From: Patescibacteria group bacterium
Lineage (GTDB): Bacteria; Patescibacteriota; Microgenomatia; UBA8517
Direction of reading: 5' to 3'
DNA: 64,000 nt
Assembly: GCA_022868165.1 (NCBI GenBank)
Contig: JALHYA010000010.1
Location: forward strand, 375 to 64,374
Shown here: piece after piece, positions 1 to 64,000 of the stretch
How the letters are laid out: each line of letters starts with the position of its first letter
How positions within the stretch are numbered: position 1 is the stretch's first letter
Notes under the pieces: model-generated
Seen by the model: only the letters and a program-made list of their open reading frames with translations
Database searches by the model: none
What the model was told of the DNA's origin: nothing
Made by a program: the position numbers and the translations under genes

Positions 1-3000
1 GTGCTGACGGTTCCGTACTGGGGAACCCTTTGGAGCATTACTCTCTGGTTCGTAGTTGCGGTTCCCAAGTTGGTATCATCGCTTGCCCCGTTTCCGTAGT
101 ATTTTTTCTTAGCAGTTGTAAAGGTAACCACATTACTTGAGACGGAGTAAATTTTCATAAATTCGTAATTTCCAGTATTTGTACTGTTTGTTGATATTCC
201 TTGTAGGTTACTCATAAGGGCGATGTCTCCCGCGGAAAGACAACCGGTTGCCGGGGTAGAGGAGAGGGTGGCGGTGGTTACCGTATGGCCGTGTATGTTT
301 GTGGTAGTACTAAGAGAGGATATATTGTAGTTGATAGCTTCGGCACAAGTATCACCGGCAGCGGTATTTATAAAGGTATTGAGATTCGTGTTGGTGGTAA
401 AGGTAATATTTCCGTCTCTGCCATCCCCGGTAATTGAGCCTATTGTTAAATACCTTCTTACCCACCCCGTTCCGGGAGTGTTGTTTTGTGCTTTTTGGCT
501 GGTTTCTGTTCCGAATATCCATCCGTCCCCGTCAGCATCCTGTACCCAGAGATTGGTTTCTTTTATCTGCCCTCCGTCTTCAAATCTCCACCAGGCGATG
601 GAGCCGTTTCCGGTGGGGTTGGGTGCATAGTTCATATCTTCGGCAATCTGAGTTACGGAGCGGGCATAGTTGTAGATACGAACATCGTCAAATACTCCTT
701 TTGCATAGGCACCTCCGCACGTTGCCGCTCTTCCAATATTCATGTCACTGGTATTGGTAGGTAAATCCATGTTAAATGAGCCAGGGGTTCCTTCTAATTG
801 GCCGTTTATGTATATATAAACTTTTTGCGCAGCTTTATCATAAACCCCGGCTAGGTGATACCATGTCCCAACCTGGGCCGTAGTGGTTGAAATAGTGCTT
901 GCCCCTTGGCCAGGAGTGTTGGTGGCAACTTGAGAAATGAATCTCTGTGAGCCTTCCACCCCGTTGTCCATATATAAACCCCAAAGGATCCAAGGATCTG
1001 CACAAGGACTAACCTCCTTAGCAATTAATCGAGTCCAGTCACTACCCTTTCCGTTATATTTGAACCATGTTTCAAGAGTCAATGAACCAGTAAGGTTTAG
1101 AGAGGAACTGGCAGGTACGGCTATATAATCACTCGTTCCATTGAAACTTCTGGCTCGAGAGTATTTTCCGGCAACAACTATAGCTCCATTTGCTCTGCCT
1201 TCATTGCTGGTACCTGAATAATCCCTAACATTTCCTCCGCTCCCTTGGGTTAAGTCGTTAATTGCGATTGAACCTCCGGTTTCAATTATTATTGAATAAT
1301 CGTCGTTTCTGACTATTTGCTGGTCTTTTTTAATAGTAAGAGTTTTATATTGTTTTATTGTGATATCACCGTGGTCGGCTCCGTCTATATTGGTTTCCGG
1401 AGATGAAAGAAGGGTATTGGGGAAGTAGCAATTTTCGGTAAGGGCAAAACTTCCTCCAAGAATCGGCTTACAGGAACTCCATGTTGAAGATATATTTGAG
1501 GTTGTTACCGTATAATTTATGGTGATGTCGTCTAATGTGGGAGTTGTTATCCCGTCTCCGGTAAAAACGACTTTGTAGTAGAAGTTTCCTCCCGTCCAAC
1601 CTAGAGGAGCTAGGCTTATGGTGTTATTGTAGCCGGTTGTTAAATTATCAGTTCCACCAACTGCGCCCGATGAGTTATACCAAACAGTTCCGTCGTTGGA
1701 GAAAGCTACCGTTGCCGTCGTGACGCCGGGTAGGGTAGCGAGGTTATATATAAAACTATTGATACTGCTTATATTTTGGATACCAGCGAGAAGGTTCGTC
1801 GAAATTATGGTGGAGGAGGTGAGGTAGGTAAAGTTATTCATATCGGCTTGAATTTCAGCCTGGGTGCGGGCGTAGTTGTAGATGCGAACATCGTCGATTT
1901 GGCCGTTGAAAAATCGACTTGCTGCATTTGGGTCATTCCCGATGATGAGAGTTGCTGTGGTTGAGGTTACAAAATTGCTTCCAGTGGGAGCGGTAGCACC
2001 TACATTTCCATCGACGTAGATTTTTGCAGTCGTACCGTCATAGGTAGCAGCAATGTGATGCCAAGCATTATCTTTTACATTTGTTGAGCTTGCGGGGCTA
2101 ATATATGTAGTGCCATTGTAGAAGTCGGCCCTAACGCCGCCACCAGTATGGATACTCATCTGATAGCCGTTATTTCCACTTACCTTATAAATTATTCCTG
2201 AATAATCATTGGTCGCTGCGGTCTTTATCCAGGCCTCCAACGTAATCGAGCCAGCGATGTTTAAGCTGGTAGACTGAGGTGCTGAAATATAATCGGTTGT
2301 TCCATTAAAACTTCTCGCGTTTACATATTTTCCTGCAACAATATTTGTTGGAGTTGGGTAACGTACAATGACGATGCCGGACCCGCCATCCCCACCCTTG
2401 TTAGTGGCATTATAGTGTGAACCTCCTCCGCCTCCGCCACCCGTATTTGCTCCAGCGTTACCTCCGGGCGTGTTAGTTTGAGCGTTGATAACACCTCCAC
2501 CACCGGGAGAACCATTATTTAAACCGGAACCCCCTGTTGTAGTGCAAACAGCACCACCTCCGCCCCCTCCCGCACCGCCATTTCCTCCACAGCTGGAGTA
2601 ACCACCGCCTCCACCTCCACCGCCCCAGTAGAGACTGGTACCGTTTATTGAGCTTTGAAAACCCGCACCTCCGTTTGCCTGATTATTTCCACTTGCTCCG
2701 ACGGCTCCGGCACCACCTCCACCACCCGAATAATACTGATTTCCTTGATTTCCTCCTGCATATCCTTGTCCGCCAGTTCCGGCTCCTCCAGTTACAGTCC
2801 CTGGGGCTACAGGCTGATTATTGTATCCTGATGCTCCTCCACCAGAACCTCCGGCCGCGCCCGCCGACCCTGGAGTATAGGTATTTGGGGAACTTCCGCC
2901 ACGTCCTCCGCCAACGGCGGTTAGGGTACCAAAGACGGAATCCTGACCATTTGTGGCAGAGAGAATAAATTGGTGGACTGTAGGGTTTCCGTTGGCACTC

Positions 3001-6000
3001 CCAGCCGGTGCACCAAAACCTCCCGCACCTACATTTACCGTGATCGGCGTATTGGCGGTACAAGCATATGTCGCATTGTAAATAACCCCACCGCCTCCAC
3101 CTCCGCCACCCATATCCATACCGCCTCCACCTCCGCCGGCAACTGCAAGGACTTCAACATTACCGCTTGATGTGCAGGTGAAAGACACGTTTTGAACGGG
3201 GGTGATAATGACTTTTCCGGGAGCACCATTGGTTGCGGCGGGTCCACCCGTCCCCGATCTGCCGTTATCTGTATCCGTTGCGTTTGCGGGAGTAGCGCCA
3301 CTTCCCGCGGTTGTTGTGGCATTAGTTACCCCGGTTCCTCCGATATATCCCGATCCACCACCTCCGCCTCCCATATCATTGGCTTCCTGGTAGCCTCCTG
3401 CACCTCCGCCGTACCATCCGCCTCCTCCGCCTCCGCCGTAAGAATAGGGTGAAGCGGGGTGTCCGCCTGTGGGTTGTACTCCGGCAGTACCGGGATAGGT
3501 GGCGCATGATCCTCCTGCGCCCCCGGAAGCCTGCCCACCGCCTTTACCCGCACACGATTGGGTATAGGAGATTCCATCAGCCCCTGTTGAACCTCCACCA
3601 GCACCACCCTGTTGTCCGTTTACTGCGCGGCTTGATCCGCCACCTCCACCACCGCCAGCAGTAAGGTAATCGACGCCACTATAACGAATAGCAGAACGAC
3701 CACCACCTTGACCACCATAACGGCAGTCCGTTCCACCACAAGAAAGACCGCCCCCGCCGTAACTATTGGCGGGATTTGAGACTGATCCATTACCTCCGCC
3801 AGCACCCACCATTACCGTTAGAACTTGGTCGGGTGTAACCGCTAGTGTGCCTGTGGTATATCCGCCACCTCCACCAGGAAAGCCGTAAGTCCAGCCACCG
3901 AGATTACCGCCTCCACCACCTCCACCCCACATTTTGACGGTAATCGACGTTACTCCAGCAGGTACTGTATATGATTGGTCTGCTCCGCTATAGAAGAAAG
4001 CGGACCTGCCACTTGAGGTAAATGTATGGATAGTGTATCCACCAGAATAGGTAATAACTCCGCCGGTGGCGCTTGTTGCATTATATGTCCCGTTATTTCC
4101 GTTTCCCGAAGAATCAGCAACTGAAACTCCTGATGTCTCATCTATTTTCCAGAATCCTGCATTTGGGACAAAAGTGTTTATTTTTACCTGACTGCCGGCG
4201 ACCTGATATCCGGATGAGGAACCTGTATTTATTTTGGATGTGTTATCGTATGGGTCGGTTCCGTTGGTTGAACTGTCGGTAAATCCAGTAACTGTGTAAC
4301 TTAAGCTTATATCATCCAAAACTGGGGTAAAGGAGCCGTTACCAGTAAATGCGATTTTGTAATAGAAGTTTGCCCCGGACCAGCCCAGATTGTGAACGTT
4401 TATTGTATTATTTTCCCCGGTTGTTAAATCGTCTGTTCCGTCCGTTCCTGCAGAGTTATACCAGCCAGTAGTACCATTTTGACTGAATTGGATGGTTGCG
4501 GTTGTTGTCCCTACGGGTTTTGAGGAGAGGTTATATGAAATAGTATCAATGCTGTCTATTCCGGTAAGACCAGTAAGGACATTTGTTGATTGGACAGTGG
4601 AGGATGTAACATAGGTTGGAGTCAGTTGGTTACTTGTCGCTGCGGGATTGGCACTACCCGAGGTTGTAGTAACGTAGGTTGTTGCGATTCTTCCTACCCC
4701 GCCATTTCCTCCGTTTGATGAAGCCGTTCCCCCGGTAGCAGCCACCAGGTTTGTGCCTAGGGTTAAGCTTGCGGCTGCTTCCAGTTTAACGCTACCTCCT
4801 GAACCTCCTCCGCCACCCTGAGCTCCCGTTCCGTTTGCACCGTTAGACTGGATACTGCCGGTAACACTGACTGTATCGGCAGCAACATAGACGATACCAC
4901 CACCTCTGCCTCCTATCCCGGGTGAGACTCCGTATGCCCCAGCTCCGCCGCCAGAACCCAACATCAAGTTGGAAAGATTGGCGACTCCGTATGTTCCACC
5001 TCCACCTCCACCACCACCATTGCCGTAAACAGAATCCGAACCACCATTACCTGAAGTGCCGGTTCCTCCGTCGACACCCGTGCAAGGGGAGCCCCAACAT
5101 ACACCTCCATAACCGAAAGTGCCGTGACCTGCGCCACCGCCGGTTCCGGTTACTCCGCCCCCACCACCACCAGCCCCTCCTTTGGTGGCGGATCCGTTTG
5201 CAATAACGCCGGCATTTCCTCCGGCTCCACCTCCCCCTCCACAATATCCATAACCGCCAACAGTCCACATATTTCCTGATCCCCCTCCTCCTGCTGCTCC
5301 ATTTTCCGGTGCATAAGTATTATCAACCGATCCATGGCCGCCCACACCGCAAAATGATTCTCCTCCTTCTCCTCCTGCCTTTGGGTCTATACCTCTAGTA
5401 TCTCCACCCCGGAAGGCGGTACCAGAAGTGCTTATGGTTCCCGCCACCGTTACCGCCCCTCTGGCCCTAAAGGCTAAAATTCCTCCCTTTCCACCATTCC
5501 AAGAGCCGGCAGAAAGTGTATATCCGCTGTTGACGGTTACATCTACATAATTTGGAACCCGCTGGACGGTTACTCTCTGTCCCGTAAGAGTTGAATTTGA
5601 ATCTGTTGCCCCGTAGATTTTTTGAACATTCGAAGTAAACGTGATTGTATTTCCCGAAACGCTCTGAACAGTCAAGAATTCATAATTTCCGACATTGCCA
5701 TTATTGGTCCCGTCTCCTTGTTGGCTAATTAGCATTACTTCATCTCCGGCTACGATTCCATTGGGGTCGGTGCTGCCCCTGACTTCCATTTCGGTAAAGT
5801 TAAGATAGTCAGAAACGGTCATTAGAAGTCTGACATACTTTCCAGAGGTGGGGGTGATATCCATGGTTGTAGGTCTGCCTGCCTGTGTATTGACAGCTGT
5901 ATAGACGTCAACCTGTTCTCCAGCAAAAGCCCCGGTTGTTGAGACCTGGATTTTGTAGTTGTCAACTCGATCTCGGCAGCAGGTGAACCTGTTCCAGAGC

Positions 6001-6512
6001 TTAATTTGAGTGATGGTTGAGGTAGCCCCAAGGTCAACTTTCCACCAGCCGACCTCACTATTAGTATGGCAAACATTAAGCAGGTCGCCATCGTTACAAA
6101 GATTGGCGCTTAAACCGCTATAAACACTGCTTTGGCTTGATGTTTTATTAAGAGCCAGTAAACTATTCCCTGTAGTTACACTGTTTGCTCCTATTGTGAG
6201 AACATCGTAATTTACTCCGTCTGCATAAGATCTTCCCGCGGCTATTATGTCTGTATTAATATTTTTGTTGGCTGAAATGGTTACCGACTCGTCAGCACCA
6301 TCTCCTGTGTCGAGATTGGCATACTTAAGTTTAAGTTGCCCGTTGGTAAGCTGGTAATTGGAAGAACTTCCGGTATTTATTTTTGAAAAGCCGGCAAACG
6401 AATCAGAAACCGTAGCAGCAAAAACAGGAGTTGGTCCCATACTCAAAGACACGGAAAACATTAAAAGTGCAAGTAGAATGGCTTTTTGAATTTTCTTTAT
6501 TCTTTTTTTCAT
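1..6512 (-). CDS. Giant secreted surface protein, partial. Starts with ATG at 6510-6512 and runs off the left edge with no stop. Signal peptide, discoidin (F5/8 type C)-like domain, Gly-rich repeat region, at least two LamG/concanavalin-A-like domains.
   Basis: Minus-strand frame open from ATG (plus 'cat' ~6510-6512) to position 1. N-term MKKRIKKIQKAILLALLMFSVSLSMG is signal-like. 'VGWWKVDLGATSTITQIKLWNR...YKIQVS' is a discoidin motif. 'FNGQIDDVRIYNYARTQAEI' (RC of ~1890-1960) and 'FDDVRIYNYARS' are LamG motifs. The ORF track omits it only because it lacks a stop in the window. The short ORFs in 1-6500 are antisense or alternate-frame artefacts of the Gly-rich GGN codons. Confidence 0.75.
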   Translation of the reverse strand, partial: MKKRIKKIQKAILLALLMFSVSLSMGPTPVFAATVSDSFAGFSKINTGSSSNYQLTNGQLKLKYANLDTGDGADESVTISANKNINTDIIAAGRSYADGVNYDVLTIGANSVTTGNSLLALNKTSSQSSVYSGLSANLCNDGDLLNVCHTNSEVGWWKVDLGATSTITQIKLWNRFTCCRDRVDNYKIQVSTTGAFAGEQVDVYTAVNTQAGRPTTMDITPTSGKYVRLLMTVSDYLNFTEMEVRGSTDPNGIVAGDEVMLISQQGDGTNNGNVGNYEFLTVQSVSGNTITFTSNVQKIYGATDSNSTLTGQRVTVQRVPNYVDVTVNSGYTLSAGSWNGGKGGILAFRARGAVTVAGTISTSGTAFRGGDTRGIDPKAGGEGGESFCGVGGHGSVDNTYAPENGAAGGGGSGNMWTVGGYGYCGGGGGAGGNAGVIANGSATKGGAGGGGGGVTGTGGGAGHGTFGYGGVCWGSPCTGVDGGTGTSGNGGSDSVYGNGGGGGGGGTYGVANLSNLMLGSGGGAGAYGVSPGIGGRGGGIVYVAADTVSVTGSIQSNGANGTGAQGGGGGSGGSVKLEAAASLTLGTNLVAATGGTASSNGGNGGVGRIATTYVTTTSGSANPAATSNQLTPTYVTSSTVQSTNVLTGLTGIDSIDTISYNLSSKPVGTTTATIQFSQNGTTGWYNSAGTDGTDDLTTGENNTINVHNLGWSGANFYYKIAFTGNGSFTPVLDDISLSYTVTGFTDSSTNGTDPYDNTSKINTGSSSGYQVAGSQVKINTFVPNAGFWKIDETSGVSVADSSGNGNNGTYNATSATGGVITYSGGYTIHTFTSSGRSAFFYSGADQSYTVPAGVTSITVKMWGGGGGGGNLGGWTYGFPGGGGGYTTGTLAVTPDQVLTVMVGAGGGNGSVSNPANSYGGGGLSCGGTDCRYGGQGGGRSAIRYSGVDYLTAGGGGGGGSSRAVNGQQGGAGGGSTGADGISYTQSCAGKGGGQASGGAGGSCATYPGTAGVQPTGGHPASPYSYGGGGGGGWYGGGAGGYQEANDMGGGGGGSGYIGGTGVTNATTTAGSGATPANATDTDNGRSGTGGPAATNGAPGKVIITPVQNVSFTCTSSGNVEVLAVAGGGGGGMDMGGGGGGGGVIYNATYACTANTPITVNVGAGGFGAPAGSANGNPTVHQFILSATNGQDSVFGTLTAVGGGRGGSSPNTYTPGSAGAAGGSGGGASGYNNQPVAPGTVTGGAGTGGQGYAGGNQGNQYYSGGGGGAGAVGASGNNQANGGAGFQSSINGTSLYWGGGGGGGGYSSCGGNGGAGGGGGGAVCTTTGGSGLNNGSPGGGGVINAQTNTPGGNAGANTGGGGGGGSHYNATNKGGDGGSGIVIVRYPTPTNIVAGKYVNARSFNGTTDYISAPQSTSLNIAGSITLEAWIKTAATNDYSGIIYKVSGNNGYQMSIHTGGGVRADFYNGTTYISPASSTNVKDNAWHHIAATYDGTTAKIYVDGNVGATAPTGSNFVTSTTATLIIGNDPNAASRFFNGQIDDVRIYNYARTQAEIQADMNNFTYLTSSTIISTNLLAGIQNISSINSFIYNLATLPGVTTATVAFSNDGTVWYNSSGAVGGTDNLTTGYNNTISLAPLGWTGGNFYYKVVFTGDGITTPTLDDITINYTVTTSNISSTWSSCKPILGGSFALTENCYFPNTLLSSPETNIDGADHGDITIKQYKTLTIKKDQQIVRNDDYSIIIETGGSIAINDLTQGSGGNVRDYSGTSNEGRANGAIVVAGKYSRARSFNGTSDYIAVPASSSLNLTGSLTLETWFKYNGKGSDWTRLIAKEVSPCADPWILWGLYMDNGVEGSQRFISQVATNTPGQGASTISTTTAQVGTWYHLAGVYDKAAQKVYIYINGQLEGTPGSFNMDLPTNTSDMNIGRAATCGGAYAKGVFDDVRIYNYARSVTQIAEDMNYAPNPTGNGSIAWWRFEDGGQIKETNLWVQDADGDGWIFGTETSQKAQNNTPGTGWVRRYLTIGSITGDGRDGNITFTTNTNLNTFINTAAGDTCAEAINYNISSLSTTTNIHGHTVTTATLSSTPATGCLSAGDIALMSNLQGISTNSTNTGNYEFMKIYSVSSNVVTFTTAKKKYYGNGASDDTNLGTATTNQRVMLQRVPQYGTVS

Positions 6513-7042
6513 CTTAAGGTGACTGTTGCGCTTTGAACGAGATTTTGTTCGTTTTTGACCTTCACCGTTACTCTGTAAATGTAGTTATACGAGTTTTCTA
6601 CTTTCCAAGTTCCTTTCCATTCCCCGTCGGTAGGAGTCCCGGATGATAATTGCAGGGGATAGGTGGTATCTTTGTAGTCGTCCGTGTGAAGAACAACTTC
6701 GACTCCCTTAATAGGACTTGTGTAGTTTGCCTTGACGATTATGGATTGGTTTGAACCCACTTCTGGATCTTCCGGGTCAAGTATCACCTCTGAAATTGTC
6801 GGAAGGCCTTGTACTCCTCCGCTAGTCCTATATAGCTGGGTTCCGTGGCCGATCGGGGGTGGGGTAGTGGTATAGGCGGACCAGATATTTTGTATAGGAG
6901 TTGGCGTGGGAAAGAGATTGGCGAGCTTGCCCGTGCGTAGCATATAGAAATAGACGCCCCCCAAAACCGCGGCGATAATGGCAACGATGATGAATATCCA
7001 GAAAATTAAAGGCGGCCGCTTTGTAGGCAGGTTGTTGTCCAT
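6509..7042 (-). CDS. Membrane-anchored protein: N-terminal TM helix plus an extracytoplasmic beta-rich domain.
   Basis: 177-aa ORF. Hydrophobic segment LIFWIFIIVAIIAAVLGGVYFYML. Its TGA stop overlaps the downstream ATG (ATGA), giving translational coupling to the partial giant gene. Confidence 0.6.
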   Translation of the reverse strand: MDNNLPTKRPPLIFWIFIIVAIIAAVLGGVYFYMLRTGKLANLFPTPTPIQNIWSAYTTTPPPIGHGTQLYRTSGGVQGLPTISEVILDPEDPEVGSNQSIIVKANYTSPIKGVEVVLHTDDYKDTTYPLQLSSGTPTDGEWKGTWKVENSYNYIYRVTVKVKNEQNLVQSATVTLR

Positions 7043-7112
7043 AACAAATTTAGTCCTCTTAAGGGCTGTTAATCTATTAAAGATAGTATGGGGGAGGAAG
7101 TCAAGCTCATTT

Positions 7113-7572
7113 TTAATCTACAAATCCGACAAATCTGCAAATCTACAAATCAATTGCAAATGTTAGAATTAATAAATGAATAAATATTCAAATACGGATA
7201 AAGATATTCACGCACGAATTTATAAATTTACAATAGAATGCTTTTGGGAAGTGGTAAGAAAGATTCCCAAATCTACAGAAAATATTCCGATTATAAGCCA
7301 GGTTTCTTCTTCTTTGACCTCTATCGGAGCTAATGATCAAGAGGCCGATGCTGCAAACTCGAAGAAGGATTTTATTGCAAAATATATGATTGTTAAGAAA
7401 GAAACTAAGGAGACTAAATATTGGCTTAGCTTTATTAAAGATTCTGCTCTAATTAAAGAGAATATTATTCAGCCCCACATAGACGAATGCCAGGAAATTC
7501 TTCTAATAGTAAGTAAAATTATCGAAAATACGAGGCGCTAATTTCACCATTAAACCATTTATTTGTAGATTA
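7113..7572. repeat. Cassette of about 460 bp bounded by perfect 12-bp inverted repeats, TAATCTACAAAT (7113-7124, plus a second direct copy ~7139-7150) and ATTTGTAGATTA (7561-7572). It encloses the four-helix-bundle gene.
   Basis: Direct reading of the sequence. The right repeat overlaps the arsR stop codon. Confidence 0.45.
7176..7541 (+). CDS. Four-helix-bundle protein (TIGR02436 family, formerly '23S rRNA intervening-sequence protein').
   Basis: 121 aa. 'SSLTSIGANDQEADAANSKKDFIAKYMIVKKETKETKYWLSFIKDSALI' matches the family core (SIGANIAEG...SKKDFI...ETEYWL). It is the only plus-strand gene inside a minus-strand operon. Confidence 0.7.
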   Translation: MNKYSNTDKDIHARIYKFTIECFWEVVRKIPKSTENIPIISQVSSSLTSIGANDQEADAANSKKDFIAKYMIVKKETKETKYWLSFIKDSALIKENIIQPHIDECQEILLIVSKIIENTRR

Positions 7573-7869
7573 GATGATGCCTTTAGCTCTGAGAGCTTCA
7601 ATAACATTGCAAGGTTCAACAATTCCGGGGTCAATGCATTTGTAAAATATCTTTTGGCCCTCTCGTCTGTGAGTAACAAGCTTGTTTAGCCTAAGGAGAG
7701 CCAGATGTTGTGAGAGATTGGCCTTGCGGATTCCTACTTCTTTTGCAATATCGTCAACCGAGCGCTCGCGGTCCTTAATACAATTCAGTACTTCCAACCG
7801 TTTGCCATTGGAAAGCACCTTATATATATCCGCATACATTTCATACATCTGTTTCGTCTGTTTGGTCAT
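7570..7869 (-). CDS. ArsR/SmtB-family transcriptional regulator. Likely start is the internal Met; the track ORF extends to 7908.
   Basis: 'GKRLEVLNCIKDRERSVDDIAKEVGIRKANLSQHLALLRLNKLVTHRREGQKIFY' is the winged-HTH ArsR signature. Confidence 0.7.
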   Translation of the reverse strand: MTKQTKQMYEMYADIYKVLSNGKRLEVLNCIKDRERSVDDIAKEVGIRKANLSQHLALLRLNKLVTHRREGQKIFYKCIDPGIVEPCNVIEALRAKGII

Positions 7870-7968
7870 TTGAAACCATATTAAAGAACTGCAAGAAAGC
7901 CGTGTCAAGTGGTATTTTAGCTTCGAGCTTATATTATTAGAAATTTTTGGGGTACGATGAAATTTCGG

Positions 7969-10900
7969 TTACTGCTTCACATCTATCACCCACCAATTGA
8001 AGGTCACATCAACATTAATTGGATTGGAAAAGCCCACGGTAAAGTAGCCCGCCCCCTTACTTTTTACATAAAGAACATTGTTGAGCGTAGAGGATGTTGG
8101 TGTTACATATACTAATGTATAGTCTGATATAGAAGGATTCTTTATGGTAATCTCCGAGACTCCTGCGTTGATTATTGCCTGTCCCGCGGTTGCGTTAGTT
8201 GTTATTGTCCCATTGATGTCAGCGGAGGCAGTTGCCGCTTGTACAGCCAAGATAAACTTATCGGCGGAAACGCTGTTAAATGTAGCCGAGCCGGAGGCGT
8301 CGATGGAAGCGGCCACGGGATTGTTGATAGACCGAACGGTCAGGCCGGAAGATTCGACTACGCCTGCAACATAGAGATTTCCTTCAATTTGAACGTCTCC
8401 GTTTGTTAAAACTTTGACTTTGCCGGCCATAATTTCGACAGGAGCCATTGCTAAAGATTGCAAAGAAAGAGGAGCGCTTAAGGAGTTTACAGTATTCAGT
8501 ATTCCGTATTGGGTATTTTGGGATTGAAAAACCAGGTCGGTACCGACAGAGATAGAAGTAGAAACAGAAAGCGAGTTTATCGCTGCCTGGTCTGTCACGA
8601 AGAGATTTTGGATATTAGCAATTGCCGACGACCCCGTCGCGGTGTTAGCGTTCCAAGTTGCGGCTTGGGCCAGAAGGTTTTGGTCTTGCTCGACTTGATG
8701 CAGGAGATTTTGGATATCATCGAGCGTGGTTGATTTAATATCATCGGCGTATAAAGTGCCGGCAATACTGGCACTACTTGTAACTTGTAACTTGTCACTA
8801 GTAACTTGCCCAGAGAAGCTGGCGTTCCCGGCAGTATCCACCGATGCCACTGCGCTTCCCGAAGCATTTTGTATTACCAATTGACCGGAGTCGGTACCTG
8901 CCCCTCCGATTTGTACGGCTACATCCGTCTGGTCAGGGAGCGGTGATATCAAACGGGTTCGAACTGTATCAATATCTGCAAGTGGGGAGATAATTTTATT
9001 AGCTGTTAGCAAGTTTGAGGTTACTTCCTGAACTTGAATAGCTCCAGCCAGAATATTTCCAGCTATCAGATTTCCGAAAGCACCCAACTCGTCGATTATT
9101 TGTCCGGCTTTTGTCCATATACTGTATACAATATTTTGTATACCGTATGCCTGCTGAGATACAATTTCAAAATCTGCTAAAGAAGGAATTACCGGCGGTT
9201 TAACATCCCCGTTTGGATTAACAGTCAAATTTTCATCCTTGATATCAAAACCGGTTGCGCTCGGGTTATCGTTGAGATTTGTCCAGGTCGTATAGTCAAA
9301 TCGTGGGGCGGTGAGCCTATATGAAACTGTTGTTGGCCTGGCAGTATATATAGATAGCAAGTAGTTTCGAGTATCGACATCGTACCAAGCCCTCGTATTG
9401 CCTGCGGGGGAGAGGAGAACAACCATTTTGCCCATGTTATTTTTAAGATTTGTGGTTTTTGAAAATAGCCACAAATCCGAGCCGTTCTGTGCGTCTTTGA
9501 AGTCAATTGAATGACGATATCCGACACCCGGCACAAATTCGTCTGTCGAAACATTTCCGGTAGTTTCCTCTTTGACTCCTGTCATTCCGGAAAGATAAGT
9601 AGCGTAGCGCGTGCCGCCGATATTATAGACAGGGTCAATAGTTCCTATATCAACTTTGCCGGTTCCACCGCCGATCGTAAGCATAGTTCCGGAGCCGGTT
9701 GCTGTTATGTTTCCGTTATTTGCAATTGTGAATTTGGTGCTGCCCGAAAACGAGGCTGTAAATATATCTCCGCCGGCTTGCTGATCGACAATTAATGCTG
9801 CTTGCCCGACGTTTCCAGTGTTAATAGGATTTGTAACCATCCAATTTCCGGCCGTCAGCTCGTGGGGAGTTGTTTTTTCATTGGCCGGAAAAATAATCGT
9901 TCCTGTGCCGGTATTGTCGGCTATTTGGGAAATCCCACCGCCGACTCCATCCGCACTATCGAGAAAAAGAGTGCCTCTGAATTCGGTATCGCCTGAGAAT
10001 ATTACCCAGTCTGTAGTGGAACCCCCAAAATGGTCGGGGATTGCACTGCCGAATCTAGAATAAGCCTGACTGGTGGCGGGGATTGTGCCCGGGGTCCAAG
10101 CGGCGCCAATCTGCAAAAATCCGGTTGCCGTTAAATCTCCGGCTTTGGAGACTACCATTTTTGTTACGGAAGAAGCAGAAGCGGTTAATATGTCTTGGCT
10201 TTCGGGCTGATTGAAAATTGCCAGAGCCTTGCCGGTAAGCGCACCGTCGTTGGTAACATAAAGTTTGGAAATAATGTCTGCCGTTGTCGTTGTGCCGATT
10301 CCGACTTGATAATCCGCATTGGTAGTATAAATAAAAGGATTAGATAGAGTCCAACCTGTTGCAGCACCTGCAGAAATACAATCTACCCAAGAGCCGCCCT
10401 GGTAGCAGCGGAATTTGGGCGTTCCCGATGAATTGTAGTAAACTGCTCCTGCCGTTCCTGCAGGGTCTCCCGCATCATTTTTAATATCCAAAGCTAGAAG
10501 GTCCGGATTGCTCGAACCCGCTCCGTCGCCGATTTGAATATGCCCCGTGTCTGCTCCGAATGACTCTAGAAAGATGTTGCCGGTTGTAAGGCCGCCTAGG
10601 GTTAAGCTTTGGTTGGCTGTTGTGGCCAGGTTTCCGTCGGCCGTTAGATAAGTTGCTCCTGCGGCCCCGGCAGAGATAGAAGCTGTCGGTGGGCTTGCTA
10701 AATCTACGTTTATGAAGGCAAACTTGGCCGAATCCGTAGAATTCCCGCCGATTAGAACATCTTCGGTAAGATTTTTGGGATAAATTACTCCGCCGTTGGT
10801 GGGAGCGGTTCCTTCCGCCCATAGACCGCTTGTAGTACAGCCGGCCCCCGAAGTATCGCAGACCTGGTTTGCGCCTTGATAAATCAATTGACCATGTATT

Positions 10901-13900
10901 TCTTTCCATTCAAGCCCGGAAAGTCCTAAATCCGTTACGTCGGTAGTAGAGGGGGTAACTGAACCCCCGGAAAGGGCATTAAGAGGATTTAGGATGATAT
11001 TTCCGGTTGTACTGCCTCCAATAGTCAAGTCATTCATAAGAGTGCCCTGAATGCTTCTGGCGCCGCCATAGAAGGTCAGGTTGCCCGATACGGTGGCATT
11101 GCCTGCAACAGCAAGTTTTTCTACCGGAGAAGTTGTCCCGATGCCGACGCCGCCGCTTTGATTGATATTTAATATGTCATCTGTACCGTAATGACCGAGA
11201 GATAAATTGTTTAGGTAAGCTGTGGCATTAGGAGTATAGGCCATATAACCTGCGGAATTGGCAGCAATAGATTTACCAATCCATTGCGTTAGTCGATTAC
11301 CATTAGCAAGGGCAGTTTCAAAGACACCCATCGCTCGATGGTTGACATCAGTTGAAACTACAACTAATGGATTTCCCGGCGTCGCCGTCCCGATGCCGAC
11401 GTTGCCGGCGTTGGTGATGACGAATCTTGGAGTTCCGGCTGCTGAGGCCGTAAAGATATCTTGGGATTCGGTCTGGTTAAATATGGCCAGGGCTTTGCCG
11501 GTTGCCGAATAATCGTTTGTGACATAAAGCCTTGAGGTGGCAGCGGTAACGGTGGTTGAGCCGATTCCTACATAACCCGAAGCGTTAACATACATATCTT
11601 CACCGTCATTACCCTCGTCAAAAATAATCGTTTCGCCGGACCCCAAAGTCACAAATTTCAGGTTTACCGTGCTTGGAGTCATGATGGATAGCGTGGGGCT
11701 GGTGTAATCGTAGGTGAGACGGGTAGTGCCGTCAAAGGAAATGTGAGTTTGATTAGCAGAGCCTATCGTGAATCCGAAACAGTCGGCACCACCTGAACGG
11801 GTTGAGTTCCCACAGATATATTTAATGCCATCGGTAGCATAGGCAGAAAGAACCTCAATCATATCAGTATATGTTTCTCTCTCAACACTTACAGAAAATT
11901 CTCCGGCGGTATCCGCTCCGGCAGTTACATTTCTTAAGATAAAGCCTGCTCTTCCGGCCTCAACCAAACTGCTCGCATTATCCTCAAGGTAGGATGATGT
12001 GTAAGAACCGATGTTGGTGGCCGCAGTACCGCCGCTTGTGGAGCGAGTAATTCTGGCAAGCTCTATCTGTGTATTTGTTGAGGCATCGTCTTTTACGATA
12101 TGGAAACCCGCAAGCGGGGAGGCCGTACCAATACCCACACGGTTGTTAAGCGCATCAATCGAAAGGGTATTGGAATCGAAGTTAAGGGCATTGGCAGCAT
12201 TATTCAGGGTTACTCCTACTATTTGGGTAGAAAGGTCAATGGTGGCAGCGTTGATGTCAACAATACCGCTGCCGTTAAGGGGAGAAAGAGTGATATTTCC
12301 GGTCGATGTACCTCCTATGGTCAGATTTGCCATATTGGTTGTAGCCAGATTTCCTTCTCCAGTTAGGTAGGTAGCCACATTGGCAGTAGTGCCCGAAATA
12401 GATGCTGTTGGAGAATTTGTGGAGTCAACATTCATAAATGCGAACTTGGCCGTGTCGGTGGCCGTTCCGCCGATTAGTACATCAACAGTAGAATTCATTG
12501 GGTAGAGGATTCCATTTGCATCATCCTGCGTCCAGAAACTGCTGCCGCCTCCGCCTGTTCCGCAAGCTCCCCAGCTACCGGCTTGTTTACAACGCATTTC
12601 GCCTGAATCGGAGTTGTAATACATTGCACCATCGGGTGCGGAAACAGGGTCACCGGCAGTATTTTTTATATCTAAGGCTAAAAGGTCAGGAGTCCCCGAG
12701 CCCGCACCGTTTCCTATTTGAATAAGACCTGTTGTTGAGGTACCGAACGCTTGAAGGTAAATATTGCCTGTATCAACTCCTCCTAAAGTGAGGCTTTGGT
12801 TGGCGGTTGTTGCGAGATTGCCATCAGCGGTAAGAAAGGTTGCACCGGCCGCTCCCGCCGAAACAGAAGCGGTTGGAGTCCCTGTGCCCACCATATTTAT
12901 AAATGCAAATTTTGCGGAATCGGTCGAAGTCCCCCCCAATAAGACATCAACCGTCGAATTTTTGGGATACAGAATTCCATTTACATCGTCTTGATTCCAA
13001 AGATCGGTTGCGCCCCCGAGACAATTTCCTGAAGTGTCGCAAACCTGATTGTTGCTTTGGTAGATTGTCTTTCCCCAGATATTCCTGAATTCCAAGGACG
13101 CGGATGTGCCCAAATCGGTAACATCAGTTGTATTTGGCTTGACAGCTCCACCGGCTATGGCATTGAGCGGATTGACAACTATATCTCCGGTTGTATCTCC
13201 GCCGATAGTTAGAATAGCCATTAGAGTTGCCCGAATATTTCTTGCGCCTCCGTAGAAAGTCAGGTTGCCCGAAACAGTGGCATTGCCGGCCACATCCAGC
13301 TTTTCTACGGGAGACGTCGTTCCCACGCCTACGTTTCCACCAGGCATAAGAGCCAGGTTCTGCGAAGCCGCGGTAATTATTTGATTCGGCCCTGTGCCGG
13401 CGAAGGTAATTCCGGCTCCAATTCCAGTTAGATTTATGGCGGCAGTATTTGCATAGGAGTTTGTAAGTTGGTTGCTCATTGAGAGCGTTGTCACGCCCGA
13501 TACCGCCCCGGCTGTAGTGACATTTAGAGCAGTCGAGGTTACGGCAAATGTTCCCGTTGCGTTGCCAATGGTAGTTGTGGCTCCGGCGCCGGAAGATAGA
13601 GTGGTATTACCACTAGAGTCTAGGGTAGTGAAAGCGCCCGTCGAGCGAATAGTTGCTCCGATTGCGGTTGAGTTAATGCCCGTAGCTGTTGTATTAAAGT
13701 TGCCGGCAGTAAAGAGGATATCGTTTGCTCCAAAGGAAACGGATGAGGCTCCCAATCCGGATAGAGTCAGAGCTCCAGACGTTCCGGTTAAGTTCAAAGC
13801 TCCGGTAGTTAACGTCAGGCCGTTACTGGCTGTAAGGGTGCTAGAGAACCTTCCTGTTCCAGTAACATCCAGTTGAGTGCTGGGTGCAGCGTTATTTATG

Positions 13901-16900
13901 CCGACTTGGCCGGCACTGTCAATATATATCCTACTGGTAAGAAATGAATCACCACCGACGGAGCCTTGGACATTAAAGCTACCACCGTTGTAGATATTCA
14001 AGAATGTTTGCGGAGCAGTTGTGGTGGTCTCGGCTCCAAGTGCAATATTGCCCGAGATTGAAGCAGTGGGATTGCCGGAATCGACATTTATAAATGCGAA
14101 CTTGGCCGTGTCGGTGGCAGTTCCGCCTATTAATACATCAACAGTTGAATTTTTGGGATACAAGATTCCCAGGGAATCATTTTGATTCCAATATCCTGTT
14201 GAAGCATTACAGTTTCCGCTTGCATCACAGACGGCATTACCACTTTGAAGCATTGCCTGGGCATAAAAATTGCGCCATTCTAGAGAGGCTGTTCCGAGGT
14301 CGGTTACATCTGTAGCTCCGGGTGTAACCGAACCACCGTCTACGGCATTTAAAGGATTAATTGTGATGTTTCCGGTTGTATCGCCCCCGATAGTTAAGTC
14401 ATTCATAAGAGTGCCCTGAATGCTTCTGGCGCCACCATAGAAGGTTAGATTGCCGGAAACGGTGGCATTTCCGGCTACATCAAGCATCTCCAGGGGAGTA
14501 GTAGTCCCAATTCCCAAGTTTCCGCTTGCGTCAATTCTGGCTTTTTCCGAAGAGGAGATATAAAACCGTATTGTGCCTCCTTGCACTAGGGTTCTTCCAG
14601 CTGAATCACCAAATGTTTGAATTCCTTGTTCGTTGGCGCTTATGCCATTTTGGCTGGACCAAACCAGCGCCTCGACTGTGCTTCCGGGATCGGTGACGTA
14701 CCCGGTGACCCAAGCAGGATCGTTGGGATCGGACGAAAGCGTTCCGATATTCCCATTTCCTGAAGAATCGGAGGTAGAAGTCCCTGTTCCCTCATCGAAA
14801 TGCCAAAGGGCTTTTGTATTGGCATCCGGAGAAAGTTTGGTTGTTTGAGGGGTAAAATTGGCGGTGTTACGAACAACGTTGGACATCTCAATCTCGTCAA
14901 TTTTCCCGTCAAAGTTGTCTTGAGGTGGCCAGTCACCGCCGTCCAGTCCGATTCGCATAAGTCCGTTAAAATAACTCGGCGTGCCAGGATCCCCTTGGAA
15001 CGGTTGGGATTCTATATTTCCATTGATAGCGAAATAAATGGTGTTTGTACCTGTATCTCTTGATACTTGGACGTGGGTCCATGTTCCTAAAGAAACTGTT
15101 CCCGTAGAGTTCATGAATCCAGCGGCATCCGACCAGAACCCAAAAGCTAGTTGACGGGAGGGGTTGATTCCAAAGTACCACTTTCTGGCGTAATCTGTTC
15201 CTTTCTTGTCGATTATGACTCGTGTAGATGCCGCGGTGGTGTCCAAATAAACCCAAGCTCTGATCGTCCAATCACTACCCATAAGGCGGTTAGTGGCGGA
15301 ATCGGGAACTGTAACTCCATCGTCCCCATCAAACTCTAGCGCATAGGGGTCGGACCCGGGTTTTGAAACCAGATTATACCGTGCTGCGTTGTTTGATGTT
15401 GTGGTTCTTGTAACTCTTGTGTATAGGCCGTCTCCGGAGGTAGTTAGCCTTATTTCTGGAGTTACCTTGGAAATTTCTAAATCAGATGCTGGGGCAGAAG
15501 TACCTATACCCACCCTAGAATTGGTGGTATCAAAAGTTGCAAATGCAGAGCCTGAATTATTAAGCACGCTTACATTTCCAGTAGTAGTTCCACCCAAAGA
15601 AAGAGTCTGTTTGGCTGTTGTGGCCAAGGTTCCATCAGCGGATAGATAAGTTGCGCCTGCAGCACCCGCAGAAATAGAAGCTGTGGGTGTACCTGAACCA
15701 ATTACATTTATAAATGCGAACTTGGCTGTGTCTGTGGCCGTTCCTCCGATAAGTACGTCCACAGTTGAGTTTTTGGGGTATATTGTTCCGTTTGTCTGGT
15801 TCCAAACATCATTTGCCCCAGCAAAACAGTTACCACTGACATCACAAACCTGATTACTGTTTTGATATAGCGTCTGGCCGTAAACGTTTCTCCAAGCAAG
15901 ACTCGAAATGCCCAGGTCGGTTACATCGGTTGCGCCGGGGGTAACCGAGCCTTCTGCGACGCCATTAAGAGGCGAAAGGATAATGCCTCCTGTAGAATCT
16001 CCTCCGATTGTTAAATTTCGATTGAGCGTGGTTTGAATTACTCCTGCACTATTAAGAGTTAGATTGCCTGCTATTGATGCAGTGGGTGTGCCAGAATCAA
16101 CATTGATAAACGCGAATTTGGCGGAAGAGGAAGAGGTGCCGCCTATCAACAAATCAACGGTAGAATTTTTAGGATTTAGAACCCCGTTTGCCTGGCCCCA
16201 CCAGTTTATTGCTGTAGCCGCAGTTGCAAAAGCCTGCCAAATTGTTCCATCCGAGAAATAAACCTGATTATCTGTTGAATTATATATAACCGAGCCTGTG
16301 CCGATAGCAGTTGGCAGAGCAACAAATCTTCCCAGCCTAATTTGGTCATTAAAAATTGCTGTTCCGTTTTTAACATATAAAGCTGCGCCTTCCCTTGGAG
16401 CGTTATAGCGGTTTAAGGTGAGGGTTGAGTATGTAGACATTGGTTTGTCGCGCTCATCAAGTGTCAAAGTTAATAGGTCGGCCAGAGCCGAACCGGTTTG
16501 AGTAATTGAGGCGAAATTGCCAGGACTTTGGGTTATTGTAAAATTTCCCGAAGTCTGGCTATAGCCTGTGACGTTGGAAAGTGCGCCGCCGGATGAGAGT
16601 CTTTGAGTTCCTCCCGTTGAAAGATTCCCGCCGATACCCGTATTGCCGAGCGCATCAACACTAAAACGGGTGATTGGTTGTGAGCCGCTTTGAAGCCTTA
16701 TGAGGTCATAACCAGTTGCTCCGTTAGCCACAATGCCATAAAAAAGCGAGCCGGAAGTCAAATTGGGTGCCTGGGCATTTAGGAAATTTTGGCCTGTGCC
16801 TTCAAAAAGAAAATGTGCATATCCGAAACCGTCTGGATTAATTTCAATATTTCCGTCCGAGCCGGTCGGAGTAGAAAGAGTCACTGTTTGGCCTTCAACC

Positions 16901-17745
16901 AAAAGATTTCCCTGTTTGGCGCGAATTGCGGGGGCCTGTGATGCCAAAAGAAGAGAACCGTCGTCGGCAATTACGGGAATTGTGCCCGGACCTGCCCCGA
17001 TTTCCGGGTTGGCGGGAGTGTAGCCTTGGAGATTGGAAGCGGAATTGGCGCTTGAAACCGGAATCCTGTCCTTGATTTCGGTTCCTCCTATGGTTGCGCC
17101 AAGATAAAGCTTATCGTTTCCGAAAAATACATTAGTTGGAACACTATCTAAAGCTATCGTAATATCACCATTTGTATCAGGAGTTTCTTGTTTTGTACCC
17201 GAAGTCCAGAGTGCGGTAGGGTCGTCGGGAGATTTATAAAGTTTGAAAGTTATGCTTTGGGCTCCAAGCGAGGCCGAACCGCTTGCGTCTTTGAGTGTCA
17301 TTTTGGCAAAAATTGTCCAGGGAGAAAGAAGTGTGGAAGTCGATGGTGCTTCGGACGTAGAGCCAGTTGTGGGTTGGCCGGGGCCACCGGTAGGCTGGGG
17401 AAGCTGAGTTACTCTGTTTTCGCTTGCGGGTGTAAACAGGAAGGGTATCGGAAGCTGAAGTTTTCGGGCAAGAAGAAACATAAGAACCAGTGATAAGGCC
17501 AATACGCCAAAACCGATGATTGTTTTTACTCCAGGCTTGCGGCGTTTGGGAGGTTCGAACGCTTCGCTTAAAGGTTGTGTTTGAACTAAGGGATTTTCTT
17601 TTATATGCCCCTTGTTGTGTGCCCAGCCGAAAAATTTATTCAGGCTGGCCATCTTGCGCTTGGCCGTAGTAAAACTTGTAGTTTTTGCAAGCTGGCCTTG
17701 ATATTGGGCTATTAAATCCGGTGATATGTAGGGTAGGTTAGGCAT
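7969..17745 (-). CDS. Giant (3258 aa) membrane-anchored surface protein. Short cytoplasmic N-terminus resembling the second half of an integrase SAM-like domain, one TM helix, a Thr/Pro/Gly-rich stalk, a LamG-like domain, at least five 330-aa repeats and a tail-fibre-like C-terminal region.
   Basis: Single uninterrupted ORF. TM TIIGFGVLALSLVLMFLLARKL. LamG-like 'WTIRAWVYLD...IYFAINGN'. Repeat unit 'NLTIGGDTTGNI..NPLN...VTPG.TDVTDLG.S.L.WRN.Y.Q.....N.VCD.SGNC....YPKNSTVDVLIGGTATDTAKFAFINV' recurs. Matching DNA repeats (ttataaatgcgaacttggc...) lie near 10695, 12430, 12895, 14085, 15705 and 16095. Confidence 0.85.
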   Translation of the reverse strand: MPNLPYISPDLIAQYQGQLAKTTSFTTAKRKMASLNKFFGWAHNKGHIKENPLVQTQPLSEAFEPPKRRKPGVKTIIGFGVLALSLVLMFLLARKLQLPIPFLFTPASENRVTQLPQPTGGPGQPTTGSTSEAPSTSTLLSPWTIFAKMTLKDASGSASLGAQSITFKLYKSPDDPTALWTSGTKQETPDTNGDITIALDSVPTNVFFGNDKLYLGATIGGTEIKDRIPVSSANSASNLQGYTPANPEIGAGPGTIPVIADDGSLLLASQAPAIRAKQGNLLVEGQTVTLSTPTGSDGNIEINPDGFGYAHFLFEGTGQNFLNAQAPNLTSGSLFYGIVANGATGYDLIRLQSGSQPITRFSVDALGNTGIGGNLSTGGTQRLSSGGALSNVTGYSQTSGNFTITQSPGNFASITQTGSALADLLTLTLDERDKPMSTYSTLTLNRYNAPREGAALYVKNGTAIFNDQIRLGRFVALPTAIGTGSVIYNSTDNQVYFSDGTIWQAFATAATAINWWGQANGVLNPKNSTVDLLIGGTSSSSAKFAFINVDSGTPTASIAGNLTLNSAGVIQTTLNRNLTIGGDSTGGIILSPLNGVAEGSVTPGATDVTDLGISSLAWRNVYGQTLYQNSNQVCDVSGNCFAGANDVWNQTNGTIYPKNSTVDVLIGGTATDTAKFAFINVIGSGTPTASISAGAAGATYLSADGTLATTAKQTLSLGGTTTGNVSVLNNSGSAFATFDTTNSRVGIGTSAPASDLEISKVTPEIRLTTSGDGLYTRVTRTTTSNNAARYNLVSKPGSDPYALEFDGDDGVTVPDSATNRLMGSDWTIRAWVYLDTTAASTRVIIDKKGTDYARKWYFGINPSRQLAFGFWSDAAGFMNSTGTVSLGTWTHVQVSRDTGTNTIYFAINGNIESQPFQGDPGTPSYFNGLMRIGLDGGDWPPQDNFDGKIDEIEMSNVVRNTANFTPQTTKLSPDANTKALWHFDEGTGTSTSDSSGNGNIGTLSSDPNDPAWVTGYVTDPGSTVEALVWSSQNGISANEQGIQTFGDSAGRTLVQGGTIRFYISSSEKARIDASGNLGIGTTTPLEMLDVAGNATVSGNLTFYGGARSIQGTLMNDLTIGGDTTGNITINPLNAVDGGSVTPGATDVTDLGTASLEWRNFYAQAMLQSGNAVCDASGNCNASTGYWNQNDSLGILYPKNSTVDVLIGGTATDTAKFAFINVDSGNPTASISGNIALGAETTTTAPQTFLNIYNGGSFNVQGSVGGDSFLTSRIYIDSAGQVGINNAAPSTQLDVTGTGRFSSTLTASNGLTLTTGALNLTGTSGALTLSGLGASSVSFGANDILFTAGNFNTTATGINSTAIGATIRSTGAFTTLDSSGNTTLSSGAGATTTIGNATGTFAVTSTALNVTTAGAVSGVTTLSMSNQLTNSYANTAAINLTGIGAGITFAGTGPNQIITAASQNLALMPGGNVGVGTTSPVEKLDVAGNATVSGNLTFYGGARNIRATLMAILTIGGDTTGDIVVNPLNAIAGGAVKPNTTDVTDLGTSASLEFRNIWGKTIYQSNNQVCDTSGNCLGGATDLWNQDDVNGILYPKNSTVDVLLGGTSTDSAKFAFINMVGTGTPTASVSAGAAGATFLTADGNLATTANQSLTLGGVDTGNIYLQAFGTSTTGLIQIGNGAGSGTPDLLALDIKNTAGDPVSAPDGAMYYNSDSGEMRCKQAGSWGACGTGGGGSSFWTQDDANGILYPMNSTVDVLIGGTATDTAKFAFMNVDSTNSPTASISGTTANVATYLTGEGNLATTNMANLTIGGTSTGNITLSPLNGSGIVDINAATIDLSTQIVGVTLNNAANALNFDSNTLSIDALNNRVGIGTASPLAGFHIVKDDASTNTQIELARITRSTSGGTAATNIGSYTSSYLEDNASSLVEAGRAGFILRNVTAGADTAGEFSVSVERETYTDMIEVLSAYATDGIKYICGNSTRSGGADCFGFTIGSANQTHISFDGTTRLTYDYTSPTLSIMTPSTVNLKFVTLGSGETIIFDEGNDGEDMYVNASGYVGIGSTTVTAATSRLYVTNDYSATGKALAIFNQTESQDIFTASAAGTPRFVITNAGNVGIGTATPGNPLVVVSTDVNHRAMGVFETALANGNRLTQWIGKSIAANSAGYMAYTPNATAYLNNLSLGHYGTDDILNINQSGGVGIGTTSPVEKLAVAGNATVSGNLTFYGGARSIQGTLMNDLTIGGSTTGNIILNPLNALSGGSVTPSTTDVTDLGLSGLEWKEIHGQLIYQGANQVCDTSGAGCTTSGLWAEGTAPTNGGVIYPKNLTEDVLIGGNSTDSAKFAFINVDLASPPTASISAGAAGATYLTADGNLATTANQSLTLGGLTTGNIFLESFGADTGHIQIGDGAGSSNPDLLALDIKNDAGDPAGTAGAVYYNSSGTPKFRCYQGGSWVDCISAGAATGWTLSNPFIYTTNADYQVGIGTTTTADIISKLYVTNDGALTGKALAIFNQPESQDILTASASSVTKMVVSKAGDLTATGFLQIGAAWTPGTIPATSQAYSRFGSAIPDHFGGSTTDWVIFSGDTEFRGTLFLDSADGVGGGISQIADNTGTGTIIFPANEKTTPHELTAGNWMVTNPINTGNVGQAALIVDQQAGGDIFTASFSGSTKFTIANNGNITATGSGTMLTIGGGTGKVDIGTIDPVYNIGGTRYATYLSGMTGVKEETTGNVSTDEFVPGVGYRHSIDFKDAQNGSDLWLFSKTTNLKNNMGKMVVLLSPAGNTRAWYDVDTRNYLLSIYTARPTTVSYRLTAPRFDYTTWTNLNDNPSATGFDIKDENLTVNPNGDVKPPVIPSLADFEIVSQQAYGIQNIVYSIWTKAGQIIDELGAFGNLIAGNILAGAIQVQEVTSNLLTANKIISPLADIDTVRTRLISPLPDQTDVAVQIGGAGTDSGQLVIQNASGSAVASVDTAGNASFSGQVTSDKLQVTSSASIAGTLYADDIKSTTLDDIQNLLHQVEQDQNLLAQAATWNANTATGSSAIANIQNLFVTDQAAINSLSVSTSISVGTDLVFQSQNTQYGILNTVNSLSAPLSLQSLAMAPVEIMAGKVKVLTNGDVQIEGNLYVAGVVESSGLTVRSINNPVAASIDASGSATFNSVSADKFILAVQAATASADINGTITTNATAGQAIINAGVSEITIKNPSISDYTLVYVTPTSSTLNNVLYVKSKGAGYFTVGFSNPINVDVTFNWWVIDVKQ

Positions 17746-17747
17746 GG

Positions 17748-18251
17748 CTAATGGTTAATAGCTGATGGGTGATTTTCGACCCATGAAATGAATTGTTTTA
17801 TATCGGAAAGATAGCTTTTGATAGTATTATTGGAAACCTTTTCTTGCTTTAGATATCGCTCAAATTCGTTTAATAAGGGATCGGATTCGTAAGAATCTCC
17901 GGTAATGTTAGACATTCCTTCCATAAAATCTGAATCTATAATTTGAGTGCCAACCAAAAAACGGGAGAGATTGCGCAGGGTAGAAAGGCGTCTGTTGGCC
18001 GTGAGTTTGGCAACTTTATTATCGAGAAGATATTTTTTGTATTCGCCCGCAATATTTTTGGAAAGAAAGGGAATAGATTCGGTTAAATTTTCTGCCTCCG
18101 AACCCAAAGAACGAATTCGCAAGAGAAGCCAAGCGGTAAAATGGGTGATATCCGACTTGTAAAATTTTATTGTGTTTGTGGAAACGCCTGACTCATCCAA
18201 ATGGGATAAGAACAAACTTATGATTTTATCGGCAAAACTGCTATCGTCCAT
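17748..18251 (-). CDS. Protein built from tyrosine-recombinase N-terminal (SAM-like/core-binding) domain repeats, with no catalytic domain.
   Basis: 167 aa. 'FADKIISLFLSHLDESGVSTNTIKFYKSDITHFTAWL', 'RLSTLRNLSRFLVGTQIIDSDF' and 'LLNEFERYLKQEKVSNNTIKSYLSDIKQFISWV' fit the Phage_integrase_N/SAM-like pattern. The stop is 2 nt before the start of the giant gene. Confidence 0.6.
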   Translation of the reverse strand: MDDSSFADKIISLFLSHLDESGVSTNTIKFYKSDITHFTAWLLLRIRSLGSEAENLTESIPFLSKNIAGEYKKYLLDNKVAKLTANRRLSTLRNLSRFLVGTQIIDSDFMEGMSNITGDSYESDPLLNEFERYLKQEKVSNNTIKSYLSDIKQFISWVENHPSAINH

Positions 18252-18839
18252 TTTGAGGCTAAATTATACTCGTTATACGAGTTATACCATTATTAAAGCG
18301 ATTTAGAAGCTTGTCAAGGAGCGTTTAATAGGCTAAACACAAATATACGTCTAAGTACTTTTCACTGACATCAATAGCGTATTTTCCGCATATCAAATTG
18401 CCTTAGACAATATATCAAAACATATATAAATTGATATCCGATAGTTAGGTTTTCCCGCGATATTTATATAACTCCCTGTGCCTATATATTTTACTGCGGA
18501 AATATGCGGGAATTATATATATTTGAGTTTCGATGAGGAAATAGTACCGTTTTGGGCTCAATCCGATAGCATAAAGGGGTTTTTTATGGTCGATTACTGT
18601 TTTGGCAAACCTTTCGTCCGAGTGCTATGAATTATTGTCTAATATTTTGCCCCGAATTCTTGATGATTATCGGACTTTTATTTCTTTTGTTTTTTTACTT
18701 TGTTTGTGAAGCTATTCTGTGTGAAATTCTAATTCCAATCGCAATTGCCGTCTCAATATAGCCAATAATTTCTAAAATCGCCTAGATTTATTATAATTCT
18801 TATGCGAGAATTCTGTATAATTCTCTGTATAATTCTATT

Positions 18840-21344
18840 ATGGCCAAGAAAAGCAAATATGATCATAGGTCCATAGAGGCCAAATGGCAAGAGGCTTGGG
18901 CGGGCGAGGGGATATATACTCCCGACGTAAACAAAGCCAAGAACCCTTTCTATAATCTGTGGATGTTTCCATACCCTTCTGCGGAGGGTCTTCATGCCGG
19001 GCATGCCTATGCCTCAACCGGAAGCGACATCTACGGTAGATTTATGAGAATGCAGGGAAAAGATGTTTTCCAGCCTATTGGATATGATTCTTTCGGAATC
19101 CACTCTGAAAATTACGCATTAAAAGTAGGGGAGAATCCGGAAACAATCGTACCTAAAACCAGCAAAAACTACGAAAGACAACTTAAGAGCTTGGGGCACG
19201 GCTACGATTGGACCAGGACCGTGACCACATCCGATATTGATTATTATGTTTGGACACAGTGGCTTTTTGTTCAGCTTTTTAAGGCCGGGTTGGCTTACCG
19301 CAAGGAAGCAAAAGTAAACTGGTGTCCTTCCTGTAAAACCGTGTTGGCAGACGAGCAAGTTATAAACGGAAAATGTGAGAGGTGTTCTACCGAGGTTCAA
19401 AAAAAGGACCTTGCCCAATGGTTTTTCAGGATTACGGATTATGCGGACAAGCTTCTGGCAAACCTTGAAAAAATCGATTGGCCCGGGCACATTAAGCTGT
19501 CGCAGAAAAATTGGATAGGGAAAAGCGAGGGCGAGAGCATCCGTTTTAGGCTTGTTGGCTCCTCGGAGTATATAGAAGTTTTTACAACCAGGCCGGATAC
19601 GCTTTACGGAGCCACTTTTTTGGTACTTTCGCCCCATAGCGCTTGGGTTGGGAAAGTCACAACTAAAGAAAACATGGGTAAAGTATCGGAATATGTCAAA
19701 AACCATCAGCAATCAGCAATTAACAATCAGCAATCCAAGCTTAAAACAGGAGTATTTACGGGCGGCTACACTATAAATCCGGCGACCGGGGAAGAAATCC
19801 CGATTTGGGTTTCCGATTATGTCTTGGAAGGCTACGGTTCGGGCGCGATAATGGGCGTTCCCAGCCACGACGAGAGGGATAAGGAATTTGCTTTGACACA
19901 CAAATTAGAAGTGAGACAGATTGTTCCGGATGAGGGGTTGTGGGATATAGTCGAACAAAAGGATTGGGGCCGGCGTGCGGTTAGTTTTCACTTAAGGGAT
20001 TGGCTTATCTCCCGTCAGCGCTATTGGGGACCTCCTATACCTGCGATTTACTGTCCGAGATGCGCCAAAGAAGGGAAATCGTACTTTTCGGAAGCTAAGG
20101 GGCAAATTCATGCCGACCAAAACGATTGGGAGCATACCGGCTGGTATCCTGTGGATGAAAATGAGCTTCCGGTGAAACTGCCGCACATTGAAGATTATCG
20201 TCCGGTAGGAACCGGAAAGGGTCCACTGGCCAACCATCCGGAGTTTTACGAGACTGTTTGCCCCGCCTGCGGCAGTAAAGCCATGCGTGAGACCGATGTT
20301 TCCGATACATTTCTTGATAGTTCGTGGTATTTCCTGCGTTACCCTTCGGTTGGCACAGAGTCGAAGTTAGAAGATAGAAGTTTGATGCTAGATGAGGATG
20401 TTAGAAGTGGGAAAGTCGGAAATAGGGTTTCCAACTTCAAGCTTCAAAATCCAGATTCACACATCCAACTTCCAACTTCTAGCCTTCCTTGGGATCCTGA
20501 GATCACAAGGCGATGGCTCCCGGTTGATTTGTATTTCGGAGGAGCCGAGCATGCCGTTTTGCATCTTATGTATTCCCGGTTTATGACAATGGTGCTTCAT
20601 GACATTGGAAAGGTGGACTTTGAGGAGCCTTTTCCGCGATTCTTTGCGCATGGACTCATGATTAAAGACAGCGCAAAGATGAGTAAATCCAAAGGCAATG
20701 TAGTCAATCCGGATCCGTATATCGAGAAGTTCGGAGCTGATGCACTGCGACTATATTTGATGTTCATTGGACCCATGGACGGCAGCCCCGTCTTTAGGGA
20801 TACGGGTATGGAAGGGATGAAGAGATTTGTCAATAGGCTCTGGGAGCTTTTTACAACAAAACCGGCCGAAAAAAGTAATAAAGAAGCTACTATCAAAATG
20901 CATCAAACCATAAACAAAGTGACGGAAGATATACAAAATTTCAGATATAACGTGGCCATAGCGGCAATTATGGAGTATGTAAATGTTCTTAAGGAGAATG
21001 GGGCATCGGCCGAGGCTTTAAAAAATCTTGCACTAATGCTTGCCCCGTTTGCTCCGCATATGACCGAAGAAGTTTGGCATATGATGGGCAATACATCATC
21101 GATTCATAAGGCTTCCTGGCCTCAATTTGATCCCGATTTGGCCAGAGAGAAGAGGGTGGTCGTGGTTGTACAGATTAACGGAAAACTTCGCGCAGAGCTT
21201 GAAGTAAACTCTCTGCAAGGCCAAAATCAGGAGGAAATCGAGAAACTTTCAAAATCCGATCCCAACATAGTTAAATGGTTAGAGGGGAAGAAGGTCAAAA
21301 AGGCCGTTTTCGTGCCCGGGCGATTAATTAATTTTGTAATTTAG
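18840..21344 (+). CDS. leuS: Leucyl-tRNA synthetase.
   Basis: 834 aa. 'PYPSAEGLHAGHAYASTGSDIYGRFMRM' is the HIGH-region; 'KMSKSKGNVVNP' is KMSKS. Typical LeuS architecture. Confidence 0.95.
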   Translation: MAKKSKYDHRSIEAKWQEAWAGEGIYTPDVNKAKNPFYNLWMFPYPSAEGLHAGHAYASTGSDIYGRFMRMQGKDVFQPIGYDSFGIHSENYALKVGENPETIVPKTSKNYERQLKSLGHGYDWTRTVTTSDIDYYVWTQWLFVQLFKAGLAYRKEAKVNWCPSCKTVLADEQVINGKCERCSTEVQKKDLAQWFFRITDYADKLLANLEKIDWPGHIKLSQKNWIGKSEGESIRFRLVGSSEYIEVFTTRPDTLYGATFLVLSPHSAWVGKVTTKENMGKVSEYVKNHQQSAINNQQSKLKTGVFTGGYTINPATGEEIPIWVSDYVLEGYGSGAIMGVPSHDERDKEFALTHKLEVRQIVPDEGLWDIVEQKDWGRRAVSFHLRDWLISRQRYWGPPIPAIYCPRCAKEGKSYFSEAKGQIHADQNDWEHTGWYPVDENELPVKLPHIEDYRPVGTGKGPLANHPEFYETVCPACGSKAMRETDVSDTFLDSSWYFLRYPSVGTESKLEDRSLMLDEDVRSGKVGNRVSNFKLQNPDSHIQLPTSSLPWDPEITRRWLPVDLYFGGAEHAVLHLMYSRFMTMVLHDIGKVDFEEPFPRFFAHGLMIKDSAKMSKSKGNVVNPDPYIEKFGADALRLYLMFIGPMDGSPVFRDTGMEGMKRFVNRLWELFTTKPAEKSNKEATIKMHQTINKVTEDIQNFRYNVAIAAIMEYVNVLKENGASAEALKNLALMLAPFAPHMTEEVWHMMGNTSSIHKASWPQFDPDLAREKRVVVVVQINGKLRAELEVNSLQGQNQEEIEKLSKSDPNIVKWLEGKKVKKAVFVPGRLINFVI

Positions 21345-21349
21345 CCTTA

Positions 21350-21928
21350 ATGCCTGCCTTAAATAAGCGTCAGGTAGCATTTGCCTTAGCTGGCTTAATC
21401 TTACTTTCTCTGGGGCTTCTTCAAGTCCGCAAGACAGTGCAACTATCTCCGGAGCGGGTAAGTGTCTTGGAAGCGACGACAGAGGCCCAAAAAACCCAAA
21501 CAGATATTGTCGTAGAAATTTCCGGACAAGTCGAAAAGCCCGGCGTTTATAAATTACAAAACGGGTCTCGGGTCGAGGATTTAATTGTTGCCGCGGGAGG
21601 AATTTCGGCGGAGGCCGACAGAGTTTGGTTGGATAAAACTCTAAACCGCGCGGCAAAACTTTTGGACGGACAGAAACTTTTTATCCCACCTAAAAATAGC
21701 GGGGATATCAAAGTGTATCAGCCGTCCAATGCCGTTCAGGGGAGTGGTTTGATAAATATCAACACCGCAGGGCTTTCCGACCTGGATACGCTACCGGGTA
21801 TTGGCCCTGTTTACGGCCAAAACATCATCGAACACAGACCTTACTCAAATATCGAGGAGTTGGTGTCAAAAGGGGCTCTAAAGGAGTTTGTCTTTGAAAA
21901 AATCAAAGACAAAATAACCGCTTACTAA
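21350..21928 (+). CDS. comEA: Competence protein ComEA: TM anchor, SLBB domain and C-terminal helix-hairpin-helix.
   Basis: 'INTAGLSDLDTLPGIGPVYGQNIIEHRPYSNIEEL' is the HhH motif. N-terminal hydrophobic segment. Confidence 0.8.
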   Translation: MPALNKRQVAFALAGLILLSLGLLQVRKTVQLSPERVSVLEATTEAQKTQTDIVVEISGQVEKPGVYKLQNGSRVEDLIVAAGGISAEADRVWLDKTLNRAAKLLDGQKLFIPPKNSGDIKVYQPSNAVQGSGLININTAGLSDLDTLPGIGPVYGQNIIEHRPYSNIEELVSKGALKEFVFEKIKDKITAY

Positions 21929-22798
21929 ATGCGAATATTGTTTTGGATTTTTCTAATTTCCTTTACAATTCTTCGTGTTATAACATCCGGCCCGACAAAA
22001 ATTACCGCCAATTTTCCTGAAGATACCAATCCTTTAAAAGAAAAAATTTCCTCTTTCTATAAAAAGACTTTGCCGGAACCGCATGCATCGCTCCTGAGCG
22101 GAATGGTGTTGGGGACAAAGACAGGTCTTCCTTATAATTTTTGGCAGTCACTAAAGATTACCGGGACCGCCCATGTTGTTGTGGCGTCGGGAATGAATGT
22201 CAGTCTTTTGGCAGGATTTTTGCTGGGCTTTTTGGCCTTGTTTTTCAAAAGGAAAACTGCGATACCAATTCTTTTGACTGCAATTTGGGGTTATGTATTT
22301 TTAGTCGGCTTTGAAGCGCCGATTGTACGGGCGGGGATAATGGGTAGCCTGGCGTTTGCCGGACAAACCCTAGGTAGGGTGGTATCGGTATGGCGTATTT
22401 TGGCCTTGACGGTTCTTGTCATGCTGGCGGTTAAGCCAACTTGGGCGTTTGAACTGGGTTTTATTCTTTCGTTTCTGGCCACAACGTCACTAATGCTCTT
22501 TGAGTCCCGAATAAGAACATATATCAAAGTTCTTCCGGAAGTGGTAAAGGAGGGCCTTTCTACATCTCTGGCTGCACAGGTTGGAGTTGCTCCGATACTG
22601 TTTGTTACATTTGGCCAGTTTAACCCGCTTTCCCCCGTGATAAACGCCTTGGTTCTCTGGACGGTACCCCTGATTACTATTATCGGGGCCTTGGCAGGCA
22701 TAATCGGAATGGCGGTACCGTTTCTGGGCAGCCTCGTACTTTATCTTTGTTATCCTCTTACAAGCTGGTTTATATGGGTAGTAACAAGCCTTTCGTAA
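21929..22798 (+). CDS. comEC: ComEC, polytopic competence-domain part.
   Basis: 289 aa, multi-TM. 'GTAHVVVASGMNVSLLAGFLLG' matches the Competence domain. Its last 52 nt overlap the next ORF in another frame. Confidence 0.7.
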   Translation: MRILFWIFLISFTILRVITSGPTKITANFPEDTNPLKEKISSFYKKTLPEPHASLLSGMVLGTKTGLPYNFWQSLKITGTAHVVVASGMNVSLLAGFLLGFLALFFKRKTAIPILLTAIWGYVFLVGFEAPIVRAGIMGSLAFAGQTLGRVVSVWRILALTVLVMLAVKPTWAFELGFILSFLATTSLMLFESRIRTYIKVLPEVVKEGLSTSLAAQVGVAPILFVTFGQFNPLSPVINALVLWTVPLITIIGALAGIIGMAVPFLGSLVLYLCYPLTSWFIWVVTSLS

Positions 22799-23616
22799 AG
22801 TATATTATCGGGGGAGTTGGGCTATTTTTTGTCAGCGTTTGGCTGGCAATTTGGGCCATTCCCGACTCTTCGCTGCATTTGATTGCTTGTGATGTTGGTC
22901 AGGGAGATGCAATTTTGGCAACTTGGGGTACTTTTCAAGTTTTAACCGACGCTGGTCCGGGAAAGCGGGTTTTGGATTGTTTATCAAAACATATGCCCTT
23001 TTGGGACAGGGAAATAGAGGTCGTAGTTTTGACCCATCCGCAGATAGACCACTTCGGGGGACTGGCTGAAGTAATCAGCCGATATAAAGTTGACACTTTT
23101 GTAAAAACACAAGCAAGCTCTGACACTGACGAGTATCGAGTGCTAGAAAATGCGGTGGGGGGTAGTAGGGCACGGGTAGTATATGCGGATGTTGGTACTC
23201 AGGTCAGAGCTGGGAAGATATATTTAGATATAGTTCACCCGCCGAAAGGCCTGACATCCTCCGACGATAACGATTTATCTATCGTTTCCATCCTTAAATT
23301 CGTCAATTTCGAGGCTCTTTTGACCGGCGACATAAGCCCCAAAGCAACCCAGCTGATTTTATCAAAAAACCTAATCGGACCTGTCGAATATATCAAAGTA
23401 CCTCATCATGGTTCGCGCTACGGATTGACAAAAAGCCTTTTGGAAGTCTCAAGGCCCCAGTTTGCGGTTATTTCTTTGAAGAGAGGCAACTCCTATGGCC
23501 ATCCGCACAAAGAGACTTTAGACCTGCTTGCGGAATTTGGCATCAAAGTTTACCGGACCGACGAAATTGGAGATGTTGAAATTATTTCCGACGGGGAAAG
23601 GTGGGGCCTGAAATAG
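22747..23616 (+). CDS. comEC: ComEC, metallo-beta-lactamase-fold domain part.
   Basis: 'LIACDVGQGDAIL', 'VVLTHPQIDHFGGL', 'KVPHHGSRYG' and 'SYGHPH' are MBL motifs, preceded by a TM helix. Confidence 0.75.
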   Translation: MLSSYKLVYMGSNKPFVKYIIGGVGLFFVSVWLAIWAIPDSSLHLIACDVGQGDAILATWGTFQVLTDAGPGKRVLDCLSKHMPFWDREIEVVVLTHPQIDHFGGLAEVISRYKVDTFVKTQASSDTDEYRVLENAVGGSRARVVYADVGTQVRAGKIYLDIVHPPKGLTSSDDNDLSIVSILKFVNFEALLTGDISPKATQLILSKNLIGPVEYIKVPHHGSRYGLTKSLLEVSRPQFAVISLKRGNSYGHPHKETLDLLAEFGIKVYRTDEIGDVEIISDGERWGLK

Positions 23617-23642
23617 TTAGTAGAGTATAGTATCATCAAAAC

Positions 23643-25313
23643 ATGAAGGATGTAGTCGAAAAAGCTGTCAAAAAGGCAATCGGAAGAAATGATGTTTTGG
23701 TTGAGTTTACGGAGAACGAAAACTTCGGAGATTTTTCAACAAATATTGCCCTGCATTTGGGCGGGAGTCCCAAAGAAGAAGCGGAAAAATTAGTCGATAT
23801 TCTTAAGAAAAGCCCGGAACTTACAAAAATTGTTTCGAAAATCGAGGTCGCCGGACCGGGATTTATTAATTTCCGGCTTTCAAAAGAAGCGCTTTTGGAA
23901 AATCTTGAAGAAATACTCAAAGTAAAAGAGTCATTCGGCGCTTCCGATATCGGAAAGAGGAAAACAACAATTGTGGAGTACTCTTCGCCGAATATAGCAA
24001 AACATTTCGCAATAGGTCATTTACGCTCGACAATTATCGGCAAAGCACTATTTAATATGTATGGTTTTCTGGGTTATAAGACCATTGGTGAGAATCATTT
24101 GGGAGATTGGGGAACGCAATTTGGTACTTTGCTGTACCAAATTAACAGTCAACATTTAACAGTTGACAAATTGACTCTCGACGAACTTCAAGACCTTTAT
24201 GTCGATTTCCACGAAAAAGCCGAAATAAATCCCGAGCTTTGGGATGAGGCCAGAACTTGGTTTAAGAAGCTCGAGGGGGGAGATGAGGAAGCCCGACATA
24301 TTTGGCGAAGCTTGGTAGAAAAATCCATGGTCGAATTCGAAAGAATTTACAATATTCTTGGAGTTAATATCGAAAATGCTCACGGAGAGAGCTTCTACGA
24401 AGGCATTATGCCTTCGGTCATCGAGGATATTCGAAAGCGTAAGCTTTCGAAAAAGAGTCTAGGAGCAGAAATAGTCGAGTTTAAGGATTTACCCCCGGCG
24501 ATGCTTATCAAAAGCGACGGGACAACGACCTATTACACAAGAGATTTGGCGGCTCTGGCTTACAGAATTAAAACTTGGGATCCGGCCTTGATTATATATG
24601 AGGTCGGAAGCGATCAAATACTTCATTTCAGACAGGTTTTTGAAACGGCAAAGTTTCTTGGCTGGTCCGAAGGCAGGGAATTTGTTCACATAGCTCATGG
24701 TTTGATACGGTTTGAACATGGCAAGATGTCTACCCGGAAAGGGCAGAGCATTAAACTCGAGGAAGTATTGGACGAGGCGATTAAAAGGGCAAGACAGATA
24801 ATCGAAAAATCCGAAACCGGTAGGGGTTTAGCGGAGGATGAGAAAGGTAAAGTTGCCAAAGCCGTTGGTATTGGGGCGGTTAAATATTTCGACCTTATGC
24901 ATCACCCGCAAACGGACATTGTTTTTGATTGGAATAAAGTATTCGTGCTCGAGGGGAATTCCGCTCCCTATTTGCAATATACCGTCGCTCGGACGAATTC
25001 AGTCCTCGCAAAAGCACAAAAAAGTTTCGAATTTCGAATTTCGAATTTCGAATTTAACTCCGAGGAACTTGGAGTTTTGAGGAGTTTAGCCCGATTTGGC
25101 GATGTAATCATCACCGCGGCCAAAAATTACTCACCAAATCTGCTCACGAACTATCTTTTCGACCTGGCTCAAAAGTTCAATGCTTTTTATAACTCAAATC
25201 GCATCATTGGTTCAGATTCTGAAGCTCTTAGGCTTAGACTAACCTCTGCCACCGGCCAGGTATTAAAAAATGGCCTAACACTTTTAGGGATTGAAACTCC
25301 GGAGAGGATGTAG
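23643..25313 (+). CDS. argS: Arginyl-tRNA synthetase.
   Basis: 556 aa. 'SSPNIAKHFAIGHLRSTIIG' is HIGH-like; the DALR anticodon-binding region is at the C-terminus. Contains an in-frame (TTTCGAA)x4 tandem repeat at 25025-25055. Confidence 0.9.
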   Translation: MKDVVEKAVKKAIGRNDVLVEFTENENFGDFSTNIALHLGGSPKEEAEKLVDILKKSPELTKIVSKIEVAGPGFINFRLSKEALLENLEEILKVKESFGASDIGKRKTTIVEYSSPNIAKHFAIGHLRSTIIGKALFNMYGFLGYKTIGENHLGDWGTQFGTLLYQINSQHLTVDKLTLDELQDLYVDFHEKAEINPELWDEARTWFKKLEGGDEEARHIWRSLVEKSMVEFERIYNILGVNIENAHGESFYEGIMPSVIEDIRKRKLSKKSLGAEIVEFKDLPPAMLIKSDGTTTYYTRDLAALAYRIKTWDPALIIYEVGSDQILHFRQVFETAKFLGWSEGREFVHIAHGLIRFEHGKMSTRKGQSIKLEEVLDEAIKRARQIIEKSETGRGLAEDEKGKVAKAVGIGAVKYFDLMHHPQTDIVFDWNKVFVLEGNSAPYLQYTVARTNSVLAKAQKSFEFRISNFEFNSEELGVLRSLARFGDVIITAAKNYSPNLLTNYLFDLAQKFNAFYNSNRIIGSDSEALRLRLTSATGQVLKNGLTLLGIETPERM

Positions 25314-25322
25314 CTTTGTAGA

Positions 25323-25901
25323 TTAGTTTTTGAGGGTTTCTTCTACTTTCTTCTCGATTTTGACAATCGGTTCCTCGATTATCTGCGCGACGGTTTCCGG
25401 CTTTGACATCTGCTCTTCAAGCTTTCTTTCGATATATGAGGTGTCAATCTGCTTTATCATCTCTTCAAGCTCGTCATCCTCAATTTTTATGCCTTGTTTG
25501 GAGGCAATATGTTTTAATATTTGCAGGATTTTGGTAATTTCCTTCTCCGCTATCAAATTTACCTGAAGCTGAAGCTCTTGGCGAATGCTTGCGATTTGGT
25601 TTTCGCGGTTCTGGCTGATAAGGACAATTATGGAAAGAAGTATCGCATATGTTGAGACGGCGACGGAGAGAAGCAGGAACGGAAACGGGTCGAATGGCTT
25701 AAAGGGGGTTTTGCCTGTATTGACAACGAGCCAGAAAATAAAGACCAAAAGGTTCACAATAAGAAAGAACATTGTGCCGAAAGAGGAAGTAAGAGCGTCG
25801 GCTATACGTACATAAAAAGGTCTTTTCTTTAGTTCCACCGATTCAAAGCTTCTTACAATGTGATGAGTCCTGTGATGGGGATGACCTGGCATTAGAAACA
25901 T
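25323..25901 (-). CDS. DUF1003-family membrane protein. Start placed at the internal Met; the track ORF extends to 26186 but would overlap the M16 gene.
   Basis: 'RPFYVRIADALTSSFGTMFFLIVNLLVFIFWLVVN...FDPFPFLLLSVAVSTYAILLSIIVLISQNRENQ' matches the DUF1003 core, followed by a coiled-coil tail. Confidence 0.6.
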   Translation of the reverse strand: MFLMPGHPHHRTHHIVRSFESVELKKRPFYVRIADALTSSFGTMFFLIVNLLVFIFWLVVNTGKTPFKPFDPFPFLLLSVAVSTYAILLSIIVLISQNRENQIASIRQELQLQVNLIAEKEITKILQILKHIASKQGIKIEDDELEEMIKQIDTSYIERKLEEQMSKPETVAQIIEEPIVKIEKKVEETLKN

Positions 25902-25938
25902 TGTATAATCGCAAACAGTCCAAGTCCAGTCGGAAGAG

Positions 25939-27210
25939 ATGAAATATACTAAAACTACTCTTAAAAACGGTTTGAGAGTGATAACCACTCCAATTGCGAC
26001 TCTTGAATCGGCCACAGTTACGGTTTGGGTTAAAACCGGCTCCCGCTTGGAAGAAAAAAGGGTGAACGGAATCTCACATTTTTTGGAACACATGGTTTTT
26101 AAGGGAAGCAAGAAGCGCCCTACGGCCAAAGATATTTCGGAAGCTGTCGATTCTTTCGGTGGCGAATTCAATGCGGGAACATCCAAAGAGTGGACGAACT
26201 TCTATATAAAGGCAACGGCAAAGCATCTGGAAGACGCTTTCGATATCTTAAGCGATATGGTTCTTAACCCCCTTCTTAGGGAAGAAGAGATAGAAAGAGA
26301 AAAAGGAGTGATAGTCGAAGAAATTAATATGTATGAAGATACTCCGATAATGAAAATCGGAGATATTTTTGAGGAGCTTGCATATTCGGGAAATTCACTC
26401 GGCTGGGATGCCGCGGGAAAGCCAAAAACAGTCAGAGCAATCAAAAGAGATGATTTCTTGCGATATAGAAAGAAGCATTATTATGCAGAAAATATGGTTG
26501 TAACTGTTGCAGGAGGAATAAAAGAGCAGGAAACGATTAATTTGGCCCAAAAATATTTTGGCGGTTTAAAATCTGGGTCAACGTCTGCATATAAAACCTT
26601 CGACAAAAGGCAAACTAAACCACAAGTACTTCTGAAGTCCAAGAAAAACGAGCAGGCACACTTTATTTTGGGCTTTTTGGGAGAACCCCGCGGGCATAAA
26701 GACCGGTTTGTCGAGGCAACGCTGGCTTCGATTTTGGGCGGGGGAATGAGCTCGAGACTTTTTATTGAAATTCGCGAAAGGCGAGGCTTGGCTTATTCCG
26801 TCAGAACCAGCGCGGACCATTACGGAGATACGGGTTCTTTTGCCACCTACGCAGGGGTTGATATAAATAAGGTCGATGAAGCAATAGCCGTAATGCTTCA
26901 ACAGCTTTACGGAATTTCCAATGGCCAATTTCCAATTTCCAATAAAGAACTCAAGAAGGCCAAGGAATTCATAAAAGGCCATATAGCGCTCGGACTCGAA
27001 GATACAAAGGCGGTAAATGACCTTTTTGGGGAAAATGAGCTCTTTTTGAACAAAGTTGAGACTCCGGAACAAATATTTGTCGGCATAGATAAAGTAAAAA
27101 CAGACGATGTGGTTGCTTTGGCCAAGAAGCTCTTCCTGCCGGAAAGGTTGAATTTGGCGATAATCGGACCCTATAAAGACCAAAAAAGATTCGAAAAACT
27201 TCTTGAATGA
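25939..27210 (+). CDS. M16-family (pitrilysin-like) zinc peptidase.
   Basis: 423 aa. 'GISHFLEHMVFKGS' is the inverted HxxEH zinc-binding motif. Confidence 0.85.
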   Translation: MKYTKTTLKNGLRVITTPIATLESATVTVWVKTGSRLEEKRVNGISHFLEHMVFKGSKKRPTAKDISEAVDSFGGEFNAGTSKEWTNFYIKATAKHLEDAFDILSDMVLNPLLREEEIEREKGVIVEEINMYEDTPIMKIGDIFEELAYSGNSLGWDAAGKPKTVRAIKRDDFLRYRKKHYYAENMVVTVAGGIKEQETINLAQKYFGGLKSGSTSAYKTFDKRQTKPQVLLKSKKNEQAHFILGFLGEPRGHKDRFVEATLASILGGGMSSRLFIEIRERRGLAYSVRTSADHYGDTGSFATYAGVDINKVDEAIAVMLQQLYGISNGQFPISNKELKKAKEFIKGHIALGLEDTKAVNDLFGENELFLNKVETPEQIFVGIDKVKTDDVVALAKKLFLPERLNLAIIGPYKDQKRFEKLLE

Positions 27211-27758
27211 AAGACGAAACAGTTGTTTTAATCAAACCCGACGGAGTCAGAAAGGGGATAATCGGGGAAATAATGGCCAGATTTGAGCGCGTAGGCTTAA
27301 AAATCGCAGCTGCGAAGATGATTTGGGTGGATAAAACTTTTGTGGGGAAGCACTATCAGGATAAAGATGCTTATCATAAGACGGTGGGGACAAAAATCCT
27401 CGAGAATTATCAAAAATTCGGATTGGACGCAAACGAAAGCCTGGGCACAAAAGATCCCGTCAAAATAGGCAGAATGGTAAGGAATTGGAATATGGAATTT
27501 TTGTCTTCGGGCCCGGTTTTTGCGATGCTTCTTGAAGGACCTGATGCCGTTTTAATCGTCAGAAAAATCGTAGGCAGCACTTTTCCCGCGGATGCCCTTC
27601 CGGGCACAATTCGCGGCGATTTTTCTCTGGATTCAGCTTACATATCAAATCTCCAAAGAAGGACTACTCAAAATGTGATTCACGCTTCAGGCTCCAAAGA
27701 AGAAGCGGAATTCGAAAAGAAGCTCTGGTTCAAAAACTCCGAGATATACAAGTATTAA
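27207..27758 (+). CDS. ndk: Nucleoside diphosphate kinase, with an internal insertion (183 aa).
   Basis: 'VVLIKPDGVRKGIIGEIMARFERVGLKIAAAKM' is the NDK N-terminal signature; 'NVIHASGS' is the active-site His region. ATGA overlap with the M16 gene. Confidence 0.85.
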   Translation: MKDETVVLIKPDGVRKGIIGEIMARFERVGLKIAAAKMIWVDKTFVGKHYQDKDAYHKTVGTKILENYQKFGLDANESLGTKDPVKIGRMVRNWNMEFLSSGPVFAMLLEGPDAVLIVRKIVGSTFPADALPGTIRGDFSLDSAYISNLQRRTTQNVIHASGSKEEAEFEKKLWFKNSEIYKY

Positions 27759-27832
27759 GTCGGGGTGCCCGGACTTGTGTGCATAACCATTTCTTGCACT
27801 ATCAAGGCCGGCACAAGTTTTAAGTCGGGGTG
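27756..27832. repeat. 22-nt direct repeat TAAGTCGGGGTGCCCGGACTTG at 27756-27777 and 27811-27832. The second copy is the 3' end of tRNA-Pro; the first overlaps the ndk stop.
   Basis: Exact duplication read directly from the sequence. Confidence 0.55.
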
Positions 27833-27886
27833 CCCGGACTTGAACCGGGAACCTCTCGCACCCGAAGCGAGCGCTCTACCATTGAG
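27815..27886 (-). tRNA. tRNA-Pro (anticodon CGG), C1:G72, no encoded CCA.
   Basis: RC folds as CGGGGTG-T-G-GCTC-AATGGTA-GAGC-G-CTCGC-TTCGGGT-GCGAG-AGGTT-CCCGG-TTCAAGT-CCGGG-CACCCCG-A. Confidence 0.75.
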
Positions 27887-27889
27887 CCA

Positions 27890-27964
27890 CACCCCGATTT
27901 GGTGCCCCTGGCAGGAGTCGAACTTGCATCACCCGCTTAGGACGCGGATGCTCTATCCGTTGAG
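27890..27964 (-). tRNA. tRNA-Arg (anticodon CCT), CCA encoded.
   Basis: RC folds as GCCCCTG-TA-GCTC-AACGGATA-GAGC-A-TCCGC-GTCCTAA-GCGGG-...-GCAAG-TTCGACT-CCTGC-CAGGGGC-A-CCA. Confidence 0.75.
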
Positions 27965-27965
27965 C

Positions 27966-28095
27966 TACAGGGGCTTACAGCGAAATTATAGCAGGATTCA
28001 AGAAAACTCTCGACTTTCAGTCGGGAGATGAATTGAACGCTGATATGTCATTCTCCTTTAGAGGAAACCCCGCTCTTCAGAGCGGGCAGGATGTC
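27966..28095 (-). promoter_or_regulatory. Conserved module of about 120 nt upstream of a tRNA gene. Extended -10 'TGCTATAAT' lies immediately 5' of tRNA-Arg, plus two hairpins. Hairpin 2 also works as a terminator for the upstream PEGA gene: GCCCGCTC-TGAA-GAGCGGG then a T-rich run.
   Basis: About 75 percent identical to 59697-59815, with compensatory stem changes. The core 'CTTGAATsCTGCTATAAT' also occurs at 34337-34359 on the plus strand. Confidence 0.45.
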
Positions 28096-28111
28096 ATAAC
28101 ACAAGACAAGA

Positions 28112-29287
28112 TTATCTGAGGCTAATCGAGTATAGGTTTGCGGTTGTAGAATCCGAGCCCAAGTTGGTTAGTATCAAGAGCCTATCAGCGGAAGCATAGG
28201 GGAATGCGTTGGGTGCAATATAACTTCCCGTATAAACCACCTGTCTGTTGGTTCCGTCATAATCCATTATCGTGATTTTTGCGTCCTCGGCCAAAACCAA
28301 ATTTTTGGAAGAGGGGAACCAAAACACATTTGCCCCAGATTCGGCGACAAAGAAATTTCTGTCCTCTTTGATATCGTACACATAGGTGCGACCTGGTTTA
28401 ATATCCCTTTCCTGCTTTTGGGTTGAAGAGCCGGGAATAGGGTTAATCAGCTTATCGGGAATTGTCGCCGACCCGCTGGCTGTAAAGAGAATTTTTGAAT
28501 CGTCCAGAGAGAAATTAATGCCGGTTGCATCCCTAGTTAATATATCCGTCAATTCTTGGGGAAGCGAGCGCATTTTGTCGCTTAGCCTTTTTTGTGCATC
28601 CTGAGCCCAAGAAGCCAGTATCTGCGGACTTCTTGCGGCCACATTTACTCGCCCGCTCTGCGCCGTAGATGAGCCCGTATCCAATAGATAAGTGCCTTTT
28701 GTTGTGGCCAAAAGGATTTGCCTGCCGTCAGGCGAGAATTGCCATGAGGCACCAGTTGAAAAATCTCCGTCCGTAATTTCTCTGGGACCCTGGGCAAACC
28801 CCAACGGCAAATTTACGTTTTCAATAATCCAGAGGCCGTTTTTGGTATTTCCCTGGTTATCCTGCGTTTGGGGAATTGCATAGGCTATTTTTGAGAAATC
28901 GGCCGACGCTTGCGGATTGATTACCCCCGAGAATGTCAAAGCCGAAAGCGAAGGGACGCTTCTAAAAAGGTACGCATCTATCTCCGTGACTACCTCTTTA
29001 TCGATCCCAATACGCTTATTCCAGCTCATATAGCCGTCTTTTCTGATGCTTAAATCATAGTTTCCCGGGCCAAGAGGAAAAGTGGTGTTGGTTGCGTTTT
29101 TCAGCTCCCCGTTTACGAAAATTTGAGCTCCGTCAGGCACGGATTTAACAACCATAATACCATTGGAAACAAAACGGAAAGTGCGGCTGTCGAATCTATA
29201 TCCCCGTGCGTAGAGTGAGACAAAATAGCCTAAAGTTCCCACAACAAGTATCGTAAGGCCAAAGAAAAACAAACGCAGTCTTGTCAT
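28112..29287 (-). CDS. PEGA-domain protein with N-terminal TM helix and C-terminal TolB-like beta-propeller. Start placed at the Met before the TM helix; the track ORF extends to 29368.
   Basis: 'IFVNGELKNATNTTFPLGPGNYDLSIRKDGYMSWNKRIGI' is the PEGA motif. TM 'LRLFFFGLTILVVGTLGYFVSL'. The C-terminal half has repeated beta-propeller-like segments. Confidence 0.6.
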   Translation of the reverse strand: MTRLRLFFFGLTILVVGTLGYFVSLYARGYRFDSRTFRFVSNGIMVVKSVPDGAQIFVNGELKNATNTTFPLGPGNYDLSIRKDGYMSWNKRIGIDKEVVTEIDAYLFRSVPSLSALTFSGVINPQASADFSKIAYAIPQTQDNQGNTKNGLWIIENVNLPLGFAQGPREITDGDFSTGASWQFSPDGRQILLATTKGTYLLDTGSSTAQSGRVNVAARSPQILASWAQDAQKRLSDKMRSLPQELTDILTRDATGINFSLDDSKILFTASGSATIPDKLINPIPGSSTQKQERDIKPGRTYVYDIKEDRNFFVAESGANVFWFPSSKNLVLAEDAKITIMDYDGTNRQVVYTGSYIAPNAFPYASADRLLILTNLGSDSTTANLYSISLR

Positions 29288-29303
29288 AACAGTTTCAAGG
29301 ATA

Positions 29304-29382
29304 CCACGAATTCCAATTCGTGGAGGAATTGAACCTGATATACCATCCTCTCTCAAGGGAAACCGCAAACTTTAGTTTGCGG
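29304..29382. promoter_or_regulatory. Two perfect 20-bp palindromes, CCACGAATT-CC-AATTCGTGG (29304-29323) and CCGCAAACT-TT-AGTTTGCGG (29363-29382), each followed by GAGGA. They sit in the divergent PEGA/mreB intergenic region and are candidate operators.
   Basis: Read directly. Similar architecture: 9-bp arms and a 2-nt centre. Confidence 0.35.
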
Positions 29383-29519
29383 AGGATGTTATAGATAGGT
29401 AAAATTATACCAGAAAGTCCTCTTGAAAGTCGGTTATTTAGTATATAATGCCTTGAGAACTTGAAGCTGCCCTTTCCGGACAGGTTTTTATATCTTAATA
29501 TCTTAAATCTATATCAATT

Positions 29520-30527
29520 ATGCTCAAGAAGAACATTGCCATAGACTTGGGCACTGCCAACACTCTTGTGTGGGTGGCAGGCGTAGGTTTGGTAGCCAAC
29601 GAGCCTACGGTTGTGGCCATTTCCGCCGACGACAGCAAGGTTGTTGCTGTAGGGGAAGAGGCCAAGCATATGCTTGGCCGTACTCCGGAAGCACTGATTG
29701 CCTCAAGACCGATGCGCGAAGGGGTTATTGCGGATTACCAAGTTACCGAGGCCATGCTTCGTTACTTCATCAACAAGGTTTTGGGCAGATTTTCCTTCAT
29801 TAAACCCGATGTTATGGTTTGCGTTCCGGCCGGGTGCACACAGGTTGAGCGCAGAGCAGCTTTGGATGCAACTTTGCAGGCTGGCGCGTCTCATGCCTAT
29901 CTAATTGACGGGCCTTTGGCGGCCGCAATAGGCGCCGGAATCCCGGTTTCCGCACCAAGCGGGCACATGATTGTAGATATTGGCGGAGGCGCAGCCGAGG
30001 CTGCGGTTATATCTCTTGGCGGAGTAGTTGTCCATAAAAGCGTGCGGATTGCAGGCAACAAGATTGACGAAGCTCTTCAGAATTATCTTAAAAAGAAATT
30101 TAACCTAGTTGTGGGAGATCAAACTGCGGAGGACATTAAAATTAAGATAGGTTCAGCCACAAAGCTGGCCAAGACCGAAAAACTGGAGATTTCGGGCAGG
30201 GATTTGGTTTTTGGACTTCCTAGAAGCGTTATTGTGACCTCGGATGACGTAACTGAGGCTATTAGACCGGTTCTTTTGCAAATAATAGGTGCGGTTAAGG
30301 CGGTTTTGGAGGATACGCCACCGGAACTGGCAGCGGATATAATAGATAAAGGAATAGTAATGAGCGGCGGAAGCAGTCTTCTTCGCAACTTTGACAAGCT
30401 TATGACCGAAGAAACCGGTGTTCCCAGCCACGTTGCGGAAGATGCGATGCTTTGCGTAGTTCGCGGTACCGGTTTGGTGCTGGAAAATATAGAATTATGG
30501 AAGAGAAGTGTGACGACAAAGAGATAA
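29520..30527 (+). CDS. mreB: Rod-shape-determining actin homolog MreB.
   Basis: 335 aa. 'IAIDLGTANTLV', 'MIVDIGGGAAEAAVISLGG' and 'GIVMSGGSSLLRNFDKLMTEETG' are actin-fold phosphate and adenosine motifs. Confidence 0.9.
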   Translation: MLKKNIAIDLGTANTLVWVAGVGLVANEPTVVAISADDSKVVAVGEEAKHMLGRTPEALIASRPMREGVIADYQVTEAMLRYFINKVLGRFSFIKPDVMVCVPAGCTQVERRAALDATLQAGASHAYLIDGPLAAAIGAGIPVSAPSGHMIVDIGGGAAEAAVISLGGVVVHKSVRIAGNKIDEALQNYLKKKFNLVVGDQTAEDIKIKIGSATKLAKTEKLEISGRDLVFGLPRSVIVTSDDVTEAIRPVLLQIIGAVKAVLEDTPPELAADIIDKGIVMSGGSSLLRNFDKLMTEETGVPSHVAEDAMLCVVRGTGLVLENIELWKRSVTTKR

Positions 30528-30971
30528 TAAAAATAGGGTATAGCGAATAACTTATAAGTTAGAGAAGACGTGAGAAATATTGGTAAATAGGGCGAATTAT
30601 TACTTAACCGGCGGCAATTAACAACCGGTCCTTAGTAATTTATAGGGTATCGAAAAATAACTATAGTAATGGAACCTTCGGGCATAGTTCGGTGGGGATA
30701 AAATGAGGATACAAACGGGTTCTACAAGGCAAGCAAACGAGGTAATATTTTATACAATAAATTTTAATACGTACACTAAGAAAAATAGTAAAAATATCCC
30801 TTAGTAAAAGAGAATATTGGCCAAAATGCCGAAAATATTCCGTAATCCGGTAAAAATAGAGCAAAGACCGATTTTACGGCTATAGGTTTCTGAAAAATTT
30901 GATATAATTATCTCGTAAGTGGAAAAAATTTGAGGTCATTTGGCCTTAAAAGGTAAATAACCATACTCAAC

Positions 30972-31769
30972 ATGCAAAAAGGGCTTTTTTACGCATATAA
31001 ATCAGGCCGAAAACAAGGGCAAATCTTAAATATAGAACTATCTAGCACTTTAAAGCTTCGAGTGCTAAGCTTTGTGCGTGATTCTATATCCCATAAGAGT
31101 AAGTTTCTTATCGTTACACCCAACCCCGAGATCATTTTGGAGGCCCAGGAGGATAAAAAACTGGCGAAAGTACTCAATTCGGCCGATTTGGCATTACCCG
31201 ATGGAGTTGGTCTGGTACTGGCGGCCAAAATTTTGGGTTTTCCGGCATTAAATTTGATAAAAGGCAGGGAAATGTTTCTTGATTTGGCCAAACTGGCGAA
31301 CAAAAAACACTGGAAAATTTTTCTTTTGGGAGGTAGAAAAGATGAAGCCGAAACTGCAGCCGAAATTCTCTCCCGCAGCCTCAAAGGTGTAAAAATTGCG
31401 TATTCGGCAGGTCCCGAACTAAATCAAGCAGGTGAACCGGCCGCCTTAAAAGATAGAGAACTTGAGAAAGATATTGTGGCTCAGATAAATAATTTTGCCC
31501 CGCAAATTCTTTTTGTCGGCTTTGGGGCTCCAAAACAGGAGAAATGGACGGCCAAGTGGCTGCCGAAGCTAAATATCGGGGGAGCAATGGTAGTCGGGGG
31601 AACTTTTAACTATATATCGGGCAAGGCCAGCCTGCCGCCGAGATGGATAGAGAACGCTGGCCTGGAATGGCTCTGGCGCTTAATTACCCAGCCTTGGCGA
31701 GCTGGAAGAATATTCAAAGCCGTTGTTGTATTTCCCCTAAAGGTCTTTCGGTATAAATTCTTCTTGTGA
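30972..31769 (+). CDS. WecB/TagA/CpsF-family glycosyltransferase.
   Basis: 'ALPDGVGLVLAAKILG' and 'ILFVGFGAPKQEKW' are family signatures. Confidence 0.8.
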   Translation: MQKGLFYAYKSGRKQGQILNIELSSTLKLRVLSFVRDSISHKSKFLIVTPNPEIILEAQEDKKLAKVLNSADLALPDGVGLVLAAKILGFPALNLIKGREMFLDLAKLANKKHWKIFLLGGRKDEAETAAEILSRSLKGVKIAYSAGPELNQAGEPAALKDRELEKDIVAQINNFAPQILFVGFGAPKQEKWTAKWLPKLNIGGAMVVGGTFNYISGKASLPPRWIENAGLEWLWRLITQPWRAGRIFKAVVVFPLKVFRYKFFL

Positions 31770-31782
31770 TATAATTTCTACC

Positions 31783-33060
31783 ATGTCCGGAGAAATCGAA
31801 CTTCCAAAGGGAACGGCAGTTCCCGACCACATTGCAATAATCCCCGACGGCAATAGGCGCTGGGCTCGTGCCAAAGGCTTGCCTACATTGGAAGGACATG
31901 CCCGCGGGTTTGACAGAGCAGTGGAAGTTTCGAGAGCGGCGCGAAATGCCGGCATTCATACGGTCACCCTTTGGGGTTTTTCGACCGAGAATTGGGAGAG
32001 AAGCAAGGAAGAAGTCGGCTATTTAATGAGACTTTACGAAAAATTGGTTGACGATTATTTAAAGGAAGCAAAGAAAGATAAGGTAAGAATAGTACATTTG
32101 GGACGAAAGGACCGAATTCCAAAGTCGCTTCTGGCCAAAATTGTAAAAGCCGAGACCGAAACTAAAGAAAACGACCGCTACATTATGAATGTCTGTATAG
32201 ATTATGGCGGACATGACGAGGTCCTAAGAGCAACCCAAAAGATGATTGCGGACGGCGTTTCCGCCGAAAACATTGATAAAAAGCTCTTCGAAAGCTATCT
32301 GGATACCGCCGGTCAGCCTTACCCCTATGTTGATTTGATTATAAGGACCTCTGGGGAGCAGCGCGTAAGCGGATTTCTGATTTGGCAGGCTGCATATGCC
32401 GAATACTATTGGGAAGATGTGCATTTTCCGGATTTTTCTCCCGAAAGGCTTAAATTGGCTATTTTGGATTATTCCAGGCGAAGGCGCAGATTTGGCGGAA
32501 ACGACGCCATGGAGCACTTTAGTTTTGACCCGGAAGTAGTGGCTAAACTCGAGCTGGCCTGGTGGAGGTTGAGCAAGATCCCCGAAGGAACAAGGTTCAG
32601 GGATTATGCAATGAAGCATCTCAGGGAACAATTCGGCCTATCCAAAACCCATGCCAAAGAAGCCGCGAAGTATATGATTGAGGCGGCCTTAGAGGAAAAT
32701 AACGGCAGAAATTGGGAAAAGGCCAAAAGAGAGCTTAAAAAGTTCTACAAACTTATTAAAAGTGAACTCAAACTGGCGTTTGAGCCCTCTATTGTTGCTT
32801 CTTTGGAAGTAAAACTTAGGCGAGGGCTGGAAGACAAGGATTCTGTTGAGGCGGCGGGGGAGCTTGAAGAAACAGCAAGAAGTCTTTATGCCGAAACATA
32901 CCGCATTTCGCTCCTGCAGGCCGCAAAGCTGGGACACTTAAGGATAATGGCGGCCGTTGAGAGAAATTTGGCCGAAGCTGGAATGGGCGACAAGCATTGG
33001 ATTCGCGCCCAAGACTATCTCGAGAGATTTTATCGGGCTCTGAAAGAGCGCGTAGCGTAA
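31783..33060 (+). CDS. uppS: Undecaprenyl-diphosphate synthase (cis-prenyltransferase) fused to a C-terminal alpha-helical extension of about 190 aa and unknown function.
   Basis: 'HIAIIPDGNRRWARAKG', 'TLWGFSTENWERSKEEV' and 'DLIIRTSGEQRVSGFLIWQAAYAEYYWEDVHFPDF' are UPPS motifs. Residues from about 235 to 425 have no recognisable motif. Confidence 0.85.
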   Translation: MSGEIELPKGTAVPDHIAIIPDGNRRWARAKGLPTLEGHARGFDRAVEVSRAARNAGIHTVTLWGFSTENWERSKEEVGYLMRLYEKLVDDYLKEAKKDKVRIVHLGRKDRIPKSLLAKIVKAETETKENDRYIMNVCIDYGGHDEVLRATQKMIADGVSAENIDKKLFESYLDTAGQPYPYVDLIIRTSGEQRVSGFLIWQAAYAEYYWEDVHFPDFSPERLKLAILDYSRRRRRFGGNDAMEHFSFDPEVVAKLELAWWRLSKIPEGTRFRDYAMKHLREQFGLSKTHAKEAAKYMIEAALEENNGRNWEKAKRELKKFYKLIKSELKLAFEPSIVASLEVKLRRGLEDKDSVEAAGELEETARSLYAETYRISLLQAAKLGHLRIMAAVERNLAEAGMGDKHWIRAQDYLERFYRALKERVA

Positions 33061-33089
33061 TTCCCCCCTTTTCTAGTACAAAAAGGTAC

Positions 33090-33118
33090 TTGACACACCT
33101 GAACGCCTTTGATATTGT
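33090..33118 (+). promoter_or_regulatory. Sigma-70-like promoter TTGACA-17 nt-TATTGT upstream of the HTH gene, overlapped by the inverted repeat AGTAC-N6-GTACT.
   Basis: TTGACA at 33090-33095. TATTGT at 33113-33118. Palindrome tagtacaaaaaggtact at 33075-33090. Confidence 0.5.
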
Positions 33119-33144
33119 CTGACTAAGATAGTTACAAGATAGGC

Positions 33145-33405
33145 TTGGAACTATATCATTTGGAGTACAACTACATTAAAACAATCATGGACGAGAGCAA
33201 AAAGAAAAAAGTCAGACTAGAAGACCTTCCGGATTTGCTCACCGTGCGTGAAGTAAGCGAACTTCTTAGAGTTTCGCCTTTAACAATCAAACGTTGGGGT
33301 AAGCGAGGCAAGCTTCCCGCAATCCGCATAAACTCTCGCGGCGACCGCCGCTACAAGAAAGAAGCTGTTTTATGGTTGTTGGGAATGCAAGAAAAGACAG
33401 AGTAA
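33145..33405 (+). CDS. Excisionase/MerR-type helix-turn-helix DNA-binding protein. The track start is TTG; an ATG at 33187 is an alternative start.
   Basis: 'LLTVREVSELLRVSPLTIKRWGKRGKLPAIRINSRGDRRYKKEAVLWL' is the HTH_17/excisionase-family pattern. Confidence 0.65.
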   Translation: MELYHLEYNYIKTIMDESKKKKVRLEDLPDLLTVREVSELLRVSPLTIKRWGKRGKLPAIRINSRGDRRYKKEAVLWLLGMQEKTE

Positions 33406-33471
33406 AAAGGAAGCCGTCCTCTGGCTCCTTGGGATGCAGGAAAAGACCGAATGAGGTAAAATAGCCTCGCA

Positions 33472-34269
33472 GTGCAAAAACTCACAATTGTTAAGCTTGG
33501 CGGAAGCCTTATTACGGATAAAAACCGGCCGTTAGTTTCCCGCGAGGCAGTTATTAAAAGACTTGCCGAAGAAATTAAATCTGCCTCCAAAAACTACAAA
33601 GGAAAACTGGTTATCGGTCACGGAAGCGGCTCTTTCGGCCACGCTTCAGCTGCAAAATACCAAACTCAAAAGGGCATAGTTAATCGAAACAGCATCAAAG
33701 GAGTCAGCGAAGTGGCGGATGTGGCCAGTCAGATTACCAAAATTGTTATAAAACAGCTTAGAAAAGCCGGTATTCCGGCTGTCGCTTTTGCCCCCGGAAG
33801 CTTTATCGTTTCAAGCGGCCAAAAACTTCAAGAGTTTTTCATCGAGCCCATCAAAGAGGCTCTTGGGTGTGGAGTTGCGCCTCTGGTTTATGGTGATGTG
33901 GTTTTTGACAAAAAACAAGGCTTTTGTATCTTTTCCACGGAGAAAGTAATTGGAGTGATAGTGGGTGAGCTTCACAACAAGTACAAAATCGAGCAAATTA
34001 TCTATTGCGGCATCACCGACGGCGTTTACGACGAGGATGGAGAGACGATTCCCCTTATCAACTCGAAAACTTTTGGCGCTTTCAAAAAAGCAATCGGAGT
34101 ATCCGGCGCCACAGACGTCACGGGTGGGATGATTCACAAAGTTCAGGAGAGCTTGGAGCTTGCCAAGAAATACAAAACGAGGGTTTTGATCATCAACGGA
34201 ATCAAGCCCGGCAATCTCAAAAAAGCAATTCTCAGCAAAAAAGTTGCCGGGACAAAGATATCAAAATAA
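33472..34269 (+). CDS. Isopentenyl phosphate kinase (amino-acid-kinase fold), GTG start.
   Basis: 'KLGGSLITDK', 'VIGHGSGSFGH' and 'GATDVTGGMIHK' align with archaeal isopentenyl phosphate kinase motifs (KLGGS, HGGGxFGH, DVTGGM). Confidence 0.75.
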   Translation: MQKLTIVKLGGSLITDKNRPLVSREAVIKRLAEEIKSASKNYKGKLVIGHGSGSFGHASAAKYQTQKGIVNRNSIKGVSEVADVASQITKIVIKQLRKAGIPAVAFAPGSFIVSSGQKLQEFFIEPIKEALGCGVAPLVYGDVVFDKKQGFCIFSTEKVIGVIVGELHNKYKIEQIIYCGITDGVYDEDGETIPLINSKTFGAFKKAIGVSGATDVTGGMIHKVQESLELAKKYKTRVLIINGIKPGNLKKAILSKKVAGTKISK

Positions 34270-34377
34270 TTCGTCGCTGAAAGCTGCGATTGAAGCTATC
34301 CCAATAATGGTTTCTTCCTCCCCAAATCAAATTGCAGCGTCTTCTTGAATGCTGATATAATTAGTGGTTGTATTCCC

Positions 34378-35244
34378 ATGCGTTACTTTTCGACAATTTC
34401 GATCTTTTTTATTGCCCTGGTTGCGAGTGTTGTTATCTCAACCGGAATCATTTTTGCGGCCTTTCCCACGCCTAGCCCGACGGCTACGCCCACTTCGGAG
34501 CCTACGGCCGCCCCGTTCAATCAGGTACCAACTTTAGGACCTTTGGAAACTATCCTAAAAGGACAGAATTTGGGCCCGGTCTGGCCAGTCAACCCCATTA
34601 AGTACGCTATTCGCGGTGCAGTGGCGGCCGGTGTTCCCGCAAATACTTTGGCCCTGCTTTTGCTTTTGCCCTTGGTTGCGATGGTTATTGCCGCAATCAG
34701 ACATCTGGTTGGTCTTAGGGGTTTCGGAATTTTCCTTCCGGCGGCTTTATCTGTCGTATTTTTGGCCATAGGGCCAATTTTGGGAATAGGGCTGTTTTTG
34801 GTCATTGTTTTGGTTTCGACCATAGTCAGAATAATTATGCGCACCCTTAAACTTAAGCTTCAATATCTTCCCAAAATGGCGTTAATTTTCTGGTTTGTTT
34901 CTTTTGCGGTATTGGGAGTGCTTTTTGCCGCCCCGTTAATCAGCTGGTTCGCCTTGCCCAATGTATCCATTTTCGCGGTGCTTTTTCTCACGCTTCTGGC
35001 CGAGGATTTTACCCGCGTCCAGCTTGGCAAAAGCTTCCACACCGCCATTAGTTTAACAACGGAAACTTTGATTCTGGCCTTAATCTCTTTTGCGGTTCTT
35101 ACGCTTAAGCCCGTTCAGGAATTTGCGATTCTCAAACCGGAAATTTACCTTTTGAGTATCTTTATCTTTGATTTCCTTCTGGGCAGATATGCGGGCTTGA
35201 GAGTCATGGAGCTTTGGAGATTCCGTAAATTAACCTCACAATGA
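34378..35244 (+). CDS. Polytopic membrane protein (about 7-8 TM), first gene of the ATP-grasp/peptidase operon. Start moved to the ATG at 34378; the track ORF starts at a TTG lying inside the promoter motif.
   Basis: Multiple hydrophobic helices. The promoter-like 'CTTGAATGCTGATATAAT' at 34342-34359 overlaps the track start. Stop overlaps the next ATG (ATGA). Confidence 0.6.
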   Translation: MRYFSTISIFFIALVASVVISTGIIFAAFPTPSPTATPTSEPTAAPFNQVPTLGPLETILKGQNLGPVWPVNPIKYAIRGAVAAGVPANTLALLLLLPLVAMVIAAIRHLVGLRGFGIFLPAALSVVFLAIGPILGIGLFLVIVLVSTIVRIIMRTLKLKLQYLPKMALIFWFVSFAVLGVLFAAPLISWFALPNVSIFAVLFLTLLAEDFTRVQLGKSFHTAISLTTETLILALISFAVLTLKPVQEFAILKPEIYLLSIFIFDFLLGRYAGLRVMELWRFRKLTSQ

Positions 35245-36521
35245 AGTTATCATCAATTTTGGGTTTAAATGCCCGCACGCAGCTTTTTTCCTACCGTTAT
35301 AACACCCGTAAGGGCAAAAAAATTGCCGACTCGAAGCTTCAAACCGCGAAGATATTGAAAGTAACCGGCATTCCGCACCCCGTCATCTATAAAAAATTTC
35401 ACAAACTTTCCGATATCAACGAATTTGGTTGGAATACTCTTCCGGATTCCTTTGCCCTAAAGCCTTCCCGTGGCTTGGGCGGCGAAGGAATTGTAGTTGT
35501 CAAAAAGCGCGCCGGGGACGGCAACGGCTGGATTACTACCCAGAGGGCGCGGGTGACGATTGACGATTTAAAGCTTCAGGCATTGGACATTTTGGAAGGT
35601 GCCTACAGCATGGGCAACGAGCCCGACGTTGCTTTTGTGCAGGAATACGTCGGCCGTCATAAAGCTTTTCGAAGATATGCATACCGGGGCACTCCGGATA
35701 TTAGAATTATCGTATTTAATAAAGTTCCTATTATGGCGATGCTTCGACTTCCCACAAAAGAATCCGGGGGCAGGGCAAACCTTCATCAGGGAGCCATCGG
35801 AGTAGGAGTGGATATTGCCACAGGAATTACCACCAAGGCTATTTGGCATGGAAATTTAATCAAATTTAAGCCCGGAACGGAAAGAAAGCTCAACGGGATA
35901 AAAGTTCCGGAATGGACCAAGATATTGGAAACCGCGGTTAGGGCCCAGATGGCTTCGGGCTTGGGATATTTGGGAGTAGATATTGTGTTGCATCCGGAAA
36001 AGGGACCGATGGTTTTGGAGCTTAATGCCCAGCCCGGACTTCAGATTCAGCTTGCCAATATGGCGGGACTTAAAAAAAGAGTAGAAAGGGTTGAAGATTT
36101 GGAAGTTCGGGACGCGGAGCACGGCGTAAGAATTGCCAAGGCTCTTTTTGCCGAACGCTTTTCCGACAGGGTGAAAGCGGAGGAAGGCATTAAAACCGTT
36201 AGCGTCTGGGAGACTATAAAAATTGTTTCCGCAAAAGGAGAAAAGGTTGAAGTTAAGGCCAAGATAGATACGGGGGCATGGAAAACTTCCATCGACGAAA
36301 CCCTGGCCAAAAACCTCGGCATTTTGGGAAAAAGCAATGTGCTATGGACGCAGCTATATAAAAGTGGTCTGGGACAGGAGAAAAGAAAAGTAATAAGTTT
36401 GACATTTTATTTGGCTGGTCGAAGAATCAATACTTTGGCAAACGTTGCCCATAGGGAGCACTTGCGCTCGCCGGTAATAATCGGGAGACGTGATTTGGTC
36501 GGATTTCTGGTAAAATCTTAA
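35241..36521 (+). CDS. RimK-like (alpha-L-glutamate-ligase-related) ATP-grasp enzyme fused to a C-terminal retropepsin-like aspartyl-protease domain (DUF785, 'putative ATP-dependent zinc protease' family).
   Basis: ATP-grasp: 'SFALKPSRGLGGEGIVVV', 'VAFVQEYV' and 'LGVDIVLHPEKGPMVLELNAQPGL'. C-terminal 'VKAKIDTGAWKTSIDETLAKNLGIL' carries the D-T-G-A motif. Confidence 0.75.
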   Translation: MKLSSILGLNARTQLFSYRYNTRKGKKIADSKLQTAKILKVTGIPHPVIYKKFHKLSDINEFGWNTLPDSFALKPSRGLGGEGIVVVKKRAGDGNGWITTQRARVTIDDLKLQALDILEGAYSMGNEPDVAFVQEYVGRHKAFRRYAYRGTPDIRIIVFNKVPIMAMLRLPTKESGGRANLHQGAIGVGVDIATGITTKAIWHGNLIKFKPGTERKLNGIKVPEWTKILETAVRAQMASGLGYLGVDIVLHPEKGPMVLELNAQPGLQIQLANMAGLKKRVERVEDLEVRDAEHGVRIAKALFAERFSDRVKAEEGIKTVSVWETIKIVSAKGEKVEVKAKIDTGAWKTSIDETLAKNLGILGKSNVLWTQLYKSGLGQEKRKVISLTFYLAGRRINTLANVAHREHLRSPVIIGRRDLVGFLVKS

Positions 36522-36524
36522 TAA

Positions 36525-37451
36525 ATGAACAAACTACTTATCCTGATGGATAGAATTGGGCCTACGACCGAAACGCTTGCCGAATATGTTGGGCGTAATC
36601 TCGGAACCGATTCGCAGCTGGTTTTGGCCCGTTTTTCGGATCTTTTATTCGAACTTCAAGTGGGTAAGTGTAATGTATGGGTTGACGGCACCGGTATTAG
36701 GGAATTTAATCTTGTTTACTTCCGTAGGGTGGGACACGGGTTTCTTTCCACGGCAGGAACTCTTGCTTTGTGTCTTGATAATTTGGGTATAAAATATTTT
36801 GATACGAAATTTAGAGATATAGGCCCTGCGGGAGATAAATTTACTGCACTTACAAAATTGGGAATCGGGGGAATTTCCGTTCCTCACACAATGTATTTGT
36901 GGAAAAAAAACATTTCGGAACACAAGGGAGAAATATTAAAAAGATTGGGAAGCCCGGTTATTGCCAAGGATTATGCAAGCCAAAGGAATACAAAGATATT
37001 TATCTTGAAGGACACAAAAGATTTTGAACAATTAAAATCGGTAAAAATGGAAGAGCGGGAGGCGCAATTTCTTTTCCAGGAATTTATCGATATTGATAAA
37101 GAATTCAGGCTTCTGGTCATGGGAGATAAGGTGGCGGTAGTTCATACAAAAGCGGTTAGAGATTATACGGGTTTCCAGGTAGTGGATAATACGCCTTCGG
37201 ATAATTATGTCTTTATTGACCCCAAAGAAATTCCGGACCAGCTCAAAAAGCTGGCCGTTGCGGCAGCAAAAACTTTGGGAGTGGAAGTGGCCGGCGTAGA
37301 TGCGGCTATAGAGAAAAAGACCGGTAAAAGCTATATTCTTGAGGATAACCGCGGTCCGGGTTTTTTGCACGATCCCGCCAGGTCTCCGGAATTACCCGAA
37401 CTCGCAAAATTTTTTGCGAAAGAGCTTCGAAGCCCAAAATGGTTAAAATAA
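36525..37451 (+). CDS. Second RimK-like ATP-grasp ligase.
   Basis: 'GSPVIAKDYASQRNTKIFIL', 'LFQEFID...FRLLVMGDKVAVV' and 'VAGVDAAIEKKTGKSYILEDNRGPGF' are ATP-grasp signatures. Confidence 0.75.
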   Translation: MNKLLILMDRIGPTTETLAEYVGRNLGTDSQLVLARFSDLLFELQVGKCNVWVDGTGIREFNLVYFRRVGHGFLSTAGTLALCLDNLGIKYFDTKFRDIGPAGDKFTALTKLGIGGISVPHTMYLWKKNISEHKGEILKRLGSPVIAKDYASQRNTKIFILKDTKDFEQLKSVKMEEREAQFLFQEFIDIDKEFRLLVMGDKVAVVHTKAVRDYTGFQVVDNTPSDNYVFIDPKEIPDQLKKLAVAAAKTLGVEVAGVDAAIEKKTGKSYILEDNRGPGFLHDPARSPELPELAKFFAKELRSPKWLK

Positions 37452-37921
37452 CCAAGCTTAAAGAGGAAGAAGCAGGTATTTTTAGAAAACTCCTTTTGAA
37501 GATATTTATTGAAAGCTTTAGTTACTATCCTTTACGGGCCCAAAAGTTCAACAAAAGATACTGGAGTGTCGGACGGCTTACCCAATATAGTCATAAAAAG
37601 ATCATTTTATTGCTTTTGGCAAGAGAAGCTTCCTTGCCGGTAGGGCTATTAATCGGGAAGTATTATTCCTCGGGAAAGTCTTCAATTCTTTGGTTGGGGG
37701 TATTAATTACCCATAGAGGAAAAGGGATTGGCGCAAAGTTGGTGAAGCACTGGGAGGAGTGGGCGAAGGCCAAAGGCGTACACACATTTAGGACTTCCAC
37801 GGCCGATTTTCAAAACGAAAAGTTTTATAGCAAACTCGGTTTTACAAAATCGCCGGGTTTCGAAATGGATGATTGGGGCATGAAGAAGATGGTTTTTATT
37901 AAAAAAGAATACCATGGATAA
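37439..37921 (+). CDS. GNAT-family N-acetyltransferase.
   Basis: 'LGVLITHRGKGIGAKLVKHWEEWAKAKGV' is motif A (R-x-x-G-x-G/A). Overlaps both neighbouring genes. Confidence 0.7.
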   Translation: MVKITKLKEEEAGIFRKLLLKIFIESFSYYPLRAQKFNKRYWSVGRLTQYSHKKIILLLLAREASLPVGLLIGKYYSSGKSSILWLGVLITHRGKGIGAKLVKHWEEWAKAKGVHTFRTSTADFQNEKFYSKLGFTKSPGFEMDDWGMKKMVFIKKEYHG

Positions 37922-39737
37922 TATGGAGCAAGAATTAACTCCGGCCTACCCTTATCCTTTAAGGTCATCTGAAATTATTAATCGGATAAACTTATCAAGT
38001 TTAACCCCCGAAGTAACCCTCTCAGATGGAGAAAGGAAGGGATTGTTCGATTTTGAGCAGCCGCTTTTTGAACAACTCAAAGCATTAAAAGATATATCCG
38101 TTTCGGGCCATGTTATCTACCCTGCCGCTTTTACAACCGAAAAAGGCAAAAGCTTATTTCAGGCCACATATTTGGATACTGGCCTGGAGCAAAAGATAAA
38201 AGATAAAGCGCAAAGCTTGGGTTTAAATTGGGATGATGAAAAAGAACAAAGGGTGGCTTGCGAACAATTCTTTGATGAACTAGAAAAAGATATTGAGACC
38301 GTGAGTGAAGGACCAAGACTTGGAGAGGTTGACGAAGAAAACATTAAGCTTTTATCTTCCGAAGCAGACTTAACGAAAATTCCCGAAAGAATCAGAGAAA
38401 GATTAGGTATTTGGAGTGCCAAGTGGGCAAAAAAAGAGTTTAAAAGGCGTTTTCTAGAGGCAGCCGGAAAATTGGAAGATTTACCCAATCCTGCCAGAAT
38501 CTCAAGGGCAGTTGAATTGGAAGATTTTAAGAAAAAAGAAGAGGGCCTGCGTAGGCTGAAAAAAGACATAAAGGGAATAAAATCTTCTAAGGAGGCCGGG
38601 TTGCCATTGGAAAAAGCGGAAGTCGAAGTATGCAATCTTTACATTCGATACATAAACGTTTTAATCGCCAGTTTATACCCCTATAAAAAAATTGAGAGCG
38701 GCATTACACCTCGCTCTATGGAAAGAATCGACCATTTTTTGAGCGGAGTCGGACTTCAGTTTGGAGAAAACGGTCTTTTACAAACTATTCCGGAGCATCT
38801 TGCAAATTATGCCAAAAAACGTTTGGCCGAAATGTCCGAGATTTCTGAGACAGCGGAATACCAAAAATACAACTCTTTTCGGCTTAACGCTCCGCAGGTT
38901 AAGATTTTGGCAGAAAAGATTCTTGACGGATATGGTCTGAAAAAAAAAGGTTGGGAGGCTGTTGTTCTGGAAAGACAGGGGGGGTTGGCAGTAGAATTTG
39001 ATTCGGAAAAGAATACCCGCGAGGTCAAAATTCCCAGAAGTTTCAAAAGCGGCCTGGCGCGCACTTTGCCGCTTTTGGCCCACGAAATTGAAGGACATGT
39101 TCTGCGATATGCGAATAAGGAAGATGCTGCCGGTGGGCTTCGAATCATCCAAGAATTATCTACCGGAAGAGGAAGTATTTTGTCCGAAGGAGCGGCAATG
39201 TGGATGGAAGATGCAACAAAAAAGGAAATGTTTGGGATGGCAGACCCCGCACTTCCTTATTATTGGCTTGCTTCGTCGATAAAAGCTAAGGGCGGAAGTT
39301 TTAAGGATTGTTTTTATGCCTCCCTTCAGGAAAGAGCAAAAGTCGTGCATAATATGACGGTTGAAGAACTGATGAAAGATAGGGAGAAATTTGACAAAGA
39401 ATTTAGTAAGGCTTATTCAAGTACCTTAAGAATTTTTGGAAGATTTACCGACCTTGACGATACCAGCGGATATATTGCCATATCCGACCCGCTGGATTAT
39501 TTGGAACAAGAATTGGTTGTAGAATTTTTAATGAGTCAAAATTCCGGGGATTTTCAAAAGCTTCTTTTTGTGGCCGGCATTGATTTATATTCTGTTGAAT
39601 CTCTGGCGAAAATAAACCTTTTGGATTTAAAAAACGTTAAACAGCCGCTAATGTTTGTTGCCCGGGATCTTTGGCCAAAAATTAAATCCCGCCTTGATGA
39701 GGGACAAAATTTAGAAACAGCAATCGCTTCGATCTAA
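37914..39737 (+). CDS. 607-aa putative zincin metallopeptidase, DUF1704/'QEGLA'-like.
   Basis: 'LPLLAHEIEGHVLRYAN' carries HExxH. 'ILSEGAAMWMED' resembles the QEGLA motif of TIGR02421-type proteins. That family is reported as the genomic partner of alpha-L-glutamate-ligase-like ATP-grasp genes. Confidence 0.55.
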   Translation: MDNMEQELTPAYPYPLRSSEIINRINLSSLTPEVTLSDGERKGLFDFEQPLFEQLKALKDISVSGHVIYPAAFTTEKGKSLFQATYLDTGLEQKIKDKAQSLGLNWDDEKEQRVACEQFFDELEKDIETVSEGPRLGEVDEENIKLLSSEADLTKIPERIRERLGIWSAKWAKKEFKRRFLEAAGKLEDLPNPARISRAVELEDFKKKEEGLRRLKKDIKGIKSSKEAGLPLEKAEVEVCNLYIRYINVLIASLYPYKKIESGITPRSMERIDHFLSGVGLQFGENGLLQTIPEHLANYAKKRLAEMSEISETAEYQKYNSFRLNAPQVKILAEKILDGYGLKKKGWEAVVLERQGGLAVEFDSEKNTREVKIPRSFKSGLARTLPLLAHEIEGHVLRYANKEDAAGGLRIIQELSTGRGSILSEGAAMWMEDATKKEMFGMADPALPYYWLASSIKAKGGSFKDCFYASLQERAKVVHNMTVEELMKDREKFDKEFSKAYSSTLRIFGRFTDLDDTSGYIAISDPLDYLEQELVVEFLMSQNSGDFQKLLFVAGIDLYSVESLAKINLLDLKNVKQPLMFVARDLWPKIKSRLDEGQNLETAIASI

Positions 39738-39820
39738 ATTGCCAACCAAGCTGATATAATACCCCTACTGGCTCTTTGGCAGACAAATCTCAATAACTCC
39801 ACTTAGAGAGGAGGAGTCTC

Positions 39821-40129
39821 ATGAATCGTGACGAAGAAGATCCCGTTCGGTACGTAGTGGACAATCGGCATGTCCGCCTTGCGGCGGTCCTTGTAGTTCT
39901 AGGGGCGCTGCTCTTGTCTATCGCTACCATCGCCTTTACCAATGGAAGGCCACTGGTGTAGGGATTTTTCTTTCTGGCCGGACTTTGCTTGGCTTCTCTG
40001 GGGCTGTTCTTCAGACCCGGGGAACATACTCGGAGAGCGAGTGGCTTCCTTTTCGGAACGTATCTTGCTTCCGGAGTGGGAGCTCTAGTTCTTCTGGTAT
40101 ATGCCGGAGTCCGAAATCTCCTTCACTGA
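39821..40129 (+). CDS. Small membrane-protein ORF (strong SD GAGGAGG, then ATG at 39821) interrupted by an in-frame TAG at 39959-39961. The same frame continues to TGA at 40127-40129, encoding two or three more hydrophobic helices.
   Basis: Manual translation: MNRDEEDPVRYVVDNRHVRLAAVLVVLGALLLSIATIAFTNGRPLV*GFFFLAGLCLASLGLFFRPGEHTRRASGFLFGTYLASGVGALVLLVYAGVRNLLH*. Confidence 0.3.
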
Positions 40130-40142
40130 TGGAGAAAGGAGC

Positions 40143-40188
40143 ACAAAAGGTGCGCGGAGAAATCCGTCAAAAGATTGCTTCGCGCACC
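40143..40188 (-). terminator. Rho-independent terminator downstream of rplL.
   Basis: Minus-strand RNA GGUGCGCG...CGCGCACC stem followed by UUUUGU. Confidence 0.55.
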
Positions 40189-40201
40189 AAGTTTTTTAAA
40201 A

Positions 40202-40627
40202 TTACTTCAATTCAACCGTTGCTCCGGCTGCCTTGAGTTTGTCGGCTGCCGACTTTGCATCTTCAGCTTTAGCGTCCTTTAGAATTTCTGCAGGAACCTG
40301 CTCTGTCATATCCTTAGCCTCTTTGAGTCCCAAATTGGGATTAATCTCGCGAAGCGCTTTAATAACTGCAATTTTATTTGCTCCGCCATTAGTCATAATA
40401 ACCGTCTGAACAGCGGCCCCACCTGCGGCTTGGCCGCCTGCTGCCGGTGTTTCTCCGGCTGCCGGTGCGGCTGTTGCTGGAGCTGCCACTGGGGCAACCG
40501 CGCTAACTCCGAGTTTTTCCTGGAGTGCACTTACCAAATCCGAAAGCTCCAAAACAGAGAGCTTGGAGATTTCTTCTACCAATTTTTCGACGCTGGCTGA
40601 TAATTTCTTTTCTGCCATTTTAATCAC
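40202..40627 (-). CDS. rplL: Ribosomal protein L7/L12.
   Basis: 'KLVEEISKLSVLELSDLVSALQEKLGV' and the C-terminal 'INPNLGLKEAKDMTEQVPAEILK'. Confidence 0.9.
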   Translation of the reverse strand: MIKMAEKKLSASVEKLVEEISKLSVLELSDLVSALQEKLGVSAVAPVAAPATAAPAAGETPAAGGQAAGGAAVQTVIMTNGGANKIAVIKALREINPNLGLKEAKDMTEQVPAEILKDAKAEDAKSAADKLKAAGATVELK

Positions 40628-41151
40628 CCCGCTTTCGCTTTGAGAACATAAAGAAGTTTCTGTAGATTTCCCTCTAAAACTCCGACCAAACCGTAAGAAG
40701 GGGACATAAGGGTTCCCAAAAGCTGACCCAAAAGAGCGTCCCTGCCGGGCAAAGTGGAAATTATTGCCAAAGATTCCGAGTCGTGGAAGCTTCCTTCTAA
40801 AATTCCGACTTTCATTTGTGGAACCTCAAATTCTTTTGCGAACTTGCCTATAACCTGAATCGGGGCGATTGGGTCCTGGCTGGCTATAACCAAGGCCGTT
40901 TGGCCGGTTAGAATGGAGTCTTTAAGAAGCTCCTCGTCGATTTCGGCTGCCTCACCGGCTCTTTTAAGAAGAGTATTTTTGACAACCAACATAGAAGCTC
41001 CGGCTTCCTTAAGGCGCTTTTTGAGCTCCTGCTGCATCTTAACTCCGAGCCCGGCATAGTTAACCAAGACGACCGACTTGGCGCCTTTCAGCTCCTCGGT
41101 TAGATTTTCTACAAATATTGCTTTTTCTGCCTTCTTCATGTTTTGTTTCAA
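40624..41151 (-). CDS. rplJ: Ribosomal protein L10.
   Basis: 175 aa. Position and L10-like sequence. ATGA overlap with rplL. Confidence 0.85.
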   Translation of the reverse strand: MKQNMKKAEKAIFVENLTEELKGAKSVVLVNYAGLGVKMQQELKKRLKEAGASMLVVKNTLLKRAGEAAEIDEELLKDSILTGQTALVIASQDPIAPIQVIGKFAKEFEVPQMKVGILEGSFHDSESLAIISTLPGRDALLGQLLGTLMSPSYGLVGVLEGNLQKLLYVLKAKAG

Positions 41152-41292
41152 TAAAAAAACGCCCCGAGGCGTTTTCTACTGTATGGCCTCGGCAAGACTT
41201 ACGCTGAAAGCGGCTTGCTGTCTTTGGACTTGTCCGTTACTCGGACGAAAGCGATTATAACAAAAAGACAAATGCGGAGTCAACGAGGAGAA

Positions 41293-41586
41293 TTACCTTC
41301 CTTCAACTATATCCTTAAGACTTCGTGTTTTTTTAAGCCTTTCTTGAATTTGTTGGGCTTGTTCGGCGGTTTGCTTCAAGGCAGTCTGCTCGGTCGTAAA
41401 CGGCTTTGTGGGCGCAGTACTTTCAAGCCTTTGTTGGGCTGCCCTTGCGGCCACTTGTTCTTGATAAGTAGGAGTTCTTTTTAGCGGCCCCGTCTTTACA
41501 CCGTGCTCTACATGTTTGGGCTCAAGTCTTGCTTGCTCGCGTTGCATCCAAGCCGGTTTTGGAATTTCGGCACCCGGTTCGCTCAT
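41293..41586 (-). CDS. Hypothetical Gln/Arg/Glu-rich protein.
   Basis: 97-aa ORF coupled (ATGA) to the upstream ORF. No recognisable motif. Confidence 0.4.
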   Translation of the reverse strand: MSEPGAEIPKPAWMQREQARLEPKHVEHGVKTGPLKRTPTYQEQVAARAAQQRLESTAPTKPFTTEQTALKQTAEQAQQIQERLKKTRSLKDIVEGR

Positions 41587-42029
41587 TTTGGTTGTCTCCT
41601 AAAAAGATTTCCTAAACGCTGAAGTAGTCCTTTTTTGGGCGCCTCCGGAGCGGAAAACCCGGCTGGCTGAGGCGGTCGAGAGAGGTTATACATAGTAGGC
41701 TCGGTGGCTTTTTGCTGCATGCGAACATCGACTTCTTCTTGAGCTTTAAGAATTCTTCTTAAAGGTTCGGCTCCGCCTTTAGCTTCAAGGTGCCCGACCG
41801 TAGTTACTTGAGGAGTAGTTGCAGGTTCCGGTACGGGTTGCCAATCCGGCTTGGGTGAAGGCTCGGTTATAAATGGCGGAACATGAGGGAGTTTGGCTTC
41901 ATCAAGAGCTTTTTTACGCGCTTCTTTGGTGGGATATTGTTTTTCGTTGGAAAGAAAACGCTCCTCGTAGGGGACTTCGTCTCCGGGGGCGGGTCCCGAA
42001 AGTTCGTTTGTATCTTGATCTTCGGCCAT
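41583..42029 (-). CDS. Hypothetical Pro-rich protein.
   Basis: 148-aa ORF with its own AT-rich promoter-like sequence (TAGAATATAGAATATAG) upstream. Low complexity. Confidence 0.45.
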   Translation of the reverse strand: MAEDQDTNELSGPAPGDEVPYEERFLSNEKQYPTKEARKKALDEAKLPHVPPFITEPSPKPDWQPVPEPATTPQVTTVGHLEAKGGAEPLRRILKAQEEVDVRMQQKATEPTMYNLSRPPQPAGFSAPEAPKKGLLQRLGNLFRRQPK

Positions 42030-42048
42030 AACTATATTCTATATTCTA

Positions 42049-42846
42049 TCAAACTTTGATTTTGATAGAAGGGCCCATCGAAGCTTTGACAAACGCTTTG
42101 ACAATTTGTTTACTTCCGCCAAAAGCCTTGAAAATCGCCTCGACATTTTCGGTTAGTTCGCTCTCTTTCTGACTTACCTTGCCGACGACGGTATGAATAA
42201 GCGGGGCTTCCTTTTCGGTTTTAATAGTTACACTATTCCTGGAAAATTCCTTGGCCTTTTTGATATCGGAAATTAATGTTCCGTTTTTGGGATTCGGCAT
42301 AAGCCCCTTGGGTCCCAAAATGCGGGCGAAAGGAACCAATTTCGGCATCATGTCCGCTGTTGCCAAAAGCACATCAAAGTCGATTTTACCTGCGGCGAGC
42401 TTTTTGACGGTATCTTCGTTAGCGACTTCGATTTTTTTCTCTTTTCCGGCGGAGTTGGGGAGAGCTACGTTGGCGCTGATTCCGATCTTTTTAACCAAGA
42501 GATGAAGCTCTACCGAGCCGTCAAACTTTGAATAAGAAGTTTCCTTTACAAGCTTAATTGCTTCTTCCAGTGGGTATAGGGAAGCGACTTTGACTTTGGC
42601 TTTTGCCTCCAAATATTTTTTGCCGCGGACTTTTGGCGCCTTTACCTTTTTTGCTTCTTCTTTTTCTGCTGGGGTTTCTTCGGGCAATGCTTCGGCCTCG
42701 ACTGTCTTTATTCTCTGGCCACCCTTAAGTCCGGCAAGATGAACCCGTTCGACTCGCTTCGCTCGCTCAGGGCCAAAGGCCTTCTTCCCGTGGAGTTTTT
42801 TCTCTTCGGCCTCCTCGCCTATAAAGGCTGTTTTAGTTTTTCCCAT
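42049..42846 (-). CDS. rplA: Ribosomal protein L1 with a Lys/Glu-rich N-terminal extension of about 60 aa.
   Basis: 'YSKFDGSVELHLLVKKIGISANVALPNSAGKEKKIEV' is an L1 signature. The extension 'KKVKAPKVRGKK' precedes the conserved core. Confidence 0.9.
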   Translation of the reverse strand: MGKTKTAFIGEEAEEKKLHGKKAFGPERAKRVERVHLAGLKGGQRIKTVEAEALPEETPAEKEEAKKVKAPKVRGKKYLEAKAKVKVASLYPLEEAIKLVKETSYSKFDGSVELHLLVKKIGISANVALPNSAGKEKKIEVANEDTVKKLAAGKIDFDVLLATADMMPKLVPFARILGPKGLMPNPKNGTLISDIKKAKEFSRNSVTIKTEKEAPLIHTVVGKVSQKESELTENVEAIFKAFGGSKQIVKAFVKASMGPSIKIKV

Positions 42847-43288
42847 TTTCTGTTTTTATTCCCATGGAGCGGGCTGTTCCGGCTACGATTTTCTTGGCTG
42901 CCTCCAAATCGGTGGTATTCAAATCCTTCATTTTCTCCTTGGCTATTTCGGTTACTTGCGCATCAGTGAGAGTTCCCGCCATCTCTTTGGGAGTATTTCC
43001 CGAGCCTTTTTCGAGCCCCAAAACTTTTTTAATCATGGCCGAAACCGGTGCCAGTTTCGTGACAAAATCGAACGTGCGGTCTTCATAAATGGTGATAACG
43101 GCCGGCACGATATTGCCCTTCATTTGTGCGGTTTTTTCGTTATATTGTTTAACGAAATCCATGATGGCAATTCCGTGCGGACCAAGAGCGGTTCCGACGG
43201 GCGGAGCCGGTGTTGCCTCTCCGGCGGGAAGATTAATTTTTATGACTGATTTAACCTTTTTAGCCATATCAATAACTAAATTGGTCAC
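42833..43288 (-). CDS. rplK: Ribosomal protein L11.
   Basis: 'KINLPAGEATPAPPVGTALGPHGIAIMDFVKQYN'. Confidence 0.9.
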   Translation of the reverse strand: MTNLVIDMAKKVKSVIKINLPAGEATPAPPVGTALGPHGIAIMDFVKQYNEKTAQMKGNIVPAVITIYEDRTFDFVTKLAPVSAMIKKVLGLEKGSGNTPKEMAGTLTDAQVTEIAKEKMKDLNTTDLEAAKKIVAGTARSMGIKTENGKN

Positions 43289-43416
43289 AAGGTTCTGCGC
43301 ACTTGGCGCAGGTTCTTATGATTGATTTTACTTTCTTTGTTGCCATATTAAACCTTTTGAATTTGTAGGAAGTCCAGCTCAACCGGTGTTTTCCGCCAGA
43401 GGCGGACAGGCGCGGC

Positions 43417-44031
43417 TTAGACTTTCTGTATTTGTAGAAAATCTAATTCTACAGGTGTTTCCCTTCCAAATATACTTACCAAGACTTTTACTTTACCCTT
43501 TTCGTCATCAAGCTCGTGAATTGTTCCCAAAAAGTCCGAGAAAGGACCGTCCGTAATTTTGACGGCTTCTCCCACCGAAAACTTTGTCTTAAATCTCGGA
43601 GCGGGGGAAGAAACGAATTTTTGAATATTTGTTACTTCCGCTTCCGAAAGTGGGGTAGGTTTATTTCCCGCCCCGACAAATCCGGTAATTCCGGGAGTTG
43701 TGCGCACGGCGAGCCATGTCGGGTCGTCCAAAATCATCTTAACCAGTAGGTATCCGGGGAATATTTTCTCTTTGACCGTGGCTTTTTTACCCCCGCGGAT
43801 TATAACTCTATCCTGTGTGGGAACGAGAAGTTCGAAAATCTTACCCGTAAGATTCATTGTTTCGACTCTCTGGCGAAGTGTCTCCGAAACACGGGCTTCG
43901 TGTCCGGAAGCCGTATGAACTACATACCATTGGGCTTTCGGATCACTGGTTTCGGAAATAACGATGTGGCCGGGAATTTTCTTTTTCCCGGTTCCTCTTT
44001 CGTCAACTGCGGCGGGTGCGGTGTTATCCAT
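43417..44031 (-). CDS. nusG: Transcription antitermination factor NusG.
   Basis: 'WYVVHTASGHEARVSETLRQR' is the NGN domain; C-terminal KOW 'FSVGEAVKITDGPFSDFLGTIHELD'. Confidence 0.9.
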   Translation of the reverse strand: MDNTAPAAVDERGTGKKKIPGHIVISETSDPKAQWYVVHTASGHEARVSETLRQRVETMNLTGKIFELLVPTQDRVIIRGGKKATVKEKIFPGYLLVKMILDDPTWLAVRTTPGITGFVGAGNKPTPLSEAEVTNIQKFVSSPAPRFKTKFSVGEAVKITDGPFSDFLGTIHELDDEKGKVKVLVSIFGRETPVELDFLQIQKV

Positions 44032-44034
44032 TTG

Positions 44035-44238
44035 TTAGTGGCCCAGTAGGGTACTAAGAAGCCTGGTAAAAATAAAGTCCAACCCTCCAACATAAAGACC
44101 CACAATGACGGAGATAATAATAACCATCAAAGTGAGCTTAATTACTTCCTGCCTTTTAGGCCAGACGACCTTGGAAAGCTCTGTTCTTACCTCGCTTAAG
44201 TATCTAACTACGGGTCCCACGAGCTGAAATTGTAACAA
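44035..44238 (-). CDS. secE: Preprotein translocase subunit SecE.
   Basis: 67 aa. 'VRTELSKVVWPKRQEV' followed by a single TM helix, immediately upstream of nusG. Confidence 0.8.
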   Translation of the reverse strand: MLQFQLVGPVVRYLSEVRTELSKVVWPKRQEVIKLTLMVIIISVIVGLYVGGLDFIFTRLLSTLLGH

Positions 44239-44292
44239 AAAATGGCCGAAGAAACAAGGAATTCGCGTATATAGGGTATAATATCAGCTACG

Positions 44293-45648
44293 ATGACGCC
44301 AGAAAATCCAAATTTGGAAAATATTCCGGGAGTTTCTCCTGAAAGACGCGATGAGGGCCAGTCGGTAGTCTTCCCGGAAGCGGTTGTTTCAAAGATAGTA
44401 ACTTTAAGGGAGACCATCGAAGAAAAAGGTGCGGAAAGGATAAGAGCCGGGCTTGATAGGGCGGTAATCATAGTCGAAGATACACCCAAATACGCTGAAT
44501 TTTTAACACGTAAAACTCTTTCAGGTTCAGCCAGGTCAGGTGATGTCAGGTACACCCCAGAGGGCGAAATTAAACTCCCAACATACCAGCCGGTAAAAAC
44601 TAGACTGGTGGAAGACCCCGAGGGAAGGGTTAAAAAAAGGTTTAGGGATAATTTGGGAGAAATAGTTGAGGGAATTTTTAGAAGAGAAATTGTAAACCCT
44701 AAAAGGCGTAGGTTTCTGGTAGAGTGGCCGCGTGGAAGAAGGGAGGACTATTTATATAACCTGCCTGCAGGAAGAGACGTAAGGAGAAAGACGATAAGCA
44801 CGCTAAAGACCATAGAGGATGCGATAGACCAGCAAAAAGACATTATTGCGTATTTAGGGTGGGGAGAAGTTGCAGGAGCTGAAGTTGAATTAGCAAAAAG
44901 AATAATTGAGTACACGGAAGGCATTGCATCCAGATTTTTACTAAGAAGAAGGGTTACGAAAGAAGACCTTGAGGTTTTAGCTGCCGAAACAGGGAGGTTT
45001 TTGGAAGGAGCTGGCCTTTATGATCCGAAAGACAAAAGAAAAAGTGAGGCTCAGGCTTTCCTAAGGGAAGCTTCACAGCTTGATATTAGAGGTCGAGCCA
45101 ATTGGTTAAAGTTAGTTTCCGAAATCCTGGCGGCCCGTGCTAGGGCGGTCTATCGTTTGACTGCAATGGGTAGAATGGTCGGGAAGTTTGATAGAAATCT
45201 TCGGGAAATGGCTAACAAAAGGGAACTTTGGCGGTGGGGATTTGAACTTGTGGCGAGACAGTTAGAATTTATTTTGGAAAACCACCCCGCGTTTAGTCGT
45301 CTAGGGGCGGTTGTCTCAATGCAGGAAAGACATGCGCTTGTTGAGGCCATGGGGTATCCTGTGAGAATGCACCTTTCAAAACCCAAGGTAAACCCTTACC
45401 TTCGAAGTGCACGCTGGGCCGCGATAAATATAGTCAGCTGTAAAGAGGAAAAGAAAGAAGAAAATAAAAAAATACTTGGAGAAGAGATAGCCCAAAAGCT
45501 TTTTTTACAACCTGAATTTACCCCCGTCACGGATTTAATTATGCAGGGAAAGTTTTTTGAGGCCAGGCGAAGAACCAGATTATCAATAAGACAACTAAGA
45601 AAAACAAACACCGATTATGAAGACATCAAAAGGACCGGAAAAGCCTGA
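44293..45648 (+). CDS. Hypothetical 451-aa protein, Arg/Glu-rich and alpha-helical.
   Basis: Long ORF with a -10 TATAAT upstream. Its last 32 nt overlap the rnhB start. No recognisable motif. Confidence 0.55.
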   Translation: MTPENPNLENIPGVSPERRDEGQSVVFPEAVVSKIVTLRETIEEKGAERIRAGLDRAVIIVEDTPKYAEFLTRKTLSGSARSGDVRYTPEGEIKLPTYQPVKTRLVEDPEGRVKKRFRDNLGEIVEGIFRREIVNPKRRRFLVEWPRGRREDYLYNLPAGRDVRRKTISTLKTIEDAIDQQKDIIAYLGWGEVAGAEVELAKRIIEYTEGIASRFLLRRRVTKEDLEVLAAETGRFLEGAGLYDPKDKRKSEAQAFLREASQLDIRGRANWLKLVSEILAARARAVYRLTAMGRMVGKFDRNLREMANKRELWRWGFELVARQLEFILENHPAFSRLGAVVSMQERHALVEAMGYPVRMHLSKPKVNPYLRSARWAAINIVSCKEEKKEENKKILGEEIAQKLFLQPEFTPVTDLIMQGKFFEARRRTRLSIRQLRKTNTDYEDIKRTGKA

Positions 45649-46360
45649 TTTTAGATACGAGAGTAAGTTTTGGAAGAGGGGCTATAAATTCGTGGCTGGT
45701 GTAGATGAGGTCGGCCGGGGCTGCTTTGCCGGGCCTGTCGTTGTAGGATGTGTCATTTTCTCCAAAGATACGATATACAATACAAAAGACTCCGAAATTA
45801 AAATAGACGACTCCAAAAGATTAACACCCAAACAAAGAGAAGAGGCGGATGATTGGATAAAAAAGAATGTTGCATCCTGGGGAATAGGGGAAACTCCAGC
45901 CAGTTTAATCAATCGAATCGGTATGGCCAAGGCAACAAAAAAGGCCTTCAGGCGTTCCATCTCGGATGCAAGAAAAAGACTAAACGGACGAATCGATTTT
46001 CTCCTGGCAGATGCATTTTTTATCTCCTTTGTTCCCGGCCTTCCCACCAAGAGAAGAAAAGACAATAAAGGCCGATTTAGGAAAAATCCCAAGGGTAGGC
46101 AATTGCCCATTATCGACGGTGACCAGAAGTCCACTTCAATTGCCGCGGCGTCGATTATTGCCAAAGTTTATAGAGATAAGATTATGACCAGTCTAAGTAA
46201 ACAGTCTAAATATAGGAAATACGGGTGGGGAAGAAACAAAGGATACGGTACCAAAGAACATCAGGAGGCCATAAAGAAGTACGGAATTACCCGTTACCAC
46301 AGAAAAGCCTTTGTGGAAACTTTCCTGGAAAAAAGAACTGCCACTGGCAAAGAGGATTAG
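45617..46360 (+). CDS. rnhB: Ribonuclease HII.
   Basis: 'FVAGVDEVGRGCFAGPVVVGCVIF' and 'DDSKRLTPKQRE' are the RNase HII catalytic DEDD region. Confidence 0.85.
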   Translation: MKTSKGPEKPDFRYESKFWKRGYKFVAGVDEVGRGCFAGPVVVGCVIFSKDTIYNTKDSEIKIDDSKRLTPKQREEADDWIKKNVASWGIGETPASLINRIGMAKATKKAFRRSISDARKRLNGRIDFLLADAFFISFVPGLPTKRRKDNKGRFRKNPKGRQLPIIDGDQKSTSIAAASIIAKVYRDKIMTSLSKQSKYRKYGWGRNKGYGTKEHQEAIKKYGITRYHRKAFVETFLEKRTATGKED

Positions 46361-46416
46361 GTTGCCCCAATCATTCGCCAGTGGCGTGTGTGTCGTGTCT
46401 GTCGCGCTAGTGCCCC

Positions 46417-46845
46417 CTAGCGGTTCCCGTAGTCAGTTGCCTCCTCGAGGCATTCGTAGCTCTTAAGACGAAATACAGCCTTTCGGATTTTCTTAAAGAG
46501 CCCGAGGTCGAACCCAAAGCGATTTCGATGTATTGTTACCCCCGACCAAAGGTCCTCTGTGTTGATGATGGTGAAAAGCTCGACGGCCGCTCCTGGCACT
46601 GGAAAGTAGTCATCATAGACCGGTTTTCCAGCGTCGAGAAAGAAGCCGTATTGCTTTATCAGGATTGGGTTGTGGCGAAGAACGGCAAGGTGGGCAATGT
46701 TCCGCAGATCGTAGTGGACTGCGAGCTTCAAACCTTGGCGATTGAGCCACCACCATAGAAAGAACCTGAACCAACCCAGCTGCTTACTTTTCTGTGCATC
46801 TTTTCTCGAACCCTTCTTAAGTGCAAATACAGTTTGCTTGGACAT
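46417..46845 (-). CDS. Hypothetical Trp-rich 142-aa protein inside a GC-rich cassette flanked by imperfect inverted repeats.
   Basis: ORF only. Flanks ~46385-46415 'GTCGTGTCTGTCGCGC...GCGGTTCCC' and ~46862-46905, whose reverse complement reads 'GTCGTGTCGTTCGTCTGTCGCAC...CCGTTCCC'. Confidence 0.45.
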   Translation of the reverse strand: MSKQTVFALKKGSRKDAQKSKQLGWFRFFLWWWLNRQGLKLAVHYDLRNIAHLAVLRHNPILIKQYGFFLDAGKPVYDDYFPVPGAAVELFTIINTEDLWSGVTIHRNRFGFDLGLFKKIRKAVFRLKSYECLEEATDYGNR

Positions 46846-46962
46846 TTTCCCATCTCCTTTTGTGAGTTAGGGAACGGATGTGAACGTGCGACAGACGAAC
46901 GACACGACGAACACGATATCACACTATAGGCCAGAAGTCAAGTTAATGGAGCTTGCCAAAAA

Positions 46963-47229
46963 TTAAAAGTTCCTCTTCTTCTCCATCTCCCGAAGGTATT
47001 CGAGGCGGTATTTCTTTTCTTTTCTTCGTTCTGCCGGCTTTTTGTAGCGCTCTCTGTCTCTTAACTCCAGCAAAATTCCCTCGTTAAGGACTTTCTTCCT
47101 AAAACGAGCAATAAGTCTATCTTCGGATTCGCCTTTTTTCTTTTTAACAACAAACAAGGTGAATTCGCCCCCTTCCCAGTTTGGAAAACATTCCTCATAT
47201 GAATCACCAGCCAATATTGTAACAGACAA
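46963..47229 (-). CDS. rpsU: Ribosomal protein S21 with an N-terminal extension, or an alternative downstream start.
   Basis: 'DRLIARFRKKVLNEGILLELRDRERYKKPAERRKEKK' parallels S21 '[31 protein letters not shown]'. Confidence 0.6.
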   Translation of the reverse strand: MSVTILAGDSYEECFPNWEGGEFTLFVVKKKKGESEDRLIARFRKKVLNEGILLELRDRERYKKPAERRKEKKYRLEYLREMEKKRNF

Positions 47230-47253
47230 GTAAAGCCTTTTAAACGGCCAAAT

Positions 47254-48126
47254 TTAGTGGTATTTGACTACAAGCTGAGGTTTGTTTCCGTCATAGCCAG
47301 AATTTGAGGAATCAAAGAAGGCCTGGTCTGCATTGCCGTTTCCGTCGGTTTCGTTGGCAAATCGGAGTCTAAATTGGGAACGGCCCTTTCCGCTTGAAAT
47401 GTCATTTTTGACAGATTCGGTTACTTCGAGATCTTTCCATTCGACAGACGAATTTTTAGTGAGCGTTCCAATATTTGAAAAAATTGGCGATCTGGCGAAG
47501 TCATCCGAAGCTAGTTCGCCCCCATAATCGATGCTATCAATAATTAGATTATTTTCACCGACATATGGTGTTCCGCTAACACTTCTTTGATACATTCTTA
47601 GAGTGGCCTTTTCTATAGTTACACCCGATGGAATGGAAGAGAGGCTAAAACTTACAAAACCCCTTAATACGAGTTCATATGAAGGGACTCCAACAAAAGC
47701 TCCGTTTCCGACGCGAATATCAACGTTGTTGTTTCCTCCGTTATTGTTCGCTCTAAAGCCGTCAAGGCCGCTTGTTGAAGACAAAACAAGTGTTATGGTT
47801 GTTGGTGTTGGGGTGGGCGTCGGTGTATGAGTAGGAGTTACAACGCCAGTTGGAGTTGCAACAGCGGAAATTGTCGCGGAGAGAGAAGCTTCCTGTGTCG
47901 GGGTCGGGGTGGGCGTGGGTGTTGGGGAAGTTCGCTGTTTTGAGCCGAAAATGAAAGCTGCGCCTCCGATTACCAAAAGAGCCAATATTACCAAGATTCC
48001 AAGAAGAGTTTTGTTGATTTGTGCAGGTGAATCTGGCGAAGGCTTGGAGGCTTCCGGTTCTGAGGCAGGGATGACTTGCTCGTCTTCCACTCCCGACATA
48101 ATAGACAAGTGTTTATCCCAAGTCAA
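47254..48126 (-). CDS. Secreted or membrane-anchored protein with a signal-anchor, (TP)n linkers and a C-terminal beta-rich domain.
   Basis: TM 'LLGILVILALLVIGGAAFIF'. TPTPTPTPT and HTPTPTPTPT linkers. Confidence 0.55.
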   Translation of the reverse strand: MTWDKHLSIMSGVEDEQVIPASEPEASKPSPDSPAQINKTLLGILVILALLVIGGAAFIFGSKQRTSPTPTPTPTPTQEASLSATISAVATPTGVVTPTHTPTPTPTPTTITLVLSSTSGLDGFRANNNGGNNNVDIRVGNGAFVGVPSYELVLRGFVSFSLSSIPSGVTIEKATLRMYQRSVSGTPYVGENNLIIDSIDYGGELASDDFARSPIFSNIGTLTKNSSVEWKDLEVTESVKNDISSGKGRSQFRLRFANETDGNGNADQAFFDSSNSGYDGNKPQLVVKYH

Positions 48127-48147
48127 GTTTGGGATACGATATAAATA

Positions 48148-49389
48148 ATGTTCCGAAGAAAATATTTGGAGCTTATTAAAGACCCAGTTTGGTCAAGAGT
48201 TTATTCCCTTTCCCTGACTCTCTTTTTTGTAATGCTCGCGGATGCCATTGTTAGCTTTTGGGTACCTAATCTTTTGGAAGATACTTTTAAGAGTCCGATA
48301 ATGATGGGTCTTGTAATAAGTTTCCAATCCATAGTGGGTTTAGGCGCAGACATAATTTTCCCTACTCTTTTGCGGGCGGCAACAGTCAAGCGTTTTGTCG
48401 CCTGGGGCATAGTGGCAAGTATTTGTACTTCTTTAGCGCTTTTGGGAGCTACTTTTAGACCTTGGGTAGCAGTCTTTTTGATTGCAATGACTCTGTGGGG
48501 AATTTATTACGAATTTTTGGCTTTCGCCAAACACCAATTTGTAGCAGATGCGGTGCCGATTAAAGACAGGGCAGGAGCCTGGGGAATTCTGGGAGTTTTT
48601 ACAAATCTGGCTTATTTTTTGGGTCCGATGATTGGTGTCTGGATTTTGCTGATGGGAGTAAGGGCACCTTCATATGTTGCTATCTTTTTGACTTTAATTT
48701 CATTGGCAATTCTATTTCTTTCGGGCAAGACTCACGACAGGCCGATGAGTTTAAATATTGCGGAAGTAAATCTGGTTGCGGAATTGGATCATTGGAGAGC
48801 ACTTTTTGTCAGAGTATGGCCGATTATTATTTTGAGTTTGCTGTTGGGTTTTATAGACGCAACATATTGGACAATCGGCGCGGTTTTTTCCGTCAGTCTT
48901 GCCGAAAAGGGCATTTGGGGAGGGCTTTTTCTCCCCATGTATGCGTTGCCGTCGCTATTTATGGGATTTATTTTTGTTAAATGGGGAATTTATTCAGGTA
49001 AAAAGAAAATGGCAGAAAAATTCTTGCTGGCATCGGGTATTTTTTTGGCGGGAATTGCTGCAAGCAAGAATGTGATATGGCTATTAATTATGGTATTCCT
49101 CTCAAGCACAATGCTGGCGATTGTTTATCCTCTTGTCGACGGAGTTTATTCCGACATTGTTGCCAGAATGGGAAGAGAGAGAAAGCACCTGATTGGTTTA
49201 ACTTCCTCTACAATTAATCTTTCCTATGTTATTGCTCCAATAGTGGCCGGGCTTATTGCCTCGAAGGTTGGTGAGCAGATGACCTTTTCGGTTTTGGGTG
49301 GACTTACCATTTTTATTTCACTGGCACTTCTAGTTGTTACGCCCCGAAAGCTGAAACTGCCGCAAGAAGAAATCAAGACTTGGAATTAA
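48148..49389 (+). CDS. Major-facilitator-superfamily transporter.
   Basis: 413 aa, about 12 predicted TM helices, MFS-like loop motifs. Confidence 0.8.
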   Translation: MFRRKYLELIKDPVWSRVYSLSLTLFFVMLADAIVSFWVPNLLEDTFKSPIMMGLVISFQSIVGLGADIIFPTLLRAATVKRFVAWGIVASICTSLALLGATFRPWVAVFLIAMTLWGIYYEFLAFAKHQFVADAVPIKDRAGAWGILGVFTNLAYFLGPMIGVWILLMGVRAPSYVAIFLTLISLAILFLSGKTHDRPMSLNIAEVNLVAELDHWRALFVRVWPIIILSLLLGFIDATYWTIGAVFSVSLAEKGIWGGLFLPMYALPSLFMGFIFVKWGIYSGKKKMAEKFLLASGIFLAGIAASKNVIWLLIMVFLSSTMLAIVYPLVDGVYSDIVARMGRERKHLIGLTSSTINLSYVIAPIVAGLIASKVGEQMTFSVLGGLTIFISLALLVVTPRKLKLPQEEIKTWN

Positions 49390-49535
49390 AGTTGGCGGCT
49401 TGAAATTTAGGCTCGTGCGTGCTATATTAACCTATAGCAATCGCTAGGCACTACTAATCACATGCGATTAAGGAGGCAAACGGAGAGCGAGCTAGCACAT
49501 TTTTAACGATCACGCCCGTACGATTCAATCCGCCC

Positions 49536-49796
49536 ATGAACAAGGAGGGTATTGAAATGCCAATGCAGTTGAAATCGTACCCGTTGGTTCATCCGCCCAG
49601 TCAGTCGACGGAAAAAGCAATCCTAGAAATGATTGCCTATCAGACCGATATGAACTGGGGAAAAGCCCCGATCAAGATTCGCGTTAACGCGAACGCTTTT
49701 CCAAATGGAGCACCGGACAAAATCGGCGACTTGCCGGTTGAGGTCAACTGTTCCGTACGGCCGGGCTGGCTCGAGCTGGTTGAAGCCGAGTATTAG
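49536..49796 (+). CDS. Small hypothetical protein (86 aa) directly upstream of the ATP-grasp/C39 pair.
   Basis: ORF preceded by a 'TGCTATATTAAC' -10-like sequence. No motif. Confidence 0.35.
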   Translation: MNKEGIEMPMQLKSYPLVHPPSQSTEKAILEMIAYQTDMNWGKAPIKIRVNANAFPNGAPDKIGDLPVEVNCSVRPGWLELVEAEY

Positions 49797-49921
49797 GGTG
49801 TGATCAAGGAATGATCGTTTGGGGGGATGACCTGCCACAAGCAATTTTTCGCAGGCTTCCCCCCTTAGTTCTTCTTTTTCCCCGCCACTTGTATTTCCGA
49901 CCTCACTTTAGTTAAATTAAA

Positions 49922-50977
49922 GTGCGTTATTTCATGGCTACAAAGGACATCCCGAAAAAGGTAAGGCTTCAAAGCGATAAGGAAGCGCTCAAAAAGTTCA
50001 AACTGGTTGTTGTTGCCTATTCGCATGTGGAGCGGGAATGGTTTCCCACGGAAGATGCTTACTACGCCGAAGTTGAAGTGGAAGAAAGGGCGCAGGATGT
50101 TGTCGAAAAAATAAAGGATTTGGGGATTGAAGCCAAGGGGCTTCCCGGAGACCAATATTTTTTGACAAATCTTCTGGTCGATAAACCCGACCTTGTTCTT
50201 AATTTAGTCGACACCTTAAGGGGCAAGGACCGCCTTCAGACCTCCGTGCCTGCCGCTTTGGAGCTTTCAAACATTCCCTATACGGGTGCGAGCATGGAGG
50301 GAATGATAATCGGAAATGACAGGAATTTGACCAAAAGGCTTCTGGTTGCCTATGACATTCCCACTCCGCCGTTTCAATTCAGAAGAAGAGTCGGCAAGGC
50401 AATTGATGAAACTATTGGGCTTCCCTTAATAGTCAAACTCAATGCAAGCGGGGGAAGTGTCGGAATAGACAACCACGCAGTTAAAGAAACCGTTAAAGAG
50501 GCCGAAAGAAAAGCGGACCAAATGATAGAGCTATACAAACTGCCGGTGGTTGTCGAGAGATTTGTAGACGGGCCAGAAATCACCGTTGTGGTTTTTGATG
50601 ACGGAAGCAAAAAACATGTTTTTATGGGAGAGAAAATATTTAAGAAAAAACCTGACGGAAAACACTTTTTCACCTCAATTGAATCATATGACGACGAGGA
50701 TGCCTACCACTACAAATTTGTTCCGGAACCCCTGTGCTCAAAAATAGCAAAACTGGCAGTTCGTGCTTTTAACGGTCTTCATCACAACGACTACGCAAAG
50801 TTTGATATAAGAATAGAGGATTCTACAAACACTCCATATTTCACCGACTCCAATCCCAACACCGCTTTTGGCCCCGATTTGGGCCTTCCCTTTACGGAGG
50901 TATTAAAATTACACGATATCTCTTTTGAGGAAGTTTTGACAAGCTTGCTCTCTAAGTATGCAAAGAACCTTCCTTAA
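49922..50977 (+). CDS. D-Ala-D-Ala-ligase-like ATP-grasp enzyme.
   Basis: 'LPLIVKLNASGGSVGIDNHAV', 'VVERFVDGPEITVVVF' and 'YAKFDIRIED' fit the Ddl-family three-domain ATP-grasp layout. Confidence 0.75.
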   Translation: MRYFMATKDIPKKVRLQSDKEALKKFKLVVVAYSHVEREWFPTEDAYYAEVEVEERAQDVVEKIKDLGIEAKGLPGDQYFLTNLLVDKPDLVLNLVDTLRGKDRLQTSVPAALELSNIPYTGASMEGMIIGNDRNLTKRLLVAYDIPTPPFQFRRRVGKAIDETIGLPLIVKLNASGGSVGIDNHAVKETVKEAERKADQMIELYKLPVVVERFVDGPEITVVVFDDGSKKHVFMGEKIFKKKPDGKHFFTSIESYDDEDAYHYKFVPEPLCSKIAKLAVRAFNGLHHNDYAKFDIRIEDSTNTPYFTDSNPNTAFGPDLGLPFTEVLKLHDISFEEVLTSLLSKYAKNLP

Positions 50978-51557
50978 TCCGTACTTTCCGACGATGCGAA
51001 GGGTGAGGCAAAAAACTTCATCCCATTGTGCGCCGGCGGTTCTCGAGATGCTGGCAAGCTATGTTGGGAAGGATGTAGACCAAGACGCTTTTGTGGAAGC
51101 GGCCGAAGCTACCGAAAAACTTCGTGTTTACGGTATGACAGTGGATGAAATGGGAAGGGCGGTAACGCGGCTTGTGCCCGACGTCCAGTTTTGGTACAAG
51201 CATCACGGCACGCTTTCGGAACTAACCGAAATTGTCAGAATACATAAATATCCGGTCGGAATTGAATGGCAGGGAGTTTTTTATGAAGATGCAGACGAAG
51301 ACAACGGCCACTACAGTATTGTTACTCACATTGACACGGTTAATAACATCATAGTTTTGGCCGACCCCTACAAGCGTTTTGCCGGGTCCGACAGGAGCTT
51401 CCATGTTTTGGAATTTGAAGAACGCTGGTGGGACGAAAACGAAATCATAGATACTTGGAGCCGGAAACACAATATAGTTAGAGACGAACACACAATGTTT
51501 ATAATTACTCCCAAAGACGTTTTCTTTCCCGAATATTTGGGAATGTATCGGGGATAG
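50958..51557 (+). CDS. Papain-fold C39-like / BtrH-like cysteine peptidase or transferase domain protein.
   Basis: Cys in 'SSHCAPAVLEMLASYVG', His in 'NGHYSIVTHID' and Asp in 'IVLADPYK' reproduce the C39 Cys-His-Asp spacing and contexts. 20-nt overlap with the ATP-grasp gene. Confidence 0.6.
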   Translation: MQRTFLNPYFPTMRRVRQKTSSHCAPAVLEMLASYVGKDVDQDAFVEAAEATEKLRVYGMTVDEMGRAVTRLVPDVQFWYKHHGTLSELTEIVRIHKYPVGIEWQGVFYEDADEDNGHYSIVTHIDTVNNIIVLADPYKRFAGSDRSFHVLEFEERWWDENEIIDTWSRKHNIVRDEHTMFIITPKDVFFPEYLGMYRG

Positions 51558-51597
51558 TCGATGTTTCGAAAAAACAAAATTTTGGATTAGCGTGGGC

Positions 51598-51939
51598 TCA
51601 CCTAAAAAAGAAGACTCCGAGGATAACCAAGATGACAAAAAATGCCAACCAGCCCGTAGTGTAGATTATTAAATTGATTGCTTTCTTCGTTTGCTTGTTT
51701 TCCCACCACAAAATAAACGGGCAGTAGCCGAAGATGAGTGCGCAAATTATTGCGGAGATGACGAAAAGAAGAAGGAAGAGCGTGGGGCCGAGAAAGGTAA
51801 CTACCGGTCCGAAAAACCGCGCGCCTTTCCAAAAGATTAGTCCGATTAAGCTTGAATAAAGGGTAAGCCCGAGAGCTTGAAGGAAAGCAATAAATCCGAG
51901 CGAAAGTTTCTTCATAAAATATATTGTAGCATTTAGCAT
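51598..51939 (-). CDS. Small membrane protein (3 TM).
   Basis: Hydrophobic 113-aa ORF. Confidence 0.45.
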   Translation of the reverse strand: MLNATIYFMKKLSLGFIAFLQALGLTLYSSLIGLIFWKGARFFGPVVTFLGPTLFLLLFVISAIICALIFGYCPFILWWENKQTKKAINLIIYTTGWLAFFVILVILGVFFFR

Positions 51940-52074
51940 AATTAATATTTATAAACAATGAATAAACAAAATGCCGACGGAAGCGTTACAGCCCAAAATA
52001 TTCAACTTAATCCTATCCGGCGAGACGGGGTTACAGCGACGCCTACGCCGATGTAAAATCTATTACCAACAAAA

Positions 52075-53046
52075 TTGCTGGGAAAAAATTCTTACACTAG
52101 TAATGGGAGAAGTAAGGCACAAAATAGGTGGCTAATATATTTATTGGTGCTTGATATTGCGGTATTAACCACCGTTTCTGTTCTATTCAAAAGATATCTA
52201 GACAATAGAAATATATCTCCGCCCGCATCTATTCTTCCCACGCCTACACCTATATCTTCGCCTCAAATTTCAGAGGGAACACAAAATACTAATTCTTTGG
52301 GAAACGTAATTCAAAATTCTCTTGGAGACGCCGATGTAGTATATGGGGTGGTAGTAAAAAATCTCAAGAGCTCCGAGGCCTCTTATATCAATGAGCATAG
52401 AAACTTCAACGCGGCAAGCCTCTACAAATTATGGGTGATGGCCACGGTTTACAAGCAGATTCAAGACGGCAAATTGAAAGAAGATGATATTTTGAGCGAA
52501 GATGTCAGTGTATTAAACAACATTTTTAATATCGATACCCAATTCGAAACTTCCACCGGGACGATTACGCTTACTGTTCGCGAGGCGTTAGATGAGATGA
52601 TTACCGTTTCAGACAATTATTCTGCACTTTTGCTTTCTGAAAAGATTGGTCTTTCCGCAATTTCATCCTTCTTGAACGAAAATGGATTTAACGAATCGAG
52701 TATAGGCTCTAGTGGAGGTTCGCCAACGACAACCGCATACGACACAGCGCTCTTTTTTGAAAAACTTTATAAAGGAGACCTCGCAAACGATAAATACACG
52801 AACGAGATGCTTGCTTTGTTAAAATCCCAGCAACTAAACGACGAAATACCCAAATACCTTCCACCCGAGGTAACCGTAGCCCACAAGACGGGGATGATAG
52901 ACAACTCTCTTCACGATGCGGGAATAGTATATTCGCCGAAAGGAGATTATATAATTGCAATCCTTTCCGAAGGTACCTCTTCAGAAGACTTTTCCGAGAA
53001 AATAGCCCAATTATCGAAAGTTGTTTACGATTACTTCAGCTCCTAG
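52075..53046 (+). CDS. Class A beta-lactamase-like serine hydrolase with an N-terminal TM/signal anchor.
   Basis: SxxK 'AASLYKLW', SDN 'VSDNYSA' and KTG 'AHKTGMIDN' occur in the canonical order. Confidence 0.75.
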   Translation: MLGKNSYTSNGRSKAQNRWLIYLLVLDIAVLTTVSVLFKRYLDNRNISPPASILPTPTPISSPQISEGTQNTNSLGNVIQNSLGDADVVYGVVVKNLKSSEASYINEHRNFNAASLYKLWVMATVYKQIQDGKLKEDDILSEDVSVLNNIFNIDTQFETSTGTITLTVREALDEMITVSDNYSALLLSEKIGLSAISSFLNENGFNESSIGSSGGSPTTTAYDTALFFEKLYKGDLANDKYTNEMLALLKSQQLNDEIPKYLPPEVTVAHKTGMIDNSLHDAGIVYSPKGDYIIAILSEGTSSEDFSEKIAQLSKVVYDYFSS

Positions 53047-53239
53047 GAGCATCGCCACCGCGCAGGTCTATCGTCTGGAGCACTTGGGGAGTAATTTCTT
53101 CTCCGGCCTTGAATTTCTCGACGCCAACCTTCATCCAGTCCGGAACAGAAGGGTCGGTCATATCGAAGTTATTCTCGGCAGCGTGCTCGATGCAATATCG
53201 GCGTGCCTGAAAAAATTTGTCTTCGAGTTCTACTCCCAT
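53036..53239 (-). CDS. Small hypothetical protein downstream of the CN hydrolase.
   Basis: 67-aa ORF only. Confidence 0.3.
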   Translation of the reverse strand: MGVELEDKFFQARRYCIEHAAENNFDMTDPSVPDWMKVGVEKFKAGEEITPQVLQTIDLRGGDAPRS

Positions 53240-53292
53240 TGTGGCGTTAGTATAGCAACGAAGAATTTGTCAATCAAGCAAGCCTTTGTATA

Positions 53293-54045
53293 TTAACTTC
53301 GAACAATTTTTACCAAATCAGTCCGCTCTTGTTGGAGATAGTGATTAGACGTGGACGATAAATCAATGTTTTCTGTGTGTACTTCTTCTTTTTGGGGTGT
53401 TGATTGCCAGACGATTTTTCCATAAGGGTCAATAATCATTGAGCACATTGTTTGTGGAGATGCTGCGTTATTTACGCTGCAAACCCAAAATTGATTTTCA
53501 AATGCGCGAGCAACTAATATTTGTTCCCATATCTTATCGCTTTCTTTTATGGCATTGTTTACATGAAAGATGACTTGGGCTCCGTTCTTTTTAAGAATCT
53601 TCCATTGTTCTGGAAAAATAAGCTCTCTGCACATTTGGATTCCAAAACTGACATTCTCTTCTTTGTAGGTTTTCAATTCGTTCCCGGCAGAAAAGTGATT
53701 TCTATCTGGAATACTCAAATTATTTTTTCGATAAATTATTTTTTGATTGGGGTTTATAAAGATAGTACAGTTATACCAGTTATTATCCAATTTTAAGGCT
53801 GAACCAACTAGACAATTTATATTTTTTTCCTTAGTTATTTTGTCAACTTTGTCGAGGGCTTGTTCAATAGCATTTGAGTTAAGTTGAGACAAAAAAGTTT
53901 CTTCTTCTGGATAGTATCCAGAAATCATTCCTTCCGGGAAAAGGACCCATTCATTAGAAGAAGAGTTTTGCAAAATCGAAATGACCTTGTCTAAATTAGT
54001 ATGAATATCCTTTGATACGGAGACTTGTGCAATGCGTACTTTCAC
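53293..54045 (-). CDS. Carbon-nitrogen hydrolase (nitrilase superfamily).
   Basis: 'WVLFPEGMISGY' supplies the Glu, and 'QMCRELIFPE' the Cys, of the E-K-C triad. Confidence 0.8.
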   Translation of the reverse strand: MKVRIAQVSVSKDIHTNLDKVISILQNSSSNEWVLFPEGMISGYYPEEETFLSQLNSNAIEQALDKVDKITKEKNINCLVGSALKLDNNWYNCTIFINPNQKIIYRKNNLSIPDRNHFSAGNELKTYKEENVSFGIQMCRELIFPEQWKILKKNGAQVIFHVNNAIKESDKIWEQILVARAFENQFWVCSVNNAASPQTMCSMIIDPYGKIVWQSTPQKEEVHTENIDLSSTSNHYLQQERTDLVKIVRS

Positions 54046-54126
54046 ACACAGATTATAGCAACTTTAGTAAAAAGGTCGACCAGAGTATGCAGGGGCTAGT
54101 AAACTATGTCAGGAACTTCTTTTTAT

Positions 54127-54456
54127 CTAATTGGACAAACTTTCAAGATATTTCTTTATTGCAACTGCGGTAATACCCCATGCCAGTGGAAGCCAGTAAG
54201 GAATACCAAAAATAGTTACTCCATGATAAGTCCATAAACCACTTTTTGAAACAATTGCTTCGCCTAGTGGACCAAAAACTGCAGCAACAATGAAGTAATA
54301 GATTTCCTTGTCTTTTTTCAGGAATGCACAATAAATAATGCTAATTAAAAGTAGTATGACAAAAAGATGAATAGGGTATTCCCAAAGATAAGAGATAGAT
54401 ACTATCCAGGTAATAAAGAATGTAACAAACAGAAGATGAACTTTTATCTTTTTCAT
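54127..54456 (-). CDS. Small membrane protein (3-4 TM).
   Basis: Hydrophobic 109-aa ORF in the low-GC region. Confidence 0.45.
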   Translation of the reverse strand: MKKIKVHLLFVTFFITWIVSISYLWEYPIHLFVILLLISIIYCAFLKKDKEIYYFIVAAVFGPLGEAIVSKSGLWTYHGVTIFGIPYWLPLAWGITAVAIKKYLESLSN

Positions 54457-54603
54457 CTAATTAAAGTATATCACTCGAGGCTATTTTGCAGGCATTAGTA
54501 CACGACCTTCGAACGATTTGGCATAAAATCAGTTCTTTCGAGCTGGGTAAAATGGCTCAGTTTATCAATCCTTCTGTGAACTTGGCTTATTGATACAATA
54601 TAC

Positions 54604-56205
54604 TTGATGAAACTATTCAATTTAGACTTAGTTAAGGGTGAGTTTTACTCTGAACTAAATCCTGAAATTACATTTGAAACGCTTACTCAAGGAGGTAGGC
54701 AGATTATTACTTGGAAGTGTTCTAAGGGCGATGATCATATTTGGGAAGCAAGCTTAAATCAGAGAACAAGCGGAAATAAACTAAGAGGTTGTCCAGTTTG
54801 TGCTGGGAAAAAAGTAGTAACAAGCAATTCTCTTTTAACAACTAATCCTGAAATCGCAAAGGAATGGAATTATGAAAGAAATAAAACCATTACTCCTTCA
54901 ACCATAACTTATGGTAGCAATAAGAAGGTGTGGTGGCAGTGCTTAGTTAATGAATCGCATGTTTGGTTAGCCTCACCAAAGCAAAGAGTTAACAATAATA
55001 CTTGTCCGCATTGCGACTCGTTACAGGTTAAATATCCAGATATTGCAAGAGAATGGCATCCGACTAAAAATAACTCGTTAAGACCGCAAGATATTGCTTC
55101 TTCATCCCATACCAAAGTTTGGTGGAAATGTGAGAAAGGAGTAGATCATGTGTGGCTATCATCGCCTAATACACGAGTTTCTAATAAAAGTGGTTGTCCC
55201 ATCTGTTCAGGATATAAAGTTGTAAAGAGTAATTGTTTAGCAATAACACATCCAGAACTGTCATCTCAGTGGGATTATGTTAAAAACGCGAATAATCTTA
55301 CTCCCGAAAATGTACATGCAGGTAGTCATAAAAAGGTGTGGTGGAGATGTCCTAAGGGGGATGATCATAATTGGGAATCTGTAGTTAAAACACGAGCAAA
55401 ACAAGGAGTTGGATGTCCGATCTGTAGTGGTCGAAAAGTAAGCCTAAGTAATTCATTGGCCACAAAAGAACCTGTCATTGCCTCTCTTTGGCATCCTACA
55501 AAGAATGAACCATTGAACGCTTACCAAGTAACTCCGTATTCAGGTCAATTGGTTTGGTGGAAGTGTCCAGAAGGTGAAGATCATGAGTGGAAAAGTACTG
55601 TTGCTAACCTTGTAAATGGAAGCTCTTGTCCTGTGTGCATGAATAGAAAAATTACAAAGAATAATAATCTTTTTGCTCTATTCCCTGATTTGAAAGATGA
55701 GTGGGATTTCGAAAAGAATAAGGATGTCAACCCAGTCACATTATCTGCTGGTAGCAGGATGAAGGTGTGGTGGGTTTGTAAACGAGATCCTGAACATATG
55801 TGGTTCTCTACAATCAAAGACAGAACAGCAAAAGAAAGTGGCTGTCCTTACTGCTCCATAAAACTCAATGTCTCAGAGCTGAAAATGTTAGGAATAATCA
55901 AACAACTATTTGAAGGAAAAGAAATACTATATAGATATAAACCAAAATGGCTAAACAGAATGGAACTGGATGTGTATGTCCCTGAACTGAAATTAGCTTT
56001 CGAATATCAAGGAGCTCAGCATATCAGGCCGATTGATTTCTTTGGAGGTGAGATGGTTTATATCGAACAGGTAAAAAGGGATCAATTAAAAAAGAATATC
56101 TGCCACGAAAGAAATGTAACGCTTCTATATTGTTACTTTGACGAAAAATTGAGCTTAGGTTTGATTAAATCTAAAATAGATGATTCAGGCATTACTCTTA
56201 TTTGA
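54604..56205 (+). CDS. Protein with about 8 tandem zinc-ribbon repeats (DUF4379-like treble-clef, 'WW.C..G..H.W.......G..CP.C') and a C-terminal Vsr/DUF559-like PD-(D/E)xK endonuclease domain.
   Basis: Repeats such as 'KVWWKCEKGVDHVWLSSPNTRVSNKSGCPICSG'. C-terminal 'MELDVYVPELKLAFEYQGAQH' matches the DUF559 core (D..lP...laiE.DG.qH). Confidence 0.65.
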   Translation: MMKLFNLDLVKGEFYSELNPEITFETLTQGGRQIITWKCSKGDDHIWEASLNQRTSGNKLRGCPVCAGKKVVTSNSLLTTNPEIAKEWNYERNKTITPSTITYGSNKKVWWQCLVNESHVWLASPKQRVNNNTCPHCDSLQVKYPDIAREWHPTKNNSLRPQDIASSSHTKVWWKCEKGVDHVWLSSPNTRVSNKSGCPICSGYKVVKSNCLAITHPELSSQWDYVKNANNLTPENVHAGSHKKVWWRCPKGDDHNWESVVKTRAKQGVGCPICSGRKVSLSNSLATKEPVIASLWHPTKNEPLNAYQVTPYSGQLVWWKCPEGEDHEWKSTVANLVNGSSCPVCMNRKITKNNNLFALFPDLKDEWDFEKNKDVNPVTLSAGSRMKVWWVCKRDPEHMWFSTIKDRTAKESGCPYCSIKLNVSELKMLGIIKQLFEGKEILYRYKPKWLNRMELDVYVPELKLAFEYQGAQHIRPIDFFGGEMVYIEQVKRDQLKKNICHERNVTLLYCYFDEKLSLGLIKSKIDDSGITLI

Positions 56206-58375
56206 GGTAATGACATTTTTTATATTTTTTTCCACTTCCACAATAGCATGGGTCATTTCTACCAATCTTCCTGGAGATCATTTGTCCAGGTTTAATCATC
56301 ACATCAGCAAGTTTTTGGAGTTTTGGGTCTTCATGCCATGGTTCATTAGAATACACGACTGAATCGATTATATTGGGACTTTCGGCATAGCTACCTAATC
56401 CTAACCACTCATCAGCTTTTGTAATGTACTTCCTGGAAACTGAATAAGCCATAATATGCTCATGCAGACCCTTCCTTCTCTCATATTCCACAACATATGT
56501 GATACCTCCTTTACCATGATCCAAAGGCATTGCCATGGAATGTGGGCCATGGTCACTTAAAGCTTTTGTTTTAGCAGACTCCATCATTTTGATAAGAGTA
56601 TCTGCTGTCTTGCTGGAAAGGGTATATAAAAAGAAAATTGCATCAGTTAATCCTGGCTCTTTTGAAGCTTTGATCTGCGTTATGAGCTTAGTAAAGCTTT
56701 CATTCTTCCATTTTTGTCTGATCTTACTTTTTTTCTTATCTTCCTCTGATCCATACCTTTGTCTCATGACATCATCATCAATTACTTGTCCAAAATCTTG
56801 AACAAGAGCTATATGGGTAGCGTCAGAAGCAGGGTCGATATACAGTTTTTGATCTAAGTGATAGCCAAGACTTGTAATTTCAGTACCACCCATAATTTTA
56901 TCAGCAAGTTTTACTCTCTGATTAACGTAATAGAGAAAATCATATGGGTCTGGTAAATACGTAGTTAGTAAATCCAAATCAAATATGTTCATCGCAATTG
57001 GCCATGGATCACTTTCTTTTCTTTCTAAAAAAGCGTGCACCTGCATATAAAGAGCAGGGTAATTGTCAGTTGTAACGGAAACGATATAAGCTTCGTTGAT
57101 AGACTCGTGTAGCTTGATTTCATTGCCATTTGCATCGATAAACACCGCATCACGAGCTAAAATGTGCTGTTTTGATTCAAGGCCTTGTTCATAGGCCTCT
57201 TGTACAGCCTTTCGAAAGTCAATTCCTAATTGGTTGAGATCACCTTTTCGAGATAGAAAAGTCATTTTTTTGGATTTTGCTTGGACTGCAATTGCTTTGT
57301 TACCAAGTAGAACCAGGACATCAACATCTGTAAAGACTAATCCTTTCTTTTTTATACCTTCACCTTTTTGTCTTTGGATTTTTGCACCTTTATAGACATT
57401 AGATTCACCAAAAACTCGTTTAAGTTTTTGAAAAGCTACTTCTTCGGTATATTCACCTCTATGCTTCTGTGCTGTTGGAAAGTATTTTTCATCAAGCTCC
57501 TTTACCCAATAAAAAGGGCTTTCATCGATTGCCCTGGATAAGTCAAAGGAAACAGGAAGCAAATAGTTTGTATCTGAAATCCTTATTAGTGGCTTAGTTT
57601 CTATCTCATTAGAATCAGATGGGGCTCTAAACGATTTGTTGCTTTTTCCTGGTACAACTGAGAAACGAGTAGCAATTTTTTGAGCAACGGTCTTATCGAA
57701 ACCTATCTCATCAGTGTTAACGGTAAATATACTCAAAACCCACTCACAAAAAGATCGAAAATCACTTTTTTCTGGAGGTTCAGGTCGTATCCTTTCAGCA
57801 GATTCTTTTACTGTTTTAGAAAACAAAACCGCATCTTCAATTGAAAAACCAAGATGCTCGATAATCCACTCCTTATCTTTGGCGTATCTTACTGGTGCAG
57901 ATTCCCAATACTGGAAGTCGTACGCACCTGAATCTCCATAAAATACAGATTCCACAATTGCTTCTGATGATGTGAATATACCCGGACGGGGAGGTATCGG
58001 TAGGCCTTGCTCCTTACGTTTCATTGTTTTTTCAATCATAGAGCTGAAAGCTGTTAGGCTATAATAATCATGCACTTTTTGGAGTAGAGGATATGTCTGA
58101 TCAATGTACTTTTTAGCAGTTTCTTCGTCTGGTACAGTTTCCAAATCTAAGGGTCTTTTGATTACGAGACCAAAAAGTAGTCCTACTTCTTGGTAACTTA
58201 CTCTGTCCCACCAATTTACATTTAGGTATTGGTCTAATGGAATGAATAAGTCATGAAGCGTAATTATCAAAAGTGAGTACAAATAACCAGGTTTACTCAC
58301 AAGCTCTTCCAGCTCTTTAAGTGTCGTTTCTAAGTTAGGTATTTTCCCTGCATCATCTTTATCTTTTTTTGCCAT
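56198..58375 (-). CDS. 725-aa protein with a central NERD/PD-(D/E)xK-like segment (tentative) and a C-terminal SEC-C zinc-binding motif.
   Basis: C-terminal 'RNDPCYCGSGKKYKKCH'. Central 'GEYTEEVAFQKLKRVFGE...LVFTDVDVLVLLGNKAIAVQAKSKK' resembles the NERD layout. Confidence 0.55.
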   Translation of the reverse strand: MAKKDKDDAGKIPNLETTLKELEELVSKPGYLYSLLIITLHDLFIPLDQYLNVNWWDRVSYQEVGLLFGLVIKRPLDLETVPDEETAKKYIDQTYPLLQKVHDYYSLTAFSSMIEKTMKRKEQGLPIPPRPGIFTSSEAIVESVFYGDSGAYDFQYWESAPVRYAKDKEWIIEHLGFSIEDAVLFSKTVKESAERIRPEPPEKSDFRSFCEWVLSIFTVNTDEIGFDKTVAQKIATRFSVVPGKSNKSFRAPSDSNEIETKPLIRISDTNYLLPVSFDLSRAIDESPFYWVKELDEKYFPTAQKHRGEYTEEVAFQKLKRVFGESNVYKGAKIQRQKGEGIKKKGLVFTDVDVLVLLGNKAIAVQAKSKKMTFLSRKGDLNQLGIDFRKAVQEAYEQGLESKQHILARDAVFIDANGNEIKLHESINEAYIVSVTTDNYPALYMQVHAFLERKESDPWPIAMNIFDLDLLTTYLPDPYDFLYYVNQRVKLADKIMGGTEITSLGYHLDQKLYIDPASDATHIALVQDFGQVIDDDVMRQRYGSEEDKKKSKIRQKWKNESFTKLITQIKASKEPGLTDAIFFLYTLSSKTADTLIKMMESAKTKALSDHGPHSMAMPLDHGKGGITYVVEYERRKGLHEHIMAYSVSRKYITKADEWLGLGSYAESPNIIDSVVYSNEPWHEDPKLQKLADVMIKPGQMISRKIGRNDPCYCGSGKKYKKCHYLK

Positions 58376-58780
58376 ATTATCAAGCTAATTTGTGCTTCTA
58401 TTTTATCACAAGAGTTGAGTAAGAGATGACCCATAGTTGCTTTTTCAAGGACGATTTAGTAGTATTTTATTAGGCTAAACATTTAGCTTTTTCGACAGCT
58501 TTTGTCGAAACGGAAATAGGTTTCGTATACATACGAACCAGAGCTGGTAAACTCTGAAATAGCCAAGCACAAGACTGCTGATAGAGCTTATAAGCAGGAG
58601 ATTGAAGGGTTTTTGACCTTCTGCAATCTAGTTCCGAAGCTATTTGCAAGTTCGAGACCGGCCTTACAAAGGGAGTTACTTAGATTCGTTGTCTCGAACG
58701 TTTCTGTGAGGGATAAAAAGGTCGAATATACGCTTAAAACACCCTTTGACCTAGTAGCCAAGTACTCTCAAAGTGAGAAT

Positions 58781-58854
58781 TGGCAGGGGTGGTAGGAATC
58801 GAACCTACGTTCGAGGTTTTGGAGACCTCCGGCCTACCACTGACCGACACCCCT
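58781..58854 (-). tRNA. tRNA-Trp (anticodon CCA), CCA encoded.
   Basis: RC folds as AGGGGTG-TC-GGTC-AGTGGTA-GGCC-G-GAGGT-CTCCAAA-ACCTC-GAAC-GTAGG-TTCGATT-CCTAC-CACCCCT-G-CCA. Closely parallels E. coli tRNA-Trp. Confidence 0.8.
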
Positions 58855-58945
58855 AAGTTTATACTGATTTTCTCTTGAATCTCCCTTGTATTTTATCCTA
58901 AGTGGCTAGTAAGCTCAAATATAGCTTGTATGATATATCATTATA

Positions 58946-59350
58946 TCATCCAAGGTTTTGGAGCGTTCGGAGGATATCTTTCCTGGGGGAAACATCTAGA
59001 ATTTTCTTAACGGCTTCCTTTAAAGCCTTCAAATTTTGCCACTTAGCGAGCTTGGAAATAACAAAACTTTTGTCGCTTGCCGGTATTTCGAGAAGTTGTA
59101 GTTTGATTCTGGATACCGTTTGTCTGGTTGTGTTTGTAAATTCGGCAATTTTATCTTGATTTACCCCTTCAGATAAGAGAAGCATGATTATTGCCCTTTT
59201 TCGAAGCATTTCCTGCTCGGTTTTTGTTAGAAGTGTAGAGAAAGTTTTTATGACTTTTTGACGCTCCAGGCTGGTAAAAATTGTCAATAATGCTTCTTGA
59301 AAAAGCTCGTTATTTTTAGAAGAAAGTTTTTTTCTGGAAACGTGAGTCAT
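58946..59350 (-). CDS. Small helix-turn-helix DNA-binding protein, TrpR/YerC-like or sigma-region-4-like.
   Basis: 'SEGVNQDKIAEFTNTTRQTVSRIKLQLLE' is a C-terminal HTH. Confidence 0.55.
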   Translation of the reverse strand: MTHVSRKKLSSKNNELFQEALLTIFTSLERQKVIKTFSTLLTKTEQEMLRKRAIIMLLLSEGVNQDKIAEFTNTTRQTVSRIKLQLLEIPASDKSFVISKLAKWQNLKALKEAVKKILDVSPRKDILRTLQNLG

Positions 59351-59622
59351 GTATCATATAATGATATATCATCAATAAGCGGATTGGCAAGGCTGGTGGG
59401 TTTTTAAACTTTTATTTAAGCTTGGAAGTTTCCTTGTGAGGCGTAACCTTTCTGCAGGTTCTGCAGTACTTATTTAATACCAGTTTTCCCTCCATATTAA
59501 TCTTATTCCGCTCTGTTATGTAGTTTTGGCTCTTGCAGACGGAACAAATCAAAGCAACCAGCTCTCTTGCACCTTTTTTTGCCATACGTTGGATATTCTA
59601 TCACACCTTGAGCTCGAACGAG

Positions 59623-59694
59623 AGCCGAGGGTGGGAATCGGACCCACGACCTAGTCATTACCAATGACTTGCTCTGCCACTGAGCCACCTCGGC
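59623..59694 (-). tRNA. tRNA-Thr (anticodon GGT), no encoded CCA, atypical T-loop TCCGATT.
   Basis: RC folds as GCCGAGG-TG-GCTC-AGTGGCA-GAGC-A-AGTCA-TTGGTAA-TGACT-AGGTC-GTGGG-TCCGATT-CCCAC-CCTCGGC-T. The 61-aa ORF 59503-59688 ('WVRFPPSAL') is its antisense shadow. Confidence 0.6.
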
Positions 59695-59696
59695 GC

Positions 59697-59815
59697 AAGG
59701 GAATTATAGCAGCATTCAAGAAGACGCTGCAATTTGATTGCGGCGATGAATTGACGCTGATATGTCATTCTCACTTAGGTGCGAAGCCGCGAAAGCGGAG
59801 AATGCCATAACAAAT
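59697..59815 (-). promoter_or_regulatory. Second copy of the conserved tRNA-upstream module: extended -10 'TGCTATAAT' directly 5' of tRNA-Thr(GGT), plus two hairpins.
   Basis: Aligned with 27966-28095. Shared blocks 'GAGAATGACATATCAGCGT', 'CAATTCATC' and 'TCTTGAATsCTGCTATAAT', with stem covariation between them. Confidence 0.45.
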
Positions 59816-59945
59816 GCTGTTATACTTAGATATGATTCGATGGCAGGCTCTGTTCTTGATTTTAGCCGGGATTATACTAATTCTTCTTATCTATATCCTC
59901 AAAATCCACCCACCAAAGATGTAGCAGGCACGAACGAATGTGAGT

Positions 59946-60030
59946 GCCAAGGCTAGGATTCGAACCTAGGTAGGCCTTTCGACCGCCAGATTTACAGTCT
60001 GGTGCGATTGTCCGCTCCGCCACCTTGGCC
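59946..60030 (-). tRNA. tRNA-Tyr (anticodon GTA), class II long variable arm, no encoded CCA.
   Basis: RC folds as GCCAAGG-TG-GCGG-AGCGGACAA-TCGC-A-CCAGA-CTGTAAA-TCTGG-CGGTCGAAAGGCCTAC-CTAGG-TTCGAAT-CCTAG-CCTTGGC-A. Confidence 0.75.
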
Positions 60031-60105
60031 TGGAGCCGACGAGAGGATTCGAACCTCTGACTTGCTGTTTACAAAACAGCTACTCTACCGCTGAGTTACG
60101 CCGGC
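60031..60105 (-). tRNA. tRNA-Thr (anticodon TGT), CCA encoded, abutting tRNA-Tyr.
   Basis: RC folds as GCCGGCG-TA-ACTC-AGCGGTA-GAGT-A-GCTGT-TTTGTAA-ACAGC-AAGTC-AGAGG-TTCGAAT-CCTCT-CGTCGGC-T-CCA. Confidence 0.8.
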
Positions 60106-60317
60106 TGGGAACATACGAATTATACCAAAAAATGACCCTGCTTCGGAGGTTGGGCTAAATTTTCCTGGAAAATCCAGGTGGGTAAGCTGCTTCCAAGCCC
60201 AAGGGCTTGGAAGACTCCGCCTTCCCTAAATCAGTAAGTGGTCAGGAAAGTTTAACCTTCAACCCCCTCAATCAGGGTCAATTCTATTTTAGCAAACTAG
60301 TCAAGCCCAAGTAAGGC

Positions 60318-60968
60318 CTAAATAACGGGGTTTCCGGGGATGAATAGCCTCAAAATTACATTTATAATCGGGTAAATAACGATAGAAATAAGCGAATTCC
60401 CTCCGAAAAGAGGGAAGAGAAGAAAAAGAAGAAGGACCAGTCCGTAGCGTCTCAGGAAAATATCCAATTCATAGGCCTCTTTTTTGGGAAGAAGTCCAAT
60501 TAAAATTTTTCCTCCATCCAATGGATGAACGGGGATCAAGTTAAAAATAGCCAGACCCACATTTACAAGAATTAAGGCATAAAAAAGTCCGGAGAGAGCA
60601 ATTGCCGAGGAAAAAGGAGCCAGGGTTAAGCGCAAGAATAGAGCGCTCAAAGTGGCAATGATTAGGTTGGATGCCGGCCCCGCAAGCGAGATAAGTGCCG
60701 CATCCCGCTTGGGATTGGCCAGATTATATGGGTCGTATTCCACGGGTTTTGCCCAGCCGACCACTATAGGGGAGCCTAAAAAGATTAAGATTAACGGAAT
60801 AAGTACCGTGCCGTAGATATCCAAGTGTGCCAGGGGATTTAAGGTTAGCCTTCCCATAGCTCTGGCGGTTGGGTCGCCGAGCCTATCCGCCATCCAAGCG
60901 TGCGATGCCTCGTGGACGGTTATGGCGACCAAAAACCCAAGAATTAGATAGACTACTGATATTTGCAT
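60318..60968 (-). CDS. M50-family (site-2-protease-like) intramembrane metalloprotease.
   Basis: 'ITVHEASHAWMA' puts HExxH in a TM helix; 'HPLDGGKIL' is the LDG motif. About 6 TM. Confidence 0.7.
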   Translation of the reverse strand: MQISVVYLILGFLVAITVHEASHAWMADRLGDPTARAMGRLTLNPLAHLDIYGTVLIPLILIFLGSPIVVGWAKPVEYDPYNLANPKRDAALISLAGPASNLIIATLSALFLRLTLAPFSSAIALSGLFYALILVNVGLAIFNLIPVHPLDGGKILIGLLPKKEAYELDIFLRRYGLVLLLFLLFPLFGGNSLISIVIYPIINVILRLFIPGNPVI

Positions 60969-61032
60969 GCTTTACTCTGCCTGCGTGCTAATAGTATAAT
61001 ACCTACGCTCGACTCCATAAAGTCGAATTCAT

Positions 61033-61284
61033 ATGGCATACATCTGCGACATTTGCGGCAAAACCTCAGTCTACGGACGCTCACAGCGCCACGGCCGCGG
61101 TGTGGCGGGAAAGCGATGGAGCAAAAGGGCCCAGGTCACACCGAGGCTTTTTAAGCCTAATCTTCAAAAGGCCAGCGTTATTGTGAACGGTGTCAAAAAG
61201 CAAATGCGCATCTGCGCCAAAGATTTGAAGAAATTAAGAAGTGTGGAAAAGGGAAAGTCTTACAAGGGTATGGCGCTTGCGTAG
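61033..61284 (+). CDS. rpmB: Ribosomal protein L28.
   Basis: 'MAYICDICGKTSVYGRSQRHGRGVAGKRWSKRAQVTPRLFKPNLQKASVIVNGVKKQMRICAKDLK' parallels L28 'CQVTGKRPVTGNNRSHA...RRFLPNL...V.VSAKG'. Confidence 0.8.
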   Translation: MAYICDICGKTSVYGRSQRHGRGVAGKRWSKRAQVTPRLFKPNLQKASVIVNGVKKQMRICAKDLKKLRSVEKGKSYKGMALA

Positions 61285-62144
61285 GCATCAAGAAATTGCT
61301 TCCAGCTGACAGGAGTTTTTCCTTCCAATTGAACTTCATTCGGAACAAGTTTTTCTCCTTCCAGGTGTGCTTTGAGTATTTTAATCCTTAATTCTTTATT
61401 CATGATTTTTATCTTGCTCCATGCTCCGGGCCAGGGGAACATTGCGCGGATAAAGCGCTCCACAACCTGGGGAGATGATTTGCCTTCCAGGGCTGCTTTT
61501 AAATATTCAAAGGGGATAAAGCCATGCTCTTTATCGGCCCTGATTGTAAAGGTTGCTTCACTATCGTCCTGTTTCCTTGGATGAATTTTTCCGGCCAAAT
61601 AAGCCGGCATAAGCGCAACCAATATATCCGCACTTCTTTCAAACAACCTTTTTCTTAGAGACTCGGTGGTGTCGTCTTTCAAAATTTCTTCTTTAAATTG
61701 CGCATAAATATCTCCATGGTCGAGTTTGTCGTCAAGTTTAATTATGCTTACCCCGGTTTCTGCCTCGCCTGCGGCAATAGCTGCCTGCACGGGAGATGCT
61801 CCGCGATATTTGGGCAAAAGCGAAGGGTGGATATTTAGAATTCCTTTGGGGAAAAGTTTGATTACTTCCGGCGGAATAATTTCTCCGTATGCCGCCAAAA
61901 CTCCCAAATCGGCTTCCACGCCCTTTTCAATAAGCTCGCGCGAAGAGTGAAAGATGGAAATTTTTCTTTTGTATGCAAAGTTATCCACGGGTGAATAGGT
62001 AAGTAGCTGTTTTCTTCCGGTTGGCTGGGGTGCTTGGGTGATAACTGCAATAACCGCCTTATCTTTGGGTGAATCAAACTCTTTGCGCAAGGCGTCCAAA
62101 ATCGGAATAACATACTCGGGTGTACCGAAAAATACGATTTTCAT
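61260..62144 (-). CDS. fmt: Methionyl-tRNA formyltransferase.
   Basis: 'MKIVFFGTPEYVIPIL' and 'LNIHPSLLPKYRGASPVQAAI' are Fmt signatures. Confidence 0.9.
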   Translation of the reverse strand: MKIVFFGTPEYVIPILDALRKEFDSPKDKAVIAVITQAPQPTGRKQLLTYSPVDNFAYKRKISIFHSSRELIEKGVEADLGVLAAYGEIIPPEVIKLFPKGILNIHPSLLPKYRGASPVQAAIAAGEAETGVSIIKLDDKLDHGDIYAQFKEEILKDDTTESLRKRLFERSADILVALMPAYLAGKIHPRKQDDSEATFTIRADKEHGFIPFEYLKAALEGKSSPQVVERFIRAMFPWPGAWSKIKIMNKELRIKILKAHLEGEKLVPNEVQLEGKTPVSWKQFLDAYASAIPL

Positions 62145-62196
62145 AATAATTTAATGATATCCTTCGACTCCTTTCAGTCGCTCAGGATGTCGCTCG

Positions 62197-62730
62197 TTAC
62201 ACGAGCTCCACCTCCTCCCATTCGCTGTTTTTATCTAGCTTATAGAGCGGTTTTTTGTCCTCTAGAAGCCTGTCGATAAAAAGCTTTCCATTTAAATGGT
62301 CGACCTCATGCAGAACTATTTGCGCATAGAAATCTTTAAACTCCTCGACTTTTTCGCTGCCCTTTTCATCCGTATATTTAAGTTTAACGACGGCCGAACG
62401 CTTTAAGGGGCCGTAATAGTTGGGGAGAGAAAGACAGCCCTCCATGATTGACTTGTTACTAGTGACTTGTGGCTTGTGACTGGTTTTTGAAAGCGCAAGG
62501 ATTTCGGGATTGATGCACACGCGGCTAACGTTTTTAAAGCTAAACACGAAAATCCTCAAGTTTTTACCGATTTGCGGCGCGGCAAGACCGACTCCCTCCG
62601 GCTCTTTCTGAATAGCCAGAGTGTCAACAAGGTCGCGTACTATCTGTTCGACCTTCTTGTCCATGCCGATTACCGGTTTGGAAGGCTCGCGCAAACCAGG
62701 GTCACGAATATTGAGAATTTTCCGTATCAT
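62197..62730 (-). CDS. def: Peptide deformylase.
   Basis: 'GVGLAAPQIG', 'EGCLSLP' and 'HEVDHLNG' are PDF motifs 1-3. Confidence 0.9.
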   Translation of the reverse strand: MIRKILNIRDPGLREPSKPVIGMDKKVEQIVRDLVDTLAIQKEPEGVGLAAPQIGKNLRIFVFSFKNVSRVCINPEILALSKTSHKPQVTSNKSIMEGCLSLPNYYGPLKRSAVVKLKYTDEKGSEKVEEFKDFYAQIVLHEVDHLNGKLFIDRLLEDKKPLYKLDKNSEWEEVELV

Positions 62731-62754
62731 TGGCCTAGTATATCAGAATTGAGG

Positions 62755-64000
62755 CTACTTTCCGACTTCCTCGAGTTGCTGCTTTGTAATCGAGTCGTTC
62801 GGGTCGATATATTTCAGAATATATTCAAGCTGGGCTCTTGCCTCTTTTTTGTCGCCCCTATCGTTTAAGAGAATCGCAAGGGCGAGTCTGGCTTCTTTAT
62901 AGTTGGCTTTAATATCAACCGTGTGCTGCAAAGTCTGTAAGGCCTCGTCGTTTTGGCCCAGGCGGGAATAGATAAGTCCCAGGTTGTAGTAAAGCTTGGC
63001 GTCGGTCGGGGCCAGTTTTATCGCATCCAACAGAACCGCCAGCGCGTCGTTTAAATAACTGGGGTTTATTATTGCCAGTTTAATAAACATGCTAACCCTG
63101 CTTCGCCTCAAATTTACATTTGCGGGTGAAAGTTTTACTGCACCATCCGATTCGATAGTTGCGGCGTCCGCAAACTGCTGGGCTTTGTCTTTCTGATGGT
63201 CCTGTGCAAGTGTAACCGCAATCGAGGAATAACTGCTGGAAATTTCGTTGTGGAAAATCGCCTCATTGGGGGATAACCTTTCGGCTTGAATGAGATATTG
63301 CGCGCCTTTCGCAAATTGGGACGAATCGTCGTAAAGTTTCCCTTTTGCGTAAAGAAGGTCGGCATACCAATATCTGCCGATAACTATCAACAGCCAGCTT
63401 CCAACTAACAACAGGATAACTATTGCAGCTTTTTGTCCGCTTGAAAGTTTTTTGAGTTGGAAATCGTTTGTCATCAGTTGGTTGTTCGCCAGTGCTATAG
63501 CGATTGCGGGAAAAAGAAAAAACTGCAAATTTACAGGAACTACGGAAAATCCGAAAAAGTTTGAAACCAAAATGCTTATATATCCGGCGGCAAATGCTGA
63601 CTGCCTTTTCTTATAAAAGAGAACAAGCGTAGATACTATTAATATAAGGTAGGAGACAATTCCGACGGTTCCCGTATTGGCCATAAAGTTGAGGTATTCG
63701 TTGTGTGCCTTGTTATAAAGAAAATCCCACTCCGAAACCAAGTTGTGTTCAACCGGACGAAAGTTGTAGTAGGAATAGGCGAATGTTTCTACGCCGGTTC
63801 CTAAGATAGGATAGTGTTTCCAGATTTCTATTGCGCCTTTCCAAACAATTCTTCTTATTGTTCCCGAGTCTGTTCCACCGACCTCTAAGGCCGGACCGCT
63901 TGAAGAAGTTGTGGTCGGAACATTAATAATTAGGGTTTTATTTTTAATGAAATCCGGTAGTGAAGGGGTAAGCTGTGTGCCAAAAGCAAGCGCCAATATA
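62755..64000 (-). CDS. O-antigen-ligase (Wzy_C)-like polytopic membrane protein with C-terminal TPR repeats. The N-terminus lies beyond the right edge.
   Basis: C-terminal TPR 'AKLYYNLGLIYSRLGQNDEALQTLQHTVDIKANYKEARLALA'. Upstream region is multi-TM with a Wzy_C-like loop. The frame is open to position 64000. Confidence 0.65.
   Translation of the reverse strand, partial: ILALAFGTQLTPSLPDFIKNKTLIINVPTTTSSSGPALEVGGTDSGTIRRIVWKGAIEIWKHYPILGTGVETFAYSYYNFRPVEHNLVSEWDFLYNKAHNEYLNFMANTGTVGIVSYLILIVSTLVLFYKKRQSAFAAGYISILVSNFFGFSVVPVNLQFFLFPAIAIALANNQLMTNDFQLKKLSSGQKAAIVILLLVGSWLLIVIGRYWYADLLYAKGKLYDDSSQFAKGAQYLIQAERLSPNEAIFHNEISSSYSSIAVTLAQDHQKDKAQQFADAATIESDGAVKLSPANVNLRRSRVSMFIKLAIINPSYLNDALAVLLDAIKLAPTDAKLYYNLGLIYSRLGQNDEALQTLQHTVDIKANYKEARLALAILLNDRGDKKEARAQLEYILKYIDPNDSITKQQLEEVGK

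Follow-up and report, generated by a model that had tools for sequence, protein, structure and literature searches.

In the window (the whole 64,000-nt stretch of Patescibacteria DNA that was analysed), a 72-aa HTH gene is followed, at its stop codon, by a second and synonymously recoded copy of its own 3' end. With a probability of roughly two in three, this second copy is an untranslated former 3' end of the gene, displaced when the gene recombined with a divergent allele or a cassette. The initial annotation had offered a displaced 3' end left by recombination as the third of its options, and it is the one favoured by several lines of evidence: i) mosaic identity with related genomes; ii) the recurrence of such copies in relatives; iii) cassettes flanked by gene-end repeats; and iv) a second case at nusG-rplK.

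The duplicated end of the HTH gene

The HTH gene (33187..33405, + strand) is predicted to encode a DNA-binding protein of the MerR / HTH_17 (excisionase-like) family, its product scoring above the curated Pfam cut-offs for MerR_1 (40.6 bits vs. 21.6), HTH_17 (40.2 vs. 27) and MerR (32.4 vs. 28.2). A promoter scan placed a promoter-like site of the gene at 33090..33118 (+ strand; TTGACA, 17 nt, TG-TATTGT), and this block is kept upstream of the HTH gene in the related loci L001, L004, L007, L020 and L034. The protein is very strongly conserved across Woesebacteria/Microgenomates (6,650 homologues at E<=1e-10): the best 120 of these homologues are 90-100% identical to it, with the single exception of P0060 (70%), and are 70-74 aa long, or 81 aa in cases where the start had been placed further upstream. 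The neighbourhood of the gene is otherwise poorly conserved and the DNA downstream of it is hypervariable; across contigs, an identical HTH protein is found with differing downstream genes (HicAB, GHMP kinases, ABC transporter or glycosyltransferases).

The working end of the HTH ORF (copy 1, or U1; 33355..33405, + strand) consists of the last 16 codons plus TAA and encodes KKEAVLWLLGMQEKTE, its codons being aag aaa gaa gct gtt tta tgg ttg ttg gga atg caa gaa aag aca gag taa. The relic (copy 2, or U2; 33404..33454, + strand) lies in the +1 frame relative to the HTH gene and encodes the same 16 residues before a TGA (aaa aag gaa gcc gtc ctc tgg ctc ctt ggg atg cag gaa aag acc gaa tga); the two copies share 2 nt (33404-33405). 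Reading and translating both copies to KKEAVLWLLGMQEKTE and a stop confirmed the gene-end duplicate that had been annotated after the HTH stop, but the repeat is one codon longer than the 15 codons given there, with 16 sense codons plus stop. An independent repeat search of the window recovered the same pair (47 nt, 72% identity, spacing 49), while an nhmmer profile built from 35 units matched only copies 1 and 2 in the window and thus no further decayed copy.

Over 51 nt the copies differ at 15 nt (29%) in 12 codons (11 transitions and 4 transversions), and 15/15 of these differences are synonymous, the taa/tga stop included. The earlier count of 11 differences in 48 nt is that of differing codons, which hold 14 nt differences, while its description of them as all synonymous holds. 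Synonymous changes make up ~18-19% of the single-nucleotide changes possible in the 51-nt units, and when 15 changes were placed at random, in 400,000 simulations per copy, the peptide was kept in 0. Protein-level purifying selection on both copies had been rightly deduced; it most likely acted, however, before the copies met and not on copy 2 in place, and the differences would be only synonymous because both copies evolved as working gene ends.

Copy 1 is of a codon type termed 'beta' (gtt tta tgg ttg ttg gga) and shows 2 differences each, over 30 nt compared, from copy 1 of L020 and of L033, despite the L020 HTH region being 76% identical to that of the window. Copy 2 is of the 'alpha' type (gtc ctc tgg ctc ctt ggg) and resembles the working gene end of L082 and L081. 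GC3 was 0.65 in copy 2, 0.41 in copy 1 and 0.52 in the HTH gene body, a base-composition contrast between the copies that is weak at this locus. A diversity-generating retroelement pair was rejected as an origin of the two copies: in such pairs mismatches are limited to template adenines and alter the protein, whereas here they are not adenine-specific (they include G-to-A, C-to-T and T-to-C where neither copy has an adenine) and all are synonymous.

The other two options in the initial annotation were a 1-nt insertion or sequencing error at the stop and a +1 frameshift isoform. Dropping t33403 does yield ...QEKTE-KKEAVLWLLGMQEKTE and a stop, as had been stated. Yet L018, a Logan assembly of SRR19116065 which may share the window's sample, matches the window at 100% identity along 6,246 nt, 'gagtaaaaaggaagcc' included, and a doubled C-terminus occurred in 0 of the best 120 of 6,650 homologues, all of which end at the first stop; with many analogous loci besides, the insertion or error was rejected. 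More broadly, a junction artefact, either an A-run sequencing error or an assembler chimera of two strain variants, would suit the short A-run at the junction and data drawn from metagenome assemblies of mixed strains, but it is extremely unlikely in view of the same sequence in that separate Logan assembly, of analogous structures with their own stop codons in dozens of JGI, ENA, NCBI and Logan contigs from different assemblers, and of the finding that no k-mer common to both copies is long enough to mislead a de Bruijn assembler.

We also regard it as highly improbable that copy 2 is translated, be it by a +1 frameshift at GAG-UAA-A (ACAGAGTAAAAAGG) that doubles the C-terminal segment or as a mimic peptide that modulates the regulator. 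Several observations do agree with translation: i) the peptide of copy 2 is perfectly preserved; ii) in several 'type A' loci (those whose second copies have homologous spacers) its frame runs uninterrupted from before the HTH stop, with a start codon available, candidates being an ATG from 'tta tgg' in L020 and a GTG overlapping the TGA in L034; iii) most spacers are 3n+2 long; iv) the nusG relic described below is in frame behind a single TAA. However, the GAG-UAA-A site is not slippery, as GAG cannot re-pair on AGU (the +1 codon mismatches tRNA-Glu), and it has no upstream SD-like stimulator; the window's copy 2 frame holds no ATG, GTG or TTG after the previous stop; the frames are +1, -1 and 0 across lineages and are stop-closed in L001, L031, L049 and L041; and no extended protein is present among the best 120 of 6,650 homologues. 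The 3n+2 excess is not significant (~0.14, our own binomial estimate) and partly reflects codon-length differences in the coding tail. Frameshifting, readthrough and a small ORF in the window were rejected on the non-slippery site, the lack of a start and the inconsistent, often closed frames of relatives, and with them the frameshift isoform that had been proposed.

Recoded gene ends in relatives and at nusG-rplK

About half of the sampled related Woesebacteria-type loci carry one or two extra copies of the HTH gene end, and some relatives have no second copy at all. The extra copies sit 1 to ~80 nt past the stop (spacers of 1, 23-27 and 38-80 nt) or flank inserted toxin-antitoxin cassettes, and their W-to-W offsets are 71, 74, 75, 77 and 113 nt as compared with 49 in the window. 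The inserts between repeats in L081, L050 and L031 are 0.5-1.5 kb: HicAB in L081/L084, flanked by a 54-nt repeat with 2 differing positions; a DUF6922+AbiEii cassette in L050, flanked by the gene-end repeat; and a 496-aa ORF (1.5 kb) between the repeats of L031, where a 26-nt identical core flanks the ORF.

As in the window, the recoding in relatives is chiefly synonymous. Codon differences in 18 distinct copy pairs from related loci were synonymous in 119 cases and non-synonymous in 19, and all but one of the latter lie in the tail (xKxx), which is variable among working genes too. The second copies of the L034 family show 2 synonymous changes and 1 non-synonymous change. 'Type A' second copies were found in lineages whose HTH regions are only ~76% identical, and their 12 conserved codons hold ~20 synonymous but only 2 non-synonymous changes (a hand tally). 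These copies are too intact for a vertically inherited, passively decaying relic; on the displaced-end reading the module must have spread horizontally or been converted more than once, or else have been under a degree of selection.

The same signature recurs within the window at nusG-rplK, on the - strand. The working end of nusG (43417..43458) comprises the last 13 codons plus TAA, encodes TPVELDFLQIQKV and lies inside an AT-rich patch which covers roughly the last 25 codons of the gene and reaches ~10 codons upstream beyond the repeat; GC-ending codons make up 1-3 of 15 in the final nusG windows, and GC3 is 0.14 in the working end as against 0.46 in the nusG body and 0.43 in the relic. This relic (43348..43389), in which these 13 codons and the TAA recur in recoded form, stands 27 nt past the nusG stop and in frame, and it differs from the working end by 11 nt, 11/11 of them synonymous. 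It bears an SD-like 'aaaagg' 7 nt before an ATG at 43346, with which a relic of the rplK 5' end begins (43317..43346; atg gca aca aag aaa gta aaa tca atc ata). That ATG is the rplK start in L113 and L119; the window carries 49 additional nt, followed by another, recoded start, the true rplK ATG at 43267-43265. A database look-up for the 144-aa L11 protein returned no record. The arrangement with the nusG relic is also present in L113-L119, which come from several samples, while L120 has one nusG end, with codons like those of the window's relic. By composition, the working end of nusG is apparently a short AT-rich foreign patch, and the relic has the gene's own codon usage.

These comparisons also bear on an in-place origin, in which a tandem duplication (e.g. 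by replication slippage) produced copy 2 and gene conversion kept it peptide-like, an untranslated copy being purged of damaging changes since conversion can move them into the working copy. Near-identical copies do exist in some genomes (1 difference in L033 and 3 in L041, of 30 nt compared), spacers are homologous across lineages, and in 'type A' loci the DRRY codons may survive, riddled with indels, just before copy 2, whose own 16 codons are intact. On the other hand, 29% divergence with zero non-synonymous change speaks against neutral decay after a recent conversion: if half of the changes had arisen unconstrained, the chance of their all being synonymous would be < ~1% (our own estimate). 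Within-genome copies are moreover no closer than between-genome copies (permutation, 181 of 720), and the AT-rich patch of nusG, extending upstream of its repeat, indicates imported DNA. This origin is therefore improbable for the window, and concerted evolution as a general rule was rejected, the within-genome copies not being significantly closer.

Mosaic junctions and the proposed recombination

Comparison with the closest relatives, the L034/L107 family, revealed a mosaic. From the HTH promoter to about codon 55 the window shows ~4 differences from this family, followed by an abrupt divergence at the KK codons; the UPPS-HTH block is 87% identical to that of the L034 family, the 16-codon unit ~79%. 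From 34327 onward the DNA is again 95-98% identical to the L034/L107 family, whose homology resumes at 34327..34345 (+ strand), just upstream of a 7TM_transglut gene, which sets the right edge of the variable segment. Segment 33404-34326 is an indel between the window and this family: a module, missing from these closest relatives, of copy 2 and an AA_kinase-family gene (33472..34269, + strand; isopentenyl-phosphate-kinase-like by Pfam). Mosaic identity, i.e. a conserved anchor beside a segment of other origin, is present both here and at the AT-rich patch of nusG.

The kinase gene follows directly after a partial copy 2 in L001 too, where the spacer is homologous to the native post-stop sequence of L019, a locus with neither kinase nor copy 2. 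A kinase search of GTDB genomes returned distant relatives only (<=56% identity), and in two loci with such distant kinases, L004 and L007, the kinase precedes an HTH gene that lacks a second copy. Within the window, the GAGG at 33453..33456 (+ strand; read in 'aatGAGGtaaaatagcctcgcaGTG') is the likely Shine-Dalgarno sequence of the kinase gene, and it is partly made of the copy 2 stop.

That overlap suits the idea that copy 2 is conserved solely because it serves the next gene as a nucleic-acid signal (promoter, 5' UTR or RNA structure), its peptide resemblance being a leftover of origin. The SD-like 'aaaagg' of the nusG relic, preceding the real rplK start of L113, points the same way, as do a scan that found no + strand terminator-like site from the HTH stop to the kinase start and a 'type A' stem that pairs the KKEA codons with post-stop sequence and shows compensatory changes (gaa/gcttc, gag/gcctc, aag gaa/cttcc). 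We nevertheless hold a pure signal to be very improbable: across lineages, second copies are free to change at third-codon positions but hardly change elsewhere, the opposite of nucleotide-level constraint, and RNA folds were no stabler than shuffled controls (z of -0.09 to -1.56), with no Rfam match in the region and no inverted repeat in the window. A known RNA family or stable RNA fold was rejected on these grounds, as was an own sigma-70-type kinase promoter within copy 2, for which a consensus scan found none.

Under the displaced-end reading, the conserved HTH gene would have served as a homology anchor for recombination with DNA of diverged relatives. A single event would have brought in copy 1, complete with a stop of its own, as the gene's new end. 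The joint between incoming DNA and resident sequence would have been made out of register, in the A-run at the KK codons, and would have left the resident last 16 codons behind, directly before the kinase gene that they had always preceded. Both copies would long have been working gene ends, in different lineages; copy 1 is proposed as the newcomer. The relic may have persisted because its 3' part supplies the downstream ribosome-binding region, and with it presumably a role in expressing the next gene, and because nothing selects for its removal. As to mechanism, we infer either single-crossover integration of DNA carrying a gene end or homology-facilitated illegitimate recombination, in which one end is joined via a homologous anchor and the other via 3-10 bp of microhomology, in the account of PMC6382021 (citing de Vries & Wackernagel 2002). 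The junctions lie at A-runs (taAAAAAGg, catAAAAAAg and cggAAAACA), which would fit the microhomology joining of the latter process.

At least three arrangements have the repeat's left edge at the KK codons, and a further set has it at the W codon; such recurrence hints at something more specific than random illegitimate joints. The last 16 HTH codons could, for instance, be an att-like docking site for small gene cassettes (toxin-antitoxin pairs or metabolic genes, for example) that each carry a gene-end copy and that enter and leave through site-specific or short-homology recombination; the cassette-borne copy would become the real end of an essential gene and so stay coding, and the window tandem would be the remnant of an array. 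Besides the recurrent edges at KK and W codons, this accords with breakpoints between close strains at unit edges, with the cassettes flanked by direct unit repeats in L081/L084, L050 and L031, with second copies that retain coding capacity across lineages, and with icd/e14, where an element-borne copy likewise ends the host gene. Even so, no integrase or recombinase was present among the called genes and Pfam hits near the fetched loci (for the window, part of its 64 kb); an IMG/VR scan for free elements with the unit found only chance matches, by which a phage attP carrying the unit was rejected as well; and the tandems of the window and of 'type A' loci have no cargo between their copies. 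The same signature at nusG-rplK, a locus without cassette traffic, implies that a general process is enough. We consider an att-like site doubtful for the window; a broader form, in which the last 10-26 HTH codons are a cassette docking module of Woesebacteria-type Patescibacteria, worked by an undescribed recombinase or by short homology alone, seems slightly less doubtful but still unlikely.

If docking holds, the window tandem, the 'type A' and 'type B' tandems and the repeat-flanked toxin-antitoxin cassettes would be states of one exchange system, and crossovers would take place at a hairpin and inverted repeat found on the unit edges. In 'type A' loci these edges read AAGAAAGAAGC / GCTTCTTTCTT, an inverted repeat that is absent from the window, and L001 and L031 carry GTTAGG[A/C] ... 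[A/G]CCTAAC. Integron sites were rejected: attC/attI are folded sites bounded by RYYYAAC and GTTRRRY core sites with IntI nearby, and here the core sites are either missing or, as in the L001, L031 repeat, ordered wrongly for attC, and no IntI was seen.

Significance and comparison with known systems

A recoded peptide repeat beside a stop codon need not signify recoding or error, and can instead mark recombination between diverged alleles. If so, gene-end relics could date and locate gene exchange in uncultivated Patescibacteria without genetics; they would flag the 3' flank of the HTH gene as a hotspot of gene content (toxin-antitoxin pairs, isoprenoid-pathway genes, glycosyltransferases) and would show foreign DNA being patched into core genes, nusG and rplK among them. 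In annotation, such fragments are better labelled gene-end pseudogene relics than frameshifted genes. Should the relics prove to be maintained docking sites, they would amount to a new type of cassette system.

Among known systems, prfB-type +1 frameshifting is alike in having a stop codon followed by a continuation in the +1 frame. At a programmed +1 site, the P-site tRNA can re-pair one nucleotide further on when a slow codon or a stop comes next (e.g. CUU-UGA); the window differs in having neither a re-pairing P-site codon nor an SD-like stimulator, and its frame relation is unconserved in relatives. In Rhs/CdiA toxin loci a new gene end pushes the old one downstream as an 'orphan' C-terminal module, and there too the displaced end keeps a short conserved upstream coding stretch, but the displaced ends encode different toxins whereas all copies here encode the same peptide. 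The 3' ends of tRNA and tmRNA genes are duplicated at the attachment sites of genomic islands, and partial copies mark past insertions. These sites share with the HTH locus a conserved gene end as recurrent insertion point and a hypervariable flank; here, however, the end is protein-coding, the copies are synonymously recoded as opposed to near-identical, and no integrase was found.

In homology-facilitated illegitimate recombination, the anchor would here be a very conserved gene (the HTH gene or nusG), and the joints lie at short A-runs. The process is known from natural transformation in Acinetobacter, S. pneumoniae and P. stutzeri, not from Patescibacteria, and would presuppose natural competence in this organism; here the outcome is a short duplication of the anchor end and not simply a gain of foreign DNA.

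A precedent is icd/icdC of E. coli K-12 (e14, phage 21), where prophage e14 lies between icd and the pseudogene icdC (PMC13626634, citing Hill et al. 1989, PMC210168). The icdC-derived changes in icd, as described in PMC13626634, are mostly synonymous with two conservative D-to-E substitutions. Both there and here the 3' end of a conserved gene occurs twice, as direct repeats with mostly synonymous differences; in E. coli, and on the displaced-end reading here too, incoming DNA replaces the end and leaves the protein almost unchanged, and the old end survives as a C-terminal pseudogene fragment. The E. coli copies, however, enclose a 15-kb prophage with an integrase, whereas those of the window are 1 nt apart with no recombinase seen. 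Mobile DNA between the copies, present in L081/L084, L050 and L031, is absent in the window, and with this one base alone between them a simple integrative-element model misfits, so that an extra deletion or an illegitimate joint must be assumed. By analogy, the HTH gene-end relic is best regarded as a variant of this known phenomenon.

The HTH gene end and its recoded repeat

The HTH gene (33187-33405, plus strand; 72 aa with MerR_1, HTH_17 and MerR domains) lies in the gene order MreB, WecG-type glycosyltransferase, undecaprenyl-diphosphate synthase (UPPS), HTH, AA_kinase-family gene (33472-34269, plus strand, directly downstream of the HTH gene and its repeat), 7TM_transglut and ATP-grasp. 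Elsewhere the minus strand of the window has a giant ORF of 3,258 aa (7969-17745) and, by Rfam, six tRNA genes in two clusters (27825-27974 and 58784-60105). Its last 16 codons plus TAA (copy 1; 33355-33405, plus strand) and a second unit (copy 2; 33404-33454, plus strand, +1 frame) share two overlapping bases, and both encode KKEAVLWLLGMQEKTE followed by a stop. These 51-nt units differed at 15 nucleotides in 12 codons, and 100% of the differences were synonymous, taa/tga included; the "11 differences" of the initial annotation hold for differing codons in its 48-nt frame, but not for nucleotides, of which 14 differ there. Only 18-19% of the possible single-base changes in the units are synonymous, and when 15 changes were placed at random in either copy, the peptide was kept in none of 400,000 simulated trials per copy. 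Thus the recoded, peptide-identical repeat first noticed after the HTH stop was confirmed as real and far beyond chance.

The HTH protein is extraordinarily conserved: 6,650 homologues were found (E<=1e-10), and among the best 120 of them all but one were 90-100% identical, with lengths of 70-74 aa, or of 81 aa if the start had been placed further upstream. The kinase, by contrast, reached no more than 40-56% identity in the nearest GTDB genomes. The relatives carried the database labels Woesebacteria, Microgenomates or Patescibacteria. One HTH homologue with a long N-terminal extension, P0060 (104 aa), contains LRVSPLTVKRWGKRGK twice as an in-frame internal tandem duplication, which is either genuine or an artefact of assembly.

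A 1-nt insertion or sequencing error at the stop, one of the explanations offered initially, is contradicted by L018 (Logan assembly, SRR19116065), which matched the window without a single difference across 6,246 nt, junction covered, and by the homologues, as a doubled C-terminus occurred in 0 of the best 120 of 6,650. Nor did a +1 frameshift producing a long isoform hold up: at GAG-UAA-A re-pairing in the +1 frame is impossible, and in relatives the second copy lies at different distances and in different frames, often closed by stop codons. Moreover, the frame of copy 2 in the window offers no start codon (ATG, GTG or TTG) once the preceding stop is passed. Copy 2 has no translation route. 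When tried on the window repeat, the models of a programmed frameshift site, of a retroelement repeat pair and of an integron site each failed every test. From the HTH stop to the kinase start, a sequence scan found no terminator-like site on the plus strand; no Rfam family matched the HTH-copy 2 region, and RNA folds of the region were not better than shuffled controls.

Gene-end copies in relatives and a mosaic flank

Loci of relatives (L-numbers) were retrieved by look-ups of identical or near-identical HTH proteins and by a metagenome scan with a degenerate two-copy pattern, and many had additional HTH gene-end copies; the second copy was absent from L019, L004, L007, L082 and L087-L103. 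The window and L018 have a 1-nt spacer with the kinase next. In "type A" loci (L020-L029, L033, L034/L104-L112, L036, L041, L048 and L051) the stop is followed by a 23-27-nt spacer ("cttctttcttgactcgcttcgcgcat" or variant) and 16 codons plus stop; in "type B" loci (L001, L031, L040, L049 and L050) by a 38-80-nt spacer, with a GC-rich hairpin in most loci, and the last 10 codons beginning exactly at the W codon. Elsewhere the units flank cargo: a HicA/HicB pair between two 54-nt units with 2 mismatches (L081/L084, 4219-4754), a DUF6922+AbiEii pair between 26-codon units with a 47-nt identical core (L050, 7761-8767), and a 496-aa ORF with no Pfam match between units with 26 identical nucleotides in common (L031, 671-2350).

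Across 18 distinct copy pairs, codon differences were 119 synonymous versus 19 non-synonymous, and all but one of the latter fell within the four-residue tail, which is variable in working genes too. Positions that are otherwise invariant changed rarely, and in second copies only (V to A in L037, A to T in L051), and truncated copies were seen in L001 and, as a third copy, in L031. Both features are what one would expect once translation has ceased.

At L036 (1890-2001) two HTH gene-end units were found with the HTH body absent within 1.9 kb upstream; an opposite-strand M16-type peptidase gene abuts the W codon, which suggests that the body has been lost or has moved elsewhere, the break falling at the "type B" W position.

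An 11-bp inverted repeat between the KKEA codons (aagaaagaagc) and post-stop sequence (gcttctttctt), with compensatory gag/gcctc and aag gaa/cttcc, was seen in L020 (3169-3245), L034 (6308-6445), L041, L048 and L098 (4169-4232); it also lies behind single-copy HTH genes (L098, L103) and is absent from the window. A hairpin of "gaa gcc gtc ctc tgg ctt c" is present in the window (33410-33428, minus strand) and at HTH ends of the same ("alpha") codon type as copy 2 (e.g., L081, 4169-4195). On the minus strand a T-run comes next, so that the hairpin looks like an intrinsic terminator of convergent transcription, for example of hicBA (L081), and its foot and loop coincide with the edges of the repeated unit.

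The 3' flank of the HTH gene is a hotspot for gene-content change even where the HTH protein is identical: contigs with the very same protein had unrelated downstream genes. The L034/L107 family differed from the window at only ~four positions between the HTH promoter and ~codon 55, diverged abruptly at the KK codons and regained 95-98% identity from 34327 onward (87% over the whole UPPS-HTH block). Between the KK codons and 34327 the window reads U-beta (copy 1), then U-alpha (copy 2) plus kinase, and the L034 family reads U-GKEE plus spacer, then U-beta', with the kinase absent; an additional breakpoint inside this family falls exactly after the unit ("tagcttcttt"). In L001, as in the window, the kinase comes directly after a second copy, here a partial one, and the L001 spacer is homologous to the native post-stop sequence of L019, which has neither kinase nor second copy. 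In the simplest history, an HTH gene would formerly have terminated 17 nt upstream of this kinase, and new gene ends, with or without part of their own downstream flank, would later have been inserted ahead of the old end.

In L004 and L007 the HTH gene is downstream of the kinase, not upstream; L004 (Microgenomates MAG) has a T-box-like leader "aaggtggtaccgcg" (3380-3760) 3' of the HTH gene, ahead of the next gene.

Relics between nusG and rplK

All window ORFs of at least 70 aa were scanned for a repeat of their last-12-residue peptide within 400 nt downstream, and the real cases were two, the HTH gene and nusG; a GV-repeat peptide (47888-47929) downstream of the ORF at 47590-47830 was rejected as a low-complexity simple repeat. 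nusG (43417-44031, minus strand) ends with TPVELDFLQIQKV-TAA, and the same 13 codons plus TAA recur in frame (43348-43389, minus strand) after a 27-nt spacer with a short hairpin. Working end and relic differed at 11 nucleotides (11/11 synonymous); the relic lies just ahead of an ATG at 43346, with an SD-like "aaaagg" 7 nt upstream of that ATG. The duplicated end was also present in L113-L119 (several samples and assemblers), and L120 (NusG 88% identical) had one nusG end only, with codon choice resembling the relic. GC3 was 0.46 in the nusG body, 0.14 in the working end and 0.43 in the relic, and GC-ending codons were 1-3/15 across the ~last 25 nusG codons, working end included. Thus the GC3 drop of the working end and the body-like GC3 of the relic indicate that the former is a short foreign patch and the latter native.

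Furthermore, an rplK 5' end persists in the window as a relic of its first 10 codons (43317-43346, minus strand) that is absent from L113, where this position is the real rplK start; 49 nt and then the recoded real start at 43267 follow (second start; whole span 43265-43346, minus strand). This relic opens a 25-codon ORF (MATKKVKSIIRTCAKCAEPCDQFSY). That two loci of very conserved genes have three gene-end relics between them speaks for a general process rather than for something peculiar to the HTH gene.

Proposed origin of the gene-end relics

In the best-supported reading, very conserved genes would anchor, by homology, recombination with DNA of diverged relatives, and the opposite end of the exchanged piece would be joined out of register. 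Joints inside the resident gene's last codons would be harmless because the incoming piece supplies a complete end with stop, and the next gene's translation signals would be kept, so that such joints would be the survivors. Both copies would have been working ends until brought together, hence the exclusively synonymous differences. A displaced 3' end left by recombination, proposed initially as a third explanation, is favoured by recurrence in relatives, the mosaic flank and the second case at nusG-rplK. Joints lie in A-runs (taAAAAAGg, catAAAAAAg, cggAAAACA) or immediately before TGG, which would fit the microhomologies of 3-10 bp that PMC6382021 gives for homology-facilitated illegitimate recombination. 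For the loci with cargo between the repeats (L081, L050, L031), a single-crossover integration of DNA with a gene-end copy fits equally well. The repeat, its recurrence, the mosaic flank and copy 2's lack of a translation route are established observations, and from them we infer the recombination pathway, the donor and the relic's role in downstream-gene expression.

Five points poorly explained by this mechanism keep alive another, rather unlikely reading, that the repeated unit is kept up as a docking site for cassettes: i) "type A" second copies have homologous spacers across lineages with HTH regions only ~76% identical, and a tally over 12 conserved codons gave ~20 synonymous versus 2 non-synonymous changes; ii) in a 30-nt comparison, the window's copy 1 had 2 mismatches each to copy 1 of L020 and of L033, and its copy 2 had 4 to copy 2 of L020, a closeness of both copies by which the two-unit module seems to travel or be refreshed; iii) the KK and W codons repeatedly form the edges of the repeat, either side of a GAAGCC...GGCTTC hairpin within the unit; iv) the "type A" 11-bp stem of KKEA codons with post-stop sequence shows compensatory changes; v) spacer length is 3n+2 in most loci, a bias that is not significant.

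Under the recombination reading, gene-end relics would serve mainly to mark hotspots of recombination and core genes of mosaic origin in uncultivated Patescibacteria, and to caution annotators. The window repeat is like the displaced gene ends of integrative-element attachment sites, but unlike these it has no cargo between its copies, and the genes called around it, with their Pfam hits, include no integrase. The cargo-bearing loci would follow the same logic as icd/icdC at prophage e14, where the element brings a replacement end and the old end persists as a pseudogene (PMC13626634).

Follow-up and report, generated by a model that had tools for sequence, protein, structure and literature searches.

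A Patescibacteria operon related to rloABC with a ligase-retropepsin fusion and accessory acetyltransferase and MATCAP-like genes

The closest described relatives of the locus analysed here are the rloABC operons of Pseudomonas aeruginosa and P. fluorescens, characterised genetically and structurally by Lormand et al. (mBio 2025; PMC12239564). RloA and RimB cut poly-glutamate, RloA cleavage requires at least 8 consecutive Glu residues, and mutation of RloA R114 or R137 ends both cleavage and complementation in Pseudomonas (PMC12239564). Deletions of rloB and rloC suppress rloA-null phenotypes, so the substrate that the protease removes is the product of the Rlo ligase and 7TM protein, and the system has been linked to osmotic stress (PMC12239564). 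In the RimK-RimB(-RimA) system of Pseudomonas and E. coli, a cytoplasmic ATP-grasp alpha-L-glutamate ligase physically associates with a retropepsin, by which Glu chains are removed or kept short. Eukaryotic MATCAP/TMCP1-2 (KIAA0895L, KIAA0895), tubulin carboxypeptidases-deglutamylases with the gluzincin fold that belong to PF08014 (formerly DUF1704, the bacterial 'QEGLA' proteins), counteract ATP-grasp (TTLL) ligases; the family is defined by an HExxxH motif with a downstream Glu, and its members, besides acting as carboxypeptidases, shorten polyglutamate chains (PMC10499314).

Core genes of the Patescibacteria cassette

The window (the whole stretch of DNA that was analysed, 64,000 nt of contig JALHYA010000010.1, assembly GCA_022868165.1) comes from a member of the Patescibacteria, an uncultured ultrasmall bacterium. 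Five co-directional ORFs on its forward strand (34345/34378-35244, 35241-36521, 36525-37451, 37439-37921 and 37914-39737; genes 1 to 5) form one operon, as a sequence-only reading had proposed. That reading also gave every junction a 4-8 nt overlap, which was found for genes 1/2 (ATGA, 4 nt) and 4/5 (8 nt) but not for genes 2/3, which are separated by a 3-nt gap (TAA TAA ATG), or genes 3/4, which overlap by 13 nt; where it placed a second ATGA, at 37439, the sequence is ATGG. The overlapping or abutting stop and start codons suggest that the five genes are co-translated or translationally coupled. The view that the combination was not a described system has to be revised for the core, which corresponds to rloABC. 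As in rloABC, a 7TM_transglut membrane protein, a cytoplasmic ligase of ATPgrasp_ST/TIGR02291 type and a retropepsin of PF05618 type are encoded in one operon.

Gene 2 was confirmed to be a fusion of an ATP-grasp ligase and a retropepsin with an intact D-T-G-A motif. Its N-terminal ~300 aa (35241-36140, forward strand) constitute an RloC-type, alpha-L-glutamate ligase-like domain that matched PF14397 (ATPgrasp_ST) at 4.1e-67 (226.8 bits, cutoff 31.4) and TIGR02291 at 3e-82 over positions 9-297 of 317, the latter at 276 bits, below the trusted cutoff of 314 and thus indicating family-level membership. ATP-grasp residues D247, E260 and N262 were invariant in the homologue alignments. The C-terminal ~107 aa (36198-36521, forward strand) constitute the retropepsin, with the catalytic D343-T-G-A346 at 36267-36278 (at least 98% conserved in 66 distinct homologues), a GRRD motif and three conserved basic residues (K341, R382 and R405), which were invariant in an alignment of 35 sequences (A2) and which, in a mapping made by numbering offset, align with the polyglutamate-coordinating K46, R114 and R137 of RloA. 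The DTGA motif and the conserved basic substrate-channel residues are thus shared with RloA. Gene 2 reached 25.1 bits against PF05618, slightly below the cutoff of 27, and its retropepsin 23.8 bits against the RloA3 model NF052264 (cutoff 210). Searched against the PDB, a profile of the domain returned RloA2 as its top match (6.7e-4), and the single C-terminal sequence returned ApRick at E 0.57. AlphaFold prediction recovered the retropepsin fold at pLDDT 80-90; in the full-length model the remainder was at pLDDT 54, which leaves the ATP-grasp part at low confidence. The best Foldseek matches of the retropepsin model were all retropepsins, including RloA (9g58), RloA2 (9g59), Lpg0085 and ApRick. 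RloA is periplasmic and carries a signal peptide, whereas the Patescibacteria retropepsin lies behind a cytoplasmic ligase, fused to its C-terminus, and has no signal peptide or TM segment. Gene 2 can be likened to a RimK-RimB complex in cis.

Gene 1 (34378-35244 from its ATG, forward strand) encodes a polytopic membrane protein of 288 aa in which hydropathy and HMM comparison place a 7TM_transglut domain (PF14402, 4.9e-19, 69 bits, cutoff 25) behind an anchor helix at the N-terminus and a linker of ~50 aa rich in Pro and Thr. Against the RloB model NF052267 it scored 46 bits (cutoff 900) through the 7TM part alone (model positions 312-505 of 508). Gene 1 is therefore RloB-like, but the periplasmic, inactive transglutaminase domain of RloB is missing and the linker stands in its place.

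Gene 3 (36525-37451, forward strand; 308 aa) was borne out as a second, divergent RimK-like ATP-grasp ligase (PF08443, 1.5e-13), with D259, E273 and N275 conserved across 41 orthologues. Genes 2 and 3 passed the Pfam RimK domain cutoff of 21 (36.8 and 51.2 bits) and gene 3 belongs to the RimK superfamily, but neither ligase reached RimK subfamily or equivalog scores (TIGR00768, 48 and 54 bits, cutoff 143; the S6-ligase equivalog PRK10446, 24.2 and 28.9 bits, cutoff 331). The locus further differs from RimK-RimB in having a membrane partner and no RimA. The proposed HMM searches with Pfam and NCBIfam recovered the ATP-grasp, 7TM_transglut, RimK and GNAT domains of the operon.

Gene neighbourhoods were compared across 80 loci sampled through gene 2. 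The order of genes 1, 2 and 3 was kept in nearly all of them: a gene 1 homologue lay immediately 5' of the fusion gene in 70, an ATP-grasp gene lay 3' of it in 62, and another ATP-grasp gene followed in 41. The 7TM protein, ligase-retropepsin fusion and RimK-like ligase are thus a standard, near-universal and very abundant Patescibacteria cassette, not the unusual concatenation that had been supposed; wide co-occurrence was found for genes 1-3, and the GNAT and gene 5 proved accessory. The cassette differs from Rlo in its one or two added RimK-like ligases and in its host, RloB having been reported as 96% proteobacterial. The fusion protein was 72-100% identical among the best 120 matches listed and ~75% identical across distant Patescibacteria classes, and this identity points to an important, so far unstudied function in very small genomes. 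In public databases the genes of the trio carry generic annotation. No publication on the cassette turned up in literature searches that paired CPR bacteria with RimK, ATP-grasp or polyglutamate, and searches on QEGLA, DUF1704, TIGR02421, ATPgrasp_ST and 7TM_transglut found nothing relevant.

The acetyltransferase and the MATCAP-like peptidase

Gene 4 (37439-37921, forward strand; 160 aa) is a GNAT N-acetyltransferase, as had been read from its acetyl-CoA motif HRGKGIG (residues 92-98), and matched PF13508 (1.9e-11, 44.6 bits, cutoff 27) and PF00583 (3.4e-10, 40.7 bits, cutoff 20.7); its motif fits the R/Q-x-x-G-x-G/A pattern for acetyl-CoA binding, and it reached no specific equivalog. A GNAT at this cassette was restricted to close relatives (L015, L048, L099 and L100), and the same position is taken by a third ATP-grasp gene in loci L001 and L095. 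Gene 4 is thus an accessory gene in a slot that a third ligase holds in other cassettes.

Gene 5 (37914-39737, forward strand; 607 aa) encodes a cytoplasmic gluzincin with a helical, family-specific N-terminal region of ~300 aa and a C-terminal catalytic domain of MATCAP/DUF1704 type (approximately 38871-39683) that carries H390-E-x-x-x-H395 (39081-39098) and E425 (39186-39188). The HEIEGH and SEGAA segments noted earlier were confirmed, and neither varies across the gene 5 family (H390, E391, H395 and E425 in 19 sequences); the label HExxH given to the former was wrong, HEIEGH being HExxxH. As in MATCAP/PF08014, the HExxxH lies on the active-site helix and the conserved Glu of xEGxA, the predicted third metal ligand, follows ~30 residues downstream, and the motif residues match HEIEGH...YEGLA of PF08014 members column for column. 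The resemblance to QEGLA/DUF1704 proteins suspected from the sequence held in profile-profile comparison, which supported the homology at 99.6%, and in comparison of the catalytic fold, but the relation is remote: neither PF08014 nor TIGR02421 recognised gene 5 directly, and a Pfam scan of gene 5 and all 18 close homologues gave no PF08014 match even at E <= 10. More distant gene 5 relatives did score against PF08014 (L013 35.9 bits, cutoff 27; L014 20.5; P0147 17). Apart from one M32 match, gene 5 and the 18 homologues drew nothing useful from Pfam or NCBIfam, and when the PDB was searched with gene 5, as a sequence and as a profile, all matches were at chance level. M32 (Taq-type) carboxypeptidases use HExxH whereas gene 5 has HExxxH, and gene 5 lacked their combination of HExxH with a PF02074 match and showed no sequence-level family match to M32 or DUF885. 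Gene 5 is therefore a homologue of MATCAP/TMCP and distant kin of the animal enzyme that trims tubulin tails, and by analogy with that family may act as a carboxypeptidase or deglutamylase. Direct reading of the N-termini of gene 5 and the GNAT found no signal peptide or TM segment, which places both in the cytoplasm with the ligases. Its eukaryotic kin oppose ATP-grasp enzymes, and gene 5 sits behind ATP-grasp ligases.

Proposed function and alternatives

We favour, at a probability of roughly 55%, the reading that the operon is a Patescibacteria version of an Rlo or RimK-RimB type system. In this writer/eraser module, acidic peptides or tails would be made and removed, with enzymes for capping and C-terminal trimming as accessories, which agrees with the general idea of peptide-tail ligation and processing put forward from the sequence. 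The 7TM membrane protein would be coupled to the cytoplasmic RloC-type ligase carrying its own C-terminal retropepsin, and at the membrane the ligases would assemble an acidic chain with alpha linkages, probably oligo- or poly-L-glutamate (Glu being suggested by the family names alone), which could be free or attached to an acceptor as a tail. The fused retropepsin would dimerise and cut within the chains, limiting their length in cis, the acceptor or product would receive an N-acetyl cap from the GNAT, and gene 5, as a MATCAP-like HExxxH metallocarboxypeptidase, would trim C-terminal residues one by one, so that the operon would comprise a writer, an endo-eraser and an exo-eraser. By analogy with Rlo, the product probably concerns envelope or osmotic homeostasis. 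All of these assignments are putative, from the added amino acid and its acceptor to the part played by the 7TM protein, the dimerisation of the retropepsin and the physiological role.

The proteins of the window were searched for acidic C-terminal tails, and no convincing candidate substrate was found. The variable tailoring genes of other cassettes (a SAM methyltransferase, DUF3541, extra ligases) would suit a small-molecule pathway just as well; in its specific form, which we regard as possible but doubtful, a short di- or tripeptide, N-acetylated and acidic, would be made and recycled by the ligases, GNAT and carboxypeptidase and serve, for instance, as an osmolyte or signal. Comparable sets of enzymes handle NAAG (NAT8L, RIMKLA/B and glutamate carboxypeptidase II) and NAGGN (the Ngg GNAT-ATP-grasp enzyme and a peptidase). 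Two to three paralogous ligases together with a variable GNAT and the tailoring genes above are typical of small-molecule clusters, and the tie of Rlo to osmotic stress would suit such a product, as would a faint match of gene 3 to the N-acetylglutaminylglutamine synthetase model TIGR03103 (E 0.045), were this match not at chance level. Confinement of the GNAT to one small lineage, however, implies that N-acetylation is not core chemistry, and the length of chain needed by RloA, with the chain-binding residues kept in gene 2, argues for long chains.

Gene 5, and possibly the GNAT, may instead be passengers that entered between the cassette and rplL, where insertion is tolerated, gene 5 being an unrelated general peptidase, which we consider rather unlikely. 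In favour of this, gene 5 did not occur in the 80-locus sample drawn through gene 2, its homologues are solitary among housekeeping genes in many genomes, and the PF08014 members examined in CPR genomes were all solitary, with no ligase neighbours. Relatives that share ~96% identity with the window also dispense with gene 5: blastn alignments to L100 and L015 (95-97% identity over both flanks) ran up to 37907 and began again at 39752, so that the segment present or absent (37908-39751, forward strand) is exactly gene 5, and tblastn found no trace of the gene in L100, L015 or L099. Against it, a gene 5 homologue closes the cassette both in the window and in L001/L007, L006, L009, L095, L096 and L097, that is, in at least 7 loci from three branches of the gene 5 tree, always in the same orientation, 3'-terminal and overlapping or abutting the preceding gene although the intervening genes vary. 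The gene directly before it is a ligase in L006 and L009, and removal of C-terminal and polyglutamate residues, the biochemistry of the family (PMC10499314), suits the product expected of the ligases.

Least probable is the modification of ribosomal-protein tails (S6 glutamylation of RimK/RimB type or acetylation of RimL type, with the adjacent ribosomal gene products as targets), for which speak the RimK-like gene 3, a cytoplasmic retropepsin next to a ligase as in RimK-RimB, convergence of the cassette on rplL-rplJ in 27 of the 80 loci and in the window, and the acetylation of L7/L12, S18 and S5 by E. coli GNATs, but against which stand the lack of co-transcription with rplL-rplJ that this convergence entails, an obligate 7TM partner that the Rim system does not have, scores of 24-29 bits for genes 2 and 3 where the S6-ligase equivalog requires 331, an L7/L12 in the window that ends ...ATVELK with no acidic tail, and the Tn-seq supplements of a Saccharibacterium, which list a canonical, non-essential RimK pair alone and lack this cassette.

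In the Patescibacteria cassette, ligase and protease share one polypeptide and one compartment and are joined by more ligases and sometimes a predicted exopeptidase, which gives a small group of genes that can be expressed together to look for the product in vitro. A MATCAP-like peptidase recurs beside RimK-like ligases and thereby offers a bacterial context in which the role of bacterial MATCAP/DUF1704 proteins can be tested, together with the idea that the writer/eraser logic of acidic tails is pre-eukaryotic. A bolder proposal, offered tentatively, is a Patescibacteria-wide, strongly constrained membrane 'glutamylation code' machine with several ATP-grasp writers that would add tails to a protein or envelope acceptor, a retropepsin as internal eraser and, in some lineages, a MATCAP-like end eraser. 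If this were true, the TTLL/MATCAP writer-eraser pair of eukaryotes would have in this operon a prokaryotic counterpart, possibly even an evolutionary source, and the unexplained Rlo system of Pseudomonas would gain a simpler, all-cytoplasmic model.

Promoter-like element and start of gene 1

A conserved stretch 3' of gene 5 was considered as an ncRNA under a second promoter-like element and rejected, as relatives encode a 102-aa membrane protein there; an Rfam search of the window and of 39700-40260 returned tRNAs as its sole matches. Upstream of the operon, the element CTTGAATGCTGATATAAT (34344-34361, forward strand) includes an extended -10-like TGATATAAT and may act as a promoter. A window-wide motif count gave 3 matches against 0.08 expected. 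The operon had been described as sharing the promoter of tRNA genes, and the motif does recur, as two near copies, directly upstream of tRNA-Arg and tRNA-Thr, but it holds no canonical -35/-10 pair because TTGAAT and TATAAT are spaced by 5 nt. Relatives have TTGAC(A/C)-N13-TATAAT or TTGACA-N5-TATAAT at the same place. The TATAAT ends 16 nt 5' of the ATG of gene 1, and the TTG listed as the start of this gene falls within the motif. The true start is likely the ATG at 34378, since relatives keep TTCCCATGCG and diverge upstream of it.

Operon layout and promoter-like element

The cluster comprises five co-directional ORFs on the forward strand (34345-39737, read from the sequence), encoding in order a 7TM protein (gene 1), a ligase-retropepsin fusion (gene 2), a RimK-like ligase (gene 3), a GNAT (gene 4) and a putative peptidase (gene 5). 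On reading the junctions, genes 1 and 2 were found to overlap by 4 nt (ATGA), genes 2 and 3 to be separated by a 3-nt gap (TAA TAA ATG), genes 3 and 4 to overlap by 13 nt and genes 4 and 5 by 8 nt, an arrangement in which the five genes may be translationally coupled. The five ORFs were thus present as the sequence-only reading had described them, but its junction details required correction, and at 37439 the sequence is ATGG where ATGA had been given. The TTG listed as the start of gene 1 (34345) falls within the promoter-like string CTTGAATGCTGATATAAT (34344-34361, forward strand, located by motif matching in the window). ATG 34378 is likely the real start of gene 1, because comparison of relatives showed that TTCCCATGCG is kept in them and that the sequence 5' of it diverges.

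It had also been proposed that the operon shares its promoter string with tRNA genes, and this was borne out: two near-identical copies of CTTGAATGCTGATATAAT (27985-28002 and 59703-59720, both on the reverse strand) lie immediately 5' of tRNA-Arg and tRNA-Thr, and strings of this type were matched 3 times in the window, against 0.08 expected by chance. The 34344-34361 string is a putative promoter. Only 5 nt separate its TTGAAT from TATAAT, and this spacing makes it an element of the extended -10 type, not a canonical -35/-10 pair. At the same site, related loci retrieved from databases carry TTGAC(A/C)-N13-TATAAT or TTGACA-N5-TATAAT (L100:7085-7115, L099:7095-7125, L001:3908-3926 and L095:1217-1243). 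The spacing from TTGA(A/C)x to TATAAT is 5 nt in the window and L001 and 13 nt in L100, L099 and L095; canonical hexamers are spaced 17 nt apart. This may point to an unusual promoter architecture in these Patescibacteria; alternatively, the hexamer upstream of TATAAT may be something other than a -35 element.

The ligase-retropepsin fusion and its cassette

Gene 2 encodes an ATPgrasp_ST ligase with a retropepsin at its C-terminus. The ligase part was matched by PF14397 (4.1e-67) and by TIGR02291 'alpha-L-glutamate ligase-like' (3e-82, 276 bits, under the cutoff of 314), and its Mg/ATP motif is intact (D247/E260/N262). Because the retropepsin part scored slightly under threshold against PF05618 (25.1 bits, threshold 27), this domain was examined by structure. 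The AlphaFold model of gene 2 is poor in the ligase part and confident at residues 320-420 (pLDDT 80-90), and in a Foldseek search of the PDB all 50 of the matches listed were aspartic proteases. Almost every one was a retropepsin, and ApRick, the PF05618 protein Lpg0085 and crystal structures of Pseudomonas RloA and RloA2 were among them. RloA2 was also the best PDB match of the domain profile (6.7e-4), with AKxDTGA, (E/K)RxVI and xxRxx...G aligned. Conservation of D343-T-G-A346 was at least 98% among 66 distinct homologs, and K341, R382 and R405 were invariant in a 35-sequence alignment (A2). The fusion proposed from sequence alone was in this way recovered in both halves, with its DTGA intact. 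By numbering offset, not superposition, K341, R382 and R405 would correspond to RloA K46, R114 and R137. These RloA residues coordinate polyglutamate, and when they are mutated both cleavage and complementation are lost (PMC12239564).

Gene 1 encodes a polytopic membrane protein, in which PF14402 recognised a 7TM_transglut domain (4.9e-19). The match of this protein to the NCBIfam RloB model is limited to the 7TM part; it has an N-terminal anchor helix, and a Pro/Thr-rich linker stands at the position of the inactive transglutaminase domain of RloB. In L099 (7137-7998) the 7TM gene was called in two pieces (155 aa and 120 aa) beside a gene 2 product that is 90% identical; a frameshift or an assembly error may lie behind this split, or the gene may be a pseudogene in that genome. 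Gene 3 encodes a divergent ligase of the RimK superfamily (PF08443, 1.5e-13), scoring far under all equivalog cutoffs and with its Mg/ATP motif intact (D259/E273/N275). Gene 4 encodes a GNAT whose acetyl-CoA motif reads HRGKGIG; Pfam and NCBIfam scans placed it in no particular subfamily.

The gene 2 fusion is not peculiar to this locus: its best 120 database matches were full-length and 72-100% identical, came from Woesebacteria, Saccharimonadia and other Patescibacteria, and carried generic labels such as 'alpha-L-glutamate ligase-like'. Gene 2 was used to retrieve 80 metagenome loci, in which neighbours were counted; these counts are minima because many contigs are incomplete: a 7TM gene lay directly 5' of the fusion gene in 70/80, an ATP-grasp gene directly 3' in 62/80, and a further ATP-grasp gene after the first in 41/80. 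The combination had been judged unusual, but these loci and matches show the fusion, 7TM and ATP-grasp context to be common in Patescibacteria. The 3' end of the cassette varies. Ten loci have a SAM methyltransferase there (e.g. L050:8505-9095) and 12 a 183-aa protein without a Pfam match (e.g. L017:8148-8699); others hold a third ligase, DUF3541 (PF12060, 7e-39; L009:7042-8055, between the fusion gene and a ligase) or a GNAT, the last in close relatives only (L015, L048, L099 and L100).

Gene 5, a MATCAP-like peptidase gene

Pfam and NCBIfam scans of gene 5 gave no matches, and sequence and profile searches of the PDB were uninformative. The 18 homologs found by word index carried no Pfam annotation either; wherever the source names an organism, it is one of the Patescibacteria. 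The invariant motif is H390-E-I-E-G-H395, and thus HExxxH where HExxH had been reported; E425 in LSEgAAM is also invariant. A Saccharibacteria homolog in L013 matched gene 5 at 3e-9 and PF08014 at 35.9 bits (gathering score 27). In hhalign, the gene 5 family was matched to this bridging homolog at 98.5% and to an alignment of 27 PF08014-annotated proteins at 99.6% (E 5e-24, 259 columns), with HEIEGH placed on HEIEGH and LSEaAAM on LYEGLAM. By the bridging homolog and the profile-profile match, which are independent lines, gene 5 is a divergent relative of the MATCAP/DUF1704 (PF08014) family, so the QEGLA/DUF1704-like assignment of the sequence-only reading stood by this indirect route and not by a direct Pfam or NCBIfam match. 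MATCAP/TMCP tubulin carboxypeptidases are gluzincins in which a Glu ligand follows downstream of the HExxxH motif; they take off residues at the C-terminus and also make polyglutamate chains shorter (PMC10499314). The N-terminal half of gene 5 (about 300 aa) is helical and family-specific. An exhaustive profile search returned 541 representative clusters at E <= 1e-3, and almost none of the clusters sampled had Pfam coverage; what the family lacks is curation, not size.

Gene 5 was present in 0/80 loci retrieved through gene 2. Searching from gene 5, it was found as the terminal cassette gene in L001/L007, L006, L009, L095, L096 and L097. In each of these it overlaps or directly adjoins the gene before it, and the intervening genes vary from locus to locus; in a rough neighbour-joining tree this linkage fell in three branches. 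Homologs in L003, L005, L008 and L098, distant homologs in L010-L014 and the examined PF08014 members in L101-L103 were solitary. In L100 and L015, which share 95-97% nucleotide identity with the window on both flanks, exactly 37908-39751 (gene 5) is missing, and a third relative (L099) is also without it. From the recurring linkage, the solitary homologs and the clean absence in relatives, gene 5 is therefore a recurrent yet dispensable add-on. Two genes 5' of the solitary distant homolog on the Parcubacteria contig L011 lies a peptidase S51 gene (3723-4316; PF03575, 2.3e-14); S51 is the cyanophycinase/dipeptidase E family.

Proposed chain processing and flanking genes

The most likely reading, to which we give a probability of about 0.55, is synthesis of an acidic chain at the membrane, trimming by the retropepsin and the MATCAP-like enzyme, and capping by the GNAT. 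The ligases would build an alpha-linked chain, probably oligo- or poly-Glu and either free or on an acceptor; the fused retropepsin, as a dimer, would restrict its length from inside, the gene 5 enzyme would shorten it from the C-terminus, and the GNAT would cap an amine. No acceptor candidate with an acidic tail was found among window-encoded proteins. A pathway to a small N-acetyl-peptide metabolite, in which the GNAT would also have a place, is unlikely. That gene 5 and the GNAT are functionally unrelated passengers, a proposal that the dispensability of gene 5 favours and its recurrent terminal position opposes, is quite improbable, and tail modification of ribosomal proteins is highly doubtful.

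The chain-building and trimming reading agrees in kind with the earlier interpretation, which was made unaware of the published Rlo work. In Pseudomonas, RloA cuts runs of 8 or more Glu. Cells without any RloA paralog are impaired in hypo-osmotic tolerance, biofilm formation, cell shape and antibiotic resistance, and these defects are suppressed by deletion of rloB or rloC; RloB is reported to be 96% proteobacterial, a Patescibacteria form not being described in that paper (PMC12239564). Unlike Rlo, the window's 7TM protein has no transglutaminase domain, and its protease is fused to a cytoplasmic ligase and therefore shares the compartment of RimK-RimB, not that of RloA; the Patescibacteria version further has additional RimK-like ligases and optional GNAT and MATCAP-like genes. 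A literature search for the Patescibacteria cassette brought up no publication on it. The locus is of value as an unstudied ligase-protease fusion very highly conserved across Patescibacteria, and as a concrete operon setting for bacterial MATCAP-like peptidases beside ATP-grasp ligases.

Right after the gene 5 stop (39749-40201, forward strand) a second promoter-like element, AGCTGATATAAT, is followed by a GGAGG Shine-Dalgarno; an Rfam search of this interval gave no matches. Its counterpart in relatives about 96% identical (L100:10852-11160 and L015) encodes a 102-aa three-TM membrane protein, shortened in the window to about 46 codons by TGG->TAG at about 39958-39960. Convergent to the cassette lies rplL-rplJ (40202-41151, reverse strand), with rplA, rplK, nusG and secE beyond, the rplL placement just past the cassette recurring in at least 27/80 related loci; this site is the place of rpoBC in many bacteria. 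Upstream, an amino-acid-kinase-fold gene (33472-34269, 265 aa, within 33406-34450) stands between an HTH gene and gene 1; L100, L099, L001 and L095 have none at this site, the HTH gene being directly 5' of the 7TM gene, and a homolog lies upstream in five other loci (e.g. L016:5871-6668). An undecaprenyl-diphosphate-synthase homolog (31783-33060, forward strand, 425 aa; PF01255 in relatives) carries about 170 additional, helical residues at its C-terminus, and L001, L099 and L100 have kept this long form. A giant ORF of 3258 aa occupies 7969-17745 on the reverse strand.

Follow-up and report, generated by a model that had tools for sequence, protein, structure and literature searches.

A conserved gene pair encoding a Ddl-related ATP-grasp ligase and a C39-like papain-fold protein in Microgenomatia

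Genes and features of the locus

The window considered here, i.e., the whole stretch of DNA that was analysed (64,000 nucleotides), carries on its forward strand three successive open reading frames of 86 aa (49536–49796), 351 aa (49922–50977) and 199 aa (50958–51557). The three frames, the 20-nt overlap of the last two and the Cys, His and Asp motifs of the 199-aa protein are all present as given in the initial annotation. The core components are the 351-aa protein, a Ddl-related ATP-grasp carboxylate-amine ligase, and the 199-aa protein, a C39/phytochelatin-synthase-like papain-fold protein (the peptidase, below). Their genes share positions 50958–50977 (forward strand), from the peptidase start to the ligase stop; the two frames differ within this overlap and no Shine-Dalgarno sequence precedes the peptidase start, an arrangement that points to translational coupling. 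The ligase frame opens with GTG, and the in-frame ATG at 49934 may be its true start.

The first of the three frames was proposed earlier to encode a substrate or carrier for the two enzymes, a role that the data do not sustain. A better start for it is the ATG at 49557 behind AAGGAGG, hence the product is more likely 79 than 86 aa long. It has no match in Pfam or NCBIfam, it is missing from 88 of 89 related loci, and a search of 5.8 billion proteins returned one match, the identical 79-aa form. In locus L010 a 1-nt indel deletes the first ATG, and six non-synonymous changes stand beside one synonymous change; this dN/dS comparison draws on one 98%-identical relative and is suggestive only. 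Between this frame and the ligase gene a GC-rich hairpin followed by a U-rich tract (49821–49879, forward strand; −24.5 kcal/mol, z −2.6) is kept in sequence in L010 and looks like a terminator that would part the two transcription units. A promoter-like site (49400–49428, forward strand; TTGAAA, 17-nt spacer, TG-extended TATATT) lies upstream of the short frame, 10 of 12 positions matching, as a consensus match only. An Rfam scan across the 532 nt that precede the ligase gene gave nothing above chance. The short frame is a strain-specific orphan, unrelated to the conserved module and not part of it.

Further upstream, an MFS transporter gene (48148–49389, forward strand; Pfam MFS_1, 6e-27) represents a recurrent, non-obligatory neighbour: in 8 of the 72 non-redundant loci a gene of this kind (48–55% identical) stands directly upstream of the pair in the same orientation, and it possibly imports the substrate or exports the product. 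Downstream, a small membrane protein gene lies on the minus strand (51598–51939). It was considered as a core partner and rejected, because no more than about 11 of the fetched loci have it, at variable positions.

Families and active sites of the two enzymes

The 351-aa protein matches Pfam Dala_Dala_lig_C (E 2e-15), and among characterised enzymes the dipeptide ligases Ddl, the Van ligases and an L-amino-acid ligase are closest to it. Its best PDB sequence matches are Ddl enzymes, at just 53–64 bits. When compared with E. coli DdlB (reference sequence checked against PDB 2dln), residues K172, E212, E219, D295, D309 and N311, invariant in 121 sequences, correspond to the ATP/Mg2+ ligands K144, E180, E187, D257, E270 and N272, with D309 as a conservative E-to-D change at E270. 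The part of the protein that would receive D-alanine is different. Among the D-Ala1/D-Ala2 residues tested (E15, S150, Y216, R255, S281, L282 and H63), E15 alone is kept, Y216 being possibly kept as well if the alignment is shifted by one. DdlB positions S150, R255, H63, E68 and G276 are replaced by G, K, R/K, L and A, respectively, and S281/L282 by variable residues/G or by L/P, depending on the alignment; with the exception of position 281, the replacements are invariant in the family. The initial annotation of a Ddl-like ATP-grasp enzyme thus stands as to family and intact ATP/Mg residues, but most D-Ala-binding residues are replaced and the protein falls far below the Ddl cut-offs of NCBIfam (TIGR01205, 90.7 bits vs 243; NF002378, 85.4 bits vs 245.65). 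By these criteria it is best classified as an ATP-grasp ligase nearest to D-Ala-D-Ala ligase and not as a canonical Ddl. The AF2 model of the ligase reached a pLDDT of 57, because the alignment consisted only of sequences of 71–86% identity, and the model was set aside.

The ligase falls into a clade of its own, whose relatives include proteins of Dojkabacteria and Aenigmarchaeota. Ligase relatives at 31–40% identity carry the same signature residues and sit in operons with several ligases, GNAT acyltransferases and peptidases. In locus L093 a C39-like gene (43.8 bits to the C39 profile) is accompanied by a FemAB-like GNAT, three ATP-grasps and a lysine-aminomutase-like radical SAM gene, in L092 an ATP-grasp stands with a GNAT and an S66 peptidase, and in L094 three ATP-grasps occupy the syntenic slot that the pair holds in L004 and L008. 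The phmmer search of the fetched loci (local windows) with E. coli DdlB found no canonical Ddl, matching the ATP-grasp family itself alone. When a canonical Ddl of Microgenomatia was sought among distant phmmer matches, those with a named source belonged to Firmicutes, Myxococcota, Ozemobacter and an archaeon, and the supplement of one study contains no ddl entry (PMC7143001).

These data bear on a conservative explanation, according to which the ATP-grasp is a very divergent housekeeping D-Ala-D-Ala or D-Ala-D-X ligase, with the C39-like protein acting in the cytoplasm as a murein-peptide amidase to edit or recycle precursors. It is rather unlikely, given scores of 85–91 bits against curated cut-offs of 243–246, the family-invariant replacements at D-Ala-binding positions and the existence of relatives as three tandem paralogues. 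An Aenigmarchaeota relative, 40% identical, has the same signature residues as well; archaea are not expected to make murein. Public databases loosely name the ligase "D-alanine-D-alanine ligase". Resistome surveys of these genomes tally many Van/Ddl-like matches (PMC8651080), and the present ligase may be among them. Recognising that it is not a canonical Ddl would correct an annotation that feeds into what is inferred about peptidoglycan, and about resistance to glycopeptides, in the candidate phyla radiation.

The 199-aa protein was thought earlier to reproduce the C39 catalytic triad contexts, which is borne out: the motifs SSHCAPA (Cys24), NGHYSIVTHI (His118) and VLADP (Asp136) are present, and these three residues with Gln18, the predicted catalytic residues, are invariant in the family. 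The predicted structure is a confident papain fold (pLDDT 91.5), as the earlier reading had supposed, with a beta-rich C-terminal addition of roughly 50 residues beyond the C39 domain. As to the choice between C39 and BtrH, Peptidase_C39 (24.8 bits, cut-off 22) and Peptidase_C39_2 (25.3 bits, cut-off 24) are both matched in Pfam, whereas BtrH_N is not. The closest proteins are C39 peptidase domains, the phytochelatin-synthase-like Alr0975 and PeiR, with BtrH/CtaG clearly more distant; UfSP proteases are also related in fold. Alr0975 (PDB 2bu3/2btw) is the top match by both sequence profile (E 2e-4) and Foldseek (E 3e-7), and its Cys-His-Asp and Gln-x5-Cys spacing aligns with that of the 199-aa protein. 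The latter is predicted to be an active cysteine amidase or transpeptidase. When the sequences were read by eye, no obvious hydrophobic N-terminal signal or transmembrane stretch was seen in either enzyme, and the peptidase is probably cytoplasmic.

Linkage, conservation and neighbours of the pair

The C39-like gene lies directly downstream of the ligase gene in 58 of the 72 non-redundant loci; in the rest it is elsewhere in the locus (1), cut off by a contig end (7) or absent (6). The pair is thus kept together in about 90% of the informative related loci, so the expected conservation of context is found. The overlap recurs as well: in 44 of the 72 fetched loci with the pair, a set counted before de-replication and different from the 72 non-redundant loci, the peptidase match begins within a stretch that runs from 16 nt ahead of the end of the ligase frame to 5 nt past it. 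One 524-aa protein, P0241, joins the ATP-grasp and C39 parts on a 2.2-kb contig, and a frameshift error where the two genes naturally overlap could have produced this fusion. Six lineages hold the ligase without an adjacent peptidase, therefore the ligase can work alone. The pair is specific to Microgenomatia (Patescibacteria), a very large class whose ultra-small, uncultivated members have reduced genomes, and it is undescribed in the literature searched.

Across Microgenomatia the identity of the ligase is 67–79%, compared to 68–92% for ribosomal protein S21, 54–66% for RNase HII, 48–55% for the MFS transporter and 42–64% for the C39-like protein. The ligase is about as conserved as S21, which favours a housekeeping role, in the envelope or another core process, over secondary metabolism; identity this high class-wide makes a central role likely.

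The pair frequently comes with a GNAT acyltransferase, which is either joined to the peptidase in one protein or encoded upstream; the GNAT+C39 fusions occur in six non-redundant lineages. This GNAT belongs to Acetyltransf_3, the family of RimJ and RimL. In 12 loci rpsU (S21) lies within a few kb of the pair. One may ask if the pair then acts on a protein, the ATP-grasp adding one or more amino acids to a housekeeping protein as RimK or tubulin-tyrosine ligase do, the peptidase removing them and the RimJ/RimL-type GNAT serving the same target. Such a writer and eraser would fit the ribosomal-protein-like conservation of the ligase, the Acetyltransf_3 membership of the GNAT and the vicinity of rpsU, and C39 domains and the structurally related UfSP proteases act on proteins or peptides, normally cutting them after small residues. 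However, the characterised enzymes closest to the ligase are without exception small-molecule ligases, no target gene recurs consistently beside the pair, and the vicinity of rpsU may reflect no more than synteny of related genomes, which leaves the proposal improbable.

Around the pair, the 72 non-redundant loci hold no conserved precursor peptide, small ORF or carrier protein, and no ABC transporter fused or adjacent to the C39-like gene. It is for this reason that two readings offered by the initial annotation fail. In the first, a thiotemplated pathway of the BtrJ/BtrH or CtaD/CtaG kind, the ATP-grasp would load or extend an acyl group on a carrier and the papain-fold enzyme transfer it to an acceptor. 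The logic of the enzyme pair is identical, but with no conserved carrier, a 86-aa frame that is an orphan, no BtrH_N match and CtaG a much weaker structural match, this pathway is very improbable. In the second, likened to leader-processing RiPP systems, the ATP-grasp would modify a ribosomal precursor and the C39 peptidase cut its double-glycine leader. The C39 matches in Pfam agree with it and C39 domains are possible in graspetide clusters (PMC8939145); yet there is neither a conserved small ORF nor an ABC-transporter fusion or neighbour, the ligase is Ddl-like, and class-wide conservation at the level of a ribosomal protein does not suit a secondary-metabolite gene, so that a RiPP cassette is hardly credible. 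PADLOC and PHROGs searches gave zero matches, thus a defence-system or phage origin is not indicated. The earlier functional interpretation is, as a whole, partly supported: the ligase/peptidase pair stays, and the 86-aa frame, the RiPP likeness and the BtrJ/BtrH logic are given up.

Proposed function and comparison with known systems

The explanation that we prefer, with somewhat better than even confidence, is a cytoplasmic two-enzyme module of ligase and amidase or transpeptidase, specific to Microgenomatia, that acts on a small peptide. Its product is probably a small non-ribosomal peptide, which the second enzyme would trim or transfer. This retains from the earlier ligation-and-trimming cassette its couple of ligase and cysteine enzyme and drops the 86-aa frame as a member. 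With ATP the ligase would convert a carboxylate into an acyl-phosphate and couple this to an amine. The resulting amide or peptide bond would lie in a small substrate (an amino acid, a short peptide or a peptide that resembles a cell-wall precursor) other than the canonical pair of D-Ala and D-Ala. Its C39-like partner would work on the ligase product via a Cys24 thioester, either hydrolysing or trimming it, as in a synthetase/amidase couple, or handing the acyl part to another amine in a phytochelatin-synthase-like transpeptidation. A third component in many lineages would be the GNAT N-acyltransferase, whether as a fusion with the peptidase or from an upstream gene, and in some lineages the MFS transporter would be attached. 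We infer the substrate shared by both enzymes, its small-peptide nature and the direction of the peptidase step; that both enzymes have relatives with small substrates (Alr0975 with glutathione, the dipeptide ligases) supports a small substrate.

Besides the lineages in which the ligase lacks an adjacent peptidase, two further points weigh against the small-peptide module. A ligase coupled to an enzyme that hydrolyses what it has made would squander ATP if the couple were not regulated, and ligase conservation this high is unusual for a small-molecule enzyme. The latter would be explained by the target of a carrier-free ligase or tagging machine, in which the acyl-phosphate passes to a Cys24 thioester and further to an amine on a macromolecule, such as a housekeeping protein or a cell-wall precursor. 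This mechanism is distinctly improbable, and if true it would constitute a Microgenomatia-specific modification system. In any case, the tie of the ligase to a predicted cysteine amidase/transpeptidase, and often to a GNAT, defines a two- or three-enzyme system, which could turn out to represent an unusual chemistry of cell-wall peptides, the source of a novel small peptide metabolite or a novel system of modification.

Among known systems, GspS and TryS physically couple an ATP-grasp ligase to a papain-like cysteine amidase that cleaves the amide made by the ligase (PMC2427367), and the conflict of synthesis and hydrolysis in the present pair therefore has a precedent. The likeness, a cytoplasmic ATP-grasp/papain-like amidase coupling with a small-molecule substrate, is one of architecture and logic alone: the pair has no GSP_synth or CHAP matches in Pfam, so its domains are not homologous to those of GspS/TryS at the family level, and it consists of two overlapping genes, ligase first, often with a GNAT added. 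The substrate of Alr0975 (NsPCS) is glutathione, a small peptide that an ATP-grasp enzyme synthesises; the acyl-enzyme which Alr0975 forms is then hydrolysed or its acyl group transferred. From the C39 leader peptidases (ComA, PCAT1, LahT) the 199-aa protein differs in being standalone, with no ABC transporter and no precursor, and in bearing the C-terminal extra. With DdlB and the Van ligases the ATP-grasp shares the conserved ATP/Mg2+ ligands and E15, while scoring far below the Ddl cut-offs and having most D-Ala-binding residues swapped for other invariant ones. The pair also differs from graspetide/microviridin systems, since it lacks a conserved precursor and the best family of its ligase is Dala_Dala_lig_C. 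CtaG is a BtrH-like papain-fold ligase that works with the ATP-grasp CtaD (PMC7183216; PMC12865890), and what BtrJ/BtrH and CtaD/CtaG have in common with the present pair is an ATP-grasp combined with an enzyme of papain fold whose task is to form or transfer amide bonds and not just to break down proteins (PMC7183216; PMC12865890).

Gene layout and linkage of the pair

The three open reading frames (ORFs) described in the initial annotation lie exactly where it had placed them, all on the plus strand: an 86-aa ORF (49536–49796), a 351-aa ATP-grasp ligase with the Pfam domain Dala_Dala_lig_C (49922–50977; E 2e-15) and a 199-aa C39-like peptidase (50958–51557). The 20-nt overlap of the ligase and peptidase genes is present, the two frames differ, and inspection of the sequence before the peptidase start revealed no Shine-Dalgarno sequence. 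The window derives from a Patescibacteria genome, and a deposited protein identical to the peptidase is named 'cysteine peptidase family C39 domain-containing protein [Patescibacteria group bacterium]'.

When peptidase homologues with available upstream sequence were looked up, the ligase was directly upstream in every case. A metagenome scan with the ligase alignment supplied 80 more loci, and after de-replication at 97% identity 72 loci were obtained. The C39-like gene is directly downstream of the ligase in 58 of them and elsewhere in the locus in one; its state is cut off by the contig end in seven (one with a cut-off GNAT gene downstream), and it is absent from six in which at least 700 nt of downstream sequence is present. 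Before de-replication, 44 of the 72 fetched pair-carrying loci have a peptidase match that starts no more than 16 nt ahead of, or 5 nt beyond, the ligase ORF end, thus the overlap geometry itself is conserved. An exhaustive phmmer search also returned one 524-aa ligase-peptidase fusion, a singleton on a 2.2-kb contig that is possibly a frameshift artefact. All-against-all clustering of flanking ORFs found no other gene accompanying the pair throughout. The named relatives are Woesebacteria, Collierbacteria, Chisholmbacteria and Shapirobacteria, all of the class Microgenomatia.

The ligase, the peptidase and their relatives

The ligase scores 85–91 bits against the NCBIfam Ddl models, whose cut-offs are 243–246, and among solved structures its best relatives are Ddl enzymes (53–64 bits); Van ligases, PurD and an L-amino-acid ligase come next. 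When 121 members of the family are aligned with DdlB of E. coli (the D-Ala-D-Ala ligase, its sequence confirmed against PDB 2dln), the nucleotide and Mg2+ ligands K172, E212, E219, D295, D309 and N311 are invariant and E50 (DdlB E15) is retained. At the D-Ala-binding positions of DdlB the family has different, likewise invariant residues (S150 to G178, R255 to K293, H63 to R/K100, E68 to L105, G276 to A315), the counterpart of S281/L282 is variable/G or L/P depending on the alignment, and the omega-loop is unlike that of DdlB. Since the catalytic ligands are invariant and the D-Ala positions are fixed as other residues, the protein is predicted to be a catalytically active member of the Ddl branch: an ATP-grasp carboxylate-amine ligase whose substrate site has been remodelled. 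The family alignment is too uniform for a usable AlphaFold2 (AF2) model of the ligase (pLDDT 57), so that all statements on the pocket rest on sequence. Many family members, e.g., the ligases of loci L062, L071, L072, L077 and L049, carry variable Lys/Glu/Pro-rich N-terminal tails of 20–60 residues before the conserved core; the window ligase has none.

The earlier assignment to the D-Ala-D-Ala ligase family holds as far as the branch and its catalytic residues are concerned, but the Ddl cut-offs are missed and the D-Ala site is replaced. A divergent housekeeping Ddl acting with a murein-peptide amidase is a less probable reading, judged on local windows around the genes; the module formed by the overlapping genes fails the defining tests for Ddl. 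In loci sharing several genes, identity to the window is 67–79% for the ligase and 68–92% for ribosomal protein S21, with 54–66% for RNase HII, 48–55% for the MFS transporter and 42–64% for the peptidase, and the ligase family forms a single full-length cluster in a library clustered at 50% identity. This S21-like identity and the single cluster indicate slow evolution, unlike that of secondary-metabolite enzymes, and point to a core cellular role.

Second-tier relatives of the ligase (31–40% identity) share its signature residues, which in DdlB numbering are G at S150, W/Y at Y216, K at R255 and D at E270, along with a D-x-N-x-N motif; only beyond them do canonical Ddl sequences appear. Named members belong to Dojkabacteria, unclassified Patescibacteria and an Aenigmarchaeota archaeon. 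The operon of locus L093 (3562–9159) encodes a 154-aa C39-like peptidase (43.8 bits against the C39 family profile), a FemAB-like GNAT (Acetyltransf_6), three Ddl-like ATP-grasps in tandem and a radical SAM protein similar to lysine-2,3-aminomutase. Its make-up resembles an assembly line for stepwise non-ribosomal peptide synthesis that may use beta-lysine. In locus L092 an ATP-grasp gene is accompanied by a GNAT gene and, in convergent orientation, a gene for an S66 peptidase (LD-carboxypeptidase/MccF-type). In L094 (3917–7038) three paralogous ATP-grasps of the ligase clade, one divergently oriented, fill the syntenic slot (Transglut_core, holin, SecG, SBP_bac_5) that carries the ligase-peptidase pair in L004 and L008; in L090 and L091 the ligase is on its own. 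What recurs in these loci is the step-by-step building of peptides by ATP-grasp ligases, independently of the ribosome, in company with a GNAT and a small-substrate peptidase.

As for the peptidase, the Cys, His and Asp contexts quoted in the initial annotation are all present, and Q18, C24, H118 and D136 are invariant among 35 sequences (39–83% identity to the window protein), together with R15, W79, K81, E103-W104-Q105-G106, D145-R146, W157 and N161. The papain fold is supported by an AF2 model (pLDDT 91.5, pTM 0.88), for which Foldseek placed the glutathione acyl-enzyme of Alr0975, a phytochelatin-synthase-like protein, first (E 3e-7), C39 domains next and CtaG of closthioamide synthesis at 8e-4; the family profile against PDB sequences likewise gave Alr0975 as the best match (E 2e-4) with catalytic residues aligned. 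On the choice between C39 and BtrH, this ranking of Alr0975 and C39 ahead of CtaG speaks in favour of membership in the C39/phytochelatin-synthase/PeiR group. No obvious signal peptide or membrane segment was seen when the sequence was read by eye. A carrier-dependent pathway similar to that of BtrJ and BtrH, whose logic had been invoked earlier, shares the enzyme pairing, but the module fails the defining tests for BtrH systems and such a pathway is very improbable.

The upstream insertion and neighbouring genes

The 86-aa ORF has no family match in Pfam or NCBIfam, its one match among 5.8 billion proteins is an identical 79-aa form, and among related loci it occurs only in L010, a contig 98% identical in DNA. 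There a 1-nt indel shifts the annotated ATG out of frame, thus any real start would be the ATG at 49557, behind a strong AAGGAGG. Seven base differences separate the two copies, six non-synonymous and one synonymous, at a density close to that of the non-coding flanks. The ORF has its own promoter-like site, and a terminator-like hairpin (−24.5 kcal/mol, z −2.6) with a U-rich tract separates it from the ligase gene. Elsewhere about 40–80 nt lie between the end of the MFS gene and the start of the ligase gene, which places the ORF in a lineage-specific insertion, of roughly 530 nt between these genes in the window. The element at 49400–49879 may be either a strain-specific small gene or an sRNA. 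A conserved role as substrate or carrier, suggested earlier, is ruled out for this orphan. The resemblance to leader-peptide-processing RiPP systems did not survive either: the module does not pass the defining tests for leader-peptide C39 systems and graspetides, and a RiPP cassette is hardly credible.

In eight lineages, including the window, an MFS gene lies directly upstream on the same strand, 48–55% identical to that at 48148–49389. In six non-redundant lineages the downstream protein is a 380–435-aa fusion of a GNAT (Acetyltransf_3) to a C39-like domain, with catalytic residues intact in the one inspected (L009); searches with a profile of the fusion GNAT also brought up ten lineages in which a standalone copy immediately precedes the ligase gene, but no GNAT of this type in the window's 64 kb.

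Convergent with the peptidase gene is that of a 113-aa hydrophobic protein (51598–51939, minus strand) with no family match; its relatives occur at variable positions in about 11 related loci (42–63% identity). At 52075–53046 (plus strand) lies a class-A beta-lactamase/PBP-like protein (Beta-lactamase2, E 1e-45), well under all NCBIfam beta-lactamase cut-offs; class A beta-lactamase-like genes were found to be numerous in Microgenomates (PMC8651080). In a 533-aa protein (54604–56205, plus strand), six treble-clef zinc-finger repeats of the DUF4379 family (E 6e-103) are accompanied by a C-terminal region without Pfam match. GC content is 0.37–0.40 in 52000–60000 and 0.42–0.50 in most of the remaining window, and since this stretch ends at four tRNA genes (58784–60105, minus strand), it may be an acquired island; two further tRNA genes are at 27825–27974. 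A separate amidoligase-type cluster (34345–37921, plus strand) encodes, in one direction, a 7TM_transglut membrane protein, an ATP-grasp of the ATPgrasp_ST family whose tail weakly matches Zn_protease, another ATP-grasp that is RimK-like, and a GNAT. A giant 3258-aa ORF (7969–17745, minus strand) adjoins a 167-aa protein (17748–18251, minus strand) with only phage-integrase N-terminal SAM-like domains.

Proposed mechanism and known systems

With moderate confidence, we favour a three-step model in which ligase and peptidase, with GNAT or MFS proteins where encoded, make, process or move a small amide- or peptide-bonded product. The ligase would first activate a carboxylate as acyl-phosphate and join it to an amine, a chemistry that follows from ATP-grasp family membership and the intact catalytic residues. 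Cys24 of the peptidase would then attack an amide bond of this product or a close relative. The acyl group would end up either on water, as in trimming or a synthetase/amidase cycle under regulation, or on a second amine, as in transpeptidation. The grounds for this step are the linkage and overlap of the genes, the fusion, the intact catalytic residues and the resemblance to Alr0975. A GNAT, where one is encoded, may acylate the shared substrate at an amino group, and substrate or product may be carried by the MFS protein. That the two enzymes are instead writer and eraser of a protein modification is considerably less probable.

On computational evidence, the module is a lineage-wide, slowly evolving, predicted ligase-amidase(-GNAT) unit in a major uncultivated class. 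We found no description of the pair in the literature searched, and an earlier mention elsewhere is possible. By its fold, the peptidase belongs to the C39/PCS/PeiR group, as a standalone protein. According to a recent classification, standalone C39_2 proteins are found near MFS and other transporters, and fusions with GNAT domains are frequent in DUF3335, a related papain-like family (PMC10318531). BtrJ/BtrH of butirosin and CtaD/CtaG of closthioamide synthesis have the enzyme pairing in common with the module, but require carrier proteins (PMC7183216, PMC12865890). The closest precedent in logic, by analogy only, is the glutathionylspermidine/trypanothione synthetase-amidase, in which an ATP-grasp synthetase is joined to a papain-like cysteine amidase acting on the same amide (PMC2427367).
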